32,000 nucleotides of DNA from Halogeometricum borinquense DSM 11551 (GTDB lineage: Archaea; Halobacteriota; Halobacteria; Halobacteriales; Haloferacaceae). The notes under the pieces were generated by a model that was not told the DNA's origin, did not search any database, and worked only from the letters and a program-made list of their open reading frames with translations. This document shows, in pieces, positions 1-32,000 of the stretch. The translations under genes were made by a program, and so were the position numbers. Position 1 is the first letter of the stretch. Each line of letters opens with the position of its first letter. Location of the stretch: the NCBI RefSeq assembly GCF_000172995.2, contig NC_014729.1, forward strand, positions 1,440,001 to 1,472,000, given 5' to 3'.

Positions 1-1
1 T

Positions 2-1306
2 GTCGGCGGACTCGTCAGCCTCGGATGGCCGGGATGGGCCGCGGGAGCGGCGAAAGTCGGGACGACGGCGCTCGGTTTGAGTGGTTCCGTCACGCTCGTT
101 GGCGTGTCTATTGCCGCGTGGAAACTCATCGCCGTCGGGCTGATGGTCCTCATCTGGCTCTCGTATCACGTGTCGTCCGTGATGTACAACGCCGTCGAGG
201 TGTTCCAGATCGGACTCCTGTTCGTCTCTATCGTCGCCGCCGTTCTGCTCCTCGGCGTTTCGGGGTCGTGGATCGAACTCGCAGACGTGCCGAACGCGGC
301 GGCGACAGTCGGGCGTCTGCCGCCGGGGATGGATATCGCGGTCTTCCTCGGCGGCCTCGCGTTTGCCGGGGCCGGCGGCTACCTCAACCTCTCGCAGAGT
401 CTCTGGGCGCGCGAGAAAGGCTACGGCATGGGCAACTACCAAGGGCGCGTAAAGAACCCGTTCCGCGGCGACGACCCCGAACCCATCGAACGCGACGGGT
501 TCACGTTTCCGCCGACGCGGACGAACCTGAAGCGCTGGCGCGGCTGGTGGCGCGTCGTCCAACTCGAACACCTGCTGACGTTCGTCTTCGGCCTGTTCTT
601 GGTCGCGCCCGCATTGATGAGCGTCGCCATCCACTACGCGCCGGGAACCACCGCCGACGCCCTGCAAATGTGGTTGACCGATGTCGCTCCGGTTCTCGGT
701 CCGCTCGGAACCGTCCTCGTATTTCTCGTCCTGTTCGTGGCCCTGTTTACCACCGAATATGCCATCGTCGAGTCGTTCGTCCGCAACAGCGTCGATGCCA
801 TTTACGAGGTGTACGGCCGCGAAGCTGGATGGGACCTTCAGACCCTCTTTTGGCGCGTTCTCACGGGCTTTTGTCTGTGGGGAATCGCTATCATCCTCCT
901 CTTTACGTCGCCGTTCGAGGGGCGCGAACCGTTCTTCTTCCTCGTCGTCGGCGCGGCGATGTCAGGTGTGATCATGTGGCCCTACACCGCGCTCGTTCTC
1001 GTGATGAACACGACGCGCCTGCCCGAACACCTCCAACCCGGGTGGACGCGCGTCGTCGCAATGTGGTGGGCATCTGGATTCTACGGCTATTTCAGTGTCC
1101 TGCTCGTCGGCAACACGCTCGTTGAACTCGGAGTCGGAGCGTTCGAGACCGCTCCGACAGTTTTCGGAAGCGGCATCGGTGGATACGCCCTCTGGGCGGT
1201 CTTCCTTATCATCCAGTCGTACGCAGTCGCCCGGTCTGCGACGGCGAAACACCGCGCTGACGGCACCGTCGCCGATGCCGAGTTAGCGAAGGGACGATTC
1301 CCCTGA
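2..1306 (+). CDS. Polytopic integral membrane protein, 5' end cut by the window edge (possibly an Nramp/APC-like transporter; family uncertain)
   Basis: The frame is open from nt 2 through the listed TTG at 77 to TGA 1304-1306. The translation is a series of hydrophobic helices (LIAVGLMVLIWLSY, LLFVSIVAAVLLLGVSG, VFLGGLAFAGAGGYLNLSQSLWAREKGYG, LVFLVLFVALFTTEY, FFFLVVGAAMSGVIMWPY). The overlapping 25..1125 ORF is an Arg-rich shadow. Confidence 0.7.
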   Translation, partial: VGGLVSLGWPGWAAGAAKVGTTALGLSGSVTLVGVSIAAWKLIAVGLMVLIWLSYHVSSVMYNAVEVFQIGLLFVSIVAAVLLLGVSGSWIELADVPNAAATVGRLPPGMDIAVFLGGLAFAGAGGYLNLSQSLWAREKGYGMGNYQGRVKNPFRGDDPEPIERDGFTFPPTRTNLKRWRGWWRVVQLEHLLTFVFGLFLVAPALMSVAIHYAPGTTADALQMWLTDVAPVLGPLGTVLVFLVLFVALFTTEYAIVESFVRNSVDAIYEVYGREAGWDLQTLFWRVLTGFCLWGIAIILLFTSPFEGREPFFFLVVGAAMSGVIMWPYTALVLVMNTTRLPEHLQPGWTRVVAMWWASGFYGYFSVLLVGNTLVELGVGAFETAPTVFGSGIGGYALWAVFLIIQSYAVARSATAKHRADGTVADAELAKGRFP

Positions 1307-1403
1307 GCGATCATCGGACGCTCCGTCTTCTCCGGACCGCCGCTGTCTGGTATTGATTGTTCCAACCCGAAAGCAAATGGTCTATTCACAGGTACGCCAC
1401 AGT

Positions 1404-1904
1404 ATGTCAACTGGCACGGTTGCGACGTTCGAAGCGTCTCTCGACCGCCTCGACGTGGACTGGACACACGCGTCGGCGGCCGAGTTCGAGACGGTCCTTC
1501 GGGACGTGTGTTCGGACCCGACCATCGGGGTTCCTCTCACACACGACGTGACACTCCCCGACTGGGTGAATACTGACCCGACACCCGACGACCTTCGCAC
1601 AGCGGCGACGGGTGTCACGGAAGCGGGTCTGGGAATCGCCGACTACGGTAGTGTCGTCTTGCAGGGGACGCCGGACGGCATCGAACCTGTTAGCCTGTTC
1701 AGTGACCGCCACGTAGCGGTCCTTCGGAAGTCGGACATTGCGCCCGGAATGGGTGCGGCGTTCGAGTGGTTGGGCGAGACGTTTCGGACGGGCCATTCCT
1801 CGGCGATCATCGCAACCGGTCCCAGTGCGACCGCCGACATGGGCGCGCTCGTGAAGGGTGCCCACGGTCCCAAAGCGGTTCACGTGGTGATTCTCGATGA
1901 GTGA
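1404..1904 (+). CDS. lutC: LUD-domain protein, LutC/YkgG-like lactate utilisation protein C
   Basis: LUD-type sequence (GIADYGSVVLQ, SAIIATGPSATADMGALVKGAHGP). The stop overlaps the next gene's start by 8 nt (ATGAGTGA at 1897-1904). I chose ATG 1404 (MSTGTVATFE); in-frame alternatives are ATG 1377 and TTG 1353. Confidence 0.75.
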   Translation: MSTGTVATFEASLDRLDVDWTHASAAEFETVLRDVCSDPTIGVPLTHDVTLPDWVNTDPTPDDLRTAATGVTEAGLGIADYGSVVLQGTPDGIEPVSLFSDRHVAVLRKSDIAPGMGAAFEWLGETFRTGHSSAIIATGPSATADMGALVKGAHGPKAVHVVILDE

Positions 1905-4116
1905 GTCCCGCAAGGCGAAGGCGGCGAAGATTCGCCATCTGATGGAGACTGAAGGCGACGCCATCAACACGAGTACGTCCGGGTTCAACCGCGGCCGCTA
2001 CGAATCGGTCCAGACGCTCGACGACTACGAGGGCCTGAAATCCGAGGCGCGGAACATCAAAGAAGACGCCATCGAACGCCTGCCAGAACTGATCGACCAA
2101 CTCCGCGAGACGGTCGAAGCCAACGGCGGCACGCTCTACCTCGCTGACGACGCCGCCGATGCCAACCGCTACGTCCGCGAGGTGTGCGAAGAGAAAGAGG
2201 CCGACCGCGTGGTCAAATCGAAGTCGATGACGTCCGAGGAAATCGAGGTCAACGAGGAACTCGAAGGCGCGGGAATGGACGTGGTCGAGACGGACCTCGG
2301 CGAGTGGGTGTTGCAGGTCGCAGACGAGTCGCCCTCGCACATCGTCGCCCCGGCCATCCACAAATCGCGCGAGGCTATCGCCGACCTGTTCAACGAACGG
2401 TTCGACCCCGAGGAACCGCTGGAGACGGCCGAGGAACTCACGATGTTCGCCCGTGAACAACTGGGTGCTCTCATCGAGGATGCGGACGTGGGGATGACGG
2501 GAGCGAACTTCATCACCGCCGATACCGGGACTATCGCACTCGTCACGAGCGAAGGCAACGCCCGGAAATCGGCCGTCGTGCCCGACACGCATGTCGCCGT
2601 TGCGGGCGTCGAGAAGGTGATTCCGACCGTCGAAGACCTACATCCCTTTGTCGAACTCATCGGTAAATCCGGAACCGGGCAGGACATTACGTCCTACATC
2701 TCGCTTCTCACCCCGCCGGTCGAGTCACCGACCGTCGAATTTGACGACCCCGACACGCCGCTCTCGGAGACCGAGACAGACCGCGATTTCCACCTCGTCC
2801 TCATCGACAACGGCCGGATGGAGATGCGCGAGGACGACCAGTTACGCGAGACGCTGTACTGTATCCGATGTTCGGCGTGTTCGAACTCCTGTGCGAACTT
2901 CCAGCACGTCGGCGGCCACGCTTTCGGCGGCGAGACGTACTCCGGCGGCATCGGCACCGGATGGGAGGCAGGCGTCGAAGGACTCGACACTGCCGCGGAG
3001 TTCAACGACCTCTGTACCGGGTGTAGTCGCTGTGTGAACGCCTGTCCGGTCGAGATAGACATCCCGTGGATAAACACCGTCGTCCGCGACCGAATCAACC
3101 GTGGTGAGGACGGCGAACTCGACTGGTTGGTCGAAGGACTGACGCCCGACGAAGAACCGGGCGGCGTAGACCTGCAAAAACGTTTCTTCGGCAACTTCGA
3201 GACAGCGGCCAAATTCGGAAGCGCATTCGCTCCGCTCTCGAACTGGGTCGCCGACACCGGCGTCGCACGCACCCTTTTGGAGAAAACTATCGGCGTCGAT
3301 AGTCGTCGGGAACTCCCCGAGTTCCAGCGAGAGACGCTCTGTGACTGGTTCGAGTCGCGCGATTCGGCTGTCGCATCCGGGGGAGACAAGCCGTCGCGGC
3401 GAGTGGTTCTCTATCCCGACGTGTACACGAACCACGTGCAGATCGAACGCGGCAAGGCGGCGGTGCGTGCGCTCGAAGCGCTCGGCGTCGAGGTGGTCGT
3501 CCCCGACGTAGCGTCGTCCGGCCGCGCACCGCTATCTCAGGGAATGATTTCGACCGCCGAAAGTCACGCGAGACGACTGTTCTCGGATCTCTCGCCGTAT
3601 CTCGACGAGGGCTACGATATCGTCGTTATCGAGCCATCCGATCTTGCGATGTTCGACCGCGAGTACGAGAAGTTCCTCGCTCCCGAGTCACAGCGCCGAC
3701 TCTCGGAGAACGCCTACGAGGTGATGGAGTACGTGTTCGGTCTCTTGGAGAACGATGCCGACGCCGACGCGCTCACCGGCCCGCAGTCCGGTGGAAAAAG
3801 CGGTGTCGCCTACCATAGCCACTGCCAGCAACGGACGCTCGGACTAGCGGGATACACAGAGTCCGTGCTCGAACGTCTCGGCTACGATGTGGTGACGTCC
3901 GACGTGGAGTGTTGTGGGATGGCCGGATCGTTCGGCTACAAAACGGAGTATTACGACCTGAGCGTGGATGTCGGCGACGAACTCCGCAGCCAGTTCCAGA
4001 CTCCAGAGACGCGAGACCGTACCGTCGTCGCCTCTGGAACGTCCTGTTTGGAGCAACTCGATTCGTTACTGACGCGCCCGAGTAAGCATCCGGTGCAACT
4101 AGTGGCTCCCAAATAA
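1897..4116 (+). CDS. Fused LutB-like (LUD + 2x[4Fe-4S]) and LutA/GlpC-like (CCG cysteine-rich) iron-sulfur oxidoreductase
   Basis: 739 aa. The N-terminal part is LUD/LutB-like (TGANFITADTGTIALVTSEGNARK). It has two ferredoxin-type clusters (CIRCSACSNSC and CTGCSRCVNACP). The C-terminal Cys-rich CCG-type segments (HSHCQQ, DVECCGMAGSFG, SGTSCLEQ) are typical of LutA/GlpC. Confidence 0.85.
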   Translation: MSESRKAKAAKIRHLMETEGDAINTSTSGFNRGRYESVQTLDDYEGLKSEARNIKEDAIERLPELIDQLRETVEANGGTLYLADDAADANRYVREVCEEKEADRVVKSKSMTSEEIEVNEELEGAGMDVVETDLGEWVLQVADESPSHIVAPAIHKSREAIADLFNERFDPEEPLETAEELTMFAREQLGALIEDADVGMTGANFITADTGTIALVTSEGNARKSAVVPDTHVAVAGVEKVIPTVEDLHPFVELIGKSGTGQDITSYISLLTPPVESPTVEFDDPDTPLSETETDRDFHLVLIDNGRMEMREDDQLRETLYCIRCSACSNSCANFQHVGGHAFGGETYSGGIGTGWEAGVEGLDTAAEFNDLCTGCSRCVNACPVEIDIPWINTVVRDRINRGEDGELDWLVEGLTPDEEPGGVDLQKRFFGNFETAAKFGSAFAPLSNWVADTGVARTLLEKTIGVDSRRELPEFQRETLCDWFESRDSAVASGGDKPSRRVVLYPDVYTNHVQIERGKAAVRALEALGVEVVVPDVASSGRAPLSQGMISTAESHARRLFSDLSPYLDEGYDIVVIEPSDLAMFDREYEKFLAPESQRRLSENAYEVMEYVFGLLENDADADALTGPQSGGKSGVAYHSHCQQRTLGLAGYTESVLERLGYDVVTSDVECCGMAGSFGYKTEYYDLSVDVGDELRSQFQTPETRDRTVVASGTSCLEQLDSLLTRPSKHPVQLVAPK

Positions 4117-4230
4117 TTCACCGATACTGACAGATCGTCTGACGCTCGTCAGCCGTCTTCGCGCCCGTTGGACGGTTCTGACGCACCGAGGCTACGAACA
4201 ATTAAGGCGGATGCCTTCAAGAGTCTGCAC

Positions 4231-4527
4231 ATGGAAGGGACTCCCGAAGAGTTGACGACACTCGTCGGGCGCGAGGTCTACTCGAACAACGGCGTATTCG
4301 TCGGGGAGGTTGACGACATTCGACTCGACCTCAACCGGCAGGCCGTCACCGGACTCGCGCTTAGCAGACTCAACGACGAACTGTTTCAGAGCCGTGTCGA
4401 ACCGGGTAAAGGCGTACTTATTCCGTACCGGTGGGTTCGCGCCGTCGGCGACGTTATCCTCATCAACGACGTAGTCGAACGGCTGAAACGACCTGACGAA
4501 GAAGAAGAATCGACGCTCGTCGCCTGA
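4231..4527 (+). CDS. PRC-barrel domain protein
   Basis: LVGREVYSNNGVFVGEVDDIRLDLNRQAVTGLAL ... IPYRWVRAVGDVILI matches the PRC-barrel pattern, followed by an acidic tail. ATG 4231 lies about 30 nt downstream of the TATA-like CAATTAAGG. The track ORF starts at an upstream TTG (4168). Confidence 0.7.
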   Translation: MEGTPEELTTLVGREVYSNNGVFVGEVDDIRLDLNRQAVTGLALSRLNDELFQSRVEPGKGVLIPYRWVRAVGDVILINDVVERLKRPDEEEESTLVA

Positions 4528-4581
4528 CGCACTCTGTTCCTGTTGCGTCCTCCACCGCATCCGTTGATTTCGGTTCTCGCG

Positions 4582-6006
4582 TTAGCTTCCGTTTCCGCTC
4601 TCGCTTTCGACGCCCATCGCCGCGAATAGTTTTCGGCGGACTGCTTCTTCGGTGAGTTGCAAGAGCGTGTCGCGGTTGTCGTCCGATGTCTCGATACCGG
4701 TGAAGATGCCGAGCGGAATCTCTACGTCGCCTTGCGTGGAGTGGCCGCCCGCTTCGCCGATACCCTCGAAGGCGTCCTGCAGGACGTTCCCGATATTCAT
4801 CCGGATATCCTTCGACCGAGCCGAGAGGTAGATGTTGTCGTCAACGATACCGAAGACGGCGGTCGTCGTCACGCCTTCGAGATTGAGGAGATGTTGGGCT
4901 GCCTGCCCGAGGGCGTCTCTGTCACGGATGAACCCGGCGTTCGAGACGAGATGACTCCCCTGTACGTCGCGGTTCTGGATGGCTTCTGCGAGTACGTCTA
5001 ACGTCTCGGGCGACATCGACGGCGACTCTACCTGTTCGAGCGTGTCGTGATCTGCGAACGGGTAGAGATACGCTGCGGCGGTCAAGTCTGCTGGCGTCGT
5101 CTCGCGTTTGAAGTCAAGCGTCTCCGCGCGGATTCCGTACAGCAGGGCCGTGGCGACGGCCTCGCTGGGGCTGATGTTGAACTCTTGGATGTACTTCGTG
5201 AGGATAGTCGAGGTTGAGGAGACGTTCGGCCGAACGTCGATAAACACCGGATCGATGCCCTCGCCCGGCTCGAAGTGGTCGATGAAAATGTCCACGTCGG
5301 TGCCGATGTCGGGTTCGACCGACTTCATGTGGTCAACCAACGCGACCGACCCGTATTCGCGCAGGTCCGGCGCTTCGGCCAGCGGCGTGAGGTCGATGCC
5401 GAGAAGGTTGACGAACGCGCGGTTCTCCTGATGGCCCATCTCGCCGTCGTAGAGAATGTCTGCCTCGACGTCGTACTCCGCGGCGATGGCCTGTAAGGCG
5501 GCCGCGCTGGCGATGGAGTCGGGGTCGGGGTTGTCGTGCGTTAGAATGGCAAGCTTCCCCTCGGTCGATTCGAGGAGGTCGGCCAGTTGGCGCGCTTTGT
5601 ATTCGAGTTCGCCGGACTCCAGGGAGCGAAGTGCGGAGTCAGCGATAACTTCCGAGGGGTTAATAACGACGTCAGCGCCGAGTTCAGCGAGTTCGTCCTC
5701 TGAAACTGGGTCGGAGGCTCGAACGACGATGAACTGGTCGCTGTTTCGTTCGCGGATGGCGGAGACGGCCGCCTTGTTCGCCTCGACGTCGGATGCGAGG
5801 ATGAGGACTACGTCGCGCTCGGCAACGGCCTCGGAGACTTCGGGGTCCGAGATATCGGTCGTTTGCGCGTTCAAGTCTTGGTCGCGGAGGGCTTCGACTC
5901 GGCTCTCGTCTTTATCGAGGATAAGGACATCTTTCCCTTCCTCGGTGAGTTCCTCGGCCACCGCATGTCCCACGCTCCCACAGCCAAGAATTGCATAGGT
6001 GGACAT
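4582..6006 (-). CDS. TrkA-N (RCK_N, NAD-binding) domain fused to a DHH/DHHA1 phosphoesterase
   Basis: An N-terminal Rossmann GxGxxG (YAILGCGSVGHAV) is followed by DHH motif I (THDNPDPDSIASA), a motif II-like ALVDH, a motif III-like FIDHF and a DHHA1 GGH motif (GEAGGHSTQG). I chose ATG 6006 (MSTYAILG...); the track ORF starts 27 nt further upstream at 6033. Confidence 0.8.
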   Translation of the reverse strand: MSTYAILGCGSVGHAVAEELTEEGKDVLILDKDESRVEALRDQDLNAQTTDISDPEVSEAVAERDVVLILASDVEANKAAVSAIRERNSDQFIVVRASDPVSEDELAELGADVVINPSEVIADSALRSLESGELEYKARQLADLLESTEGKLAILTHDNPDPDSIASAAALQAIAAEYDVEADILYDGEMGHQENRAFVNLLGIDLTPLAEAPDLREYGSVALVDHMKSVEPDIGTDVDIFIDHFEPGEGIDPVFIDVRPNVSSTSTILTKYIQEFNISPSEAVATALLYGIRAETLDFKRETTPADLTAAAYLYPFADHDTLEQVESPSMSPETLDVLAEAIQNRDVQGSHLVSNAGFIRDRDALGQAAQHLLNLEGVTTTAVFGIVDDNIYLSARSKDIRMNIGNVLQDAFEGIGEAGGHSTQGDVEIPLGIFTGIETSDDNRDTLLQLTEEAVRRKLFAAMGVESESGNGS

Positions 6007-6182
6007 CGAGGATATCGTGACCCCAGCACTCATACTATCCTCACGTCTGGTCGGACGACACTTAACAGCACTCGTTTCCGAGAGTCTGCGAGACTAACGT
6101 ATCACGGTGTCACGATCCGGCTCAATCGGGTGCAACTTGCTCCCGTGTGTTGGTTTACCACCTACGGGGTTAAACGAAACAT

Positions 6183-6191
6183 CTTTACTTA
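6183..6191 (+). promoter_or_regulatory. TATA-like box upstream of tRNA-Lys
   Basis: CTTTACTTA is centred about 29 nt upstream of tRNA position 1. The same spacing is seen at tRNA-Leu and at several leaderless CDSs in this window. Confidence 0.4.
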
Positions 6192-6215
6192 CCCCGCAGA
6201 AACGAGAAATCGTAC

Positions 6216-6289
6216 GGGCCGGTAGCTCAGTTAGGGAGAGCGTCTGACTCTTAATCAGACGGTCAAGGGTTCAAATCCCTTCCGGCCCG
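6216..6289 (+). tRNA. tRNA-Lys (anticodon CUU)
   Basis: Hand-folded cloverleaf. The acceptor GGGCCGG pairs with CCGGCCC. D arm: GCTC/GAGC with the GG loop. Anticodon stem: TCTGA/TCAGA with loop CTCTTAA (CUU at positions 34-36). T arm: AAGGG-TTCAAAT-CCCTT. Discriminator G. No encoded CCA and no intron. Confidence 0.93.
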
Positions 6290-6420
6290 CTTCCTACGGA
6301 ATGACCAGGAAATGGTCAAGTGAGCGGTAGCGCTACCGACCACACCACGTTTCCGGTGAAATCTGTTTCAATACGCTCTAATATCCACGAATTCGGCAGA
6401 TCTGGTTGTCGGCTTTACCG

Positions 6421-6777
6421 TCAGACTTCGACGTGTTCGGTGGACTCGCGGTGTTCTGTCTCGGAACCGCGGCGCTGGCGTAGTTCGTCGTCGTGCGCTG
6501 CTGCATTCGCCATCGCTTCGGTGGTCACACCGACGAGTTCCGTCACGCGCCATGCGTTCCCGCGTGCCCCCACTGACTCCATCTGCAACGGGACGGTCGC
6601 ACCTGCCGGAAGTTCTGTCAACGTCTTTTCGACCGTCTCGTCCGCGAATTCGACAAGGTGACGCACCTCACACGACGCTTCGATGCGTACCGTCATCGCT
6701 CCGTGGTCGTTCATCGGCCACTCGATGCGAGCGATGATTGTCTCCGTGTGGGATGGGTTGGTGGTATGATACCACAT
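6421..6777 (-). CDS. Hypothetical protein (118 aa, orphan)
   Basis: Codon third positions are G/C-rich and the composition is acidic. A TATA-like TTTAATA (forward 6801-6807) is centred about 27 nt upstream of the ATG. I recognise no family motif. Confidence 0.55.
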   Translation of the reverse strand: MWYHTTNPSHTETIIARIEWPMNDHGAMTVRIEASCEVRHLVEFADETVEKTLTELPAGATVPLQMESVGARGNAWRVTELVGVTTEAMANAAAHDDELRQRRGSETEHRESTEHVEV

Positions 6778-6912
6778 GCCAGTTTACACTGACTACACTG
6801 TATTAAACTCTCGTTTGCAGAATATGAGTTTATTATCAAAGTATGAGACTCTGCTAGATACGTGAAGAAATCCACCGACTCAATAGACGTTCGTCTAGTT
6901 TTGCCGCCGAGA

Positions 6913-7398
6913 CTAGTCGTCGAGTAATTCGTCCAGTAGGGTCTCTAACTCGTAGTTCTGCAAGACGCGTGCGCTGTCTCGGAGTGACGAGATGACGAAC
7001 GTGGAGTTCGTCCGGTCAACCTCGTCTATCGTCTCGAAGTCGGTGATGAGTCGTTCGACCATCTCCCGCCCCGAAAGGTGAGCGACGACGATGAAATCCG
7101 TTTCACCCATCGTGAAGTACGCCTGTGTGACGCCCTCTACATCGAGAATCTTCTCTTTGAAATCGTGGTGGGAGCCACTGTAGTCAGTGAGTATCTCCAC
7201 GACGACGGTGACGCCGAGTCCGACCTTTTCCAAATCGATGTCGTACAGGTCGTTCTTGATGACGCCCGCCTCGCGCAGATTGTTCAACCGATAGTGAATC
7301 GTTGAGACAGGAATACCGGTCTCTTCGTGCAGTTGTTCCGGGCTTCCCGTTTCGAGGTCAGATATCGCCTTCAGGAGGCGGATGTCGCGTTCGTCCAT
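6913..7398 (-). CDS. Lrp/AsnC family transcriptional regulator
   Basis: The N-terminal HTH (RDIRLLKAISDLETGSPEQLHEETGIPVSTIHYRLNNLREAGVI) is followed by a RAM/AsnC C-terminal domain (VTVVVEILTDY..., TQAYFTMGETDFIVVAHL). Confidence 0.9.
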   Translation of the reverse strand: MDERDIRLLKAISDLETGSPEQLHEETGIPVSTIHYRLNNLREAGVIKNDLYDIDLEKVGLGVTVVVEILTDYSGSHHDFKEKILDVEGVTQAYFTMGETDFIVVAHLSGREMVERLITDFETIDEVDRTNSTFVISSLRDSARVLQNYELETLLDELLDD

Positions 7399-7608
7399 GG
7401 CCGCGGTGTCTGTGAATACACGCCTTAGGGGTTGTATGTTCCGCCTCGTTTCTTAGGGTTCCCTGTCTTGTTTCAGCTTGACAGTGGGGTTACTCTGCAA
7501 ACAATTCGTATATTTCCCGATCTATAATGCGTCAATATGCCTCTATTTTGTATTCTAATCGAAGTTCTAGCGGACTCTTGTAGACAACTTTAACACAGGC
7601 CACCTCTG

Positions 7609-8583
7609 ATGAGGAGTACATCCATGTCGATTCGCACACGCTCTGACACGTCCAACTGGAACGCCCTCCTGTTCATCGCACTCTCGTGCTTCTGGGGGAC
7701 ATCGTTCGTCGCCATCGAGGCAGGCTTGGAATACTTCCCACCTCTGCTGTTCGCGGGGATTCGCTACGGGATTGCCGGACTCGCTATCCTCAGCTACGCT
7801 GTCGCCACGACCGACCGGTGGCACCCAAGCGGGAGAGACGAGTGGCTGAGTGCCGCCGTTGCTGGCGTGTTCATCATCGCCGCCTACCATGCGCTCCTCT
7901 ACATCGGTGAGATGTACGTCTCTGCGTCCGTTGCCGCCGTCGTCGTCAGCCTCGCGCCGGTGCTGACCGCCGTCTTTGCCGCCGGAATTCTCGGCCAGCC
8001 ACTCGATAAGATCGCTGGCGTTGGCTTCCTCCTCGGCATCGTCGGCGTCGTTATCGTCGCCAACCCGGACCCAGCTAACCTCCTCTCGACGAACCTCCTC
8101 GGCATCGTGCTCGTCCTTCTCAGTACGGCAAGTTTCGCCATCGGAGGCGTCCTCACCGAACCGCTTCGGACGTCGCTTCCGGCCGAGTCGATGCAGGCGT
8201 GGGCGATGCTCATCGGTGCCGGTGTCCTCTTCGTCGGTGCCGTCGCGCGCGGTGAGTCCCCTGCCACCATCGAGTGGACATCGACTGCCATCATCTCGCT
8301 CATGTACTTGACGTTCGTCTCCGGTGTCGTCGGCTTCCTCATCTACTTCGCGCTCCACGAACGCGTCGGCGCGACGGAGATCAACCTCGTCAGCTATCTC
8401 GAACCCGTTGTTGCCTCTCTCGCTGGTTGGGTCCTCCTCGGCCACGTCGTGAGTTCGACCACGCTCGTCGGCTTCGTCACTGTCTTCATCGGATTCGCTC
8501 TCGTCAAGCGCCACGCGATTCGCGCTCGCATCCTTGGTGACGTTCCCACCACGGCCACGGGTCACAGCTACGACGCCGACTGA
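7609..8583 (+). CDS. EamA/DMT-superfamily transporter
   Basis: Ten hydrophobic helices in a 5+5 arrangement (LLFIALSCFWGTSFVAIEAGL, LLFAGIRYGIAGLAIL, ... TLVGFVTVFIGFALV). ATG 7624 is an alternative start. The antisense 384-aa ORF is a shadow. Confidence 0.88.
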   Translation: MRSTSMSIRTRSDTSNWNALLFIALSCFWGTSFVAIEAGLEYFPPLLFAGIRYGIAGLAILSYAVATTDRWHPSGRDEWLSAAVAGVFIIAAYHALLYIGEMYVSASVAAVVVSLAPVLTAVFAAGILGQPLDKIAGVGFLLGIVGVVIVANPDPANLLSTNLLGIVLVLLSTASFAIGGVLTEPLRTSLPAESMQAWAMLIGAGVLFVGAVARGESPATIEWTSTAIISLMYLTFVSGVVGFLIYFALHERVGATEINLVSYLEPVVASLAGWVLLGHVVSSTTLVGFVTVFIGFALVKRHAIRARILGDVPTTATGHSYDAD

Positions 8584-8772
8584 TACGGCCGACGTATTAC
8601 GAATCGGGACAGAATACAGTTCTACGTCGGTGGCGCGGCCGCTATTACGGGCGTTCTCACTTTCCTTGCCATCCTCACGTACGACTTCGGCCCGAGCGCA
8701 CTCACCGAGTGGTGAGTTCAAACTATGTCGTTAGTGTGTCACGAAGGGGCTATTGAGCGCAACCGACCAATC

Positions 8773-8780
8773 AATATTTA
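8773..8780 (+). promoter_or_regulatory. TATA-like box for the 8806 CDS
   Basis: AATATTTA is centred about 30 nt upstream of ATG 8806. This is why I prefer the internal start over ATG 8725. Confidence 0.35.
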
Positions 8781-8805
8781 CCGTGTGCGTCTCCTCATTC
8801 GGTCG

Positions 8806-9360
8806 ATGTTCCGCGAGGACTCACCACCCGAAGAAGCCTACGAGCGACTTCGGAAAACGCTCTGCTCGCTTCCCGAAGGGGTCGTGTCACTCTCACAGAT
8901 TGCCGAGGAGTTCGAACACTCCTACGGCGGACTGTTTCCTGATCTCAACATCCCTCGCGCCATGCAGGATCTTATCATCCTCGGCGAGGTAGAACTGTGC
9001 CGCGAGACAGAGTCCGGCGCGCGCGTCTGGCTTCGTCACCGGTGGGGCGACCTCGACCCCGACGACAGGATTGACGAACCCCTCCTCGTCGCCGGAATGA
9101 CGTGGAAATGCTACGTCGCACCAAACTTCAGGCGACGCCGCGCAGAACGACTATTCACTACCCGAAGCGCCGCGTTCGACCATCTCAAGCGTGCAGGTGG
9201 CGTCGCTCCCGAGGACCTCGAACGGGTCTGGTTCCTGAACGATGTGTGGGCGACGCAACTCGAATCGGGGGAGACGGCCGTCGTCCGACGTGAACCGGTC
9301 TATGAGCGCGAATCGTCACACGGCGAGTACTACGAGGATACGAGCGACTTCGGCATCTAA
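8806..9360 (+). CDS. Hypothetical protein (184 aa)
   Basis: Acidic, G/C-rich third positions, and no recognisable motif. The track ORF begins at 8725; the promoter-like element favours 8806. Confidence 0.55.
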   Translation: MFREDSPPEEAYERLRKTLCSLPEGVVSLSQIAEEFEHSYGGLFPDLNIPRAMQDLIILGEVELCRETESGARVWLRHRWGDLDPDDRIDEPLLVAGMTWKCYVAPNFRRRRAERLFTTRSAAFDHLKRAGGVAPEDLERVWFLNDVWATQLESGETAVVRREPVYERESSHGEYYEDTSDFGI

Positions 9361-9431
9361 CTTCTCGCCCCCTCACGACCGACCGAACTGGTCGCATCCG
9401 GGACCAGTTGTTGATGTGACTATAGAGTGAT

Positions 9432-10913
9432 ATGTTGTCGCCTCGAAAGGGGTGTATGGACAGACTCGACACCTCCCGCGTCCACCGACTCCTCGAGTCG
9501 CCGGTCGGCGGCCTCTTCGAGACGGCACCGCTCGAGACGCTCCAACTTCGGCGTCTCCCGAGACAGTTTGCCGTCCGCCGCGCACGCGCTGCGGCCGATG
9601 TGTCGCTCGGTGCTGGCCCCGCTGCCTTCTTGCGTGAGGCGGATTCCCCGCCGGCTCCGCATCTTCACGACCGAATCGAGACTGCACTCGCGGAGTTTGC
9701 CGAGATTCGAGAGCGGCACGAGGAAGTCTCGGAGCGCTGGGAAGCGGCGTTTTGGGGGGACGAAGAGACGACTCCGAACGAACGCGTCGCCCTCGAACGC
9801 GAACGTCGCCGCGCCGACGCCGCGCACGCACGCCCGAGTAGCACCTTCGGCTTCCTCGCCAGCGACCACTTCGTTCCGCCCGTTGCGTTCGACGTGCCGT
9901 CGCCCGATGACGCCCGCGAACGCTGGGCGCACGAACTCGCAGAACCCGAGCGCCTGTACGGATTCGCCGACTCGACCGTGACGGAGTCGCTTCCACGCGT
10001 CTCCCGCTCGAAGACGGTTCTCGGTCCCGGAACGGTCGAGTACCGCCTCCGATTCGAGACGCCGTCGCTCCACGTCGGCGATACCGCGACGGCCCGCGTG
10101 TACGAACCGGACGGAGCGGCGGACGATATTCCGACGCTCATCTTCTTCTCCGGTCTGGGTTCGTACGGAGACCGACTCGGTTACTGGCCCGAAGAGGAGG
10201 CTATCGGTCGGAGGCTCGCCCGCGATGGCTACCGCGCTGTCCTTCCCGATGCGCCGTGGCACGGCCGCCGCGAACCGCTCGGTCAGTTCTCTGGCGAACC
10301 CTACCTCGCACGGATGCCCGTCAGCGCCTTCGAGTTGCTCGGTGCGGCCGTCCAAGAGACGGGCGTCTTCGTCGATTGGGCGCGCACAGAAGGCGCGCCC
10401 GCCGTCGCTGTCGGCGGCCTGAGCCTCGGTGGGAGTATCGCGTTCGCTGTCGCGGGCAGATGTGGCGAGTGGCCCGAGTCGATGCGCCCTGATCTCGTGG
10501 GGACTGTTGCCGCTCCCGGGTCGTTGATGCAGACGCTCTCCGAGTCGAAACTCGTCTCGTTGCTCGACCTCGATGACGCCCTGTCCGCGGCCGGGTGGAC
10601 TGACGAAGATTTGAACGAGTTCGCGCCGTTGCTGGACCCGCCCGCAGAACCGGACCTCGCGCCCGAGCGAATCTTCTGCTGGTACGGATCGCACGACGAT
10701 GTGGCACCGACCGAGACGACTGCCACTCTCGTCCGACAGTGGGATGTCCCGCGACGTAACGTACGGACGTGGGACAGCGGTCATCTCGGGACGGCGGCGC
10801 GTCTGTACCGCGGCGATGAGTTCCAGCGGACGCTGACGGCTGCACTCGACCGATTAGCGGTGACGGGTCGGGACGATGATGAGTCAGACGCGACAGCTGA
10901 GACGACGACGTAG
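9432..10913 (+). CDS. Alpha/beta-fold hydrolase with a long N-terminal extension of about 190 aa
   Basis: The core fold includes LIFFSGLGSYGD and the nucleophile elbow GGLSLGGSIAF. Candidate acid and His residues are in GSHDDVAP and WDSGHLG. The start is uncertain: ATG 9432, or ATG 9456 about 32 nt downstream of TATAGAG. The antisense 454-aa ORF is an Arg-rich shadow. Confidence 0.8.
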   Translation: MLSPRKGCMDRLDTSRVHRLLESPVGGLFETAPLETLQLRRLPRQFAVRRARAAADVSLGAGPAAFLREADSPPAPHLHDRIETALAEFAEIRERHEEVSERWEAAFWGDEETTPNERVALERERRRADAAHARPSSTFGFLASDHFVPPVAFDVPSPDDARERWAHELAEPERLYGFADSTVTESLPRVSRSKTVLGPGTVEYRLRFETPSLHVGDTATARVYEPDGAADDIPTLIFFSGLGSYGDRLGYWPEEEAIGRRLARDGYRAVLPDAPWHGRREPLGQFSGEPYLARMPVSAFELLGAAVQETGVFVDWARTEGAPAVAVGGLSLGGSIAFAVAGRCGEWPESMRPDLVGTVAAPGSLMQTLSESKLVSLLDLDDALSAAGWTDEDLNEFAPLLDPPAEPDLAPERIFCWYGSHDDVAPTETTATLVRQWDVPRRNVRTWDSGHLGTAARLYRGDEFQRTLTAALDRLAVTGRDDDESDATAETTT

Positions 10914-11053
10914 GCGCGGAACAGACGAAACGGAGAGAACTGAAACAGACACAGCGAAAACGGCTCGGTGCCGACCTCGTACGACCGGTTGTCGTCCTTT
11001 ACCGATGTCACTCAAACCGGGGCGGTGATTCCCGGTACATCCCAACCGTCCTC

Positions 11054-12979
11054 TCAGTCCGCGAGGAAGTCGGGTTCGAGGCGCTTTTCGTCGTATTCGG
11101 CCTCGAGATGTTCACGGAACGCGTCGATAGACACGTCCTGCTCCTCGCGTTCCTGTCGGTCGCGTACCGAGATGGTGCCGGATTCCTCCTCGTTCTCGCC
11201 GACGATGAGCATGTACGGCACGTTGTCCTCCTGGCCCTCTCGAATCTTCCGTCCGAGCGTCCACGACCGGTCCTCGACGGAGACACGGAAGTCGCCGAGT
11301 TCGTTCTTCACGCGGTGGGCGTAGCCGAGTTGGTCGTCCGAGATGGGGAGGATGCGAACCTGCTCGGGTGCCAGCCAGAACGGGAACTTGCCGTTGAAGT
11401 GCTCGATGAGCACCATGAAGAATCGCTCGTAACTGCCGTAGAGGGCGCGGTGAATCATCACCGGACGGTGTTCCTCGTTGTCCTCGCCCGTATACGTCAG
11501 ATCGAACCGTTCGGGCATGTTGAAGTCAACTTGCACCGTCGGGCCGTCCCACTTGCGGCCGAGCGCGTCCTCGAACGAGAAGTCGATCTTCGGCCCGTAG
11601 AACGCGCCGTCGCCGGGTTCGAGGTCGTAGTCGATGTTCTGATTTTCCAGCACCGAGCGCAGTTGCGACTCGGACTGCTCCCAAATCTCGTCGCTGCCGA
11701 CGGATTTCTCCGGGCGCGTGGCGAGGGCGACGTGCGCCTCAAGTCCGAACGTGTCCAGCACCTCGTAGATGGAGTTCATCACCTGCCGAATCTCCTGCTC
11801 GATCTGCTCGGGGCGGCAGAACAGGTGGCCGTCGTCGATGGTGAACGACCAGACGCGCGAGAGACCCGACAGCTCGCCGCGCTGTTCTTTTCTGTAGACT
11901 TTCCCGTCCTCGAAGTAGCGAACGGGCAGGTCGCGGTACGACCACGAGTTCTGGTCGAAGATGGTCGCGTGGCCGGGGCAGTTCATCGGCTTCAGGCCGT
12001 ACTCCTCGTCGTTCACGTCGAGGAGGAACATATCGTCCACGTAGTTGTCGTAGTGGCCCGACTTCTTCCACAGTTCCGTGCGGAACAGATGCGGCGTCTC
12101 GACCGGTTCGTAATCGGCATCAAGGTTCAATGACTCCGCGAACTCGGACAGCTCAGAGAGGATCCGCTTGCCGTTCGGATGGTAGAGCGGCAGTCCCGGC
12201 CCCGTGACTTCGGGGATGGAAAAGAGATCCATCTCCCGGCCGATTTTCCGGTGGTCGCGCTCTTCGGCCTCCGCGCGGAGTTCCATATACTCTTTCAGGT
12301 CCTTCTCGGACTCGAACGCCGTGCCGTACACGCGCGTCAGCGTCTCGTTCTCCTCGTCGCCGCGCCAGTAAGCCGAGGAGATGTTGAGGAGTTCGACCGC
12401 GCCGATTTTCCCCGTCGATTCGACGTGCGGACCCTTACACAGGTCCTCGAACTCACCTTGGACGTAGAAGGAGAGTTCGTCGTCGCCGGCCGCCTCGTTC
12501 TCGAGGATGTCGCGCTTGTACGGGTTCTCCTCGTACAGTTCGAGGGCGTCCTCGCGCGACCGAAGTTCGCGTTCGACCGGGAGGTCTTCTTCGATGATCT
12601 CCTCCATCTCGTCCTCGATTGCTTCGAGGTCATCAGCGTCGAGATCGACGTTCGTTACGTCGTAGTAGAATCCCTCGTCCGTCGATGGGCCGATGGCGAG
12701 CTTTGCTTCGGGGTACAGACGCTGCAATGCTTGGGCGAAGACGTGTGCGGCGGTGTGGCGGAGGACGCGGAGGTATTCGTCACTCTGGTCCGTGACGATG
12801 ACGACTTGGGCACCGTCGTGGACGGGGGCGGCTTTGTCCACGAGTTCACCGTCTACGACGCCCGCGACGGTGTCCTCACCGAGTCCCGGTCCGATTTCGT
12901 AGGCGACGTCCTCGACCGTCGCACCCTCCTCGACAGACAGCTCCGAGCCGTCGGGAAGGTTCACAACGAGTTCACTCAT
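11054..12979 (-). CDS. thrS: Threonine--tRNA ligase
   Basis: 641 aa from ATG 12979 ([30 protein letters not shown], a TGS domain). It has the second-additional-domain HxxxH ([12 protein letters not shown]), a class II core ([39 protein letters not shown]) and a C-terminal anticodon-binding domain. The 74 codons upstream of 12979 in the track ORF are non-coding-like. Confidence 0.95.
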
Positions 12980-13103
12980 GTGCGTTCGGAATCGGAGCGT
13001 ACGAATAAGTGTTTTTGAAGGGCGCGAGTGGGTCGCACGGCCGTTCGGAACGCACCGTGTGAGTGGCCACACGCTTATCTTTCCAGCCACGGACAGACGA
13101 TGC

Positions 13104-14591
13104 ATGAGATTCGACCGGCAGTCGGGCGTTTTCGCGCACGTTCCGTCGCTCCCGGGCCCCCACGGAATCGGCGACCTCGGCGACGGCGCGCGCGCCTTCA
13201 TCGATTGGCTCGCCTCGGCCGAACAGTCGCTGTGGCAGTTCTGTCCGCTCGGTCCGACAGCGTCGATTCACGGCCACTCGCCGTACCAGTCGTACTCCGC
13301 GTTTGCGGGCAACCCACTACTCGTTGACCTCGATCAACTCCGCGAGGACGGCTATCTGACTGACGACGACCTCGAACCCGTTCCTGCATTCTCCGACCAC
13401 GAAATCGAGTACGACCGGGTAGCCGAGTACAAACGGGAGCAACTCCGAACCGCGCACGAACGCTTCCAGTCCGAGGCGACCACCGAGGACCGCGAGGCGT
13501 TCGACGCGTTCCGCGAACACGAGTCGTCGTGGCTGGACGGCTACGCTCTGTTCATGGCGCTCCGAACCCGCTACGACGGTGCGTGGACGACGTGGCCACA
13601 GGAGATTCGAACGCACGACGAGGCGGCCATCAATCGGCACCGCGAGGAACTCGCAGACGAGATTTCGTACCGGGAGTTCGCCCAGTTCGTCTTCGATACG
13701 CAGTGGCGCGAGTTGAAGGCGTACGCGAACGATCACGGCGTCAAACTCGTCGGCGACCTGCCTATCTACGTCGCCCTCGACAGCGCAGACGTGTGGGCCG
13801 CACCCGAGGCGTTCGATCTGACTGAGGAGAACGAACCCGTCGCTGTCGCGGGTGTCCCGCCAAATCCGAACGACGACGGCCAACGCTGGGGCAACCCCCT
13901 GTACGACTGGGACTACCTCCGCGAGAACGACTACGACTGGTGGATGGACCGCCTCGAACGACTGTTCGAACTCGTGGACGTGACCCGCATCGACCACTTC
14001 AAAGGCTTCGATGAGTACTGGGCTATCCCGGCGGACGCACACTCGCCCGCAGCGGGTGAATGGCGCGATGCCCCGGGACACGACTTCTTCGAGACCGTCG
14101 AGGACCAGTTCGGTGATCTGCCGTTCATCGTGGAAGATCTCGGGTTCCTCGATCAGCGTATGACCGACCTCCGCGACCGGTTCGGGTTCCCCGGCATGCG
14201 CGTCCCGCAGTACGCAAACTGGTGCCAAGAGGGAGATATGTACCAACCGATGCATTTCCCCGAAAACAGCGTCGGTTACACCTCGACGCACGACACGAAC
14301 ACGTTCGTCGGCTACTACCGCGATCTGCCGGCTGACCAGAAAGACTGCCTCCACTACAATATCGGTGCGGACGGCTCCGAGATTCACTGGTCTATCATCG
14401 ACGCCGTCTGGCGCTCGAACGCCGTCATCGCGTTCACGACGATACAGGATATTCTCGGCCTCGGCGCGGAGGCGCGCTTCAACGTTCCCGGTACTACTGA
14501 CGGAAACTGGCGGTGGCGGTGTACAGAGGAGGGATTCGACGAGGAGTTAGCGTCCCGACTGGCGAGGCTGACCGACGAACACATCCGGTGA
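13104..14591 (+). CDS. malQ: 4-alpha-glucanotransferase (amylomaltase, GH77)
   Basis: It carries [54 protein letters not shown] and YTSTHDTNT. Start at ATG 13104 (MRFDRQSG). Confidence 0.92.
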
Positions 14592-14681
14592 ACCGCCTCG
14601 GCCTGCTCCGCCTGTAGACTGCGTTGAATCACCCGGGTTAGACTGCGGTCCGATCCGACGAGGCGGGAGGCGCTGTCTCGG

Positions 14682-15143
14682 TCACTCCTCAAATCGGCTG
14701 TACGGACGCCGGTGTGTGTTCCGAATCAGGTCTTCGTCCGACACGCGGAGTCCGAGTTCGTCCAACTCTTCGCCGATACGACTCAAGTCGTCGCCGTCAA
14801 CGCCGATAGCACGTACCAGCACGTTTGCTTCGCCGGTCATCACCTCCTGCACTTCCACGACGCCCGGCACGTCTGCGGCCGCTGCGGCGAGTTCTTCGCG
14901 TTCCGGAATCGGGGCCGTACAGACGATGAGCGTGAACAGTTGGTAGCCCGCGTCCTCGTAGTCAACGTCGGCGTGGTAGCCACGGATGATGCCGTCGGAT
15001 TCGAGCCGCTGGATGCGGTTCCGGACGGTACTGGCCGATACATCGAGTGATGCTGCGATATCGTTCGACGAGGTATGTCGCGCCTCCGCTTGGAGGCTGT
15101 AGAGGATTCGCCTGTCGAGCGAATCGAGATCTCGAATCGACAT
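14682..15143 (-). CDS. Lrp/AsnC family transcriptional regulator
   Basis: LDSLDRRILYSLQAEARHTSSNDIAASLDVSASTVRNRIQRLESDGII is followed by a RAM domain (YQLFTLIVCTAP...). ATG 15143 is preferred over the upstream TTG 15170. Confidence 0.88.
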   Translation of the reverse strand: MSIRDLDSLDRRILYSLQAEARHTSSNDIAASLDVSASTVRNRIQRLESDGIIRGYHADVDYEDAGYQLFTLIVCTAPIPEREELAAAAADVPGVVEVQEVMTGEANVLVRAIGVDGDDLSRIGEELDELGLRVSDEDLIRNTHRRPYSRFEE

Positions 15144-15307
15144 CTGGTGCAACGTTTGACGAGCAGTCAATTAATACTGCCCACTGAATATTAGCAGAAG
15201 CGGAATATAGATCTATAATCTCCACGACTCGATAACTCTATATTTATACTATCGGACAGTCGCCACTTTCTAAGGAGTGGAGTGGGAAGTACGACCGCCG
15301 ACGAACA

Positions 15308-16387
15308 ATGAACTCAACAGAAATTGGTCTCCGCCTCGTTGCAGGTGTCTTGCTCATCCTCGCAAACGGGTTCTTCGTCGCCATCGAGTTCGCGCTGACA
15401 CGCGCTCGCCAGTTCTCCGAATCGGAGTTCGTAGACGGCGACAGCAGACTCGAACGTGCGTGGGCGATGACGCAGGACCTCGAACTGTATCTGACCACTT
15501 GTCAGGTCGGTATTACGGCGTCAAGCATCGCGGTCGGTATCGTCGCCGAACCGGCGCTGGCAGCGTTGTTTGAACCGCTGTTTGCGGGAACGACGCTGGC
15601 GACTGTCGGCGCGGGTGCGATCATCGCGTACGGTATCATCAACCTCGTCCACCTGACGCACGGGGAACAGGCACCGACGTACCTCGGCGTCGAGCGCTCG
15701 CGGCTAGTGTGCCGGTACGGTGCTGCGCCGCTGTACTGGTTCTACCTCATCATCTCGCCGCTCATCTCGCTCGGGGATTCGGTGGCAAAGTGGACGCTGC
15801 AGTTGTTCGGCATCGAGATGACCGGCGCGTGGCTCGAAGCCGAGGAAGACGCCATCGAGTCGCGTGCCCAACTGCGTAGCCGACTCAGTTCGCTGCTGGA
15901 GCGCGGTGAACTCTCCGGCGAGCGTCACGACGAGGTACTGGGTGCGCTGAAGGCCGGTACTACCGAGGTTCGGGAAGTAATGGTTCCCAAGTCGGATATT
16001 GTGGCCCTCTCGACCGATGCGTCAGTTGCAGAGAACCTCGACCGCGTCACCGAGACGCCACATACGCGGTATCCGCTCGTCGGATCGAATCTCGAAACCG
16101 TCGAGGGCATCGTGTACGTTCCGAGCGTCGTCGCCCGCATTGAAGAGTTGAAAGGCGGTGAAACGGCGTTTTCGGATATCGCGGCACCGCCGATGACCGT
16201 GTCGGCCGACACCTCCGTCAGTGATGCTATCGACCGGTTCCAAGCGGAGCGGCAGGAACTCGCCGTGGTGTTCGAAGACGGAGATGTCGTCGGCCTGCTG
16301 ACTGCAACCGACGCGCTGGAAACCGTGATGGGTGAACTGGAAGACCCCTTGGACGCCGACTTCCGCGCTGAACGGACACCAGCGTAA
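15308..16387 (+). CDS. CNNM/DUF21 transmembrane domain + CBS-pair protein (HlyC/CorC-type divalent cation efflux family)
   Basis: The N-terminal part is DUF21-like (LLILANGFFVAIEFALTRAR, HGEQAPTYLG). It is followed by two CBS-like modules (VREVMVPKSDIVAL..., AFSDIAAPPMTVSADTSVSDAIDRFQAERQELAVVFEDGDVVGLLT). Confidence 0.88.
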   Translation: MNSTEIGLRLVAGVLLILANGFFVAIEFALTRARQFSESEFVDGDSRLERAWAMTQDLELYLTTCQVGITASSIAVGIVAEPALAALFEPLFAGTTLATVGAGAIIAYGIINLVHLTHGEQAPTYLGVERSRLVCRYGAAPLYWFYLIISPLISLGDSVAKWTLQLFGIEMTGAWLEAEEDAIESRAQLRSRLSSLLERGELSGERHDEVLGALKAGTTEVREVMVPKSDIVALSTDASVAENLDRVTETPHTRYPLVGSNLETVEGIVYVPSVVARIEELKGGETAFSDIAAPPMTVSADTSVSDAIDRFQAERQELAVVFEDGDVVGLLTATDALETVMGELEDPLDADFRAERTPA

Positions 16388-16420
16388 GCCCCATTCCCCA
16401 TCGCCGCGGATGATGTACCT

Positions 16421-16465
16421 CGCCTACCGCGCGTTGGGGTACTCCGCCTACCGCGCGTCGGGGTA
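16421..16465. repeat. Imperfect tandem duplication (unit about 24 nt) of the 3' end of the DJ-1 gene, including its stop codon
   Basis: CGCCTACCGCGCGTTGGGGTA (16421-16441) and CGCCTACCGCGCGTCGGGGTA (16445-16465). On the minus strand both copies read YP(D/N)AR-stop. Confidence 0.8.
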
Positions 16466-17008
16466 ATCCATCTGCTCGGCAACTGTTTTTCTCGTCTCTT
16501 CGTCAGTTAGCCGCTCTACGAGATACAGGCCAAGGTCCAACGCCGAGGAGACGCCGCGAGCGGTCACTATCTCGCCTTCGTCAACCACTCGGTCGTCGGC
16601 AACCTCGCAGTACGCCGCGAGTTCGTCCGTCGCCGCGGGGTGTGTCGTCGCCGTCTGGCCGTCCAAGAACCCCGCCGCGCCGAGAAGTAACGATCCGGTG
16701 CAGACCGAGGCGAGGAGGTCGGGGTCGGCGGTTCGGAGCCACGAGAGAAAGTGGTCGTCTTCCCGTAACGTCCGCGTCCCCGCGCCCCCGGGGATGACGA
16801 CGATGTCGTACTCCGTGAGTGATTCTCCGACGCTGTCGGCCCCGAACTGAAGATTCGCTGTCGTCGTCACCGTTTCCGCGCGGGCGCAGATGTTCCACTC
16901 GAACGGAAACGGCGCGAGGTCCATGGTATCGAGACGGGTCAGCGGGTCGAACGCGCCGACGAAATCGAGCGCGGTCATGTCGTCGAAGGCGACGAACGCG
17001 GTGCGCAT
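16448..17008 (-). CDS. DJ-1/PfpI family protein
   Basis: It has YDIVVIPGGAG, a nucleophile-elbow Cys in ASVCTGSLLLGAAG, and ATTHP. I chose ATG 17008 (MRTAFVAF); ATG 17065 is an alternative. The remainder of the 346-aa track ORF is Arg-rich and implausible. Confidence 0.85.
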   Translation of the reverse strand: MRTAFVAFDDMTALDFVGAFDPLTRLDTMDLAPFPFEWNICARAETVTTTANLQFGADSVGESLTEYDIVVIPGGAGTRTLREDDHFLSWLRTADPDLLASVCTGSLLLGAAGFLDGQTATTHPAATDELAAYCEVADDRVVDEGEIVTARGVSSALDLGLYLVERLTDEETRKTVAEQMDYPDAR

Positions 17009-17103
17009 GGGGTGATGTTCGACGGCAGAGTGGAAGAAGCCACCCCGCGTCGCCTCGGTCGCCATCGAAACCCCGATACTCGCGCTTCCCTTGCAGAAAG
17101 ACG

Positions 17104-18024
17104 ATGGAGTTCGAAACCGGCGCGATTCCGCTGTCGGATATCGACGGGGCGTTCGACCTACAGGCGACGCTCGAAAGCGGACAGTCGTACCTCTGGGACC
17201 GCGCTGACGGCCGGATGTACGAGTCGATGGACGTGTACGGCGGCGATGCGTGGTACGAGACAGTCGTCCCTCCCATCGACGGCGTTTCGGACGAACAGGC
17301 CGTAGTGCGCGTCCGACAGACGGACGGCCGTCTGGAGTGGGAGGCGACGACCGACGCGGTGCCGATTCTGACGCACCTGCTCCGTCTGGACGACGATTTG
17401 GATGCGATTCTGGACGCGACGCCCGACGACTCGCTACTGGAACGCGCGTACGACGCCTACGAGGGAATGCGTCTCGTGCGCGACCCACCGTTCCCCTGTC
17501 TGATCTCGTTCATCTGTTCGGCACAGATGCGCGTCTCACGTATTCACGGGATGCAGATGCGCCTCGCGCGAGAGTACGGTGATACCGTCACCGTTGCGGG
17601 TGAGACGTACCACGCCTTTCCGACAGCCGATCAGTTGGCCGTCCGAACCGAGGACGAACTGCGCGACCTGAGCCTCGGATACCGCGCCCCCTACGTTCAA
17701 CGAACGGCTGAGATGGTTGCAAACGGCGATGCGCACCCGAACGATGCGGTGGGACTGCCGTACGAGGACGCGCGCGACTCGCTCACGCAGTTTGTCGGTG
17801 TGGGCGACAAAGTCTCCGACTGCGTGCTGTTGTTCTCGCTTGGCTTTCTGGAGGCCGTTCCGTTGGACACGTGGATTCAGACCGCCATTGCGGACCACTA
17901 CCCGGACTGTGAGGCCGGGAACTACACGGAGACATCGCGCGCCATCCGTGACCGTCTCGGCGGCCAGTACGCCGGATACGCGCAGACGTACGTGTTCTAC
18001 TATCTCCGCGCGGGCGGCGAGTGA
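17104..18024 (+). CDS. ogg: 8-oxoguanine DNA glycosylase/AP lyase, Ogg1-type HhH-GPD protein
   Basis: SGQSYLW is in the N-terminal domain. The HhH-GPD element FVGVGDKVSDCVLLFSLGFLEAVPLDTW carries the catalytic Lys and Asp. Start at ATG 17104 (MEFETG). Confidence 0.82.
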   Translation: MEFETGAIPLSDIDGAFDLQATLESGQSYLWDRADGRMYESMDVYGGDAWYETVVPPIDGVSDEQAVVRVRQTDGRLEWEATTDAVPILTHLLRLDDDLDAILDATPDDSLLERAYDAYEGMRLVRDPPFPCLISFICSAQMRVSRIHGMQMRLAREYGDTVTVAGETYHAFPTADQLAVRTEDELRDLSLGYRAPYVQRTAEMVANGDAHPNDAVGLPYEDARDSLTQFVGVGDKVSDCVLLFSLGFLEAVPLDTWIQTAIADHYPDCEAGNYTETSRAIRDRLGGQYAGYAQTYVFYYLRAGGE

Positions 18025-18158
18025 GTCCGCGGCCGGAGTGGCGGACCGACTCGACAACAGTCGCAGTCGAACCCCGGGAGAAATGCCGCGACAGACGCAA
18101 CGACTCCTATACTTTTCGGCTAACCTTCTTGCGGTGTCCGACGTAATGTTATGCTGTC

Positions 18159-18575
18159 ATGGACTGCAGAGTCGTCGTCGAGGCCGCGGTTCCCGTCTAC
18201 GACGTTGAGACGGCGGACGAGGCCATTCGAATCGCCATTGCGAAGACTGGTGAACTGCTTAACCCAGATCTTAATTACGTCGAGATAAATATGGGGTCTC
18301 GAACTTCCCCATCGGGTGAGGAACTTCTCCCGGCGTTCGTCGCTGCCGACGAGGCACTGGTCGCCCTCGAACTGGAGATGACAGTGTTCAACGTCGAACA
18401 GGAGGAACACGCCGCCCGAATCGCACGTAAGGAGATCGGTCAACGGCTGGAGAACGTCCCGCTAACGGTTCTAGAGGTCGAAGTGCTACCTTCCGAGGAG
18501 GAGGAAGAAGAACAGTCCGCCGAGTCGGACGACGACCTCATTCCCGAGTTCGACGACCTCGTCGACGAGGGGTAA
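18159..18575 (+). CDS. Conserved archaeal UPF0212/DUF555-like protein with an acidic C-terminal tail
   Basis: CRVVVEAAVPVYDVETADEAIRIAIAKTGELLNP ... ALVALELEMTVFNVEQEEHAARIARKEIG resembles the UPF0212 family as I remember it. I could not run a search to confirm. Confidence 0.65.
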   Translation: MDCRVVVEAAVPVYDVETADEAIRIAIAKTGELLNPDLNYVEINMGSRTSPSGEELLPAFVAADEALVALELEMTVFNVEQEEHAARIARKEIGQRLENVPLTVLEVEVLPSEEEEEEQSAESDDDLIPEFDDLVDEG

Positions 18576-18828
18576 TTTCTCGCGCGCGCCCACTGTCTCG
18601 ACCGACTCTGCTCTCGTATGGGCGGTCTTTTCACCTCGCGCGCGGTCCGTTATCCTCCTCATCACCCACCGTTTTGTCCGGCCTACTCTCCAAGTAGTAT
18701 CGTCCGCGTGACACAGTAACTGCGGAGGAAGTTTCTCGCCGAGAGCGTATCAAATTCATCAGTCGGCATTGCAGAGAGCCGTCGCTCAGGAATTTGGGGG
18801 CGTCGAGGATCGCTGTTTTTCTGGCGTT

Positions 18829-19065
18829 TCAGTCCGCGTGCGGTGCGACGGCTTCTTGCTCGGGTTCGTCGAGAGACGACGTGATTCCTTTTACGAGTTT
18901 GAAAACAGCAGCCTTGTGGTCGGTTTTGGACTTGTGAATTGACGTCGGTCGGACGCCGAGTTCGTTGTATGCTGTGAGTGGAACCTCGTCGTTTTCCCAC
19001 TCCTCGATTTGTGTGTGTACTTCCGCGAGCAGGCCGTGCAGGTGGATGAGTTCCTGCTTCTTCAT
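18829..19065 (-). CDS. UPF0058 family small protein
   Basis: MKKQELIHLHGLLAEVHTQIEEW is a typical UPF0058 N-terminus. The ATG at 19065 lies 2 codons inside the track ORF, which begins at a TTG. TAATATAA sits about 31 nt upstream. Confidence 0.65.
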   Translation of the reverse strand: MKKQELIHLHGLLAEVHTQIEEWENDEVPLTAYNELGVRPTSIHKSKTDHKAAVFKLVKGITSSLDEPEQEAVAPHAD

Positions 19066-19266
19066 GAGCAAACCTCAGTTGAGACTGGAGGATTATATTA
19101 CTATCTTGACCCTCGTTAGCATGCACCCGCCGAATCCCCCGCCAAACGCCGTCCTGAGCCAAATTTCAATACTTTAGATGATTATGAAATATATATTACA
19201 CATAAACTAACGACTGGCCGCCGAATCCCATGAACGTTTTAGACGCCGCGTTCCCTTCGACCACCT

Positions 19267-19674
19267 ATGGACTACGAGGACCAACTCGACAAGGCACTTG
19301 ACGAGTCTCCGGACGTTACTGACAGAGGGAGTCGCTTTCAGGTCCCCGAACCGGTGGTCCGACCGGAAGGCAACGCGACGGTGTACGAGAATTTCGACGA
19401 GACGTGCGACCGACTCGCACGAGAGCCGTCGCATCTGATGAAGGCGCTTCAGTCGGAACTCGGAACGAGCGCGCAGATCGACGAGAAGGGGAGAGTCCGC
19501 CTCACGGGCGACTTTAGCCAGCGCCGCGTGCAGGACGCGCTTGACTCCTACGTAGACGACTACGTCCTCTGTAGCGAGTGCGACTCGCCCGACACGCGGC
19601 TGGTCACCGAGCAGGGCGCGATGGTACTGAAATGCGACGCGTGCGGTGCCCTCTCGGCAGTTCCGGACCTGTAG
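19267..19674 (+). CDS. eif2b: Translation initiation factor aIF2 subunit beta
   Basis: MDYEDQLDKALDE..., YENFDETCDRLAREPSHLMKALQSELGT, and a C-terminal zinc ribbon (CSECDSPDT...LKCDACG). TTTTAGA sits about 29 nt upstream. Confidence 0.93.
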   Translation: MDYEDQLDKALDESPDVTDRGSRFQVPEPVVRPEGNATVYENFDETCDRLAREPSHLMKALQSELGTSAQIDEKGRVRLTGDFSQRRVQDALDSYVDDYVLCSECDSPDTRLVTEQGAMVLKCDACGALSAVPDL

Positions 19675-19723
19675 GTGAAGGATAAAGAGCAGACCACTGG
19701 TGGTCGGCGGACTGAACTACCGG

Positions 19724-19903
19724 CTACTCGAACTGTTTTACCGTTTTGAGGTCGCGTTCTGTCCGCATGAACTCGGAGAGTCGGCGACTCATCCCACACG
19801 CTGAACAGGTGAAGTTTTTCTTTAGGCTGGGGAGACTCGACGGACTCGCTTCCCAGTCCTTTCCGCACTCGGGACACAGCAGTCGGACAAACGCTTCGAC
19901 CAT
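19724..19903 (-). CDS. Small zinc-ribbon protein (59 aa, CPxCG type), absent from the ORF track
   Basis: Hand translation: MVEAFVRLLCPECGKDWEASPSSLPSLKKNFTCSACGMSRRLSEFMRTERDLKTVKQFE-stop. It has two CxxC pairs and GC3 of about 66%. A TATA-like CTTTTATTC is centred about 29 nt upstream of the ATG. Confidence 0.65.
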   Translation of the reverse strand: MVEAFVRLLCPECGKDWEASPSSLPSLKKNFTCSACGMSRRLSEFMRTERDLKTVKQFE

Positions 19904-19927
19904 GGTATCAATTGACTCGGGGTGCAG

Positions 19928-19936
19928 GAATAAAAG
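19928..19936 (-). promoter_or_regulatory. TATA-like box for the 59-aa zinc-ribbon gene
   Basis: Forward GAATAAAAG (minus strand CTTTTATTC) is centred 29 nt from ATG 19903. Confidence 0.4.
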
Positions 19937-20013
19937 TTTCCGCGAGAAGGGTTCCGTGTACCGAGAAGAAATCCGCGCGTCGAGAAGAGATCCCTATACA
20001 GCGCCCAATTTGA

Positions 20014-21006
20014 TTAGGCGAATAAGCCCGCATCATCCACTTCGAGCAATTCTTTGTACCGGTTTCGGATAGTGACCTCCGAGATGCTGGCCACCTCGCT
20101 TACCTCACTCTGCGTCACCTTCTCGTTGGTGAGCAACGCGGCGGCGTAGACGGCGGCCGCGGCGAGACCAACGGGAGATTTGCCCGAGTGAATCCCGGCC
20201 TTTTTCGCGTTCCGAAGCAGGTCGCGTGCCTGTCGCTCTGCCTCGTCGGAGAGATCAAGTTCGGAGGCGAACCGCGGAACGTACTGCTCGGGGTCGGCAG
20301 GTTCGATTTCCAGCTTTAGCTCGCGGACGACGTAGCGGTACGTCCGGGTTAACTCCATCTTATCGACGCGAGAGACGGTCTCCAACTCGTCGAGCGAGCG
20401 GGGAGTACCGGCCTGTCGCGCCGCAGCGTAGAGTGCGGAGGTAGCGACGCCTTCGATGGACCGACCGGGGAGGAGGTCGTCGTCCAGCGCACGGCGGTAG
20501 ATGACCGAGGCCGTCTCGCGGACGTTCTCGGGGAGACCGAGCGCCGAAGCCATCCGGTCGATTTCACCGAGCGCCTGCTTTAGGTTCCGCTCCTTGGAGT
20601 TACGCGTGCGGAAGCGCTCGTTCCACGTCCGTAGGCGCTGCATCTGCTCGCGCTGGCGGGCCGAGAGCGCCTTTCCGTAGGCGTCTTTGTTCTGCCAGCC
20701 GATGTTGGTAGACAGTCCTTTGTCGTGCATCATACGCGTCGTCGGCGCACCGACACGCGACTTCGAGTCGCGCTCGGAGCTGTTGAACGCGCGCCATTCC
20801 GGACCGCGGTCGACGGCGTCCGTCTCGACGACGAGTCCACAGTCTCCGCAGACTGTCTCGCCCCGTGCCTCGTCGGTTATCAGTGATCCGCCACACTCTG
20901 GGCAGACCTGCGTTTCCTCTTCTGTCTCTTCTTCTGTCACCGCCTCGTCTGTGTTCTCGCGTCGTCGGTCTGTACTTACGTACTCTCTCGTTGTTGTGTC
21001 ACTCAT
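20014..21006 (-). CDS. tfb: Transcription initiation factor IIB (TFB)
   Basis: It has a zinc ribbon (CPECGGSLITDEARGETVCGDCG), a B-reader/linker (GPEWRAFNSSERDSKSRVGAPTT) and two cyclin repeats. ATG 21006 (MSDTTT) is preferred; the track ORF starts at 21030. Confidence 0.93.
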   Translation of the reverse strand: MSDTTTREYVSTDRRRENTDEAVTEEETEEETQVCPECGGSLITDEARGETVCGDCGLVVETDAVDRGPEWRAFNSSERDSKSRVGAPTTRMMHDKGLSTNIGWQNKDAYGKALSARQREQMQRLRTWNERFRTRNSKERNLKQALGEIDRMASALGLPENVRETASVIYRRALDDDLLPGRSIEGVATSALYAAARQAGTPRSLDELETVSRVDKMELTRTYRYVVRELKLEIEPADPEQYVPRFASELDLSDEAERQARDLLRNAKKAGIHSGKSPVGLAAAAVYAAALLTNEKVTQSEVSEVASISEVTIRNRYKELLEVDDAGLFA

Positions 21007-21101
21007 GGTGGGATGCAGACTCATCGCCATCCGGGTGAAGAGTAAAGAAATGAGAGAGACTCCGGGTGGGCTGAGTCCTTACTCTTAGTAATTTTCGAGA
21101 G

Positions 21102-21109
21102 TATATAAA
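21102..21109 (-). promoter_or_regulatory. Strong TATA element (TTTATATA on the minus strand) upstream of tfb
   Basis: Forward TATATAAA at 21102-21109 is preceded on the minus strand by a purine-rich BRE-like GGGGAAAC. It lies about 95-100 nt from the tfb ATG, implying a leader of about 70 nt. The sequence is near-palindromic and could fire in both directions. Confidence 0.45.
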
Positions 21110-21381
21110 TGTTTCCCCAAATTCAACCAGAGAAAACCGCAGTACAGCACCGATAATCGTCTAAAACCGTCTTTTTTGGGACATATGGCATCACCTCACA
21201 TGCAGGTCTTATGGCTTTCGGCCTCTGTCCGTTCTCTGGCTAGCTGAGAGAGCGGACGCTCGAAACAGGACTTATCTTGATTCACCACCAAGTTCTACGA
21301 TCTTATTCACTGTAACCGAGTGAACGTTCTGCACCCTCGGCACTTCGGCTACACTGATAGTATCGGGGTCTACTCTGTCGT

Positions 21382-22380
21382 TCACAGCCATCCCTCGCGG
21401 TCGAAATGATACAGGAGGATGAGCGTCACAAGGGCCATCCCGAGCATCACCGCCGGATACGCGTACGACCACGAGAGTTCCGGCATATTCCACGCGCCGT
21501 CGCTGAAGTTCATCCCGTAGATGCCGACAACGAACGTGAGCGGGATGAATATCGTTGCAACGACGGTGAGACGGCGCATCACCTCGTTTGTCGATTGAGA
21601 GAGCGCGTTCAGGTAGATATCTCGCGAACCGCGCGCTAACTCCCGGTATGTCTCCGTCAGATCCACGATTTCAATGAGGTGGTCGTACACGTCTCGATAG
21701 TATTTCTCGGTCGATTCGCGGACGTGCGCCGCGTCACCGCGTGCGAGTACTGAAACGGCCTCCCGGGTCGGCCACACGACCTTTCGGAACGAGAGCAGAT
21801 CGCGTCTGACGGTGTTCAGACCATCCAGTATATCCGGGTCTGGCCCTTCGAGTACACCGTCTTCGATCACCTCTATTGTATCCTCTATCTCATCAAGAAG
21901 GTCGAAATAGTCGTCTACGACTCGGTCGAGGATGCGATATGCCACGAAATCGGGTCCGTTGACGAGGATGCGCCCTTCACGGTTCTCGACAGACTGCCAG
22001 ACGCGCTCGACAGCCGTCACAGCCGTTTCCTCGACGGTCAGGGTTACCACCCAGTCTTGGCCGATAAACATGCCTACAGGGCGTGTCTGCACTTCTTCAT
22101 CGAACGTCGTCTCTCCGCGCCGGAGCGACGCTGATTTCACGAGAACGAACGTGTGGTCGTGAAACTCCTCTGTTTTCGGCCGCACGTCGCTCCGAATATC
22201 TTCGAGTTCGAGCGTGTGAATCGAGAAGACGCGCGAAATCGTATCGATCTCCTCCGGCGTCGCGGCCGAGACGCGAACCCACGTCGTCCCGTGGGCGTCC
22301 CGCGCTGCTTCGAGATCCGACGCCGACTCGACGGAAACCGTCTCGACACCGCCGGCGTCGTACACTTGTGCGGAAATCAC
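21382..22380 (-). CDS. corA: CorA family magnesium/cobalt transporter
   Basis: GMN motif (GIYGMNF) between two C-terminal TM helices (LTVVATIFIPLTFVVGIYG, YAYPAVMLGMALVTLILLY). GTG start at 22380. Confidence 0.92.
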   Translation of the reverse strand: MISAQVYDAGGVETVSVESASDLEAARDAHGTTWVRVSAATPEEIDTISRVFSIHTLELEDIRSDVRPKTEEFHDHTFVLVKSASLRRGETTFDEEVQTRPVGMFIGQDWVVTLTVEETAVTAVERVWQSVENREGRILVNGPDFVAYRILDRVVDDYFDLLDEIEDTIEVIEDGVLEGPDPDILDGLNTVRRDLLSFRKVVWPTREAVSVLARGDAAHVRESTEKYYRDVYDHLIEIVDLTETYRELARGSRDIYLNALSQSTNEVMRRLTVVATIFIPLTFVVGIYGMNFSDGAWNMPELSWSYAYPAVMLGMALVTLILLYHFDREGWL

Positions 22381-22538
22381 GCTCCGTCCCCACTCGTCCC
22401 GATAGCGAGTAACGTCACACCGACCATGAGGCCTACGAGTGACGCGGAGCGACCCGGATACGGCGTGATAACGCCGACACCGTAGCCGACGAGTGAGAGC
22501 CCGATCAGAACGCTCCCAGCGGTCCCTTCGCGGTTCAT
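22377..22538 (-). CDS. Small two-helix membrane peptide (53 aa) overlapping the corA start, absent from the ORF track
   Basis: Hand translation: MNREGTAGSVLIGLSLVGYGVGVITPYPGRSASLVGLMVGVTLLAIGTSGDGA-stop. GC3 is about 72%. The stop TGA (22379-22377) overlaps the corA GTG (22380-22378) as GTGA. An A/T-rich AATAATACTTTT lies about 30-40 nt upstream of the ATG. Confidence 0.6.
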   Translation of the reverse strand: MNREGTAGSVLIGLSLVGYGVGVITPYPGRSASLVGLMVGVTLLAIGTSGDGA

Positions 22539-22652
22539 GCGTCTGTCGTCCTGCGCCGGAGAGAAAAGTATTATTCAGCTGTCAACATCGAGTGCTCCAC
22601 ATCCGAAATCGAACGATCCCATTCTCATGGAGCGTTCGGGGTTCCGCCCAGT

Positions 22653-23327
22653 TTAGGCGGCCTGTTCGGTGGTCCCGTTCGCTTCAGCCGGGTGTTCGAT
22701 TGCTCGCATCATCGACATGATGTTGTTTTCTTCGCTGTCGAGCTTTTGCGGGTAGAGTCCGAGACCGACGATGAAGTCCTCACCGTCTTTGTATTTCATG
22801 ACGTGAACGTACACGTCAACTCGCTCTCCGTTGATCGTCGCCTTCGCAGCGAACTTCGTCACTTCTGTTTCCTGTCCTTGGACAGTGATCGTCTGTGAAC
22901 TGACTTTGTTCACGTCGCTGAGGCCTTGATACTGGGTTTCGACGAGTCCCACGAGTTGTCTACTTGAGTAGTCGGAGATGGGGTTCATCGTCTGTCCGGC
23001 GACTTCGACGGCGGGCGAGGAGATAACGGTAAACATCCCCAACTTCGCCTCGAAGATGGTGAGATCGAGCGTCTTCTCGTACGTAGTCACTTGATTTTTG
23101 GCGACGACGTGCCGTTCCTGTCCGGCCACAGTGACCGTCTCGTTCACTTCGACGGTTTGCGGACCATCGGTTGCGTACCCGGCGCTTTCGGCCGCTGATT
23201 CGTCTACGACCGCTGGTTTCGCGGCGAAGGAAAGTGACTCCTCACCGGTCAGAAAGCCGATACAGCCTGTTGTCGTCGTGAGTATCGCAACTGCGAGGAC
23301 CGCAGCCACGATACGACGGGTTGTCAT
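22653..23327 (-). CDS. Secreted Tat-type lipoprotein of unknown function
   Basis: The signal MTTRRIVAAVLAVAILTTTTGC has a twin arginine, a hydrophobic core and a lipobox Cys. The mature part is Thr/Val/Gln-rich and looks beta-rich. Confidence 0.75.
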   Translation of the reverse strand: MTTRRIVAAVLAVAILTTTTGCIGFLTGEESLSFAAKPAVVDESAAESAGYATDGPQTVEVNETVTVAGQERHVVAKNQVTTYEKTLDLTIFEAKLGMFTVISSPAVEVAGQTMNPISDYSSRQLVGLVETQYQGLSDVNKVSSQTITVQGQETEVTKFAAKATINGERVDVYVHVMKYKDGEDFIVGLGLYPQKLDSEENNIMSMMRAIEHPAEANGTTEQAA

Positions 23328-23444
23328 TGTGAGGATGACTTTTTCGGCAACAGGAATAAACCCGTGGGCTGGCGCTTCAGAGCATCACACGCCTATCACG
23401 TTTGTCTGCGAAGCTGTCTGTTGTGCGCTGTCACCCGTTCGGCG

Positions 23445-23843
23445 TCACTCGCCCGCCGTTGAGGAATTCGCATCGTCGCTCCGCCGTTCGTTCTCGCGTG
23501 TGACGACGCGCCCGACGTACCAGTAGTACGCAAGTGTGACGAGTGGAAAGACGAGCGCGGCCGAGAACCACAGATGCCGGGAGAAGCCCCATTCGACGCC
23601 CTGCCTGCGGAGTGCCCGGATATCCGCCCAAATCAGCCCCGAAAAGAAAATATGCATCACGCCGATGACAGTGAAGATTCCCGGCCAGCCGACGCCGAAC
23701 GCCGGCACGACGAGTACGATGACCGCTCCGAGTCCCCAGATGAGGAGCAGAAGGCGGCGATAGACGCTATTCACCGGTTCCGACGTTGCATCCCGCTCGA
23801 CTTGCCGCCCGCGCCGGTAGCCGTCGCTGCGCTCCCCACTCAT
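23445..23843 (-). CDS. Hypothetical membrane protein (132 aa, about 3 TM helices)
   Basis: It contains LLLLIWGLGAVIVLVVPAFGV, IFTVIGVMHIFFSGLIWA and LWFSAALVFPLVTLAYYWYV. Confidence 0.65.
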   Translation of the reverse strand: MSGERSDGYRRGRQVERDATSEPVNSVYRRLLLLIWGLGAVIVLVVPAFGVGWPGIFTVIGVMHIFFSGLIWADIRALRRQGVEWGFSRHLWFSAALVFPLVTLAYYWYVGRVVTRENERRSDDANSSTAGE

Positions 23844-23886
23844 ACCTGTACTGTCCTCGCACCGGAGTAAAAGGTCATCGCGGGCA

Positions 23887-24351
23887 TTAGCCGAGGTAAC
23901 TCACGGTCACGTTGTGTGGTCCGTCCGGCGTCTCAAGCGTTACTTGGTCTGCGAGAGTCTCGCGGATGGACTCTCGCCACGCTTCGACGGCCTCAGCGTG
24001 GCGCTTGTGGTGTCTGTCGCGCGTATACGGTTCGTCGGAGGTGCGGAGTTCGTCGCCCGTCTCGTCTACAGTCGGAAACGACGGCGCGTCGTGAACCAGT
24101 CGCTCTGGAAGGATGTGAATCGGCTGTACGCCACCTTCGTATTCGCCTTCCGTCCCGGCGAGATGTAGACGGGCGCGCATCCGCCCCGCGAACGGCGGCG
24201 TCACGCGCAAAACGGCGTTCCGGTCACGTCGCTGGTTGGCTTCCAGTGCCGTTACCACATCATCGGTCGTCACCGCGAGCGCCTGTATCCGCTGCGGCCC
24301 GGACTCGCGTCGCTCGTCGGTGTTATCCTCCGCGTCCGAGTCGTCACCCAC
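23887..24351 (-). CDS. Hypothetical acidic protein (154 aa if started at GTG 24351)
   Basis: The track ORF (195 aa) starts at GTG 24474, but its first 41 codons have GC3 of only about 54%. The 39 codons counted from GTG 24351 have about 77%. Those first 41 codons are also overlapped by a zinc-ribbon ORF in another frame. No family recognised. Confidence 0.6.
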   Translation of the reverse strand: MGDDSDAEDNTDERRESGPQRIQALAVTTDDVVTALEANQRRDRNAVLRVTPPFAGRMRARLHLAGTEGEYEGGVQPIHILPERLVHDAPSFPTVDETGDELRTSDEPYTRDRHHKRHAEAVEAWRESIRETLADQVTLETPDGPHNVTVSYLG

Positions 24352-24478
24352 TGGTACTGCGTGTCGATCTGTGCTGTGGACCGAGTTCGCCGTTACACTC
24401 CGGACACGCTGACCGGAACGACCCTGCAGAGACGCGATTCCCGCAGTTACGACAGACGAAAGGTGACCGCTCACTCAT
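24344..24478 (-). CDS. Small zinc-ribbon protein (44 aa), absent from the ORF track
   Basis: Hand translation from ATG 24478: MSERSPFVCRNCGNRVSAGSFRSACPECNGELGPQHRSTRSTSG-stop (CxxC...CPxC). The stop overlaps GTG 24351 of the downstream ORF (GTGGGTGA). GC3 of about 58% is not decisive. Confidence 0.5.
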   Translation of the reverse strand: MSERSPFVCRNCGNRVSAGSFRSACPECNGELGPQHRSTRSTSG

Positions 24479-24598
24479 CGTTGACGACACACTGTTTGTG
24501 GTTCTCATTGTTAAACGTTATCACGAAACATCTGTGGGGACGAACGGTCCGGTCTTCGTACCGGGACGGATATACAGGCGCGGAGAGTGCGTGAACGT

Positions 24599-25453
24599 AT
24601 GAACGACGGAACCGCCCCGACAGGGACGGGCTGGTTCGAGGATATCGCCCCGGACGACGCCGAGAGCGCGAGCGAAGCGATTGCCGACGGCGAGGCCGAC
24701 GAACCACGTGATTGGCCCGCGCTCGCGGTCGAATCGGGCCACGCCGACTCCGAGGACGAGTACTACGACCAACTCCGCGAGGCCACTCTCACGGCGACGA
24801 GAGCGGCCGTCCGCGAGCGCGAACGTGCGGACGACAAGCAACTTGTCCACGCCGTTCGCGCGATGGACGACGCCGAACGCACCGCAAACGAACTCGCGGA
24901 ACGTCTCGCCGAGTGGGCCGGGACGTTGTACGACGACGCGGGCGTCGGTATCGAGGGCGCGCGCGACTTGGCCGACAAGGACCCGCAGACGCCGGTCGAA
25001 GACCGGGTCGTCTCGTATGCTCGGCGCGTCGCCGACCTCGCAGACGAGCGCGACGACCTGCGGGCGTTCGTCGAATCGCGTGCCCCCGCGCTTGCACCTA
25101 ACCTCGCTGAGATGGCCGGTCCGGTTCTCGCGGCCCGCCTCATCGCCCTCGCGGGTGGTCTCGAACGGTTGGCAAAGATGCCGTCCGGGACCGTGCAGGT
25201 TCTCGGCGCGGAGGATGCCCTGTTCGCTCACTTGGAAGGCCGCGGATCGTCTCCGAAACACGGCGTCATCTACGTCCACGAGTACGTGCGCGGTACCCAT
25301 CCCGAACACCGTGGGTCGGCCGCGCGCGCATTCGCCGGGAAACTCGCTATTGCCGCACGTATCGACCACTATTCCGGCGAGTTCAAATCGGAGATTCACG
25401 AGGAGTTAGCTGAACGCATGGAGACGATTCGAGCGCGGGAGGTGGCCGAATGA
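24599..25453 (+). CDS. nop5: Nop5/Nop56/58 family C/D box sRNP protein
   Basis: Nop domain: LAPNLAEMAGPVLAARLIALAGGLERLAKMPSGTVQVLGAEDALFAHL...KHGVIYVHEYV. The ATG at 24599 is preferred over the upstream GTG 24587. The ATGA overlaps the fibrillarin start. Confidence 0.9.
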   Translation: MNDGTAPTGTGWFEDIAPDDAESASEAIADGEADEPRDWPALAVESGHADSEDEYYDQLREATLTATRAAVRERERADDKQLVHAVRAMDDAERTANELAERLAEWAGTLYDDAGVGIEGARDLADKDPQTPVEDRVVSYARRVADLADERDDLRAFVESRAPALAPNLAEMAGPVLAARLIALAGGLERLAKMPSGTVQVLGAEDALFAHLEGRGSSPKHGVIYVHEYVRGTHPEHRGSAARAFAGKLAIAARIDHYSGEFKSEIHEELAERMETIRAREVAE

Positions 25454-26085
25454 CGGACCTTCCATCAGGGGTCGAACGCCGACCCTTTGACGGCCGCGAG
25501 CGCCTCTCGACGCACGGAGAGACAGTGTACGGTGAACCCCGCGACGAGGACGGGTGGCGCGCGTGGGACGCCGGTCGATCGAAACTCGGCGCGATGTTCG
25601 AGTACGGAATGGACACCGGCCTCGTCGGTGACGAGACCGTTCTTTACCTCGGTGCGGCGTCGGGGACGACCGTTTCGCACGTCGCCGACTTCGCAGGGCC
25701 GACGTACGCCGTCGAGTTCGCGGCGCGTCCGGTCCGTGACCTCCTCGGCGTCGCGGAAGCGAGAGACAACCTCTTTCCGCTCCTGAAGGACGCGCGAAAG
25801 CCCGAGACGTATGCACATATCGTTGAAGCCGACCTCGATTGTATCGTACAGGACGTCGCGACGCGCGGACAAGCGACCGTCGCCAACCGGAACCGACAGT
25901 TCCTCCGCGACGATGGTCGTCTGCTCGCGGTCATCAAAGCCCGAAGCGAGGATGTGACTGCCGATCCGGACGACGTATTCGAGGACGTTCTCACCGAATT
26001 GCGCGAGGCGTACGAGATTCTGGAGACGACGCGACTCGACAGATTCCACGACGACCATCTCGGCGTTGTCGCACGTCCAAAGTAA
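25450..26085 (+). CDS. flpA: Fibrillarin-like rRNA/tRNA 2'-O-methyltransferase
   Basis: It has YGEPRDEDGWRAWDAGRSKLGA, a SAM motif (VLYLGAASGTTVSHVAD) and DARKPE...IVQDVA. It is coupled to nop5 by a 4-nt overlap. Confidence 0.93.
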   Translation: MTDLPSGVERRPFDGRERLSTHGETVYGEPRDEDGWRAWDAGRSKLGAMFEYGMDTGLVGDETVLYLGAASGTTVSHVADFAGPTYAVEFAARPVRDLLGVAEARDNLFPLLKDARKPETYAHIVEADLDCIVQDVATRGQATVANRNRQFLRDDGRLLAVIKARSEDVTADPDDVFEDVLTELREAYEILETTRLDRFHDDHLGVVARPK

Positions 26086-26168
26086 TCATAGATTGAACTA
26101 CATGGTCGGTACAGGACTCAAATATTGTGTTTTCTGGCAGTATGCACGGGTCGCCGGGGTCCACGACC

Positions 26169-26176
26169 TATTTAAT
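26169..26176 (+). promoter_or_regulatory. TATA-like box for gshA
   Basis: TATTTAAT is centred about 27 nt upstream of ATG 26200, implying a leaderless mRNA. Confidence 0.4.
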
Positions 26177-26199
26177 CGGCCCGCGCTAACGACCGTGCG

Positions 26200-27276
26200 A
26201 TGGAATTAGGGTCGGCCGACGCCTTCGACCGAATGGGCACCCTCGGTGTCGAAGAGGAGTTCTACATCGTTGATAGCGACGGCTACCCGGCCTCAGGTAT
26301 CTCTGACCTCATCTACGACGACCCGCCGGAGGGCCTTCTCGGTGACCGCATCGACCACGAACTGTTCAAGTTCACTGTCGAGACGCAGACACCGCTCATC
26401 GAGAACCCTTCGGAGGCTGACGAACTCGTCCGTGCGGTCCGTGAGGCACTCGTGTCACACGCCGCCGACCACGGCTACCGCATCGCTGCGGCCGGGCTCC
26501 ACCCCGCGGCGAAGTGGCGCGAACTCGATCACGCGACGAAACCACGCTACAAGTCGCAACTCGACCGTATCCAGTACCCGCAACACCGAAACACGACGGC
26601 GGGTCTGCACGTCCACGTCGGCGTAGACGATCCGGATAAGGCGACGTGGATTGCCAACGAGCTTCGGTGGTACCTTCCGCCGCTTCTCGCCCTCTCGGCG
26701 AACTCGCCGTTCTGGAACGGATTCGACACCGGTCTCTCCTCTGCCCGAGCAAAGATTTTCGAGAACCTGCCGAACACGGGAATGCCCTCCCGGTTCGAGG
26801 ACTTCGAGGCGTACCAGCGATTCGAGCGCCGGATGGTCGAACACGGCTCTATCGAGGACCGCGGCGAACTCTGGTACGACGTGCGTCCGCACACCGGTCA
26901 CGGCACCGTCGAGGTCCGGACCCCGGACGCGCAGTCGGACCCAGAGAAGACGCTGGCGTTCGTCGAATACGTCCACGCGCTGGTCCTCGACCTCGCCGCT
27001 CGGTACGAGGATGGCGAGTCGGGAACGACGATACGCCGCGAACTCTTAGACGAGAACAAGTGGCGCGCCACGCGACACGGCCACGACGCGAGTTTCATCG
27101 CCCTTGACGGTGAAGGGACGGTTTCGCTCGAACAGTTCGTCATCGAGGAGTGCGACCGACTCGATGTGGACGGCCTCAAAGATATCTTCGACGCCGAGAG
27201 CGGAGCCGAACGCCAGCGACGGATTCACGCCGACGAGAGCCTCGATACCTTGTGTAACGTACTCTGTCTGAACTGA
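26200..27276 (+). CDS. gshA: Glutamate--cysteine ligase, GCS2/YbdK carboxylate-amine ligase family (haloarchaeal GshA type)
   Basis: It has [33 protein letters not shown] and PFW. The length and motifs fit the family that makes gamma-glutamylcysteine in haloarchaea. Confidence 0.85.
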
Positions 27277-27327
27277 TTTTTCGGAAAGGTTTTTCACCGT
27301 TTGGTTTTGACCTGTGTGATAGAACAT

Positions 27328-27855
27328 ATGTCTACGGACGACTCCTCCGATGATCCTACCGAGAGCGGTTCCGCCGACGAGACAGTGGCGGATCACGGCG
27401 ATGAATCAACAGAGCAAACGACGCGCGAGCGACTCGAAGCAGAGGCCGACCGTGCGGTCGCGGAGTTCGACGAGAACGTCGTCGATCTCCTCGCGTGGTT
27501 GCTCGACACCGAAACGCGCGCTCGTATCTTCGTTTTCCTCCGGCAGAATCCCCACGCCACGAGCGAGGAAGTCGCAAACGGCACCGGTCTCTACCCGAGT
27601 ACGGTACGGGAGGCACTCGCCGAACTCCACGACGAGGAGATGGTCTCTCGTCGCAAACGGAAAAACTCCGGCGCGGGCAACAACCCCTACGAGTACGAGG
27701 CCATCGCGCCGAGCGAGCTCGTCCGCGGGGCCGTCGGCCAGGTCCAATCGCAACTGAACACTCTGTTCAATCTCGACCGCCGACTCCTCGGCGACGACGG
27801 GGATGGCGACGTCGAACCCGTCACTATCACCGTCCGAGACGATACCGACGAGTGA
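27328..27855 (+). CDS. Winged-helix (ArsR/TrmB-like) transcriptional regulator with an acidic N-terminal tail
   Basis: DTETRARIFVFLRQNPHATSEEVANGTGLYPSTVREALAELHDEEMVSRRK. ATG 27328 is preferred over the track start 27301. Confidence 0.7.
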   Translation: MSTDDSSDDPTESGSADETVADHGDESTEQTTRERLEAEADRAVAEFDENVVDLLAWLLDTETRARIFVFLRQNPHATSEEVANGTGLYPSTVREALAELHDEEMVSRRKRKNSGAGNNPYEYEAIAPSELVRGAVGQVQSQLNTLFNLDRRLLGDDGDGDVEPVTITVRDDTDE

Positions 27856-27907
27856 TCTGAGTGATCTGAGTGGATGCGGTGACGACGCCGCACTTCGGAA
27901 GCCGACC

Positions 27908-27915
27908 TTTTTAAG
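27908..27915 (+). promoter_or_regulatory. TATA-like box for the PPAT gene
   Basis: TTTTTAAG is centred about 27 nt upstream of ATG 27939. Confidence 0.4.
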
Positions 27916-27938
27916 TTCTGAGACTCCGACGCCCGGGT

Positions 27939-28445
27939 ATGAACGTCGCGTTGGGCGGGACCTTCGACCCAGTCCACGACGGCCACCTCGCGTTGTTCGC
28001 GAGAGCCTTCGAACTCGGTGACGTGACCGTCGGTCTCACGAGCGACGAACTCGCGCCGAAGACCCGCCACGTCGACCGATACGTCCGCCCGTTCGAGGAA
28101 CGAAAGCGCGACCTCCTCGACGAACTGGAACCGCTTGCTGAGGAACACGACCGCGAATTCGAGATTCGGACGCTGACCGAACCGACCGGTATCGCCACCG
28201 AACCCGGCTTCGACGTACTCATCGTTTCGCCGGAGACGAAGGACGGTGGTGCGCGGATCAACGAGATACGCGAGGAGCGCGGCCTCCCGCCGCTCGACAT
28301 CGAGGTGGTGGATCACGTCCCCGCAGAGGACGGCAAACGCATCTCTTCGACGCGTATCGTCCGCGGCGAAATCGACCGCCACGGGAATCTCACGCCGGAC
28401 CGCGATGGCCGAGAGGCGACGCGTCCGGACGCTGACGGGGCCTGA
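27939..28445 (+). CDS. Phosphopantetheine adenylyltransferase, archaeal type (cytidylyltransferase fold)
   Basis: Nucleotidyltransferase HxGH motif (GGTFDPVHDGHLALF) and a C-terminal ISSTRI motif. The size fits, at 168 aa. Confidence 0.85.
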   Translation: MNVALGGTFDPVHDGHLALFARAFELGDVTVGLTSDELAPKTRHVDRYVRPFEERKRDLLDELEPLAEEHDREFEIRTLTEPTGIATEPGFDVLIVSPETKDGGARINEIREERGLPPLDIEVVDHVPAEDGKRISSTRIVRGEIDRHGNLTPDRDGREATRPDADGA

Positions 28446-28552
28446 TACGGTCGGCTCCCGTCCCGGTGTTCCTCCAACCGAATCAGCAACCGCCGGTAGA
28501 TAGTCGCAACTGTCTGTGTGATACGCTGATCCCCGTCGTCGCGCTTACCCCC

Positions 28553-28861
28553 TCACCACGTCGGGGGGCGGAAGCCGTTCGCTTCCAGAATCTCTTTCCA
28601 CCGCTGTTGGATGCTGAGTCGCGTCACGTCCATCGCGTTGGCGACGCGGGATTGGGACCGCTCTTCGCCTGCGATGAGTGCGCCCGCGTAGAGACTCGCC
28701 GCCGCAACGGCCCGTTTCGACCGGTCGGCGTCCGGCACCTGTGAGAGAAACATATCGCTTGCGTACGACCGCGCTTCGGACCCGAGTTCGAGGCGGTCGG
28801 CCGCCTCCTCGATGCGCGTCAACCACTCTTCGTTGTCGACCCGGTCTCGGGCACTGTACAT
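28553..28861 (-). CDS. Stand-alone TFB-like single cyclin-repeat protein (102 aa)
   Basis: SKRAVAAASLYAGALIAGEERSQSRVANAMDVTRLSIQQRWKEILE aligns by eye with the second cyclin repeat of the TFB in this window ([46 protein letters not shown]). Start at ATG 28861. The rest of the 302-aa track ORF runs antisense through tRNA-Leu. Confidence 0.75.
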   Translation of the reverse strand: MYSARDRVDNEEWLTRIEEAADRLELGSEARSYASDMFLSQVPDADRSKRAVAAASLYAGALIAGEERSQSRVANAMDVTRLSIQQRWKEILEANGFRPPTW

Positions 28862-28948
28862 ACTGGTCTCTCCGCCGCGACCTACTTGACGCTTGCTCAG
28901 TTTCGAGTGTCGGCTCCCGGTGCGCCTCCGGTCGATTGCGAACGACAG

Positions 28949-28957
28949 TTTCTTATC
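28949..28957 (+). promoter_or_regulatory. TATA-like box upstream of tRNA-Leu
   Basis: TTTCTTATC is centred about 29 nt upstream of tRNA position 1. Confidence 0.4.
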
Positions 28958-28981
28958 TCGATTCCTGATACGCTGTAGTGC

Positions 28982-29066
28982 GCGCGGGTAGCCAAGCCTG
29001 GCCAACGGCGCAGCGCTTAGGACGCTGTCTCGTAGGAGTCCGCCGGTTCGAATCCGGTCCCGCGCA
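28982..29066 (+). tRNA. tRNA-Leu (anticodon UAG), class II with a long variable arm
   Basis: Hand-folded cloverleaf. The acceptor GCGCGGG pairs with CCCGCGC. The D arm is GCC(A)/GGC with the GG loop. The anticodon stem is CAGCG/CGCTG with loop CTTAGGA (UAG). The variable arm is 14 nt (CTC-GTAG-GAG hairpin). The T arm is GCCGG-TTCGAAT-CCGGT. Discriminator A. No CCA and no intron. Confidence 0.92.
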
Positions 29067-29101
29067 CTTCTCCGCTCTGAACGAACGTGAAGAGCGGGAA
29101 G
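29067..29101 (+). other. Bulged hairpin immediately 3' of tRNA-Leu
   Basis: CTTC-T-CCGCTC(T) pairs with (A)GAGCGG-GAAG, giving about 11 bp with one bulged T and a 12-nt loop, GAACGAACGTGA. Confidence 0.6.
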
Positions 29102-29169
29102 TGTGCAACGGCCGGTGAGAACCCTGCAAGGAACGCGCAGTGAACTGACGTGAGCGAGCATTTCTTGCT

Positions 29170-29193
29170 CCGGTTCGAATCCGGTCCCGCGCA
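29170..29193 (+). repeat. Exact 24-nt copy of the tRNA-Leu 3' end (att-like relic, copy 2)
   Basis: CCGGTTCGAATCCGGTCCCGCGCA is identical to 29043-29066. There is no 5' half of a tRNA upstream. Confidence 0.9.
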
Positions 29194-29224
29194 TTTTCTG
29201 TCCGAGCGATAGCGAGGACGAAAA
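29194..29224 (+). other. Bulged hairpin immediately 3' of repeat copy 2, homologous to the one after the tRNA
   Basis: TTTTC-T-GTCC pairs with GGAC-GAAAA, giving 9 bp with one bulged T at the equivalent place and a 12-nt loop, GAGCGATAGCGA. Eight of 12 loop positions match the first hairpin's loop. Confidence 0.6.
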
Positions 29225-29273
29225 TCGATACGAGCGGATTCGAAGCAGGGAACGGAGCGAAGCGGAGTGACTG

Positions 29274-29298
29274 CGGTTCGAATCCGGTCCCGCGCACT
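29274..29298 (+). repeat. Copy 3 of the tRNA-Leu 3' end (23 nt plus 2 nt of trailer identical)
   Basis: CGGTTCGAATCCGGTCCCGCGCA-CT matches 29044-29068. The upstream base differs, or one C is deleted. Confidence 0.88.
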
Positions 29299-29510
29299 CA
29301 AATCGCGCCCTTCGGTCACTTTTTCGTCCGGGTTCTTCCCAGCAGCTCACGGTTCTAATGTTCGCATTTTGCTTGGTCGTTCTCCATGGTGTTATCGAGT
29401 AACGGTTTCGTCCGAGACAGCGACCACTATCCAATTCCCAGAAGAGATCATGCGACTCCATTTTTCCATCCCACTTACCTTTTTGGTGGCTGGATAAGTT
29501 GAACCGGCTA

Positions 29511-32000
29511 ATGGCTGATGCCGACGCTCTCCACGATGCTCTACTAAATATCGGTGAGCAGACGAACGACGATATGAGCGAGAGAGACGTAGAAAACCTC
29601 TTTCTGGAACAAGGATTCTATAATGCTCTCGACTACGAAGGAACGGGTACTGACCTCAGAAGCGAGTTCACACTCCCGGACGACCGGCGACCAGATTACA
29701 TCACTCTTGACTCGAACGAGGCCGTCACCGCAGTCTACGAATTCAAGACGACCGGTCGAAGCCTCCCGCCTCACGAATCGCAACTGTTCCACTACATGGA
29801 CTACCTCCGGGCGGAGTACGGCGTCCTGACCAACGGAGAGCAGTTGCGACTCTACCGGCGCGGCGAAGACCGACCGCTCCTCGTCGTCTCCCTCGAATCG
29901 GTTACAGAGGGTGATGCCCGCGACCTCGTTAGTGCCCTCCAGAAGCGCGACTTCGACCTCACGGATCCGGACGACGTGAATCAGTTCCTCGCAGACCTCG
30001 ACCCGATTCCGCTCGACGCGCAGTCGGAACTCGGGCAGGAACACTTCTTCGATACGTTCCGACTGGAGGACGACAGCCCGTTCGCCGACCTCGTCACCGG
30101 GATGATGGACCTCCTGCATGAACTCCGGGACGAGAACGAGGCGAAGTTCGTGAAAGGCGCTTACGACTTCTGGGAGGCGACATACGCCGACGAGCCGGAC
30201 GAGGTGCCGAACTCATGGGACCCGTTCATCAACGGGAAGCAGTCGCTTCGAGACTTCATGTTCTGTCTGGAGAGCGGACACGCGCTTCTCGCACGGCTCC
30301 TACTAGCGAAGGCCACCGAGGACCACGATTTCTTCGCGGGCACTGGATACGATGGGATGGACGACTACTTCCGCGGGTTGCAGGGCTTCGGCGACACCAT
30401 CAACCTCGATGCATTCCCCGTCGCGGCGGACGACCTCATCGACGATATGCAGGAGCAGTTAGTCGAAGGGCTGTTTCAGGACGACATCTTCATCTGGTGG
30501 ACTGACGGATACAGAGAGCAGATTGATACTCAGCACGCGAGCGGGCCGAGCCGGTTCGAGGACGTAGCACGCGGATCCGGTGACGTGGAACGTGTCAGCG
30601 AGACTACTCGGGACCGCTTCAGCCGCGCCGTCGCCGAGGTGTTCTTCAACGTCCTACGGTTCGACTTCCAAGACGTGGAGGGCGATCTCCTCGGGGACCT
30701 CTACCAGCGGTATTTCGACCCGGAGACGCGCAAGGCACTCGGCGAGTTCTACACGCCACAGCCGGTCATCGACTACATCATGGACGGCGTCGGCTACGAG
30801 CGCGGCGTCTCGAACGAGCGACTCATCGACCCGTCGTGTGGGTCCGGGACCTTCCTCGTGGAGGCCGTCGAGCGGTACATCACCGACGTGGAGAACTTCG
30901 AGGACAACCCCGACTGGGAGGAGCATCTACGCGACCTCTGTACCCGCCCGCGCATTGTTGGGCTTGATATACACCCGTTCGCTGTTCTGATGGCACAGAT
31001 TCGCTTCGTGGTCGCTATCCTCCCGGCGTATCGAGAGGCGAAAACGCAGAATCCCGAGTTTACCATTCGGCGGCTCCCAATCTACCGAACCGACACCCTC
31101 CGAAACGAGCGGGAACTGACGGGCGCGGACCTCGGCGACGACGGCACCCGGCAGATGACCTTCGACGCGATGACCGAGGACGACCAAGACGTACGGATTC
31201 CCGTCCCGCTTCCGGTGGAAGTAGACGAGGACGAGGTCGCCGAAACCGAGGACGGCTTCCTCGTGCGCCGGGTTCGGATGCCGCTGTTCGACACGATTCA
31301 GTTGGAGACTGGCGTCAAGAACTTCGGGGAGTATTTCGCGGCCCTACAAGGCGTCTTGGACACCGTCAAGGACCATATGGCGCTGGCCGAGGAATTCGGC
31401 GGCGACTTCGACTGGGAATACAAGAGTGGGCTGGAGGAGCGCATCAACCAGCACACGTCGCGGGACTACTCTGGGGTAGAGGAGTTCTTCACACCCTACG
31501 TGAACGATATGCTGGAGAACGTGCGCTACCTGAAGGAGGAACACAACGACGGACGGCTGTTCAAGATGTTCGAGGACACCGTGCTCGCGCTCGTCGTGAA
31601 GAACTACATGGAGTACGACTACGTCGTGGGGAATCCGCCGTATGTGAATATCAAATATATCTCCGATACCGCGCAAGAACGCTACACCAGACTATACGAT
31701 TCAGCATTTGGGCGTTTTGACCTCTATGTTTTATTTATTGAGCGTGGACTGGAGATGCTAACTGAGGACGGCGAGTTAGGTTACATTACCTCGAATAAGT
31801 TTGCCCGTGCAGAGTATGGGAGAGAAATCAGGCGGTTAATCAGTTCGGAGTATTCCTTGGCGGAGTACATCGACTTTGGCGATACAGAGGTATTCAAGGA
31901 CGCAACTAATTACCCCTGTATTCTGTTTGTTGACCGTGATAGAAATAGAAAAACCGTCCCATATGCAAAAATTAGACGAGAACAAGATAATATCCTCGAT
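29511..32000 (+). CDS. Type IIG-like restriction-modification fusion protein (N-terminal PD-ExK nuclease + gamma-class N6-adenine DNA methyltransferase), 3' end beyond the window
   Basis: This ORF is not in the track because it has no stop inside the window. I translated 830 codons by hand from ATG 29511 and found no stop. The nuclease core is RRPDYITLDSNEAVTAVYEFK (PD...ExK), followed by GVLTNGEQLRLY as in HsdR-N-type nucleases. The FYTP motif is LGEFYTPQPV. SAM motif I is LIDPSCGSGTFLVEAV and motif II is IVGLDIHPFA. Catalytic motif IV is YDYVVGNPPYV (NPPY at 31632-31643). Confidence 0.85.
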   Translation, partial: MADADALHDALLNIGEQTNDDMSERDVENLFLEQGFYNALDYEGTGTDLRSEFTLPDDRRPDYITLDSNEAVTAVYEFKTTGRSLPPHESQLFHYMDYLRAEYGVLTNGEQLRLYRRGEDRPLLVVSLESVTEGDARDLVSALQKRDFDLTDPDDVNQFLADLDPIPLDAQSELGQEHFFDTFRLEDDSPFADLVTGMMDLLHELRDENEAKFVKGAYDFWEATYADEPDEVPNSWDPFINGKQSLRDFMFCLESGHALLARLLLAKATEDHDFFAGTGYDGMDDYFRGLQGFGDTINLDAFPVAADDLIDDMQEQLVEGLFQDDIFIWWTDGYREQIDTQHASGPSRFEDVARGSGDVERVSETTRDRFSRAVAEVFFNVLRFDFQDVEGDLLGDLYQRYFDPETRKALGEFYTPQPVIDYIMDGVGYERGVSNERLIDPSCGSGTFLVEAVERYITDVENFEDNPDWEEHLRDLCTRPRIVGLDIHPFAVLMAQIRFVVAILPAYREAKTQNPEFTIRRLPIYRTDTLRNERELTGADLGDDGTRQMTFDAMTEDDQDVRIPVPLPVEVDEDEVAETEDGFLVRRVRMPLFDTIQLETGVKNFGEYFAALQGVLDTVKDHMALAEEFGGDFDWEYKSGLEERINQHTSRDYSGVEEFFTPYVNDMLENVRYLKEEHNDGRLFKMFEDTVLALVVKNYMEYDYVVGNPPYVNIKYISDTAQERYTRLYDSAFGRFDLYVLFIERGLEMLTEDGELGYITSNKFARAEYGREIRRLISSEYSLAEYIDFGDTEVFKDATNYPCILFVDRDRNRKTVPYAKIRREQDNILD

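Follow-up and report, generated by a model that had tools for sequence, protein, structure and literature searches.

Behind its tRNA-Leu(UAG) gene, Halogeometricum borinquense appears to carry two miniature, non-coding insertion modules of a pan-haloarchaeal family, followed by a genomic island without an integrase; this is the reading that we favour, with moderate confidence. Each module comprises a structured spacer of about 80–105 nt, made up of a hairpin (H1), a middle segment (HM) and a second hairpin (H2), and a fresh copy of the last 22–24 nt of the tRNA. The window, by which we mean the whole 32,000-nt stretch of DNA analysed, is identical in sequence to contig AOHT01000014.1 of assembly GCA_000337855.1 (Halogeometricum borinquense), and its features are collected in Table 1. 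Two further loci are used for comparison: L002, which matches the window strain and extends past position 32000, and L001, the corresponding locus of a sister strain of H. borinquense.

Table 1. Features of the tRNA-Leu(UAG) locus, in window coordinates unless another locus is named.
Feature	Position	Strand	Remarks
TFIIB-repeat protein gene, 102 aa	28553–28861	-	conserved left flank upstream of the tRNA
tRNA-Leu(UAG) gene	28982–29066	+	Rfam RF00005, 49.1 bits, E = 5e-9; last 22–24 nt (29043–29066) are core copy 1
23-nt core, CGGTTCGAATCCGGTCCCGCGCA	29044–29066, 29171–29193, 29274–29296	+	exact matches
Unit 1, 127 nt	29067–29193	+	spacer of 103–104 nt and core copy 2 (29170–29193)
Unit 1 hairpin H1	29067–29101	+	CTTCTCCGCTCT-GAACGAACGTGA-AGAGCGGGAAG
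Unit 1 middle segment HM	29110–29127	+	GGCCGGTGAGAACCCTGC; degenerate, inverted-T-loop-like
Unit 1 hairpin H2	29126–29168	+	GCAAGGAA...TTTCTTGC stem, directly 5′ of core copy 2
Unit 2, 103 nt	29194–29296	+	80-nt spacer and core copy 3 (29274–29296; in register 29273–29296)
Unit 2 hairpin H1	29194–29224	+	TTTTCTGTCC-GAGCGATAGCGA-GGACGAAAA
Unit 2 middle segment HM	29232–29246	+	GAGCGGATTCGAAGC; inverted-T-loop-like, complementary to TTCGAATCCGGTC of the cores
Unit 2 H2 region	29245–29274	+	GCAG...CTGC stem around GGAACGGAGCGAAGCGGAGTGA
Island left junction (copy 3 trailer)	29297–29344	+	resembles an att-to-integrase spacer (P′ arm)
Type IIG restriction-modification gene, 1250 aa	29511–32000 (5′ 830 codons), to window-equivalent 33263	+	island cargo
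HSDR_N_2 gene, 394 aa	3′ of the type IIG gene, outside the window	-	
Fourth core copy, 3 mismatches	L002:16770–16792 (window-equivalent 34708–34730)		just upstream of conserved dacZ

The tRNA-Leu(UAG) gene is the single tRNA called at the locus by ARAGORN (28982–29067), and between positions 28000 and 30000 the Rfam tRNA model matches it and nothing else. The 23-nt core at its 3′ end recurs exactly at two downstream positions, as had been noticed in the original prediction, and only the first of the three copies lies inside the tRNA; the count expected from 100 dinucleotide shuffles is 0, and with up to three mismatches allowed there is no fourth match in the window. A repeat search placed the copies in a 27-nt family starting at 29043, 29170 and 29273, with in-register spacings of 127 and 103 nt, so that of the two spacings first proposed the 127 nt stands, whereas the 104 nt, which follows from the earlier start coordinates, becomes 103. 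Copies 1 and 2 are identical over all 24 nt. Copy 3, described earlier as lacking the first base and sharing two trailer nucleotides, indeed has G in place of C at that position, and the trailer dinucleotide CT is common to it and copy 1. As had been supposed, neither copy 2 nor copy 3 is a tRNA gene, since ARAGORN and Rfam call the one gene alone; they also lack a cloverleaf and are not pseudogenes, and the DNA upstream of them has an identity of 0.31–0.32 to the 5′ part of the tRNA. A cmscan search of positions 28000–30000 (E ≤ 1) found no family beyond tRNA, two chance-level matches falling elsewhere. The other tRNA gene in the window, for tRNA-Lys, has an unrepeated 3′ end with no units behind it. 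The left flank of the locus is 99.6% identical between the two H. borinquense strains.

Units 1 and 2 occupy the intervals between cores 1 and 2 and between cores 2 and 3, and neither contains an ORF; the fold of the 366-nt region has a z-score of −5.0. Hairpin H1 of unit 1 is made up of an outer stem, a G·A/A·G step, a 2-bp inner stem and a GAAC loop. In the consensus fold its HM is paired with the 5′ part of core copy 2; the likeness of this segment to the inverted core is weak, the best match (13 of 23 positions) lying elsewhere in the spacer. The H2 subtype of unit 1 is also found in Haloarcula, Halorubrum, Natrinema, Natronorubrum and Natronomonas. In unit 2, HM is supported by inverted pairs I3, I9 and I10 of the repeat search, and the 3′ half of the unit (ATTCGAAGCAGGGAACGGAGCGAAGCGGAGTGACTG) recurs upstream of the fourth core copy in L002 as well as within units of Halorubrum, Halonotius and several MAGs. 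A Logan contig terminates inside unit 2.

In a survey of 120 haloarchaeal species loci, two or more tandem cores (≤4 mismatches) were present in 77, with a median period of 113 nt, and 64 of 102 tRNA-Leu(UAG) genes have their own 3′ 19-mer repeated within 400 nt, both counts being among the matches listed. About two-thirds of the haloarchaeal species examined, again among the matches listed, have units following tRNA-Leu(UAG); the comparison with other tRNA genes covers eight non-UAG tRNAs and is a weak control. The arrays consist of 1–3 units of approximately 100–127 nt, each with H1, HM, H2 and a 22-nt core, all in the orientation of the tRNA and directly downstream of it, and within 0.93 Mb of haloarchaeal DNA the units are confined to tRNA-Leu trailers. 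Units homologous to unit 1 occur in five families, units of different families align module by module, and near-identical half-units are shared between different families. Copy number (0–4), order and subtype vary among congeners and between strains, about a third of species are without units, and truncated units are common. Many units do not keep the T-stem 5′ strand (CGG, TGG, AGG and TTG are all seen), and one subfamily only contains TGCGCG(GG), which is complementary to the acceptor 3′ strand. Core variants common to a tRNA and its units were found in L062, L106 and L087, the variant in L106 being shared by identical tandem units. An identity as MITEs was rejected, the copies in this 0.93 Mb being found only in tRNA-Leu trailers and the duplicated segment of 22–24 nt being the tRNA end itself. 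Literature searches by topic and by core sequence returned no prior description of the units.

The units are gained and lost as exact whole units. L001 is without exactly positions 29067–29193, a precise 127-nt indel between the two strains, and in Haloarcula amylolytica (L087) a 109-nt unit is inserted at tRNA-Leu(GAG), a site that is empty in four congeners (L009, L061, L069 and L106). Both cores flanking the L087 unit carry the target tRNA's variant, CCCACGCA, an outcome that one conservative crossover with a UAG-type donor would not be expected to give. Neither IMG/VR nor a BLAST search of phage and plasmid records yielded a unit in free, plasmid or viral form. The exact 23-mer core had 0 matches in IMG/VR, and an 18-mer had 4, all in large viral contigs, three with viral tRNA genes nearby and none with an att site; positions 29020–29300 matched the phage and plasmid records in the tRNA-like part alone, the one annotated phage feature being a tRNA-Asp gene of Bacillus phage G, and one of the plasmid matches supplied the integrase used as a probe for homologues.

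The hairpin stems differ between units through compensatory substitutions. Of 101 units, 69 contain the H1 motif (0.56 in shuffles), its outer stem taking 30 different forms, and in its covariation 8 of 8 pairs have changed on both sides (score 0.90 versus 0.26). Within one subtype that spans five families, one position of the H2 stem shows an A–U to G–C swap and a G·U pair is conserved; in the consensus fold of this subtype HM pairs with the 5′ part of the core, around H2. A strand bias is evident from the G·A steps, the folding energies and the H2 G·U pair: G·A/A·G steps are found on the tRNA-sense strand only, and in 83 of 101 units the fold of the sense strand is more stable than that of its complement (p = 4e-11). 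The counts of G·T versus A·C in the outer stems of H1, 6 versus 7, are uninformative. H1 starts 1–4 nt past the discriminator and has a pyrimidine- and T-rich 5′ arm, and the hairpin loops often hold GCGAAGC. Similar GA-step hairpins also exist in other haloarchaeal intergenic regions. One unit, at L113:2763–2858, is called as a tRNA (tRNA-Asn) by ARAGORN.

Such features could indicate that the product of the units is a structured RNA resembling a tRNA, which is co-transcribed with tRNA-Leu, cut by tRNA-maturation enzymes and endowed with a cellular role, an alternative that we consider unlikely. The RNA would fold into H1 and a cloverleaf-like body, in which HM would resemble an anticodon arm and H2 a long variable arm, with the T-arm and acceptor 3′ strand being those of tRNA-Leu, and it might act as a decoy, as a processing signal or as a mask against mispairing of the partial copy with the tRNA. 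The constant orientation directly downstream of the tRNA agrees with such an RNA, as do the compensatory stems, the conserved G·U, the sense-only G·A/A·G steps, the better folding of the sense strand, the acceptor-complementary subfamily, the tRNA call in L113 and the z-score of the 366-nt region. However, no Rfam family matches, the acceptor-complementary segment is limited to its one subfamily, the T-stem 5′ strand is often lost, many units are truncated, and variation in copy number, order and subtype, with a third of species unoccupied, is unlike a conserved RNA gene. The compensatory changes fit an RNA role equally well, and a purely double-stranded att function would not need them. The units could also be both insertion modules and trailer RNAs of a new, tRNA-like family, the two readings being compatible.

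Improbable, in our estimation, is an origin of the zig-zag order of core, H1, inverted core, H2 and core as a by-product of fold-back DNA synthesis or template switching. This would have taken place at very stable mini-hairpins of the GCGAAGC type near a frequently nicked site, with arrays resizing by unequal crossing-over, and the stems would be complementary through mutual templating and not through selection. HM matches the inverted core at 14 or more of 23 positions in 43 of 101 units, compared with 5% of shuffles, and perfectly in L008, although the likeness is mostly limited to the T-loop part. The frequency of GCGAAGC in the loops, the GA-step hairpins of other intergenic regions, the identical tandem units of L106 and the two target-type cores of L087, as duplication would give, also fit this origin. 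Yet the compensatory double changes within one subtype argue for selection after the origin, near-identical half-units occur in different families, and it is left unexplained why the GA-rich strand always has the same orientation.

How the cores are used by mobile DNA can be seen in relatives. Homologous tyrosine integrases directly follow this tRNA core in at least nine other species and on one plasmid; those of nine species are 41–50% identical and begin 75–100 nt past the core, and on a Halomicrobium plasmid (L128) a PF00589 integrase adjoins a 57-nt tRNA-Leu fragment. The integrase lies inside the element, beside att, in L032, L053, L069, L093, L033, L108, L063, L034 and L128. Two forms of att are found, one of 54 nt from the anticodon loop and one of 22 nt from the T-loop; the integrase elements have the 54-nt identity block and the units the 22-nt one. 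Cargo has integrated at the core of the tRNA itself or at that of a module; module cores are followed by cargo in L031, L042, L069 and the window/L001, and units lie distal to a long-form attR in L032, L106, L024, L122 and L043. The P′ arm and the long tRNA-like P side of the integrase elements are unlike the units; a derivation of the spacers as fused attP arms of these elements was rejected, as the arms differ and the elements do not include the units. Because the arms do not resemble the units, no recombinase is tied to unit insertion.

In H. borinquense the island begins at copy 3. A further core copy beyond position 32000, which had been anticipated, exists in L002 in degenerate form 5.4 kb downstream and, together with copy 3, brackets the island; its equivalent in L001 is longer on the 5′ side, extending about 52 nt to the anticodon loop, and represents a classic displaced tRNA 3′ part. 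The left junction resembles that of a Halobiforma haloterrestris element, L093 (local score 25, compared with a shuffle maximum of 23; z = 5.2), and more weakly that of the plasmid element L128 (z = 2.8). The restriction-modification gene and subsequent drop in GC content that had been read from the window correspond to the type IIG gene and to a dip at 31501–32000 (0.464) inside the strain-variable part of this gene, the variable segment beginning at 31646. Between L001 and L002 the flanks are 99.6–99.7% identical, the middle of the restriction-modification gene is unalignable, its C-terminal part retains 70% identity and the cargo on the right shows no relationship; the expectation that DNA between copies would vary in relatives holds for the segment from copy 3 to the fourth copy. 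An integrase beside one of the copies, also expected, is present in relatives, but neither strain's island contains an integrase or a remnant of one (no tblastn match; best six-frame profile-HMM E value 1.2). Among the strains recovered there is no empty site in which the tRNA trailer is joined to dacZ. The island is tRNA-targeted and att-bounded, with repeats at its ends and variable content between conserved flanks, and has no internal integrase.

The site is an att-type integration hotspot, as originally proposed, given the fourth copy downstream, the strain-variable DNA between copies 3 and 4 and the integrases at the same tRNA core elsewhere. The accompanying proposal that the closely spaced copies arose here by repeated integration and deletion was not supported: the units belong to a conserved structured family, lie distal to attR of intact elements and are gained and lost whole, and the island of this strain has no integrase or remnant of one. 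If copies 2 and 3 were attL/attR relics of successive large elements, almost wholly deleted in this lineage, they would account for direct repeats of a tRNA 3′ end at a proven hotspot and for the difference in copy number between strains. Random deletions, however, would not leave 80–105-nt spacers with the same modules and hairpins in 77 of the 120 loci (among the matches listed). The spacers also differ from the arms of the integrase elements associated with tRNA-Leu(UAG), which have an identity block of 54 nt and not 22; the units predate integration because they lie beyond attR; and at another tRNA a whole unit came as a single 109-nt insertion. An origin as relics is largely refuted and has very little probability left. 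That the units are an ordinary, vertically inherited host trailer (a terminator or processing region) unconnected with mobile DNA is hardly credible, despite their spread through the class and the placement of a pyrimidine/T-rich H1 arm just past the discriminator, as a terminator needs no copy of the last 22 nt of the tRNA, and the strain indel and copy-number differences among congeners, the tRNA-Leu(GAG) insertion with its four empty congeners and the cargo integrated at unit cores largely refute it. The conserved trailer that the original prediction had named as the finding that would tell against integration scars holds in part, a conserved family being present in about two-thirds of the species examined, but the arrangement is neither identical nor static.

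tRNA genes as integration hotspots are textbook knowledge; a conserved, structured, tandem module of ~100 nt that multiplies the core is not described in the literature searched. The nearest known systems are the tRNA att sites of tyrosine-integrase islands and proviruses (sublocation classes of Williams 2002; Islander, PMC4383910; archaeal integrases reviewed in PMC8371274). The locus shares with tRNA-targeted islands a direct repeat of the tRNA 3′ end at both ends, a regenerated tRNA, accessory restriction-modification genes, variability between strains, a PF00589 integrase by attL in relatives and an identity block running from a tRNA loop to the 3′ end. It differs from them in the integrase-less island, in the two att forms (54 and 22 nt) and in that its short copies end ~100-nt structured non-coding units conserved throughout the class, and not islands. 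Tandem accretion is documented for phage–ICE tandems (PMC13651849), for tandem integration in archaea (PMC8371274) and for the CIMEs described in Streptococcus. As in these arrays, att copies of one orientation stand behind a single target, new elements integrate at any copy, and integrase-less segments between att copies could, by analogy, be mobilised in trans, for which the exact unit indels give indirect evidence. Units 1 and 2 are, like CIMEs, flanked by direct att copies and without recombination genes. CIMEs, however, are kilobase deletion derivatives with a recognisable parent, whereas the units are ~100 nt long, parentless, of conserved fold and found in most species of the class. A status as deletion derivatives of an autonomous element was rejected, there being no likeness to P/P′ arms and no unit in plasmid, phage or IMG/VR sequences.

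Integron attC sites resemble the units in forming arrays of 60–140-nt sites and in having strand-specific features. The units may also share with them an imperfect palindrome that keeps structure more than sequence, with an inverse core and core (here HM and core) around a variable hairpin (here H2), the likeness of HM to the inverted core being significant but partial; in integrons, a tyrosine recombinase inserts cargo between the sites. In contrast to integrons, the locus has no IntI-type integrase, attI or Pc promoter, most units are ORF-less, the core is a tRNA 3′ end and single-strand recombination is only putative; the 20-kb locus contains no integrase, its neighbours being housekeeping genes and the restriction-modification island. 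REP and REPIN sequences are likewise ~100-nt non-coding hairpin units, but REPINs are scattered through the genome and associated with RAYT transposases, whereas the units keep to tRNA-Leu 3′ ends and invariably terminate in the core. Upstream of the 5S rRNA of Haloferax volcanii lies a t-element, which is tRNA-like and cleaved by tRNase Z. The units share with it a partial tRNA-like fold, here predicted from sequence, beside a stable RNA gene, and differ in being tandem, in their variable copy number and in the exact identity to the 3′ end of the neighbouring tRNA.

In the reading that we favour, the repeated 22–24 nt, from the T-loop to the discriminator, would be the att core (identity and crossover region) of a haloarchaeal tyrosine integrase family. 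As the core is regenerated with each module, each would add an attB-like landing site behind the tRNA. The type IIG island sits at the third core, between a P′-arm-like left junction and a degenerate, long-form att copy 5.4 kb downstream; it has lost its integrase, and part of its cargo has been exchanged between strains. Changes in copy number and spread between genomes, even to tRNA-Leu(GAG), probably proceed by recombination at the cores, either with an integrase acting in trans or driven by homology, and modules may be carried along when elements excise via non-adjacent cores. The hairpins presumably act in a single-stranded state, as RNA or DNA. Since the island of the window strain has no integrase or remnant, current mobility is only putative here. 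A circle of ~110 bp is an awkward substrate for double-stranded recombination. Tentatively, and as a possibility that we would not yet call probable, the units may be undescribed archaeal miniature site-specific elements, ORF-less, which insert at the tRNA-Leu 3′ end, regenerate it and stack, recombining as folded single strands in the manner of attC and serving as landing pads for the exchange of defence islands.

Whether they are mobile modules or RNAs, the units cause miscalls of tRNA fragments and breaks in assemblies. If they are RNAs, they would form a new RNA family linked to tRNA. If they are mobile or act as landing pads, they would explain the exchange of small, integrase-less defence islands, such as the type IIG island with its swapped specificity region and cargo, and the core and its hairpins would provide a simple marker for such islands.

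The 23-mer CGGTTCGAATCCGGTCCCGCGCA from the 3' end of tRNA-Leu(UAG) occurs three times in the window, with an in-register repeat length of 24–27 nt and spacings of 127 and 103 nt; no further match with up to three mismatches is present in the window, and none is expected by chance. ARAGORN assigns only the first copy to a tRNA, and the Rfam tRNA model matches 28982–29066 and nothing else nearby, confirming the original observation that the tRNA 3' end is triplicated with only its first copy inside a tRNA. The same results reject tRNA genes or a known Rfam family as identities for the two modules ('units', each a spacer plus a new core) that follow the gene. The locus is also present in a second H. 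borinquense strain (L001, GCA_004150395.1, the sister strain) and in a Logan assembly (L003, SRR9434877), whose 8588-nt contig terminates within unit 2, a hint that short-read assembly is interrupted here by the repeated cores. The window's tRNA-Lys(CUU) gene is followed by a lower-GC stretch; its 3' end is not repeated in the window and no trailer units are present.

Features of the tRNA-Leu(UAG) locus and of related loci (window or window-equivalent positions unless a locus handle is given; L002 is contig AOHT01000014.1 of GCA_000337855.1, identical to the window; adding 17938 to an L002 position gives the window position)
Feature	Position	Strand	Remark
tRNA-Leu(UAG)	28982–29067		ARAGORN
Core copy 1	29044	+	exact
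Core copy 2	29171	+	exact
Core copy 3	29274	+	exact
Unit 1	29067–29193
Unit 2	29194–29296
Type IIG restriction-modification (RM) gene	from 29511 rightward		1250 aa; Eco57I, N6_Mtase, TaqI_C domains; HSDR_N-like N terminus
HSDR_N_2 gene	after type IIG gene	opposite to type IIG gene	394 aa
dacZ-mscS	right of HSDR_N_2 gene		conserved
GC dip	31501–32000		0.464
Strain-swapped segment	31646–32849 (L002:13708–14911)
Right island junction	34619–34730 (L002:16681–16792)		corresponds to L001:16012–16064
Fourth core	34708–34730 (L002:16770–16792)		beyond window
tRNA-Lys(CUU)	6216–6290
Lower-GC stretch after tRNA-Lys(CUU)	region 6001–7500		GC 0.54
Next gene after tRNA-Lys(CUU)	6913–7398	−	looks like a putative small transcription regulator
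Unit after tRNA-Leu(GAG), Haloarcula amylolytica	L087:6687–6880
Long att copy and units, Haloarcula sp. NS06	L106:3891–4232
att–int module, Halomicrobium urmianum plasmid	L128:5994–7111		NZ_CP084091.1
Unit called as tRNA	L113:2763–2858
GA-step hairpin cluster	L116:7760–7900	−
GA-step hairpin cluster	L115:5880–6060
GA-step hairpin cluster	L027:3538–3560
GA-step hairpin cluster	L048:813–836

A core scan of one genome per species covered at least 120 loci, or 123 with the three from H. borinquense. Two to four tandem cores at up to four mismatches were found at 77 of the 120 loci among the matches listed (80 of 123 with H. borinquense), with a median period of 113 nt, mostly 90–140, at the loci among these matches. 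By an independent count, 64 of the 102 tRNA-Leu(UAG) genes among the loci listed repeat their own 3' 19-mer within 400 nt. Among the genera concerned are Halorubrum, Haloarcula, Natrinema, Natrialba, Natronorubrum, Natronococcus, Halorientalis, Halobaculum, Halolamina, Halovenus and Halonotius, together with many MAGs. The closely spaced copies, taken originally for att-like relics, are thus something else, namely homologous structured units; the other half of that interpretation, a hotspot with an RM island at the tRNA, stood.

The spacers are homologous between families and share one plan: H1, a hairpin beginning 1–4 nt past the preceding core; a linker, which in one subfamily contains TGCGCG(GG), able to pair with the 3' strand of the acceptor; HM, a GGATTCGAACCCTG-like segment resembling an inverted T-loop; H2, a hairpin adjoining the next core; and the core, whose invariant block of about 22 nt, GGTTCGAATCCGGTCCCGCGCA, is preceded by variable bases (CGG, TGG, AGG or TTG). 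Units 1 and 2 are ordinary members: the H2 subtype of unit 1 recurs in Haloarcula, Halorubrum, Natrinema, Natronorubrum and Natronomonas, and the 3' half of unit 2 has nearly unchanged copies in Halorubrum, Halonotius and several MAGs. ARAGORN calls one unit elsewhere (L113) a 96-nt 'tRNA-Asn(att)', so units are open to mis-annotation as tRNA genes or fragments; they can also fold much like a cloverleaf, HM supplying the anticodon arm and H2 a long variable arm. No description of such modules was found in the literature by topic or core sequence, in a search of incomplete coverage that makes an earlier description possible.

The structure of the units is conserved, their sequence is not. The H1 motif (a 6-bp stem, a G·A/A·G step, 2 bp, a 3–9-nt loop, then the mirrored second strand) occurs in 69 of 101 distinct units, compared with 0.56 expected in shuffled spacers, and has 30 different outer stems. 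In a register-safe alignment, both partners vary in all eight H1 pairs, and the covariation score reaches 0.90, compared with 0.26 in shuffles (0 of 500 reach 0.90). Since pairing was the criterion by which these hairpins were chosen, the percentage paired is circular here, whereas the occurrence statistic is not. For one homologous subtype spanning five families, RNAalifold predicts that HM is paired to the 5' portion of the next core and that the pairing runs on into H2, giving a single long, imperfect hairpin with one A-U to G-C swap (six versus five sequences) and one conserved G·U. In 43 of 101 units (5% of shuffles), HM agrees with the inverted core at no fewer than 14 of 23 positions; in Halorubrum sp. 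CBA1125 the match is perfect. Folding is more favourable for the tRNA-sense strand of the spacer than for the complementary strand in 83 of 101 units (P = 4e-11). Because of the covariation, the G·U pair and this strand preference, pairing would matter in a single strand of tRNA polarity, whether RNA or DNA.

The units appear to be separate modules that can move and that offer further docking sites. A block of 127 nt, made up of one spacer and one core and corresponding precisely to unit 1, is missing from the sister strain. In Haloarcula amylolytica, a complete 109-nt unit (86-nt spacer and 23-nt core) sits directly after tRNA-Leu(GAG), at a site that is empty in four Haloarcula species (L009, L061, L069 and L106) with the same trailer and 97–100% identical flanks. 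The tRNA-Leu(GAG) 3' end differs by one base, and both cores flanking the inserted unit are of the GAG-type variant CCCACGCA; 39 nt of its right half are identical to UAG-locus units of Har. vallismortis and Har. terrestris.

Integrase-bearing elements occupy the same tRNA in relatives. A 418-kb Halomicrobium urmianum plasmid carries a 57-nt tRNA-Leu(UAG) fragment that does not amount to a tRNA gene, with a PF00589 integrase 43 nt downstream of it; beyond this att–int module come a serine-type 'recombinase family protein' and then a DUF5906 primase-like gene, and BLAST gives a second tRNA-like segment match elsewhere in NZ_CP084091.1. Homologues of this integrase (41–50% identity) are encoded on the strand of the tRNA-Leu(UAG) core, 75–100 nt past it, in Halolamina salifodinae, Haloarcula japonica, Har. 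argentinensis, Halobiforma haloterrestris, Natronomonas aquatica, Halorussus salinisoli, Halopelagius fulvigenes and MAG L108. A homologue in MAG L024 is upstream of a long-form att copy (the tRNA 3' part from the anticodon loop onward), and in Haloarcula sp. NS06 a truncated one, residues 7–169 only, follows the tRNA core. The identity block of these elements spans about 54 nt, from anticodon loop to A73.

Units lie beyond the long-form attR of intact or recognisable elements in H. salifodinae, Haloarcula sp. NS06, MAG L024, N. aquatica (an element of about 22 kb, L033 + L122) and H. haloterrestris (L093 + L043), and are therefore older than those integrations. Cargo follows at least one unit and precedes a long-form att copy in Natronococcus (L031), MAG L042 and both H. 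borinquense strains; in Har. argentinensis (L069) it follows a unit core, and the distal junction is unit-like, without a long-form copy. Such placement indicates that unit cores serve as alternative attB sites. Core variants common to the tRNA and its own units (L062, L087), or to the long att copy and neighbouring units (L106), indicate exchange among core copies. In L106, from Haloarcula sp. NS06, the long copy lies about 2.4 kb past the truncated integrase and is followed by three units, of which the first two are identical (104 nt) and share core variant GGTTCGAATCTGG with the long copy; this sharing points to a recent tandem duplication.

In H. borinquense, the left flank is housekeeping (Nop56/58, fibrillarin, GCS2, a cytidylyltransferase and a small TFIIB-repeat protein). 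The fourth core, CGGTTCGAATCCGGTCTCGCATA, with three mismatches, lies 170 nt upstream of dacZ; in the sister strain this copy continues in the 5' direction to GCTTAGGACGCTGTCTCGTAGGAGTCC (anticodon loop to variable arm), the classic displaced tRNA 3' part. L001 and L002 are 99.6–99.7% identical in the flanks and 98.95% over the first 2.4 kb of the island. The middle part of the RM gene cannot be aligned, as if its target-recognition region had been swapped, and the C-terminal part of the gene has 70% identity. The rest of the cargo shows no relationship: one strain has an HSDR_N_2 gene there and the other a DUF3892 gene. The GC dip sits within the RM gene and coincides with the start of the strain-swapped segment. 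A core copy downstream of position 32000 and variable DNA between copies had both been named as things to check and are found, the latter between copy 3 and the fourth copy; with homologous integrases at the same tRNA elsewhere, they bear out the proposed integration hotspot.

An alignment of the 48 nt that follow copy 3 with the Halobiforma element's att-to-integrase spacer scores above all 200 shuffles (z 5.2). Because of this spacer-like left junction, and because neither H. borinquense island holds an integrase remnant, the RM island is best read as an integrase-less remnant of a tRNA-Leu integrase element, inserted at core copy 3. Its right junction in L002 equals the long att copy of L001 plus a 57-nt insertion, the HM–H2 part of a unit-2-like unit, flanked by duplicated GGTTCGAAT (T-loop), which fits breakpoints at the T-loop.

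The RM island follows the pattern of tRNA-att genomic islands except for its missing integrase. The units work like the stacked att sites of accretion arrays or CIMEs but have no parent element, and they resemble integron attC sites in their layout of inverse core, variable hairpin and core but lack IntI, attI and cassette ORFs; both assignments fail on these defining features. Nor are they MITEs or REPINs, since they are not dispersed. Similar GA-step hairpin clusters (stem, GA, 2 bp, loop, 2 bp, GA, stem, with loops similar to GAGCGGAGCGA) stand in other haloarchaeal intergenic regions, not immediately beside a tRNA gene, suggesting that this hairpin is a more general haloarchaeal repeat.

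The locus most likely comprises, in order, the tRNA-Leu(UAG) gene, two miniature modules bearing att cores and, inserted at the third core, the RM island without an integrase. From the sequence comparisons, we lean slightly towards the modules being putative non-coding insertion or landing-pad elements that would turn over by recombination at their cores. Against this stand the lack of a recombinase linked to unit insertion, of any free unit copy in plasmid, phage or IMG/VR data, and the target-type cores on both sides in Har. amylolytica, which one conservative crossover does not predict. A predicted tRNA-like trailer RNA, which pairing in a strand of tRNA polarity would suit, is an unlikely main role; a fold-back or template-switch origin without function, a decay-scar model and a plain host trailer share the remaining probability among them. 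What is ordinary at this locus is a tRNA that acts as a hotspot for integration, with its RM island; the unexpected part is a conserved, structured, tandem family of modules of about 113 nt.

What the first reader, a model, noticed from the sequence alone, without database searches (positions are those of the whole stretch)
29511..32000. An ORF of more than 830 codons, missing from the track, encodes a nuclease-methyltransferase fusion (type IIG architecture) as the first gene after the att-like array
The six-frame track has no entry here because the ORF never reaches a stop inside the window. Hand translation gives a PD-(D/E)xK core (PDY...YEFK) followed by a TNG...RLY element, as in HsdR-N-type nucleases. 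A gamma-class N6-adenine methyltransferase follows, with FYTP, DPSCGSGTF, GLDIHP and a long acidic insertion of about 180 aa before GNPPY. A single-chain nuclease plus methylase is the type IIG (MmeI/Eco57I-like) layout. PglX-like BREX methylases share the methyltransferase part but normally lack the nuclease head. The target-recognition part and any partner genes lie beyond 32000, so the full system cannot be judged from this window.
Basis: partly seen in the sequence, partly recalled or inferred. Interest (0 to 1): 0.65.

Follow-up and report, generated by a model that had tools for sequence, protein, structure and literature searches.

The report
Mobile haloarchaeal type IIG restriction-methylase gene
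The open reading frame is real and encodes the first 830 residues of a 1,250-residue single-chain nuclease-plus-adenine-methylase (type IIG-like restriction enzyme) of a family already catalogued in salt-loving archaea and their viruses; what is new is that this strain's copy has a recently swapped, AT-rich DNA-recognition cassette.

Summary
Observation confirmed. Window 29511-32000 is one uninterrupted 830-codon frame, starting 214 bp after a tRNA-Leu(TAG) gene and two extra copies of its 3' end. The window comes from Halogeometricum borinquense. A RefSeq protein that is 100% identical over the 632 overlapping residues continues for 420 more and carries a TaqI-like recognition domain, so the gene is complete (1,250 aa). 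RefSeq starts it at Met199 and so omits the nuclease head.

Interpretation supported:
- The N-terminus is a PD-(D/E)xK nuclease. D62 and E77 are in 63/63 relatives, K79 in 62/63, and there is a QxxxY motif.
- The confident structure model best matches the single-chain nuclease-methylases DrdV, BsaXI and BpuSI.
- The methylase is Eco57I-family, gamma-class.
- The "acidic insertion" is a short disordered loop plus a conserved beta-hairpin and helical bundle.
- No BREX or other partner genes occur in related loci.

The family is known. It has over 100 haloarchaeal homologs at 68-93% identity, probably corresponds to a REBASE cluster, and is annotated "type IIG" in Hafunaviridae viruses.

New details: the region after NPPY is a swappable cassette (at least 13 types). 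Against a sibling strain, identity falls from 99% to undetectable at position 31645/6, and GC3 falls from 0.79 to 0.36.

Activity in this strain is untested. Tables derived from REBASE list only CTAG methylation for it.

The parts
28982..29067 (+). tRNA-Leu(TAG), the integration target that carries the proximal att sequence
   Evidence: ARAGORN. The same tRNA lies upstream of the homologous gene in 10 other loci from several genera.
29173..29194 (+). att-like repeat 2, a copy of the tRNA 3' end with 1 mismatch in 22
   Evidence: The sibling strain lacks one 127-bp unit of this array.
29276..29297 (+). att-like repeat 3, an exact 22-nt copy of the tRNA 3' end
29511..32000 (+). Codons 1-830 of a 1,250-codon type IIG-like restriction-modification gene. 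The predicted stop is near 33263, outside the window.
   Evidence: Residues 199-830 are identical to RefSeq protein P0076.
29511..29945 (+). PD-(D/E)xK nuclease domain (residues 1-145): P61-D62 at 29691-29696, E77-F-K79 at 29739-29747, Q91xxxY95 at 29781-29795
   Evidence: pLDDT is about 87-96 except for one loop at residues 51-60. Secondary structure is H4-17, H24-33, E63-66, E72-78, H86-99, E103-107, E111-116, E124-127, H133-143. Residue counts are and Pfam HSDR_N.
29958..30680 (+). All-helical connector between nuclease and methylase (residues 150-390)
   Evidence: Model. Residues W221, W236, D271 and W329-W330 are invariant in 63 relatives.
30681..31100 (+). SAM-binding half of the gamma-class N6-adenine methylase (residues 391-530): FYTP at 30747-30758, motif I DPSCGSGTF at 30828-30854, GLDIHP at 30960-30977
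   Evidence: N6_Mtase and Eco57I in Pfam, alignment to CamA, invariant residues.
30821..31007 (+). Short recombination patch: 21 substitutions against the sibling strain in codons 437-499, where the gene is otherwise nearly identical
   Evidence: Over all of codons 199-712 only 2 of 27 nucleotide differences change an amino acid.
31101..31610 (+). Family-specific insertion (residues 531-700): disordered acidic loop 537-557, beta-hairpin 560-591, helical bundle 593-698 with the conserved DGRLFK motif at 680-685
   Evidence: Model, composition, conservation of D680 (60/63), G681 (61/63) and R682 (59/63). The BREX-1 PglX model aligns to residues 617-816.
31632..31643 (+). Catalytic motif IV, NPPY (residues 708-711)
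   Evidence: N, P and P are in 63/63 relatives.
31646..32000 (+). Start of the swapped, AT-rich specificity cassette (second half of the methylase fold, followed outside the window by the TaqI-like recognition domain)
   Evidence: Identity to the sibling strain drops from 100% to 20-57% per 30-nt window at 31640-31646. GC falls from 0.60 to 0.428 and GC3 from 0.788 to 0.356. The family profile matches M.BseCI at 2.5e-64 over profile positions 676-1115.

Best explanation
The ORF is the 5' two-thirds of a solitary gene for a 1,250-aa single-chain restriction-modification enzyme of type IIG layout. In order, it has an HsdR-N-type PD-(D/E)xK nuclease (residues 1-145), a helical connector (150-390), and an Eco57I-family gamma-class N6-adenine methylase whose Rossmann fold is interrupted by a conserved hairpin-plus-helical-bundle insertion (391-830). 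Outside the window it continues with a TaqI-like target-recognition domain and a conserved C-terminal domain of about 140 aa.

Inferred mechanism, by analogy with Eco57I, BpuSI, MmeI and DrdV: the recognition domain reads a short asymmetric site. With SAM, the methylase flips and methylates one adenine in that site on host DNA. On unmodified incoming DNA, the tethered nuclease cuts at a fixed distance from the site.

Shown here: the gene belongs to a family spread across Halobacteria and Hafunaviridae tailed viruses. It is carried as cargo of elements that integrate at tRNA genes. In this genome only a small islet remains between tRNA-Leu(TAG) and, by comparison with the sibling strain, dacZ.

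The family has a strongly conserved scaffold (residues 1-715 and the last ~140) and an exchangeable cassette (residues ~716-1110). The H. borinquense DSM 11551-type allele is a recent recombinant. Its scaffold is about 99% identical at DNA level to that of a sibling strain. Its cassette is different, AT-rich and rare, so the two strains very probably recognise different sequences.

The confidence of 0.85 is for the architecture and family assignment. Confidence that the enzyme is an active restriction enzyme in this strain is lower, about 0.5-0.6.
For: Intact frame. It continues to 1,250 aa with a TaqI_C domain.

Methylase: Eco57I 6.8e-30, N6_Mtase 2.4e-16.

Nuclease: HSDR_N 5.9e-5 in this protein. 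HSDR_N_2 reaches 1.7e-11 in relatives. D62, E77 and Y95 are in 63/63 relatives, K79 in 62/63 and Q91 in 56/63.

Structure: pLDDT 85.8, pTM 0.89. Foldseek gives DrdV 1.2e-11, BsaXI 1.3e-11 and BpuSI 1.4e-7, each over about 850-880 columns. PADLOC REase_MTase_IIG models score up to 9e-33.

Purifying selection: dN/dS 0.06-0.11 along the scaffold, including the nuclease head.

Solitary gene: there is no conserved neighbour across 41 loci. In Halorussus marinus the gene sits alone between tRNA-Leu and dacZ.

Mobility: direct repeats of a tRNA 3' end bound 9-15 kb islands in 10 loci. These islands carry integrases and a prim-pol-like gene. Nineteen virus genomes carry a copy. In HJTV-3 it is annotated as a type IIG enzyme and sits next to a viral tRNA and an integrase.

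Cassette: family identity to this protein is about 85-90% for residues 1-715, 15-45% for 716-1110 and 60-70% for 1111-1250. There are at least 13 cassette types. The DNA breakpoint against the sibling strain is at 31645/6, with a GC3 step from 0.79 to 0.36. The same AT-rich cassette inside a GC-rich scaffold is seen in other loci.
Against: No enzymatic activity has been shown for any member of this family in the papers I could read.

REBASE holds SMRT data for DSM 11551 (PMC10609329, Table S2). The one REBASE-derived table I found lists only M.Hbo11551I (CTAG, m4C) for that strain (PMC11033074). The gene may therefore be silent, or the recombinant may be inactive.

HSDR_N is below Pfam's curated cutoff in this particular sequence (23.5 against 25.1 bits).

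Foldseek TM-scores are low (about 0.3) because domain placement differs from the solved enzymes. I could not inspect the residue-level structural alignment of the nuclease head.

The last 420 residues, the 3' cassette junction and the distal att site lie outside the window. They are inferred from a database protein and from the sibling strain.

There is no companion methylase for the second strand. That fits MmeI/DrdV-like enzymes, but how the host is protected is inferred, not shown.
Confidence: 0.85

Rival explanations
1. The gene is intact but functionally silent or crippled in this strain. It may be unexpressed, or the recent cassette swap may have produced a chimera that no longer methylates or cuts. 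In that case it is a decaying remnant of a mobile element rather than a working defence.
For: REBASE has SMRT data for DSM 11551, yet only the CTAG m4C methylase carries a verified name for that strain in the table I could read. The surrounding element has been reduced to a small islet: the sibling strain's copy is about 4.9 kb and has no integrase. A few family members elsewhere are split or apparently frameshifted (L044; L028). In Hfx. volcanii, other annotated type IIG genes contribute nothing to the methylome (PMC5867850).
Against: The 1,250-codon frame is uninterrupted and all catalytic residues are intact. In the scaffold, 25 of the 27 nucleotide differences from the sibling allele are synonymous, which indicates continuing purifying selection. 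Absence from a review table is weak evidence of absence.
Confidence: 0.25
2. The biological role is mainly selfish or offensive rather than host defence. The gene would act as an addiction module that stabilises the islet or mobile element carrying it. In viruses it would be a weapon or counter-defence: self-methylation against host restriction, or degradation of host or competitor DNA.
For: The gene survives alone where the rest of the element has been lost, as in L042, L039 and this window. It rides on integrative elements at several different tRNAs. It is present, with the nuclease motif intact, in 19 virus genomes. Published authors suggest a counter-defence or host-degradation role for virus-encoded R-M enzymes (PMC8651126; bioRxiv 10.1101/2025.11.08.687337).
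Against: Nothing here separates defence from addiction, and the two roles are not exclusive. No post-segregational killing has been shown for a single-chain enzyme of this family.
Confidence: 0.3
3. It is a PglX-like methylase of a BREX or related multi-gene defence system, with the partner genes lying beyond the window.
For: There are partial matches to PglX models: PADLOC PglX 3.7e-30 and NCBIfam BREX-2 PglX 1.9e-27. Foldseek matches PglX/BrxX at about 1e-10.
Against: The scores are far below the curated cutoffs (95.5 bits against 400; 47.8 against 500) and cover only the methylase core. PglX lacks the N-terminal PD-(D/E)xK head that is invariant here. In the sibling strain and in 40 other loci there is no pglZ, brxC, brxL or helicase neighbour.
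Confidence: 0.02
4. It is a pseudogene or an annotation artefact: only the part from Met199 onward is a real gene, as in RefSeq, and the upstream 198 codons are non-coding.
For: The RefSeq model P0076 begins at residue 199 of the window ORF.
Against: Codons 1-198 show dN/dS of 0.07-0.11 against five genera, the same as the rest of the gene. Met1 aligns in all 63 relatives. The nuclease domain is modelled with high confidence. The sibling strain's protein P0001 and most homologs are annotated from the equivalent of Met1.
Confidence: 0.03

Closest known systems
Hafunaviridae 'type IIG restriction modification enzyme' (e.g. Haloarcula virus HJTV-3 gp40, 1,288 aa; HRTV-5 ORF42) and the cellular haloarchaeal proteins annotated 'Eco57I restriction-modification methylase domain-containing protein'
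   Same: They are the same protein family. Identity is 67-93% over residues 1-808 or more, with the same nuclease motif, insertion, NPPY and overall length. The 45-member 'g7-eco57' cluster in Anton & Roberts 2023, which includes H. borinquense wsp4, probably corresponds to this family.
   Different: This allele carries a cassette (residues ~716-1110) whose nearest known relatives are only 55-62% identical. None of these proteins has been characterised biochemically in the papers I found.
Eco57I / BpuSI-type type IIG enzymes (BpuSI structure 3S1S)
   Same: They share the domain order: N-terminal PD-(D/E)xK nuclease, helical connector, gamma-class N6-adenine methylase, then C-terminal recognition domain. 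This protein matches Pfam Eco57I at 104.8 bits and BpuSI by Foldseek at 1.4e-7 over 849 columns.
   Different: This protein is about 250-380 residues longer. It has a hairpin and helical-bundle insertion of about 170 aa before NPPY and an extra conserved C-terminal domain. From my own knowledge, Eco57I and BpuSI have companion methylase genes; no companion is present here.
MmeI / DrdV (type IIL single-chain enzymes; structures 5HR4, 7LO5)
   Same: Both are solitary single-chain nuclease-methylase-recognition enzymes with no companion methylase. DrdV is the best Foldseek match (1.2e-11, 875 columns).
   Different: Of the MmeI Pfam domains only MmeI_Mtase matches, at 33.9 bits and under stronger Eco57I and N6_Mtase hits. 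No MmeI N-terminal, helical, TRD or C-terminal domain was reported. The recognition domain here is TaqI_C type. Sequence identity to DrdV is about 11-13%.
M.BseCI, CamA and M.TaqI (monomeric gamma-class adenine methylases with a TaqI-like recognition domain)
   Same: The exchangeable cassette (NPPY half of the fold plus recognition domain) is homologous to these enzymes. Profile E-values are 2.5e-64 for M.BseCI, about 1e-62 for CamA and about 3e-14 for M.TaqI.
   Different: Those enzymes are stand-alone methylases of about 420-585 aa, with no nuclease, connector, insertion or C-terminal domain.
BREX PglX / BrxX
   Same: They share the methylase core and part of the helical region before NPPY (residues 617-816 align to the BREX-1 model). 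Foldseek gives about 1e-10.
   Different: PglX has no nuclease head, works with PglZ, BrxC and BrxL, and its curated model cutoffs are missed by a wide margin. No such neighbours are present.

Membership tests
Type IIG restriction-modification enzymes (single-chain REase + MTase) | Nuclease and methyltransferase domains in one polypeptide | tested here: met
   One uninterrupted frame. Nuclease domain at residues 1-145 and methylase at 391-830 in a single confident model. The best full-length structural matches are DrdV, BsaXI and BpuSI.
Type IIG restriction-modification enzymes (single-chain REase + MTase) | Intact nuclease catalytic residues (PD...(D/E)xK) | tested here: met
   D62 and E77 are in 63/63 relatives and K79 in 62/63. 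The Q91xxxY95 motif is present in 56/63 and 63/63.
Type IIG restriction-modification enzymes (single-chain REase + MTase) | N6-adenine methylase motifs in gamma-class order (FxGxG-type motif I before NPPY, recognition domain after) | tested here: met
   FYTP 413-416, DPSCGSGTF 440-448 and NPPY 708-711. Eco57I 104.8 bits and N6_Mtase 60.4 bits. TaqI_C lies after NPPY.
Type IIG restriction-modification enzymes (single-chain REase + MTase) | Target-recognition domain in the same chain | tested here: met
   It lies outside the window. P0076, identical to the window over the 632 overlapping residues, has TaqI_C at 46.3 bits against a cutoff of 26.5, at residues 921-1078 of the full protein.
Type IIG restriction-modification enzymes (single-chain REase + MTase) | Sequence-specific methylation, and cleavage at or near the site | not testable with these tools
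   This needs a methylome and biochemistry. REBASE-derived tables name only a CTAG methylase for this strain.
Pfam HSDR_N / HSDR_N_2 (HsdR N-terminal-type PD-(D/E)xK nuclease) | Score at or above Pfam's gathering threshold | tested here: inconclusive
   This protein scores 23.5 bits against 25.1 for HSDR_N, and 17.5 against 25 for HSDR_N_2. At E<=0.01, 21-23 of 31 close relatives match; at E<=0.001, 23 of 37 distant relatives match HSDR_N_2, best 1.7e-11.
MmeI family (type IIL) | MmeI-specific N-terminal, helical, TRD and C-terminal domains | tested here: not met
   Only MmeI_Mtase matches, at 33.9 bits, overlapping stronger Eco57I and N6_Mtase hits. No other MmeI domain is reported in 31 + 37 members.
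BREX PglX | Curated NCBIfam equivalog score, and genomic association with pglZ/brxC/brxL | tested here: not met
   Scores are 95.5 bits against 400 (BREX-2), 47.8 against 500 (BREX-1) and 43.7 against 900 (BREX-6). There are no BREX genes in the sibling locus or in any of 41 loci.
Type I (HsdR/HsdM/HsdS) or type ISP | SF2 helicase/translocase motor; separate or Type I-style S domains | tested here: not met
   There is no helicase or ResIII domain and no Methylase_S domain in this protein or in P0076, and no hsdS or hsdR neighbours.
Type IIB (BsaXI-like) | Separate S subunit or paired Type I-like recognition domains | tested here: not met
   There is a single fused TaqI_C domain and no Methylase_S, and no adjacent S gene in the sibling or other loci. 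Whether it cuts on both sides of the site cannot be tested here.
tRNA-targeting integrative element (genomic island) | Direct repeats of the tRNA 3' end flanking the insert, plus a tyrosine integrase | tested here: inconclusive
   The proximal repeats are in the window. The distal repeat is seen only in the sibling strain (L039 14562-14611, 94% over 50 bp). No integrase is present in the sibling islet. Complete versions with an integrase occur in other genomes.

The most novel reading that the evidence does not exclude
The family may be a natural plug-in restriction platform. An unusually constrained nuclease-connector-methylase scaffold (dN/dS about 0.06-0.11, roughly 80-90% identical across genera and still 67% identical to the virus copy) would repeatedly receive new specificity cassettes. 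The exchange would occur by recombination exactly at the NPPY motif and at the start of the C-terminal domain. The cassettes would be drawn from a low-GC gene pool. The whole gene would shuttle between haloarchaeal chromosomes, at tRNA hot spots such as tRNA-Leu(TAG)/dacZ, and Hafunaviridae viruses, serving defence in cells and counter-defence or attack in viruses. Under this reading the two H. borinquense strains are a natural before-and-after pair for one cassette swap.
Probability: 0.35. Interest if true: 0.55.

Novelty: new member of a known kind. Interest (0 to 1): 0.3.

Why it matters
For genome annotation, the RefSeq model of this gene starts at Met199. That removes the nuclease head and makes a restriction enzyme look like a plain methylase.

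For biology, the gene belongs to what is probably the most widespread type IIG family in Halobacteria and their tailed viruses, and no member has been characterised.

The two H. borinquense alleles share a near-identical scaffold and differ in one cassette. They are a ready-made experiment on how single-chain restriction enzymes change specificity. The scaffold-and-cassette design could also guide engineering of salt-active enzymes with new specificities.

It bears on barriers to gene exchange between haloarchaeal strains as well. None of this changes how restriction-modification is understood.

Tried and rejected
**Sequence beyond 32000.** An exact-protein look-up of P0076 found no contig. 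The genome-collection scan returned 38 loci, none from H. borinquense. I therefore used the database protein and the sibling strain L039.

**Hfx. volcanii HVO_A0006 / HVO_A0237.** I checked whether these are a split member of this family. They belong to a different, MmeI-like family that is rare in Halobacteria.

**Link to enzymes with known motifs.** I tried to connect the family to named haloarchaeal type IIG enzymes (HspGSL19II GTCCAG, Hsi33800V CTCCAG). The plasmid that carries Hsi33800V was not among the 40 best PLSDB hits listed.

**Methylome of DSM 11551.** The supplements of Blow et al. 2016 do not mention Halogeometricum.

**First structure model.** The first AlphaFold run, on a shallow alignment, was poor (pLDDT 53.5). 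A 63-sequence alignment replaced it.

**Conserved promoter or element end.** The ~215 bp between the last att copy and the ATG is not conserved between loci. The bacterial-type promoter and terminator scan found nothing and does not apply to archaea.

**Partner genes.** ORF clustering across 41 loci found none.

**Cassette donor.** The nearest relatives of the cassette are only 55-62% identical and lie on short contigs.
Full report

Yes. Window 29511-32000 translates on the + strand as 830 codons without a stop. The ORF lister does not show it because that tool omits ORFs that run off an end of the window.
- PDY 61-63, EFK 77-79, TNG 107-109
- FYTP 413-416, DPSCGSGTF 440-448, GLDIHP 484-489, NPPY 708-711

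tRNA-Leu(TAG) is at 28982-29067. Two more copies of its last 22 nt follow at 29173-29194 and 29276-29297. The ORF starts 214 bp after the last copy, so it is indeed the first gene after the att-like array.

**2. Where the window comes from, and whether the gene is complete**

A protein search returned more than 100 haloarchaeal proteins of about 1,300 aa at 68-93% identity. One RefSeq protein of Halogeometricum borinquense, P0076 (1,052 aa, on a 2.82-Mb contig), is 100% identical to the window ORF. The overlap runs from ORF residue 199 to residue 830, 632 residues in all.

Joining the two gives a 1,250-aa protein. P0076 carries a TaqI_C recognition domain above Pfam's threshold (46.3 bits against 26.5), at residues 921-1078 of the full protein.

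RefSeq starts the gene at Met199 and so leaves out the nuclease head. That start is wrong:
- Codons 1-198 have dN/dS of 0.07-0.11 against homologs from five genera, the same as codons 199-712.
- Met1 aligns in all 63 relatives.
- The sibling strain's protein P0001 starts at the same Met1 and has the same N-terminal sequence.

**3. What the domains are**

*Methylase.* Pfam gives Eco57I (104.8 bits, cutoff 25.3), N6_Mtase (60.4 bits) and a weaker MmeI_Mtase hit. PADLOC matches type II methylase and type IIG models, with E-values down to 4.2e-39 and 9e-33.

*Nuclease head.*
- HSDR_N scores 23.5 bits (E = 5.9e-5), just below the 25.1 cutoff.
- At E<=0.01, HSDR_N or HSDR_N_2 is matched by 21-23 of 31 close relatives. 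At E<=0.001, HSDR_N_2 is matched by 23 of 37 distant relatives (31-51% identity), best 1.7e-11.
- An exhaustive search with residues 1-200 found only 140 relatives among 1.84 billion representatives. Most are the N-termini of 1,200-1,400-aa proteins.
- Across 63 aligned relatives, D62 and E77 are in 63/63 and K79 in 62/63. A QxxxY motif follows, as in HsdR-type nucleases (that comparison is from my own knowledge): Q91 in 56/63 and Y95 in 63/63.

*Structure.* A first AlphaFold model on a shallow alignment was poor overall. A second model on the 63-sequence alignment is confident, with mean pLDDT 85.8 and pTM 0.89. It places D62 at the start of strand 63-66 and E77/K79 on strand 72-78, followed by helix 86-99 and strands 103-107, 111-116 and 124-127. 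This is the classic PD-(D/E)xK core.

Foldseek against the PDB ranks the following:

| Target | Kind | E-value | Aligned columns |
|---|---|---|---|
| DrdV 7LO5 | single-chain nuclease-methylase (type IIL) | 1.2e-11 | 875 |
| BsaXI 8W2P | single-chain nuclease-methylase (type IIB) | 1.3e-11 | 853 |
| BpuSI 3S1S | single-chain nuclease-methylase (type IIG) | 1.4e-7 | 849 |
| PglX 8C45 | methylase, no nuclease | 1.4e-10 | 693 |
| CamA 7RFL | methylase, no nuclease | 2.3e-9 | 433 |

PglX and CamA match only the methylase part. TM-scores are low (about 0.3) because the domains sit differently from the solved enzymes. I could not see the residue-level alignment. The second refutation scenario, that the head is not a nuclease fold, is therefore not supported.

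**4. The "acidic insertion"**

It is real in size. Motif I and NPPY are about 260 residues apart, against roughly 80-90 in CamA. It is not simply an acidic spacer:
- Only residues 537-557 are disordered.
- Residues 560-591 form a beta-hairpin.
- Residues 593-698 form a helical bundle that leads into strand 702-707 and NPPY.

Acidic content is 29% in residues 531-592 and 20% in 593-700, against 22% for the whole protein. The segment is conserved in distant relatives: D680 in 60/63, G681 in 61/63 and R682 in 59/63. NCBIfam's BREX-1 PglX model aligns to residues 617-816. So at least part of the segment is a shared feature of this methylase lineage.

**5. Partners and alternative classifications**

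The PglX models score far below their curated cutoffs (95.5 bits against 400). In the sibling strain the gene is followed by a 105-aa DUF3892-like ORF and then the housekeeping genes dacZ and mscS. Clustering all ORFs of 41 loci found no conserved neighbour. The only recurring neighbours are two kinds of integrase, a protein of about 200 aa, and the chromosomal flanks. In Halorussus marinus the gene sits alone between tRNA-Leu and dacZ.

No helicase, Methylase_S or MmeI-specific domains were found. The gene is therefore a solitary single-chain enzyme. It is Eco57I-family by its methylase. It resembles MmeI and DrdV only in lacking a companion methylase.

**6. Mobility**

Nearly every related locus has a tRNA gene nearby. 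In ten loci, direct repeats of a tRNA 3' end bound a 9-15 kb island that contains the gene. The tRNAs used include Leu-TAG, Ala-CGC, Val-CAC and Thr. The Halostella island carries a prim-pol-like gene and an integrase. The Hfx. volcanii strain has an integrase next to tRNA-Leu.

The tRNA-Leu(TAG)/dacZ site is occupied in about ten genomes from different genera. Short att arrays directly upstream of the gene recur at tRNA-Leu and at tRNA-Gly.

Against the sibling strain (L039), the comparison gives:
- The 9.7 kb of chromosome upstream is 99.6% identical.
- The window has one extra 127-bp att unit.
- A 50-bp copy of the tRNA 3' half lies downstream of the sibling's gene, which delimits an islet of about 4.9 kb.

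Nineteen Hafunaviridae tailed-virus genomes carry a homolog about 68% identical over at least 80% of the query, most of them annotated "type IIG restriction modification enzyme" by the depositors. In HJTV-3 it lies next to a viral tRNA-Thr and an integrase, and it keeps the nuclease motif and the insertion. Published work mentions such virus-encoded enzymes as possible counter-defence or as weapons against host or competitor DNA.

**7. Scaffold and cassette**

| Residues | Mean family identity to this protein |
|---|---|
| 1-715 | about 85-90% |
| 716-810 | about 45% |
| 811-1110 | 15-34% |
| 1111-1250 | 58-74% |

At a 60% identity threshold the middle region falls into at least 13 types. One type dominates (74 of 100 proteins). 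The DSM 11551-type cassette is a singleton.

At DNA level, the window and the sibling strain are 98.95% identical from 29170 to 31645, and no similarity is detected after that. In 30-nt windows, identity goes from 100% to 47% at 31640 and stays at 20-57%. That position is codon 710-712, the NPPY motif.

Composition changes at the same point. GC is 0.60 and GC3 0.788 before the breakpoint, against 0.428 and 0.356 after it. Other rare cassettes are also AT-rich inside GC-rich scaffolds, and GC3 rises again in the C-terminal domain:

| Locus | GC3 scaffold | GC3 cassette | GC3 C-terminal 130 codons |
|---|---|---|---|
| L008 | 0.84 | 0.36 | 0.88 |
| L026 | 0.67 | 0.36 | 0.55 |
| L001 | 0.75 | 0.51 | 0.75 |

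The family profile over the cassette region (positions 676-1115) matches the stand-alone methylases M.BseCI (2.5e-64) and CamA (about 1e-62). So the cassette is the NPPY half of the fold plus the recognition domain.

Its nearest relatives are only 55-62% identical, on short metagenomic contigs. One of these is a 46%-GC archaeal contig with a split family member. This is consistent with import from a low-GC pool but does not prove it.

A second, small mosaic patch lies at codons 437-499: 21 substitutions in 187 bp. Over all of codons 199-712, only 2 of 27 nucleotide differences change an amino acid.

**8. How it most likely works**

*Shown here:* the domain architecture, intact catalytic residues, purifying selection, solitary status, mobility, and cassette exchange.

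*Inferred from established knowledge of Eco57I, BpuSI, MmeI and DrdV:* the recognition domain binds a short asymmetric site. The methylase modifies one adenine using SAM. The tethered nuclease cuts unmodified DNA at a fixed distance. The two H. borinquense alleles recognise different sites.

*Not shown:* any activity. REBASE holds SMRT data for DSM 11551, yet the REBASE-derived table I could read names only a CTAG m4C methylase for that strain. I therefore give about one chance in four that the gene is silent or inactive there.

**9. Novelty**

The gene is in RefSeq, although with a truncated start. The family is probably catalogued in REBASE as a 45-member "g7-eco57" cluster that includes H. 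borinquense wsp4. It is annotated as type IIG in viruses. Halobacteria are known to average more than one type IIG gene per genome. Domain swapping is an established way for restriction enzymes to change specificity (my own knowledge).

The finding is therefore a correct identification of a new member of a known kind. The useful extras are a corrected gene start, a very clean natural cassette swap marked by a GC3 step, and the sharing of one scaffold between chromosomal tRNA islets and viruses.

Noticed in passing
window 28982-29297; L039 9599-9786: The att array differs between two strains of the same species. The window has the tRNA plus two extra 3'-end copies; the sibling strain has one fewer 127-bp unit. 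Similar arrays with 94-140 bp spacing sit next to the homologous gene at tRNA-Gly (L008, L029) and at the far end of the Hfx. volcanii island (L040 16693-16937).
   Followed up: partly
window 30821-31007: Twenty-one substitutions against the sibling strain are packed into codons 437-499, in a gene that is otherwise nearly identical up to the breakpoint. This looks like a short gene-conversion tract from another family member.
   Followed up: partly
window 29511-30107 (codons 1-198): The RefSeq protein for this gene (P0076) begins at Met199 and so lacks the whole nuclease domain. The sibling strain's protein and most homologs are annotated from Met1.
   Followed up: yes
window about 28553-28861 (- strand); L039 9170-9478; L040 6418-6726; L042 5249-5599: A short TFIIB-like ORF (102-116 aa, Pfam TFIIB) lies just upstream of tRNA-Leu(TAG) at this chromosomal site in several genera. 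In the window, the mechanical ORF list extends it to 302 aa across the tRNA, which is probably spurious.
   Followed up: no
L043 (Haloarcula virus HJTV-3) 1672-7828; L033 1958-2029 and 15727-15800: In the virus the homolog lies near a viral tRNA-Thr(GGT) and an integrase. One cellular locus (L033) has the gene between two tRNA-Thr(GGT) copies 13.7 kb apart. This hints that the same cassette moves between viruses and chromosomes.
   Followed up: partly
L044 487-4221; L028 10001-13911: Some family members look disrupted. L044 has a stop that splits the gene just before the helical bundle. In L028 (Halorutilales chromosome) the simple ORF caller recovered only the 3' part of the gene (12169-13911), which suggests a frameshift.
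   Followed up: no
PMC10609329 Table S2: In the REBASE-based cluster table, H. borinquense wsp4 is counted in the large g7-eco57 cluster but DSM 11551 is not, although the two proteins share a near-identical 712-aa scaffold. Either REBASE lacks this gene for DSM 11551 or it was clustered elsewhere.
   Followed up: no
L039 13969-14286 (- strand): The only other ORF inside the sibling strain's islet is a 105-aa protein with a DUF3892 match (25.0 bits against a cutoff of 22.3). Its function is unknown. It is probably also present just beyond the window.
   Followed up: no
window 6216-6290: A second tRNA gene, tRNA-Lys(CTT), lies in the window. I did not check it for att-like repeats.
   Followed up: no

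What the first reader, a model, noticed from the sequence alone, without database searches (positions are those of the whole stretch)
31632..32000. Codon usage switches abruptly inside the R-M gene at the NPPY catalytic motif
By hand count, the 57 codons preceding GNPPY end in G/C about 89% of the time (51/57). The 119 codons after NPPY end in G/C only about 45% of the time (54/119). Overall GC falls from about 57% (31321-31620) to about 43% (31681-32000). After the break the codons are AAT, AAA, TAT, TTT, TTA, ATT and AGA, which are rare elsewhere in the window. The reading frame and methyltransferase-like sequence continue uninterrupted (…FGRFDLYVLFIERGLEMLTEDGELGYITSNKF…). The gene therefore looks mosaic. 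The nuclease and N-terminal methylase half is host-like, while the C-terminal half (the remaining methylase motifs and presumably the TRD) appears to come from a low-GC donor. The junction sits at the most conserved motif. That is the kind of recombination that would swap specificity in a type IIG enzyme, and it may also mark the true edge of the foreign DNA.
Basis: seen in the sequence. Interest (0 to 1): 0.7.

Follow-up and report, generated by a model that had tools for sequence, protein, structure and literature searches.

The report
Mosaic restriction-modification gene, swapped recognition module
A large single-chain restriction-modification gene of the salt-loving archaeon Halogeometricum borinquense has had its DNA-recognition half replaced by recombination exactly at the NPPY catalytic motif, which is a clear but ordinary example of how such defence enzymes change their target sequence.

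Summary
GC3 falls from 0.79 to 0.45 at window 31632-31641, and only synonymous positions change.

The window is H. borinquense DSM 11551. The gene is a 1250-codon Type IIG-like enzyme (nuclease, gamma-class m6A methyltransferase, TaqI-like TRD). It lies in a ~5.5 kb islet beside tRNA-Leu(UAG).

A second H. borinquense strain carries the same locus. The two are 99-99.8% identical in DNA up to window 31639. From there they are unalignable until the islet's right-hand tRNA-repeat.

Over the whole gene the low-GC3 tract is an internal block, codons 711-1155. Host-like sequence flanks it on both sides, giving an A-B-A mosaic. Block B holds methylase motifs V-VIII and the TRD. It belongs to a divergent subfamily of the same haloarchaeal gene family, and that subfamily is AT3-rich wherever found. 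Its nearest known relatives are only 57-67% identical, so the donor is unidentified.

A MAG carries the same A-to-B junction at NPPY, probably from an independent event.

The junction is not the edge of the foreign DNA, because the whole gene is island-borne. This is a new example of a known process, allelic recognition-module replacement. Interest is modest.

The parts
28982..29067 (+). tRNA-Leu(UAG), the integration target at the left border of the islet that carries the R-M gene
   Evidence: ARAGORN. The same tRNA precedes the homologous gene in the other H. borinquense strain (L030) and in MAG QH_9_66_26 (L035).
29172..29193 (+). Exact 22-nt copy of the tRNA-Leu 3' end (att-like remnant). 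Present in the window strain and L032, absent from L030.
   Evidence: L031 11234-11255; window = L031 + 17938.
29275..29296 (+). Second exact copy of the tRNA-Leu 3' end. It lies inside a 59-nt direct repeat (window 29235-29293) whose 97% partner lies 5.4 kb downstream, beyond the gene (L031 16731-16789). Together they bound the islet.
   Evidence: (family D2).
29511..32000 (+). First 830 codons of a 1250-codon Type IIG-like restriction-modification gene. It continues to window-equivalent 33263 (L031 11573-15325).
   Evidence: Pfam Eco57I scores 104.8 bits (cut-off 25.3). N6_Mtase and TaqI_C also match. There are 703 homologues, mostly ~1300-aa haloarchaeal proteins.
29676..29870 (+). N-terminal PD-(D/E)XK-type nuclease region (residues 56-120). 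It contains RRPDYITL...VYEFK.
   Evidence: Pfam HSDR_N 23.5 bits and HSDR_N_2 17.5 bits, both just below their cut-offs of ~25. The PD...ExK motif is read directly from the translation.
30681..30890 (+). AdoMet-binding half of the gamma-class N6-adenine methyltransferase (residues 391-460). It includes GEFYTPQPV and motif I DPSCGSGTF.
   Evidence: Pfam N6_Mtase 60.4 bits and MmeI_Mtase 33.9 bits. This is among the most conserved parts of the family.
30821..31007 (+). Short gene-conversion-like patch. It has 22 mismatches, mostly synonymous (the two proteins differ at only 2 residues there), giving 88.8% identity to the conspecific allele. The flanks are 99.8% identical. GC3 dips locally to 0.60-0.63.
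31536..31640 (+). The stretch of the gene most conserved in DNA across haloarchaeal genera (codons 676-700: nt identity 0.86, GC3 0.85). It ends at the NPPY codons. The crossover lies between the last shared polymorphism at 31553 and the first divergent base at 31640.
31629..31643 (+). GNPPY, methyltransferase motif IV. Both the GC3 change point and the homology breakpoint fall here.
31641..32000 (+). Start of the type-B low-GC3 block. The whole block is codons 711-1155 and ends near window-equivalent 32975. It holds methylase motifs V-VIII, then the TaqI-like TRD (residues 921-1078).
   Evidence: The post-NPPY part aligns with the solved methyltransferases CamA (7lni) and M.BseCI (7qw5).

Best explanation
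The gene encodes a single-chain Type IIG-like restriction-modification enzyme. Its parts, in order, are an N-terminal PD-(D/E)XK nuclease, a helical region, a gamma-class N6-adenine methyltransferase, a TaqI-like target-recognition domain (TRD) and a conserved C-terminal tail. It belongs to a family found in many haloarchaeal genera. Here it sits in a ~5.5 kb integrase-less islet next to tRNA-Leu(UAG).

The DSM 11551 allele is a three-part mosaic:
- Residues 1-~707 are ordinary 'type A' and are nearly identical in protein (2 substitutions), 99-99.8% in DNA, to the allele of another H. borinquense strain.
- Residues ~708-1130/1155 are 'type B'. They come from a deeply diverged subfamily of the same family. 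They comprise methylase motifs V-VIII plus the TRD.
- The last ~100 residues are type A again, but are not the same as in the conspecific allele.

The mosaic arose by homologous recombination with an incoming family member. The left crossover fell in the ~85-nt stretch before the NPPY codons. That stretch is nearly identical in DNA across genera and is the last homology before the alleles diverge. The right end of the replaced segment lies at the tRNA-derived repeat that closes the islet.

The GC3 step is the compositional scar of this event. Type-B sequence is AT3-rich wherever it is found. The type-A parts have host-like GC3.

Shown: the step, the breakpoint, the A-B-A similarity pattern and the island borders.
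Inferred: the direction of the event (the window allele is the derived one), the mechanism (homologous recombination), and the consequence. Because one TRD directs both methylation and cleavage, the consequence would be a new recognition sequence for the whole enzyme.
For: Identity of the window: it is 100% identical over 12 kb to L031, H. borinquense DSM 11551 assembly GCA_000337855.1.

Strain comparison: strain GCA_004150395.1 (L030/L001) is syntenic. Its flanks are 99.65% identical. The gene's 5' part is 99.0% identical overall and 99.8% outside one patch. Alignment stops at window 31639. Identity resumes only at L031 16760, and the C-terminal tail is 70% identical in DNA.

Composition: GC3 segmentation of the full gene gives 0.79 / 0.44 (codons 711-1155) / 0.74, with LLR 74.

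Similarity plot: residues 1-705 match type A, 706-~1080 match P0115/P0116/P0118, and 1140-1250 match type A again (P0005, P0007 and P0008 at 80-97%).

Direction: in the other strain's allele (P0001) the N-part and the motif V-VIII region share the same nearest relatives at 90-93%. That allele is therefore continuous across NPPY, and the window allele is the derived one.

Family modularity: in 99 full-length proteins the N-part forms one cluster at >=70% identity. The motif V-VIII region forms 6 clusters at >=50%, and the TRD forms 11.

Recurrence: the same A-to-B junction at NPPY occurs in P0003/L035, also next to tRNA-Leu. Its B block is closer to P0115/P0118 than to the window's.

Composition of type B: whole type-B genes are AT3-rich, with post-NPPY GC3 of 0.34-0.62 in 57-60% GC genomic surroundings.

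Anchor: the ~85 nt before NPPY carry only 1-10 differences from the window in most of the 26 other loci (up to 19 in the most divergent, L002). They are the most conserved DNA window of the family.

Assembly: the same protein sequence spanning the junction (P0076) is recorded on two contigs, including the 2.82 Mb chromosome. This argues against an assembly chimera.
Against: No donor was found. The best matches to block B are 57-67% identical in protein. Nothing closer exists in plasmids or phages, where matches are <=31%.

The C-terminal tail also differs from the conspecific allele. So either the incoming gene was already an A-B-A mosaic or more than one event occurred, and the order of events is not resolved.

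A GC3 dip in the variable region is family-wide and correlates with conservation (r=0.85). Part of the compositional contrast may therefore reflect processes other than recent import.

Enzyme activity and recognition sequences were not measured. A methyltransferase fold made of halves from subfamilies only 33-39% identical in the motif V-VIII region might be impaired.
Confidence: 0.85

Rival explanations
1. No recent transfer occurred. The step reflects a property of the whole family. Conserved segments hold G/C-ending codons, through selection on codon choice or GC-biased repair in segments that can still recombine. Fast-evolving recognition segments drift to A/T-ending codons.
For: Across 25 loci the mean GC3 is 0.74-0.86 before NPPY and 0.53-0.69 after it. 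Per-window DNA conservation and GC3 correlate at r=0.85. The conspecific allele also has a low-GC3 TRD, starting 150 codons later.
Against: Two strains that are 99.65% identical in flanking DNA have unalignable sequence from base 31640 onward. In-place drift cannot produce that. The step coincides to within a few bases with the homology breakpoint. The correlation is partly circular, because strong G/C-ending bias itself raises third-position identity.
Confidence: 0.1
2. Block B was imported directly from a low-GC organism, for example a ~45-48% GC haloarchaeon or one of its mobile elements. Its composition still reflects that genome.
For: Two metagenomic contigs with 44-46% GC overall (L037, L038) carry type-B genes whose GC3 (0.38-0.46) matches their surroundings. 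Their flanks are 46-48% GC.
Against: Those copies are only 61-66% identical to the window protein and carry in-frame stop codons. Their organism could not be identified. The flanks are only 1.5-2.4 kb and could themselves be AT-rich islands. Type-B genes in Halovivax cerinus, Halorubrum saccharovorum and a metagenomic contig are AT3-rich inside 57-60% GC surroundings. Low GC3 therefore travels with the gene lineage and does not prove a low-GC host.
Confidence: 0.25
3. Programmed variation: a shufflon or 'domain movement' system that exchanges the expressed recognition module with silent cassettes in the same genome.
For: Such systems are known for Type I S genes and the S genes of a Type IIG system (PMC3077401).
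Against: No second copy or fragment of any part of the gene exists in the window or in 20.5 kb around it (tblastn). No intragenic repeats flank the block; only short, low-identity chance repeats were found. No recombinase gene is in the islet.
Confidence: 0.02
4. Assembly chimera joining two different genes at a conserved motif.
For: Highly conserved motifs shared by paralogues can mis-join reads.
Against: The window is 100% identical over 12 kb to an assembly record of the strain (L031). The junction-spanning protein P0076 is recorded on two contigs, including the 2.82 Mb chromosome. The ORF is intact for 1250 codons, and the downstream islet structure is coherent.
Confidence: 0.01

Closest known systems
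Single-chain Type IIG / IIL restriction-modification enzymes (Eco57I, MmeI, BpuSI families)
   Same: One polypeptide carries an N-terminal PD-(D/E)XK nuclease, a gamma-class N6-adenine methyltransferase and a C-terminal TRD. One TRD serves both activities (Pfam Eco57I, N6_Mtase, MmeI_Mtase and TaqI_C; PMC2582602 and PMC3185434 for the architecture).
   Different: At 1250-1300 aa it is much larger than BpuSI. About 250 residues separate motif I (residue ~440) from motif IV (residue 708). It also has an extra conserved ~120-residue C-terminal tail. No member of this haloarchaeal family was found characterised in the papers searched.
Allelic TRD replacement and 'domain movement' in Helicobacter pylori R-M genes (Furuta et al., PMC3077401; PMC3983042)
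   Same: Recognition modules fall into discrete homology groups. They are exchanged between alleles by recombination in the conserved sequences that flank them, which changes specificity.
   Different: In H. pylori the exchanged unit is a TRD in an S subunit or Type III mod gene, flanked by short repeats. Here the unit is half of the catalytic methyltransferase fold plus the TRD of a single-chain enzyme. The left joint is at motif IV, there are no flanking repeats, and no movement between positions within the gene is seen.
Experimental reassortment of TRDs in the Type IIB/IIG enzymes AloI, PpiI and TstI (recalled from memory: Jurenaite-Urbanaviciene et al., PNAS 2007; not checked here)
   Same: It shows that swapping recognition modules between related single-chain or bifunctional R-M enzymes yields active enzymes with new specificity.
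   Different: Those are laboratory constructs with junctions placed at TRD borders. This is a natural allele with its junction inside the methyltransferase domain.
CamA (7lni) and M.BseCI (7qw5), solved gamma-class adenine methyltransferases with TaqI-like TRDs
   Same: Residues 696-1069/1087 of the window protein align with their catalytic-plus-TRD parts at E~1e-30. Block B therefore corresponds to everything from motif IV to the end of the TRD.
   Different: They are stand-alone methyltransferases of ~580 aa with no nuclease.
PglX methyltransferases of BREX systems
   Same: The post-NPPY region gives partial NCBIfam matches (BREX-2 PglX, 177 bits).
   Different: The score is far below the cut-off of 400. 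No BREX partner genes are in the islet.

Membership tests
Type IIG restriction-modification enzyme (single chain) | gamma-class N6-adenine methyltransferase: motifs in the order X/I ... IV (NPPY), followed by a C-terminal TRD | tested here: met
   Pfam Eco57I scores 104.8 bits (cut-off 25.3) over residues 482-795. N6_Mtase scores 60.4 bits. TaqI_C scores 45.9 bits over residues 921-1078. DPSCGSGTF lies near residue 440 and NPPY at 708-711.
Type IIG restriction-modification enzyme (single chain) | Endonuclease domain in the same polypeptide | tested here: inconclusive
   HSDR_N (23.5 bits vs 25.1) and HSDR_N_2 (17.5 vs 25) both fall just below their Pfam cut-offs. A PD...(E)FK motif is visible at residues ~61-79, and this region is conserved at 76-88% across the family.
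Type IIG restriction-modification enzyme (single chain) | Site-specific methylation and cleavage at a distance from the site | not testable with these tools
   This needs methylome sequencing or enzymology. No data for this species were found in the papers searched.
tRNA-integrated genomic islet | Direct repeats of the tRNA 3' end bounding the inserted DNA | tested here: met
   The tRNA-Leu 3' end has exact 22-nt copies at window 29172 and 29275. A 3-mismatch copy lies at L031 16771, inside a 59-nt 97% direct repeat.
tRNA-integrated genomic islet | Integrase or other mobility gene inside the element | tested here: not met
   Only two genes lie between the repeats: the R-M gene and a 394-aa HsdR_N-domain gene. 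This is a remnant or a passively carried islet.
Domain movement (DoMo) / shufflon-type programmed TRD variation | Repeats flanking the TRD within the gene, and/or silent cassettes and a recombinase | tested here: not met
   No significant intragenic repeats were found. No extra copies of any gene segment exist in the locus. No recombinase gene is present.
BREX PglX | NCBIfam PglX model above its cut-off, together with BREX partner genes | tested here: not met
   The best hit is BREX_2_MTaseX at 177 bits against a cut-off of 400. The neighbouring genes are unrelated.

The most novel reading that the evidence does not exclude
The ~85-nt stretch ending at the NPPY codons is nearly invariant in DNA across haloarchaeal genera. 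It may act as a recurrent joint at which 'half-methylase plus TRD' cassettes are exchanged between genera. If so, this family evolves as a conserved high-GC3 scaffold (nuclease, AdoMet half, tail) plus a separate, persistently AT3-rich pool of recognition cassettes. The GC3 contrast would then be a standing property of two gene pools, or of recombining versus non-recombining DNA under GC-biased repair. It would not be a transient mark of one import.
Probability: 0.3. Interest if true: 0.5.

Novelty: new member of a known kind. Interest (0 to 1): 0.3.

Why it matters
This is a clean natural example in archaea of an R-M enzyme being re-targeted by module replacement between strains of one species. 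The breakpoint is mapped to within 87 bases and is visible as a codon-usage scar.

It gives a concrete prediction: the two H. borinquense strains should carry different m6A motifs attributable to this one locus.

The exchanged unit cuts through the methyltransferase fold at motif IV rather than at the TRD border. This suggests that chimeric catalytic domains are tolerated, which is useful for engineering Type IIG specificities.

The process itself, allelic recognition-module exchange in R-M genes, is well established. The finding therefore extends known biology and does not change it.

Tried and rejected
1. Exact look-up of the annotated product P0076 found no contig. The full gene was obtained by looking up the upstream CTP-transferase-like gene instead.
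2. The genome-contig scan returned 28 related loci but not the source genome.
3. A search for a closer relative of block B found only 55-65% identical metagenomic fragments, then 30-36% hits in other archaea. The listing did not repeat proteins already returned.
4. Plasmid and phage collections gave no donor. DNA hits were <=76% and only to conserved parts. Protein hits were <=31%, including Type IIG genes of HF1/HF2-like haloviruses.
5. Attempts to name the organism behind the low-GC contigs L037 and L038 failed. The cluster look-up gave no names. Flanking proteins had no Pfam family. The neighbouring TBP-like protein has only unnamed metagenomic relatives at >=53% identity, and its first named hit is 39% (Halorhabdus).
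6. The AlphaFold2 model of P0076 had mean pLDDT 59 and pTM 0.54. It was used only to note that a strand (P0076 residues 504-509) ends just before NPPY and further strands follow. No fold search was run on it.
7. The downstream 394-aa gene was considered as a possible remnant of a second family member. It shares only a 29%/95-aa nuclease-domain similarity, so this was rejected.
8. The synonymous-site conservation of the pre-NPPY anchor (0.69 against ~0.5) was considered as proof of a hotspot. It is not claimed, because GC3 of 0.85 alone raises chance identity at third positions.
Full report

Yes. The reading frame containing GNPPY (window 31629-31643) is open from 29403. Its likely start is ATG 29511, and it runs off the window end.

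- 51 of 57 codons before GNPPY end in G/C, against 54 of 119 after NPPY.
- GC is 57.3% over 31321-31620 and 43.1% over 31681-32000.
- The named A/T-ending codons are 3-18 times more frequent after the motif than before it or in four neighbouring host genes.

A maximum-likelihood change point falls at 31632-31641, with LLR 27.2. GC3 is 0.79 over 710 codons before it and 0.45 over 120 codons after it. No permutation out of 5000 exceeded LLR 10.2.

Positions 1+2 do not change. After correcting for amino-acid composition, 94 G/C-ending codons are expected and 55 are seen. The change is therefore in synonymous codon choice. The last 500 bases are the lowest-GC bin of the whole window.

**2. What and where is it?**

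The window is Halogeometricum borinquense DSM 11551. It is 100% identical over 12 kb to contig AOHT01000014.1 (L031; window coordinate = L031 + 17938). The protein database holds the same product, P0076, on the 2.82 Mb chromosome.

On L031 the gene is 1250 codons (11573-15325). Pfam finds the following:
- weak HsdR_N-type nuclease matches at residues 56-120;
- N6_Mtase and MmeI_Mtase at 391-531;
- Eco57I across 482-795;
- TaqI_C at 921-1078.

The PD...EFK, DPSCGSGTF and NPPY motifs are visible in the translation. Residues 696-1087 align with the solved methyltransferases CamA and M.BseCI. This is the architecture of a single-chain Type IIG enzyme.

More than 700 homologues exist, the best hundred-odd mostly ~1300-aa proteins, and almost all that carry an organism name are from haloarchaeal genera.

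The gene lies directly after tRNA-Leu(UAG) (28982-29067). Exact copies of the tRNA 3' end occur at 29172 and 29275. A degenerate copy inside a 59-nt 97% repeat lies 5.4 kb downstream, beyond the gene. Only one other gene lies between the repeats, a 394-aa HsdR_N-domain protein, and there is no integrase. The whole gene is therefore island-borne.

**3. The decisive comparison**

A second H. borinquense strain (GCA_004150395.1; L001/L030) has the same neighbourhood and the same gene position.
- Its flanks are 99.65% identical.
- The 5' 2.1 kb of the gene is 99.8% identical, apart from one 190-bp patch (window 30821-31007; 22 mismatches, almost all synonymous since the proteins differ at only 2 residues there; 88.8% identity).
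- The alignment ends at window 31639.
- No DNA similarity follows, except a 70% match in the last 400 bp of the gene.
- Identity resumes at the right-hand tRNA-derived repeat.

The last shared polymorphism is at 31553 and the first divergent base is at 31640. The crossover is thus mapped to 87 bases ending in the NPPY codons.

**4. The whole gene is A-B-A, not A-B**

Two-change-point segmentation of GC3 gives 0.79 (codons 1-710), 0.44 (711-1155) and 0.74 (1156-1250). Host genes in the window have 0.73-0.79.

A sliding similarity plot gives the same three parts:
- Residues 1-705 are type A. They are 100% identical to the conspecific P0001 and 87-100% to P0004-P0008.
- Residues 706-~1080 are closest to P0115, P0116 and P0118. 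Identity is 70-87% over motifs V-VIII and 27-80% over the TRD.
- Residues 1140-1250 are type A again, 80-97% to P0005, P0007 and P0008 and 37-67% to the B group.

The nearest relatives of block B are all 57-67% identical. They are P0003, P0115, P0116, P0118 (Halovivax cerinus), the gene of Halorubrum saccharovorum (L002), and metagenomic fragments.

In the conspecific allele P0001, the N-part and the motif V-VIII region share the same nearest relatives at 90-93%. That allele is continuous across NPPY, so the window allele is the derived recombinant.

**5. Family context**

In 99 full-length proteins the N-part is a single cluster at >=70% identity. The motif V-VIII region splits into 6 clusters at >=50% identity, and the TRD into 11.

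Across 25 loci with DNA, GC3 averages 0.74-0.86 before NPPY and 0.53-0.69 after it. Several genes show a step exactly at NPPY: Halorussus marinus, Halonotius terrestris, Haladaptatus and Halobium. Others, including the conspecific allele, step down ~150-200 codons later, at the start of the TRD.

Whole type-B genes are AT3-rich throughout, inside 57-60% GC surroundings. Two type-B copies lie on 44-46% GC contigs, but they carry in-frame stops and their organism could not be named.

The MAG QH_9_66_26 has its gene next to tRNA-Leu as well. It shows the same A-to-B switch at NPPY, but its B block is closer to P0115/P0118 than to the window's. This suggests an independent event at the same joint.

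The 75-85 nt before NPPY differ from the window at only 1-10 positions in most of the 26 other loci (up to 19 in the most divergent, L002). They form the most conserved DNA window of the family (nt identity 0.86, GC3 0.85).

Conservation and GC3 correlate along the gene (r=0.85). This relation is partly circular.

**6. Mechanism**

The best explanation is homologous recombination between the resident type-A gene and an incoming family member. The left crossover fell in the last stretch of cross-subfamily DNA homology, which ends at NPPY. The right end lies in the repeat or flank that closes the islet.

The replaced unit is the second half of the methyltransferase fold (motifs V-VIII) plus the TRD. 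It also includes a different tail and a neighbouring gene. One TRD guides both activities in such enzymes, and the two alleles' TRDs are 26-27% identical. A change of recognition sequence is therefore the expected outcome, but this is inferred and not shown.

In the AlphaFold2 model (mean pLDDT 59, used only locally) a beta strand (P0076 residues 504-509) ends just before NPPY and further strands follow. This agrees with the textbook position of motif IV after strand 4. The joint thus lies inside the catalytic domain.

**7. Rivals**

- Pure in-place compositional drift cannot produce unalignable DNA between strains that are 99.65% identical in their flanks. A family-wide bias towards AT3 in variable segments may still add to the contrast.
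- Direct import from a low-GC organism remains possible but unproven.
- A shufflon or domain-movement mechanism lacks cassettes, repeats and a recombinase.
- An assembly chimera is contradicted by the matching records.

**8. Comparison with the known, and verdict**

Allelic exchange of recognition modules by recombination in flanking conserved sequence is well documented for Type I S, Type III mod and Type IIG-associated S genes (PMC3077401, PMC3983042). Halobacteria are known to be rich in Type IIG genes (PMC10609329).

This is a new and unusually clean member of that kind. Its distinguishing detail is that the left joint is at motif IV, inside the methyltransferase fold.

Its extensions do not hold as stated. 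The low-GC tract is an internal block, not the whole C-terminal half. The donor's low GC is unproven. The junction is not the edge of the foreign DNA.

Noticed in passing
window 29045-29296 (and L031 16681-16795, outside the window): There are three identical copies of the 22-nt tRNA-Leu 3' end within 250 bp: the tRNA itself, 29172-29193 and 29275-29296. Two degenerate tRNA-derived copies lie after the islet. The other strain has one copy fewer on the left. This looks like the residue of several successive integrations or excisions at this tRNA, yet no integrase remains.
   Followed up: partly
window 30821-31007: A 190-bp patch inside the otherwise 99.8% identical 5' part of the gene carries 22 mismatches, mostly synonymous (only 2 amino-acid differences), against the conspecific allele. 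It has locally lower GC3 and covers methylase motif I. It is probably a separate short gene-conversion tract from another family member. None of the 37 loci examined matches it better than 89%.
   Followed up: partly
L031 15338-16522, minus strand (window-equivalent 33276-34460, outside the window): A 394-aa protein with an HsdR_N/MmeI_N-type nuclease domain lies just downstream of the R-M gene, on the opposite strand. It is present only in the window strain. The other strain has a 105-aa DUF3892 gene there instead. Homologues are annotated on several haloarchaeal plasmids. It may travel with the type-B block.
   Followed up: partly
window 29511-30104 (start of the gene): The NCBI product P0076 starts at an internal Met and is 1052 aa long. 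The ORF from ATG 29511 (1250 aa) matches the N-termini of homologues, including the nuclease region. The database annotation of this strain therefore appears to truncate the nuclease domain.
   Followed up: partly
L037 1-2691 and L038 487-4221: Both type-B genes on the low-GC metagenomic contigs carry a single in-frame stop. In L038 it is TAA at a conserved Gln. In L037 it is TAG at a conserved Tyr. Each gene is followed by a divergent TBP-like gene known only from metagenomes. They may be decaying copies on an uncharacterised low-GC element.
   Followed up: partly
window 6001-7500, 15001-15500, 18501-19500, 21001-21500, 22501-23000: Other stretches fall 5-10 points below the window's ~61% GC. 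The first begins at tRNA-Lys(CUU) (6216-6290) and could be another tRNA-associated insertion.
   Followed up: no
L011 and L012 (Halorubrum salinum); P0007 and P0008 (Halorussus marinus); several Halobacterium salinarum entries: Some haloarchaeal genomes carry two or more members of this family on different contigs. Resident paralogues could therefore act as recombination partners in those species. None was seen for H. borinquense in the data available.
   Followed up: no
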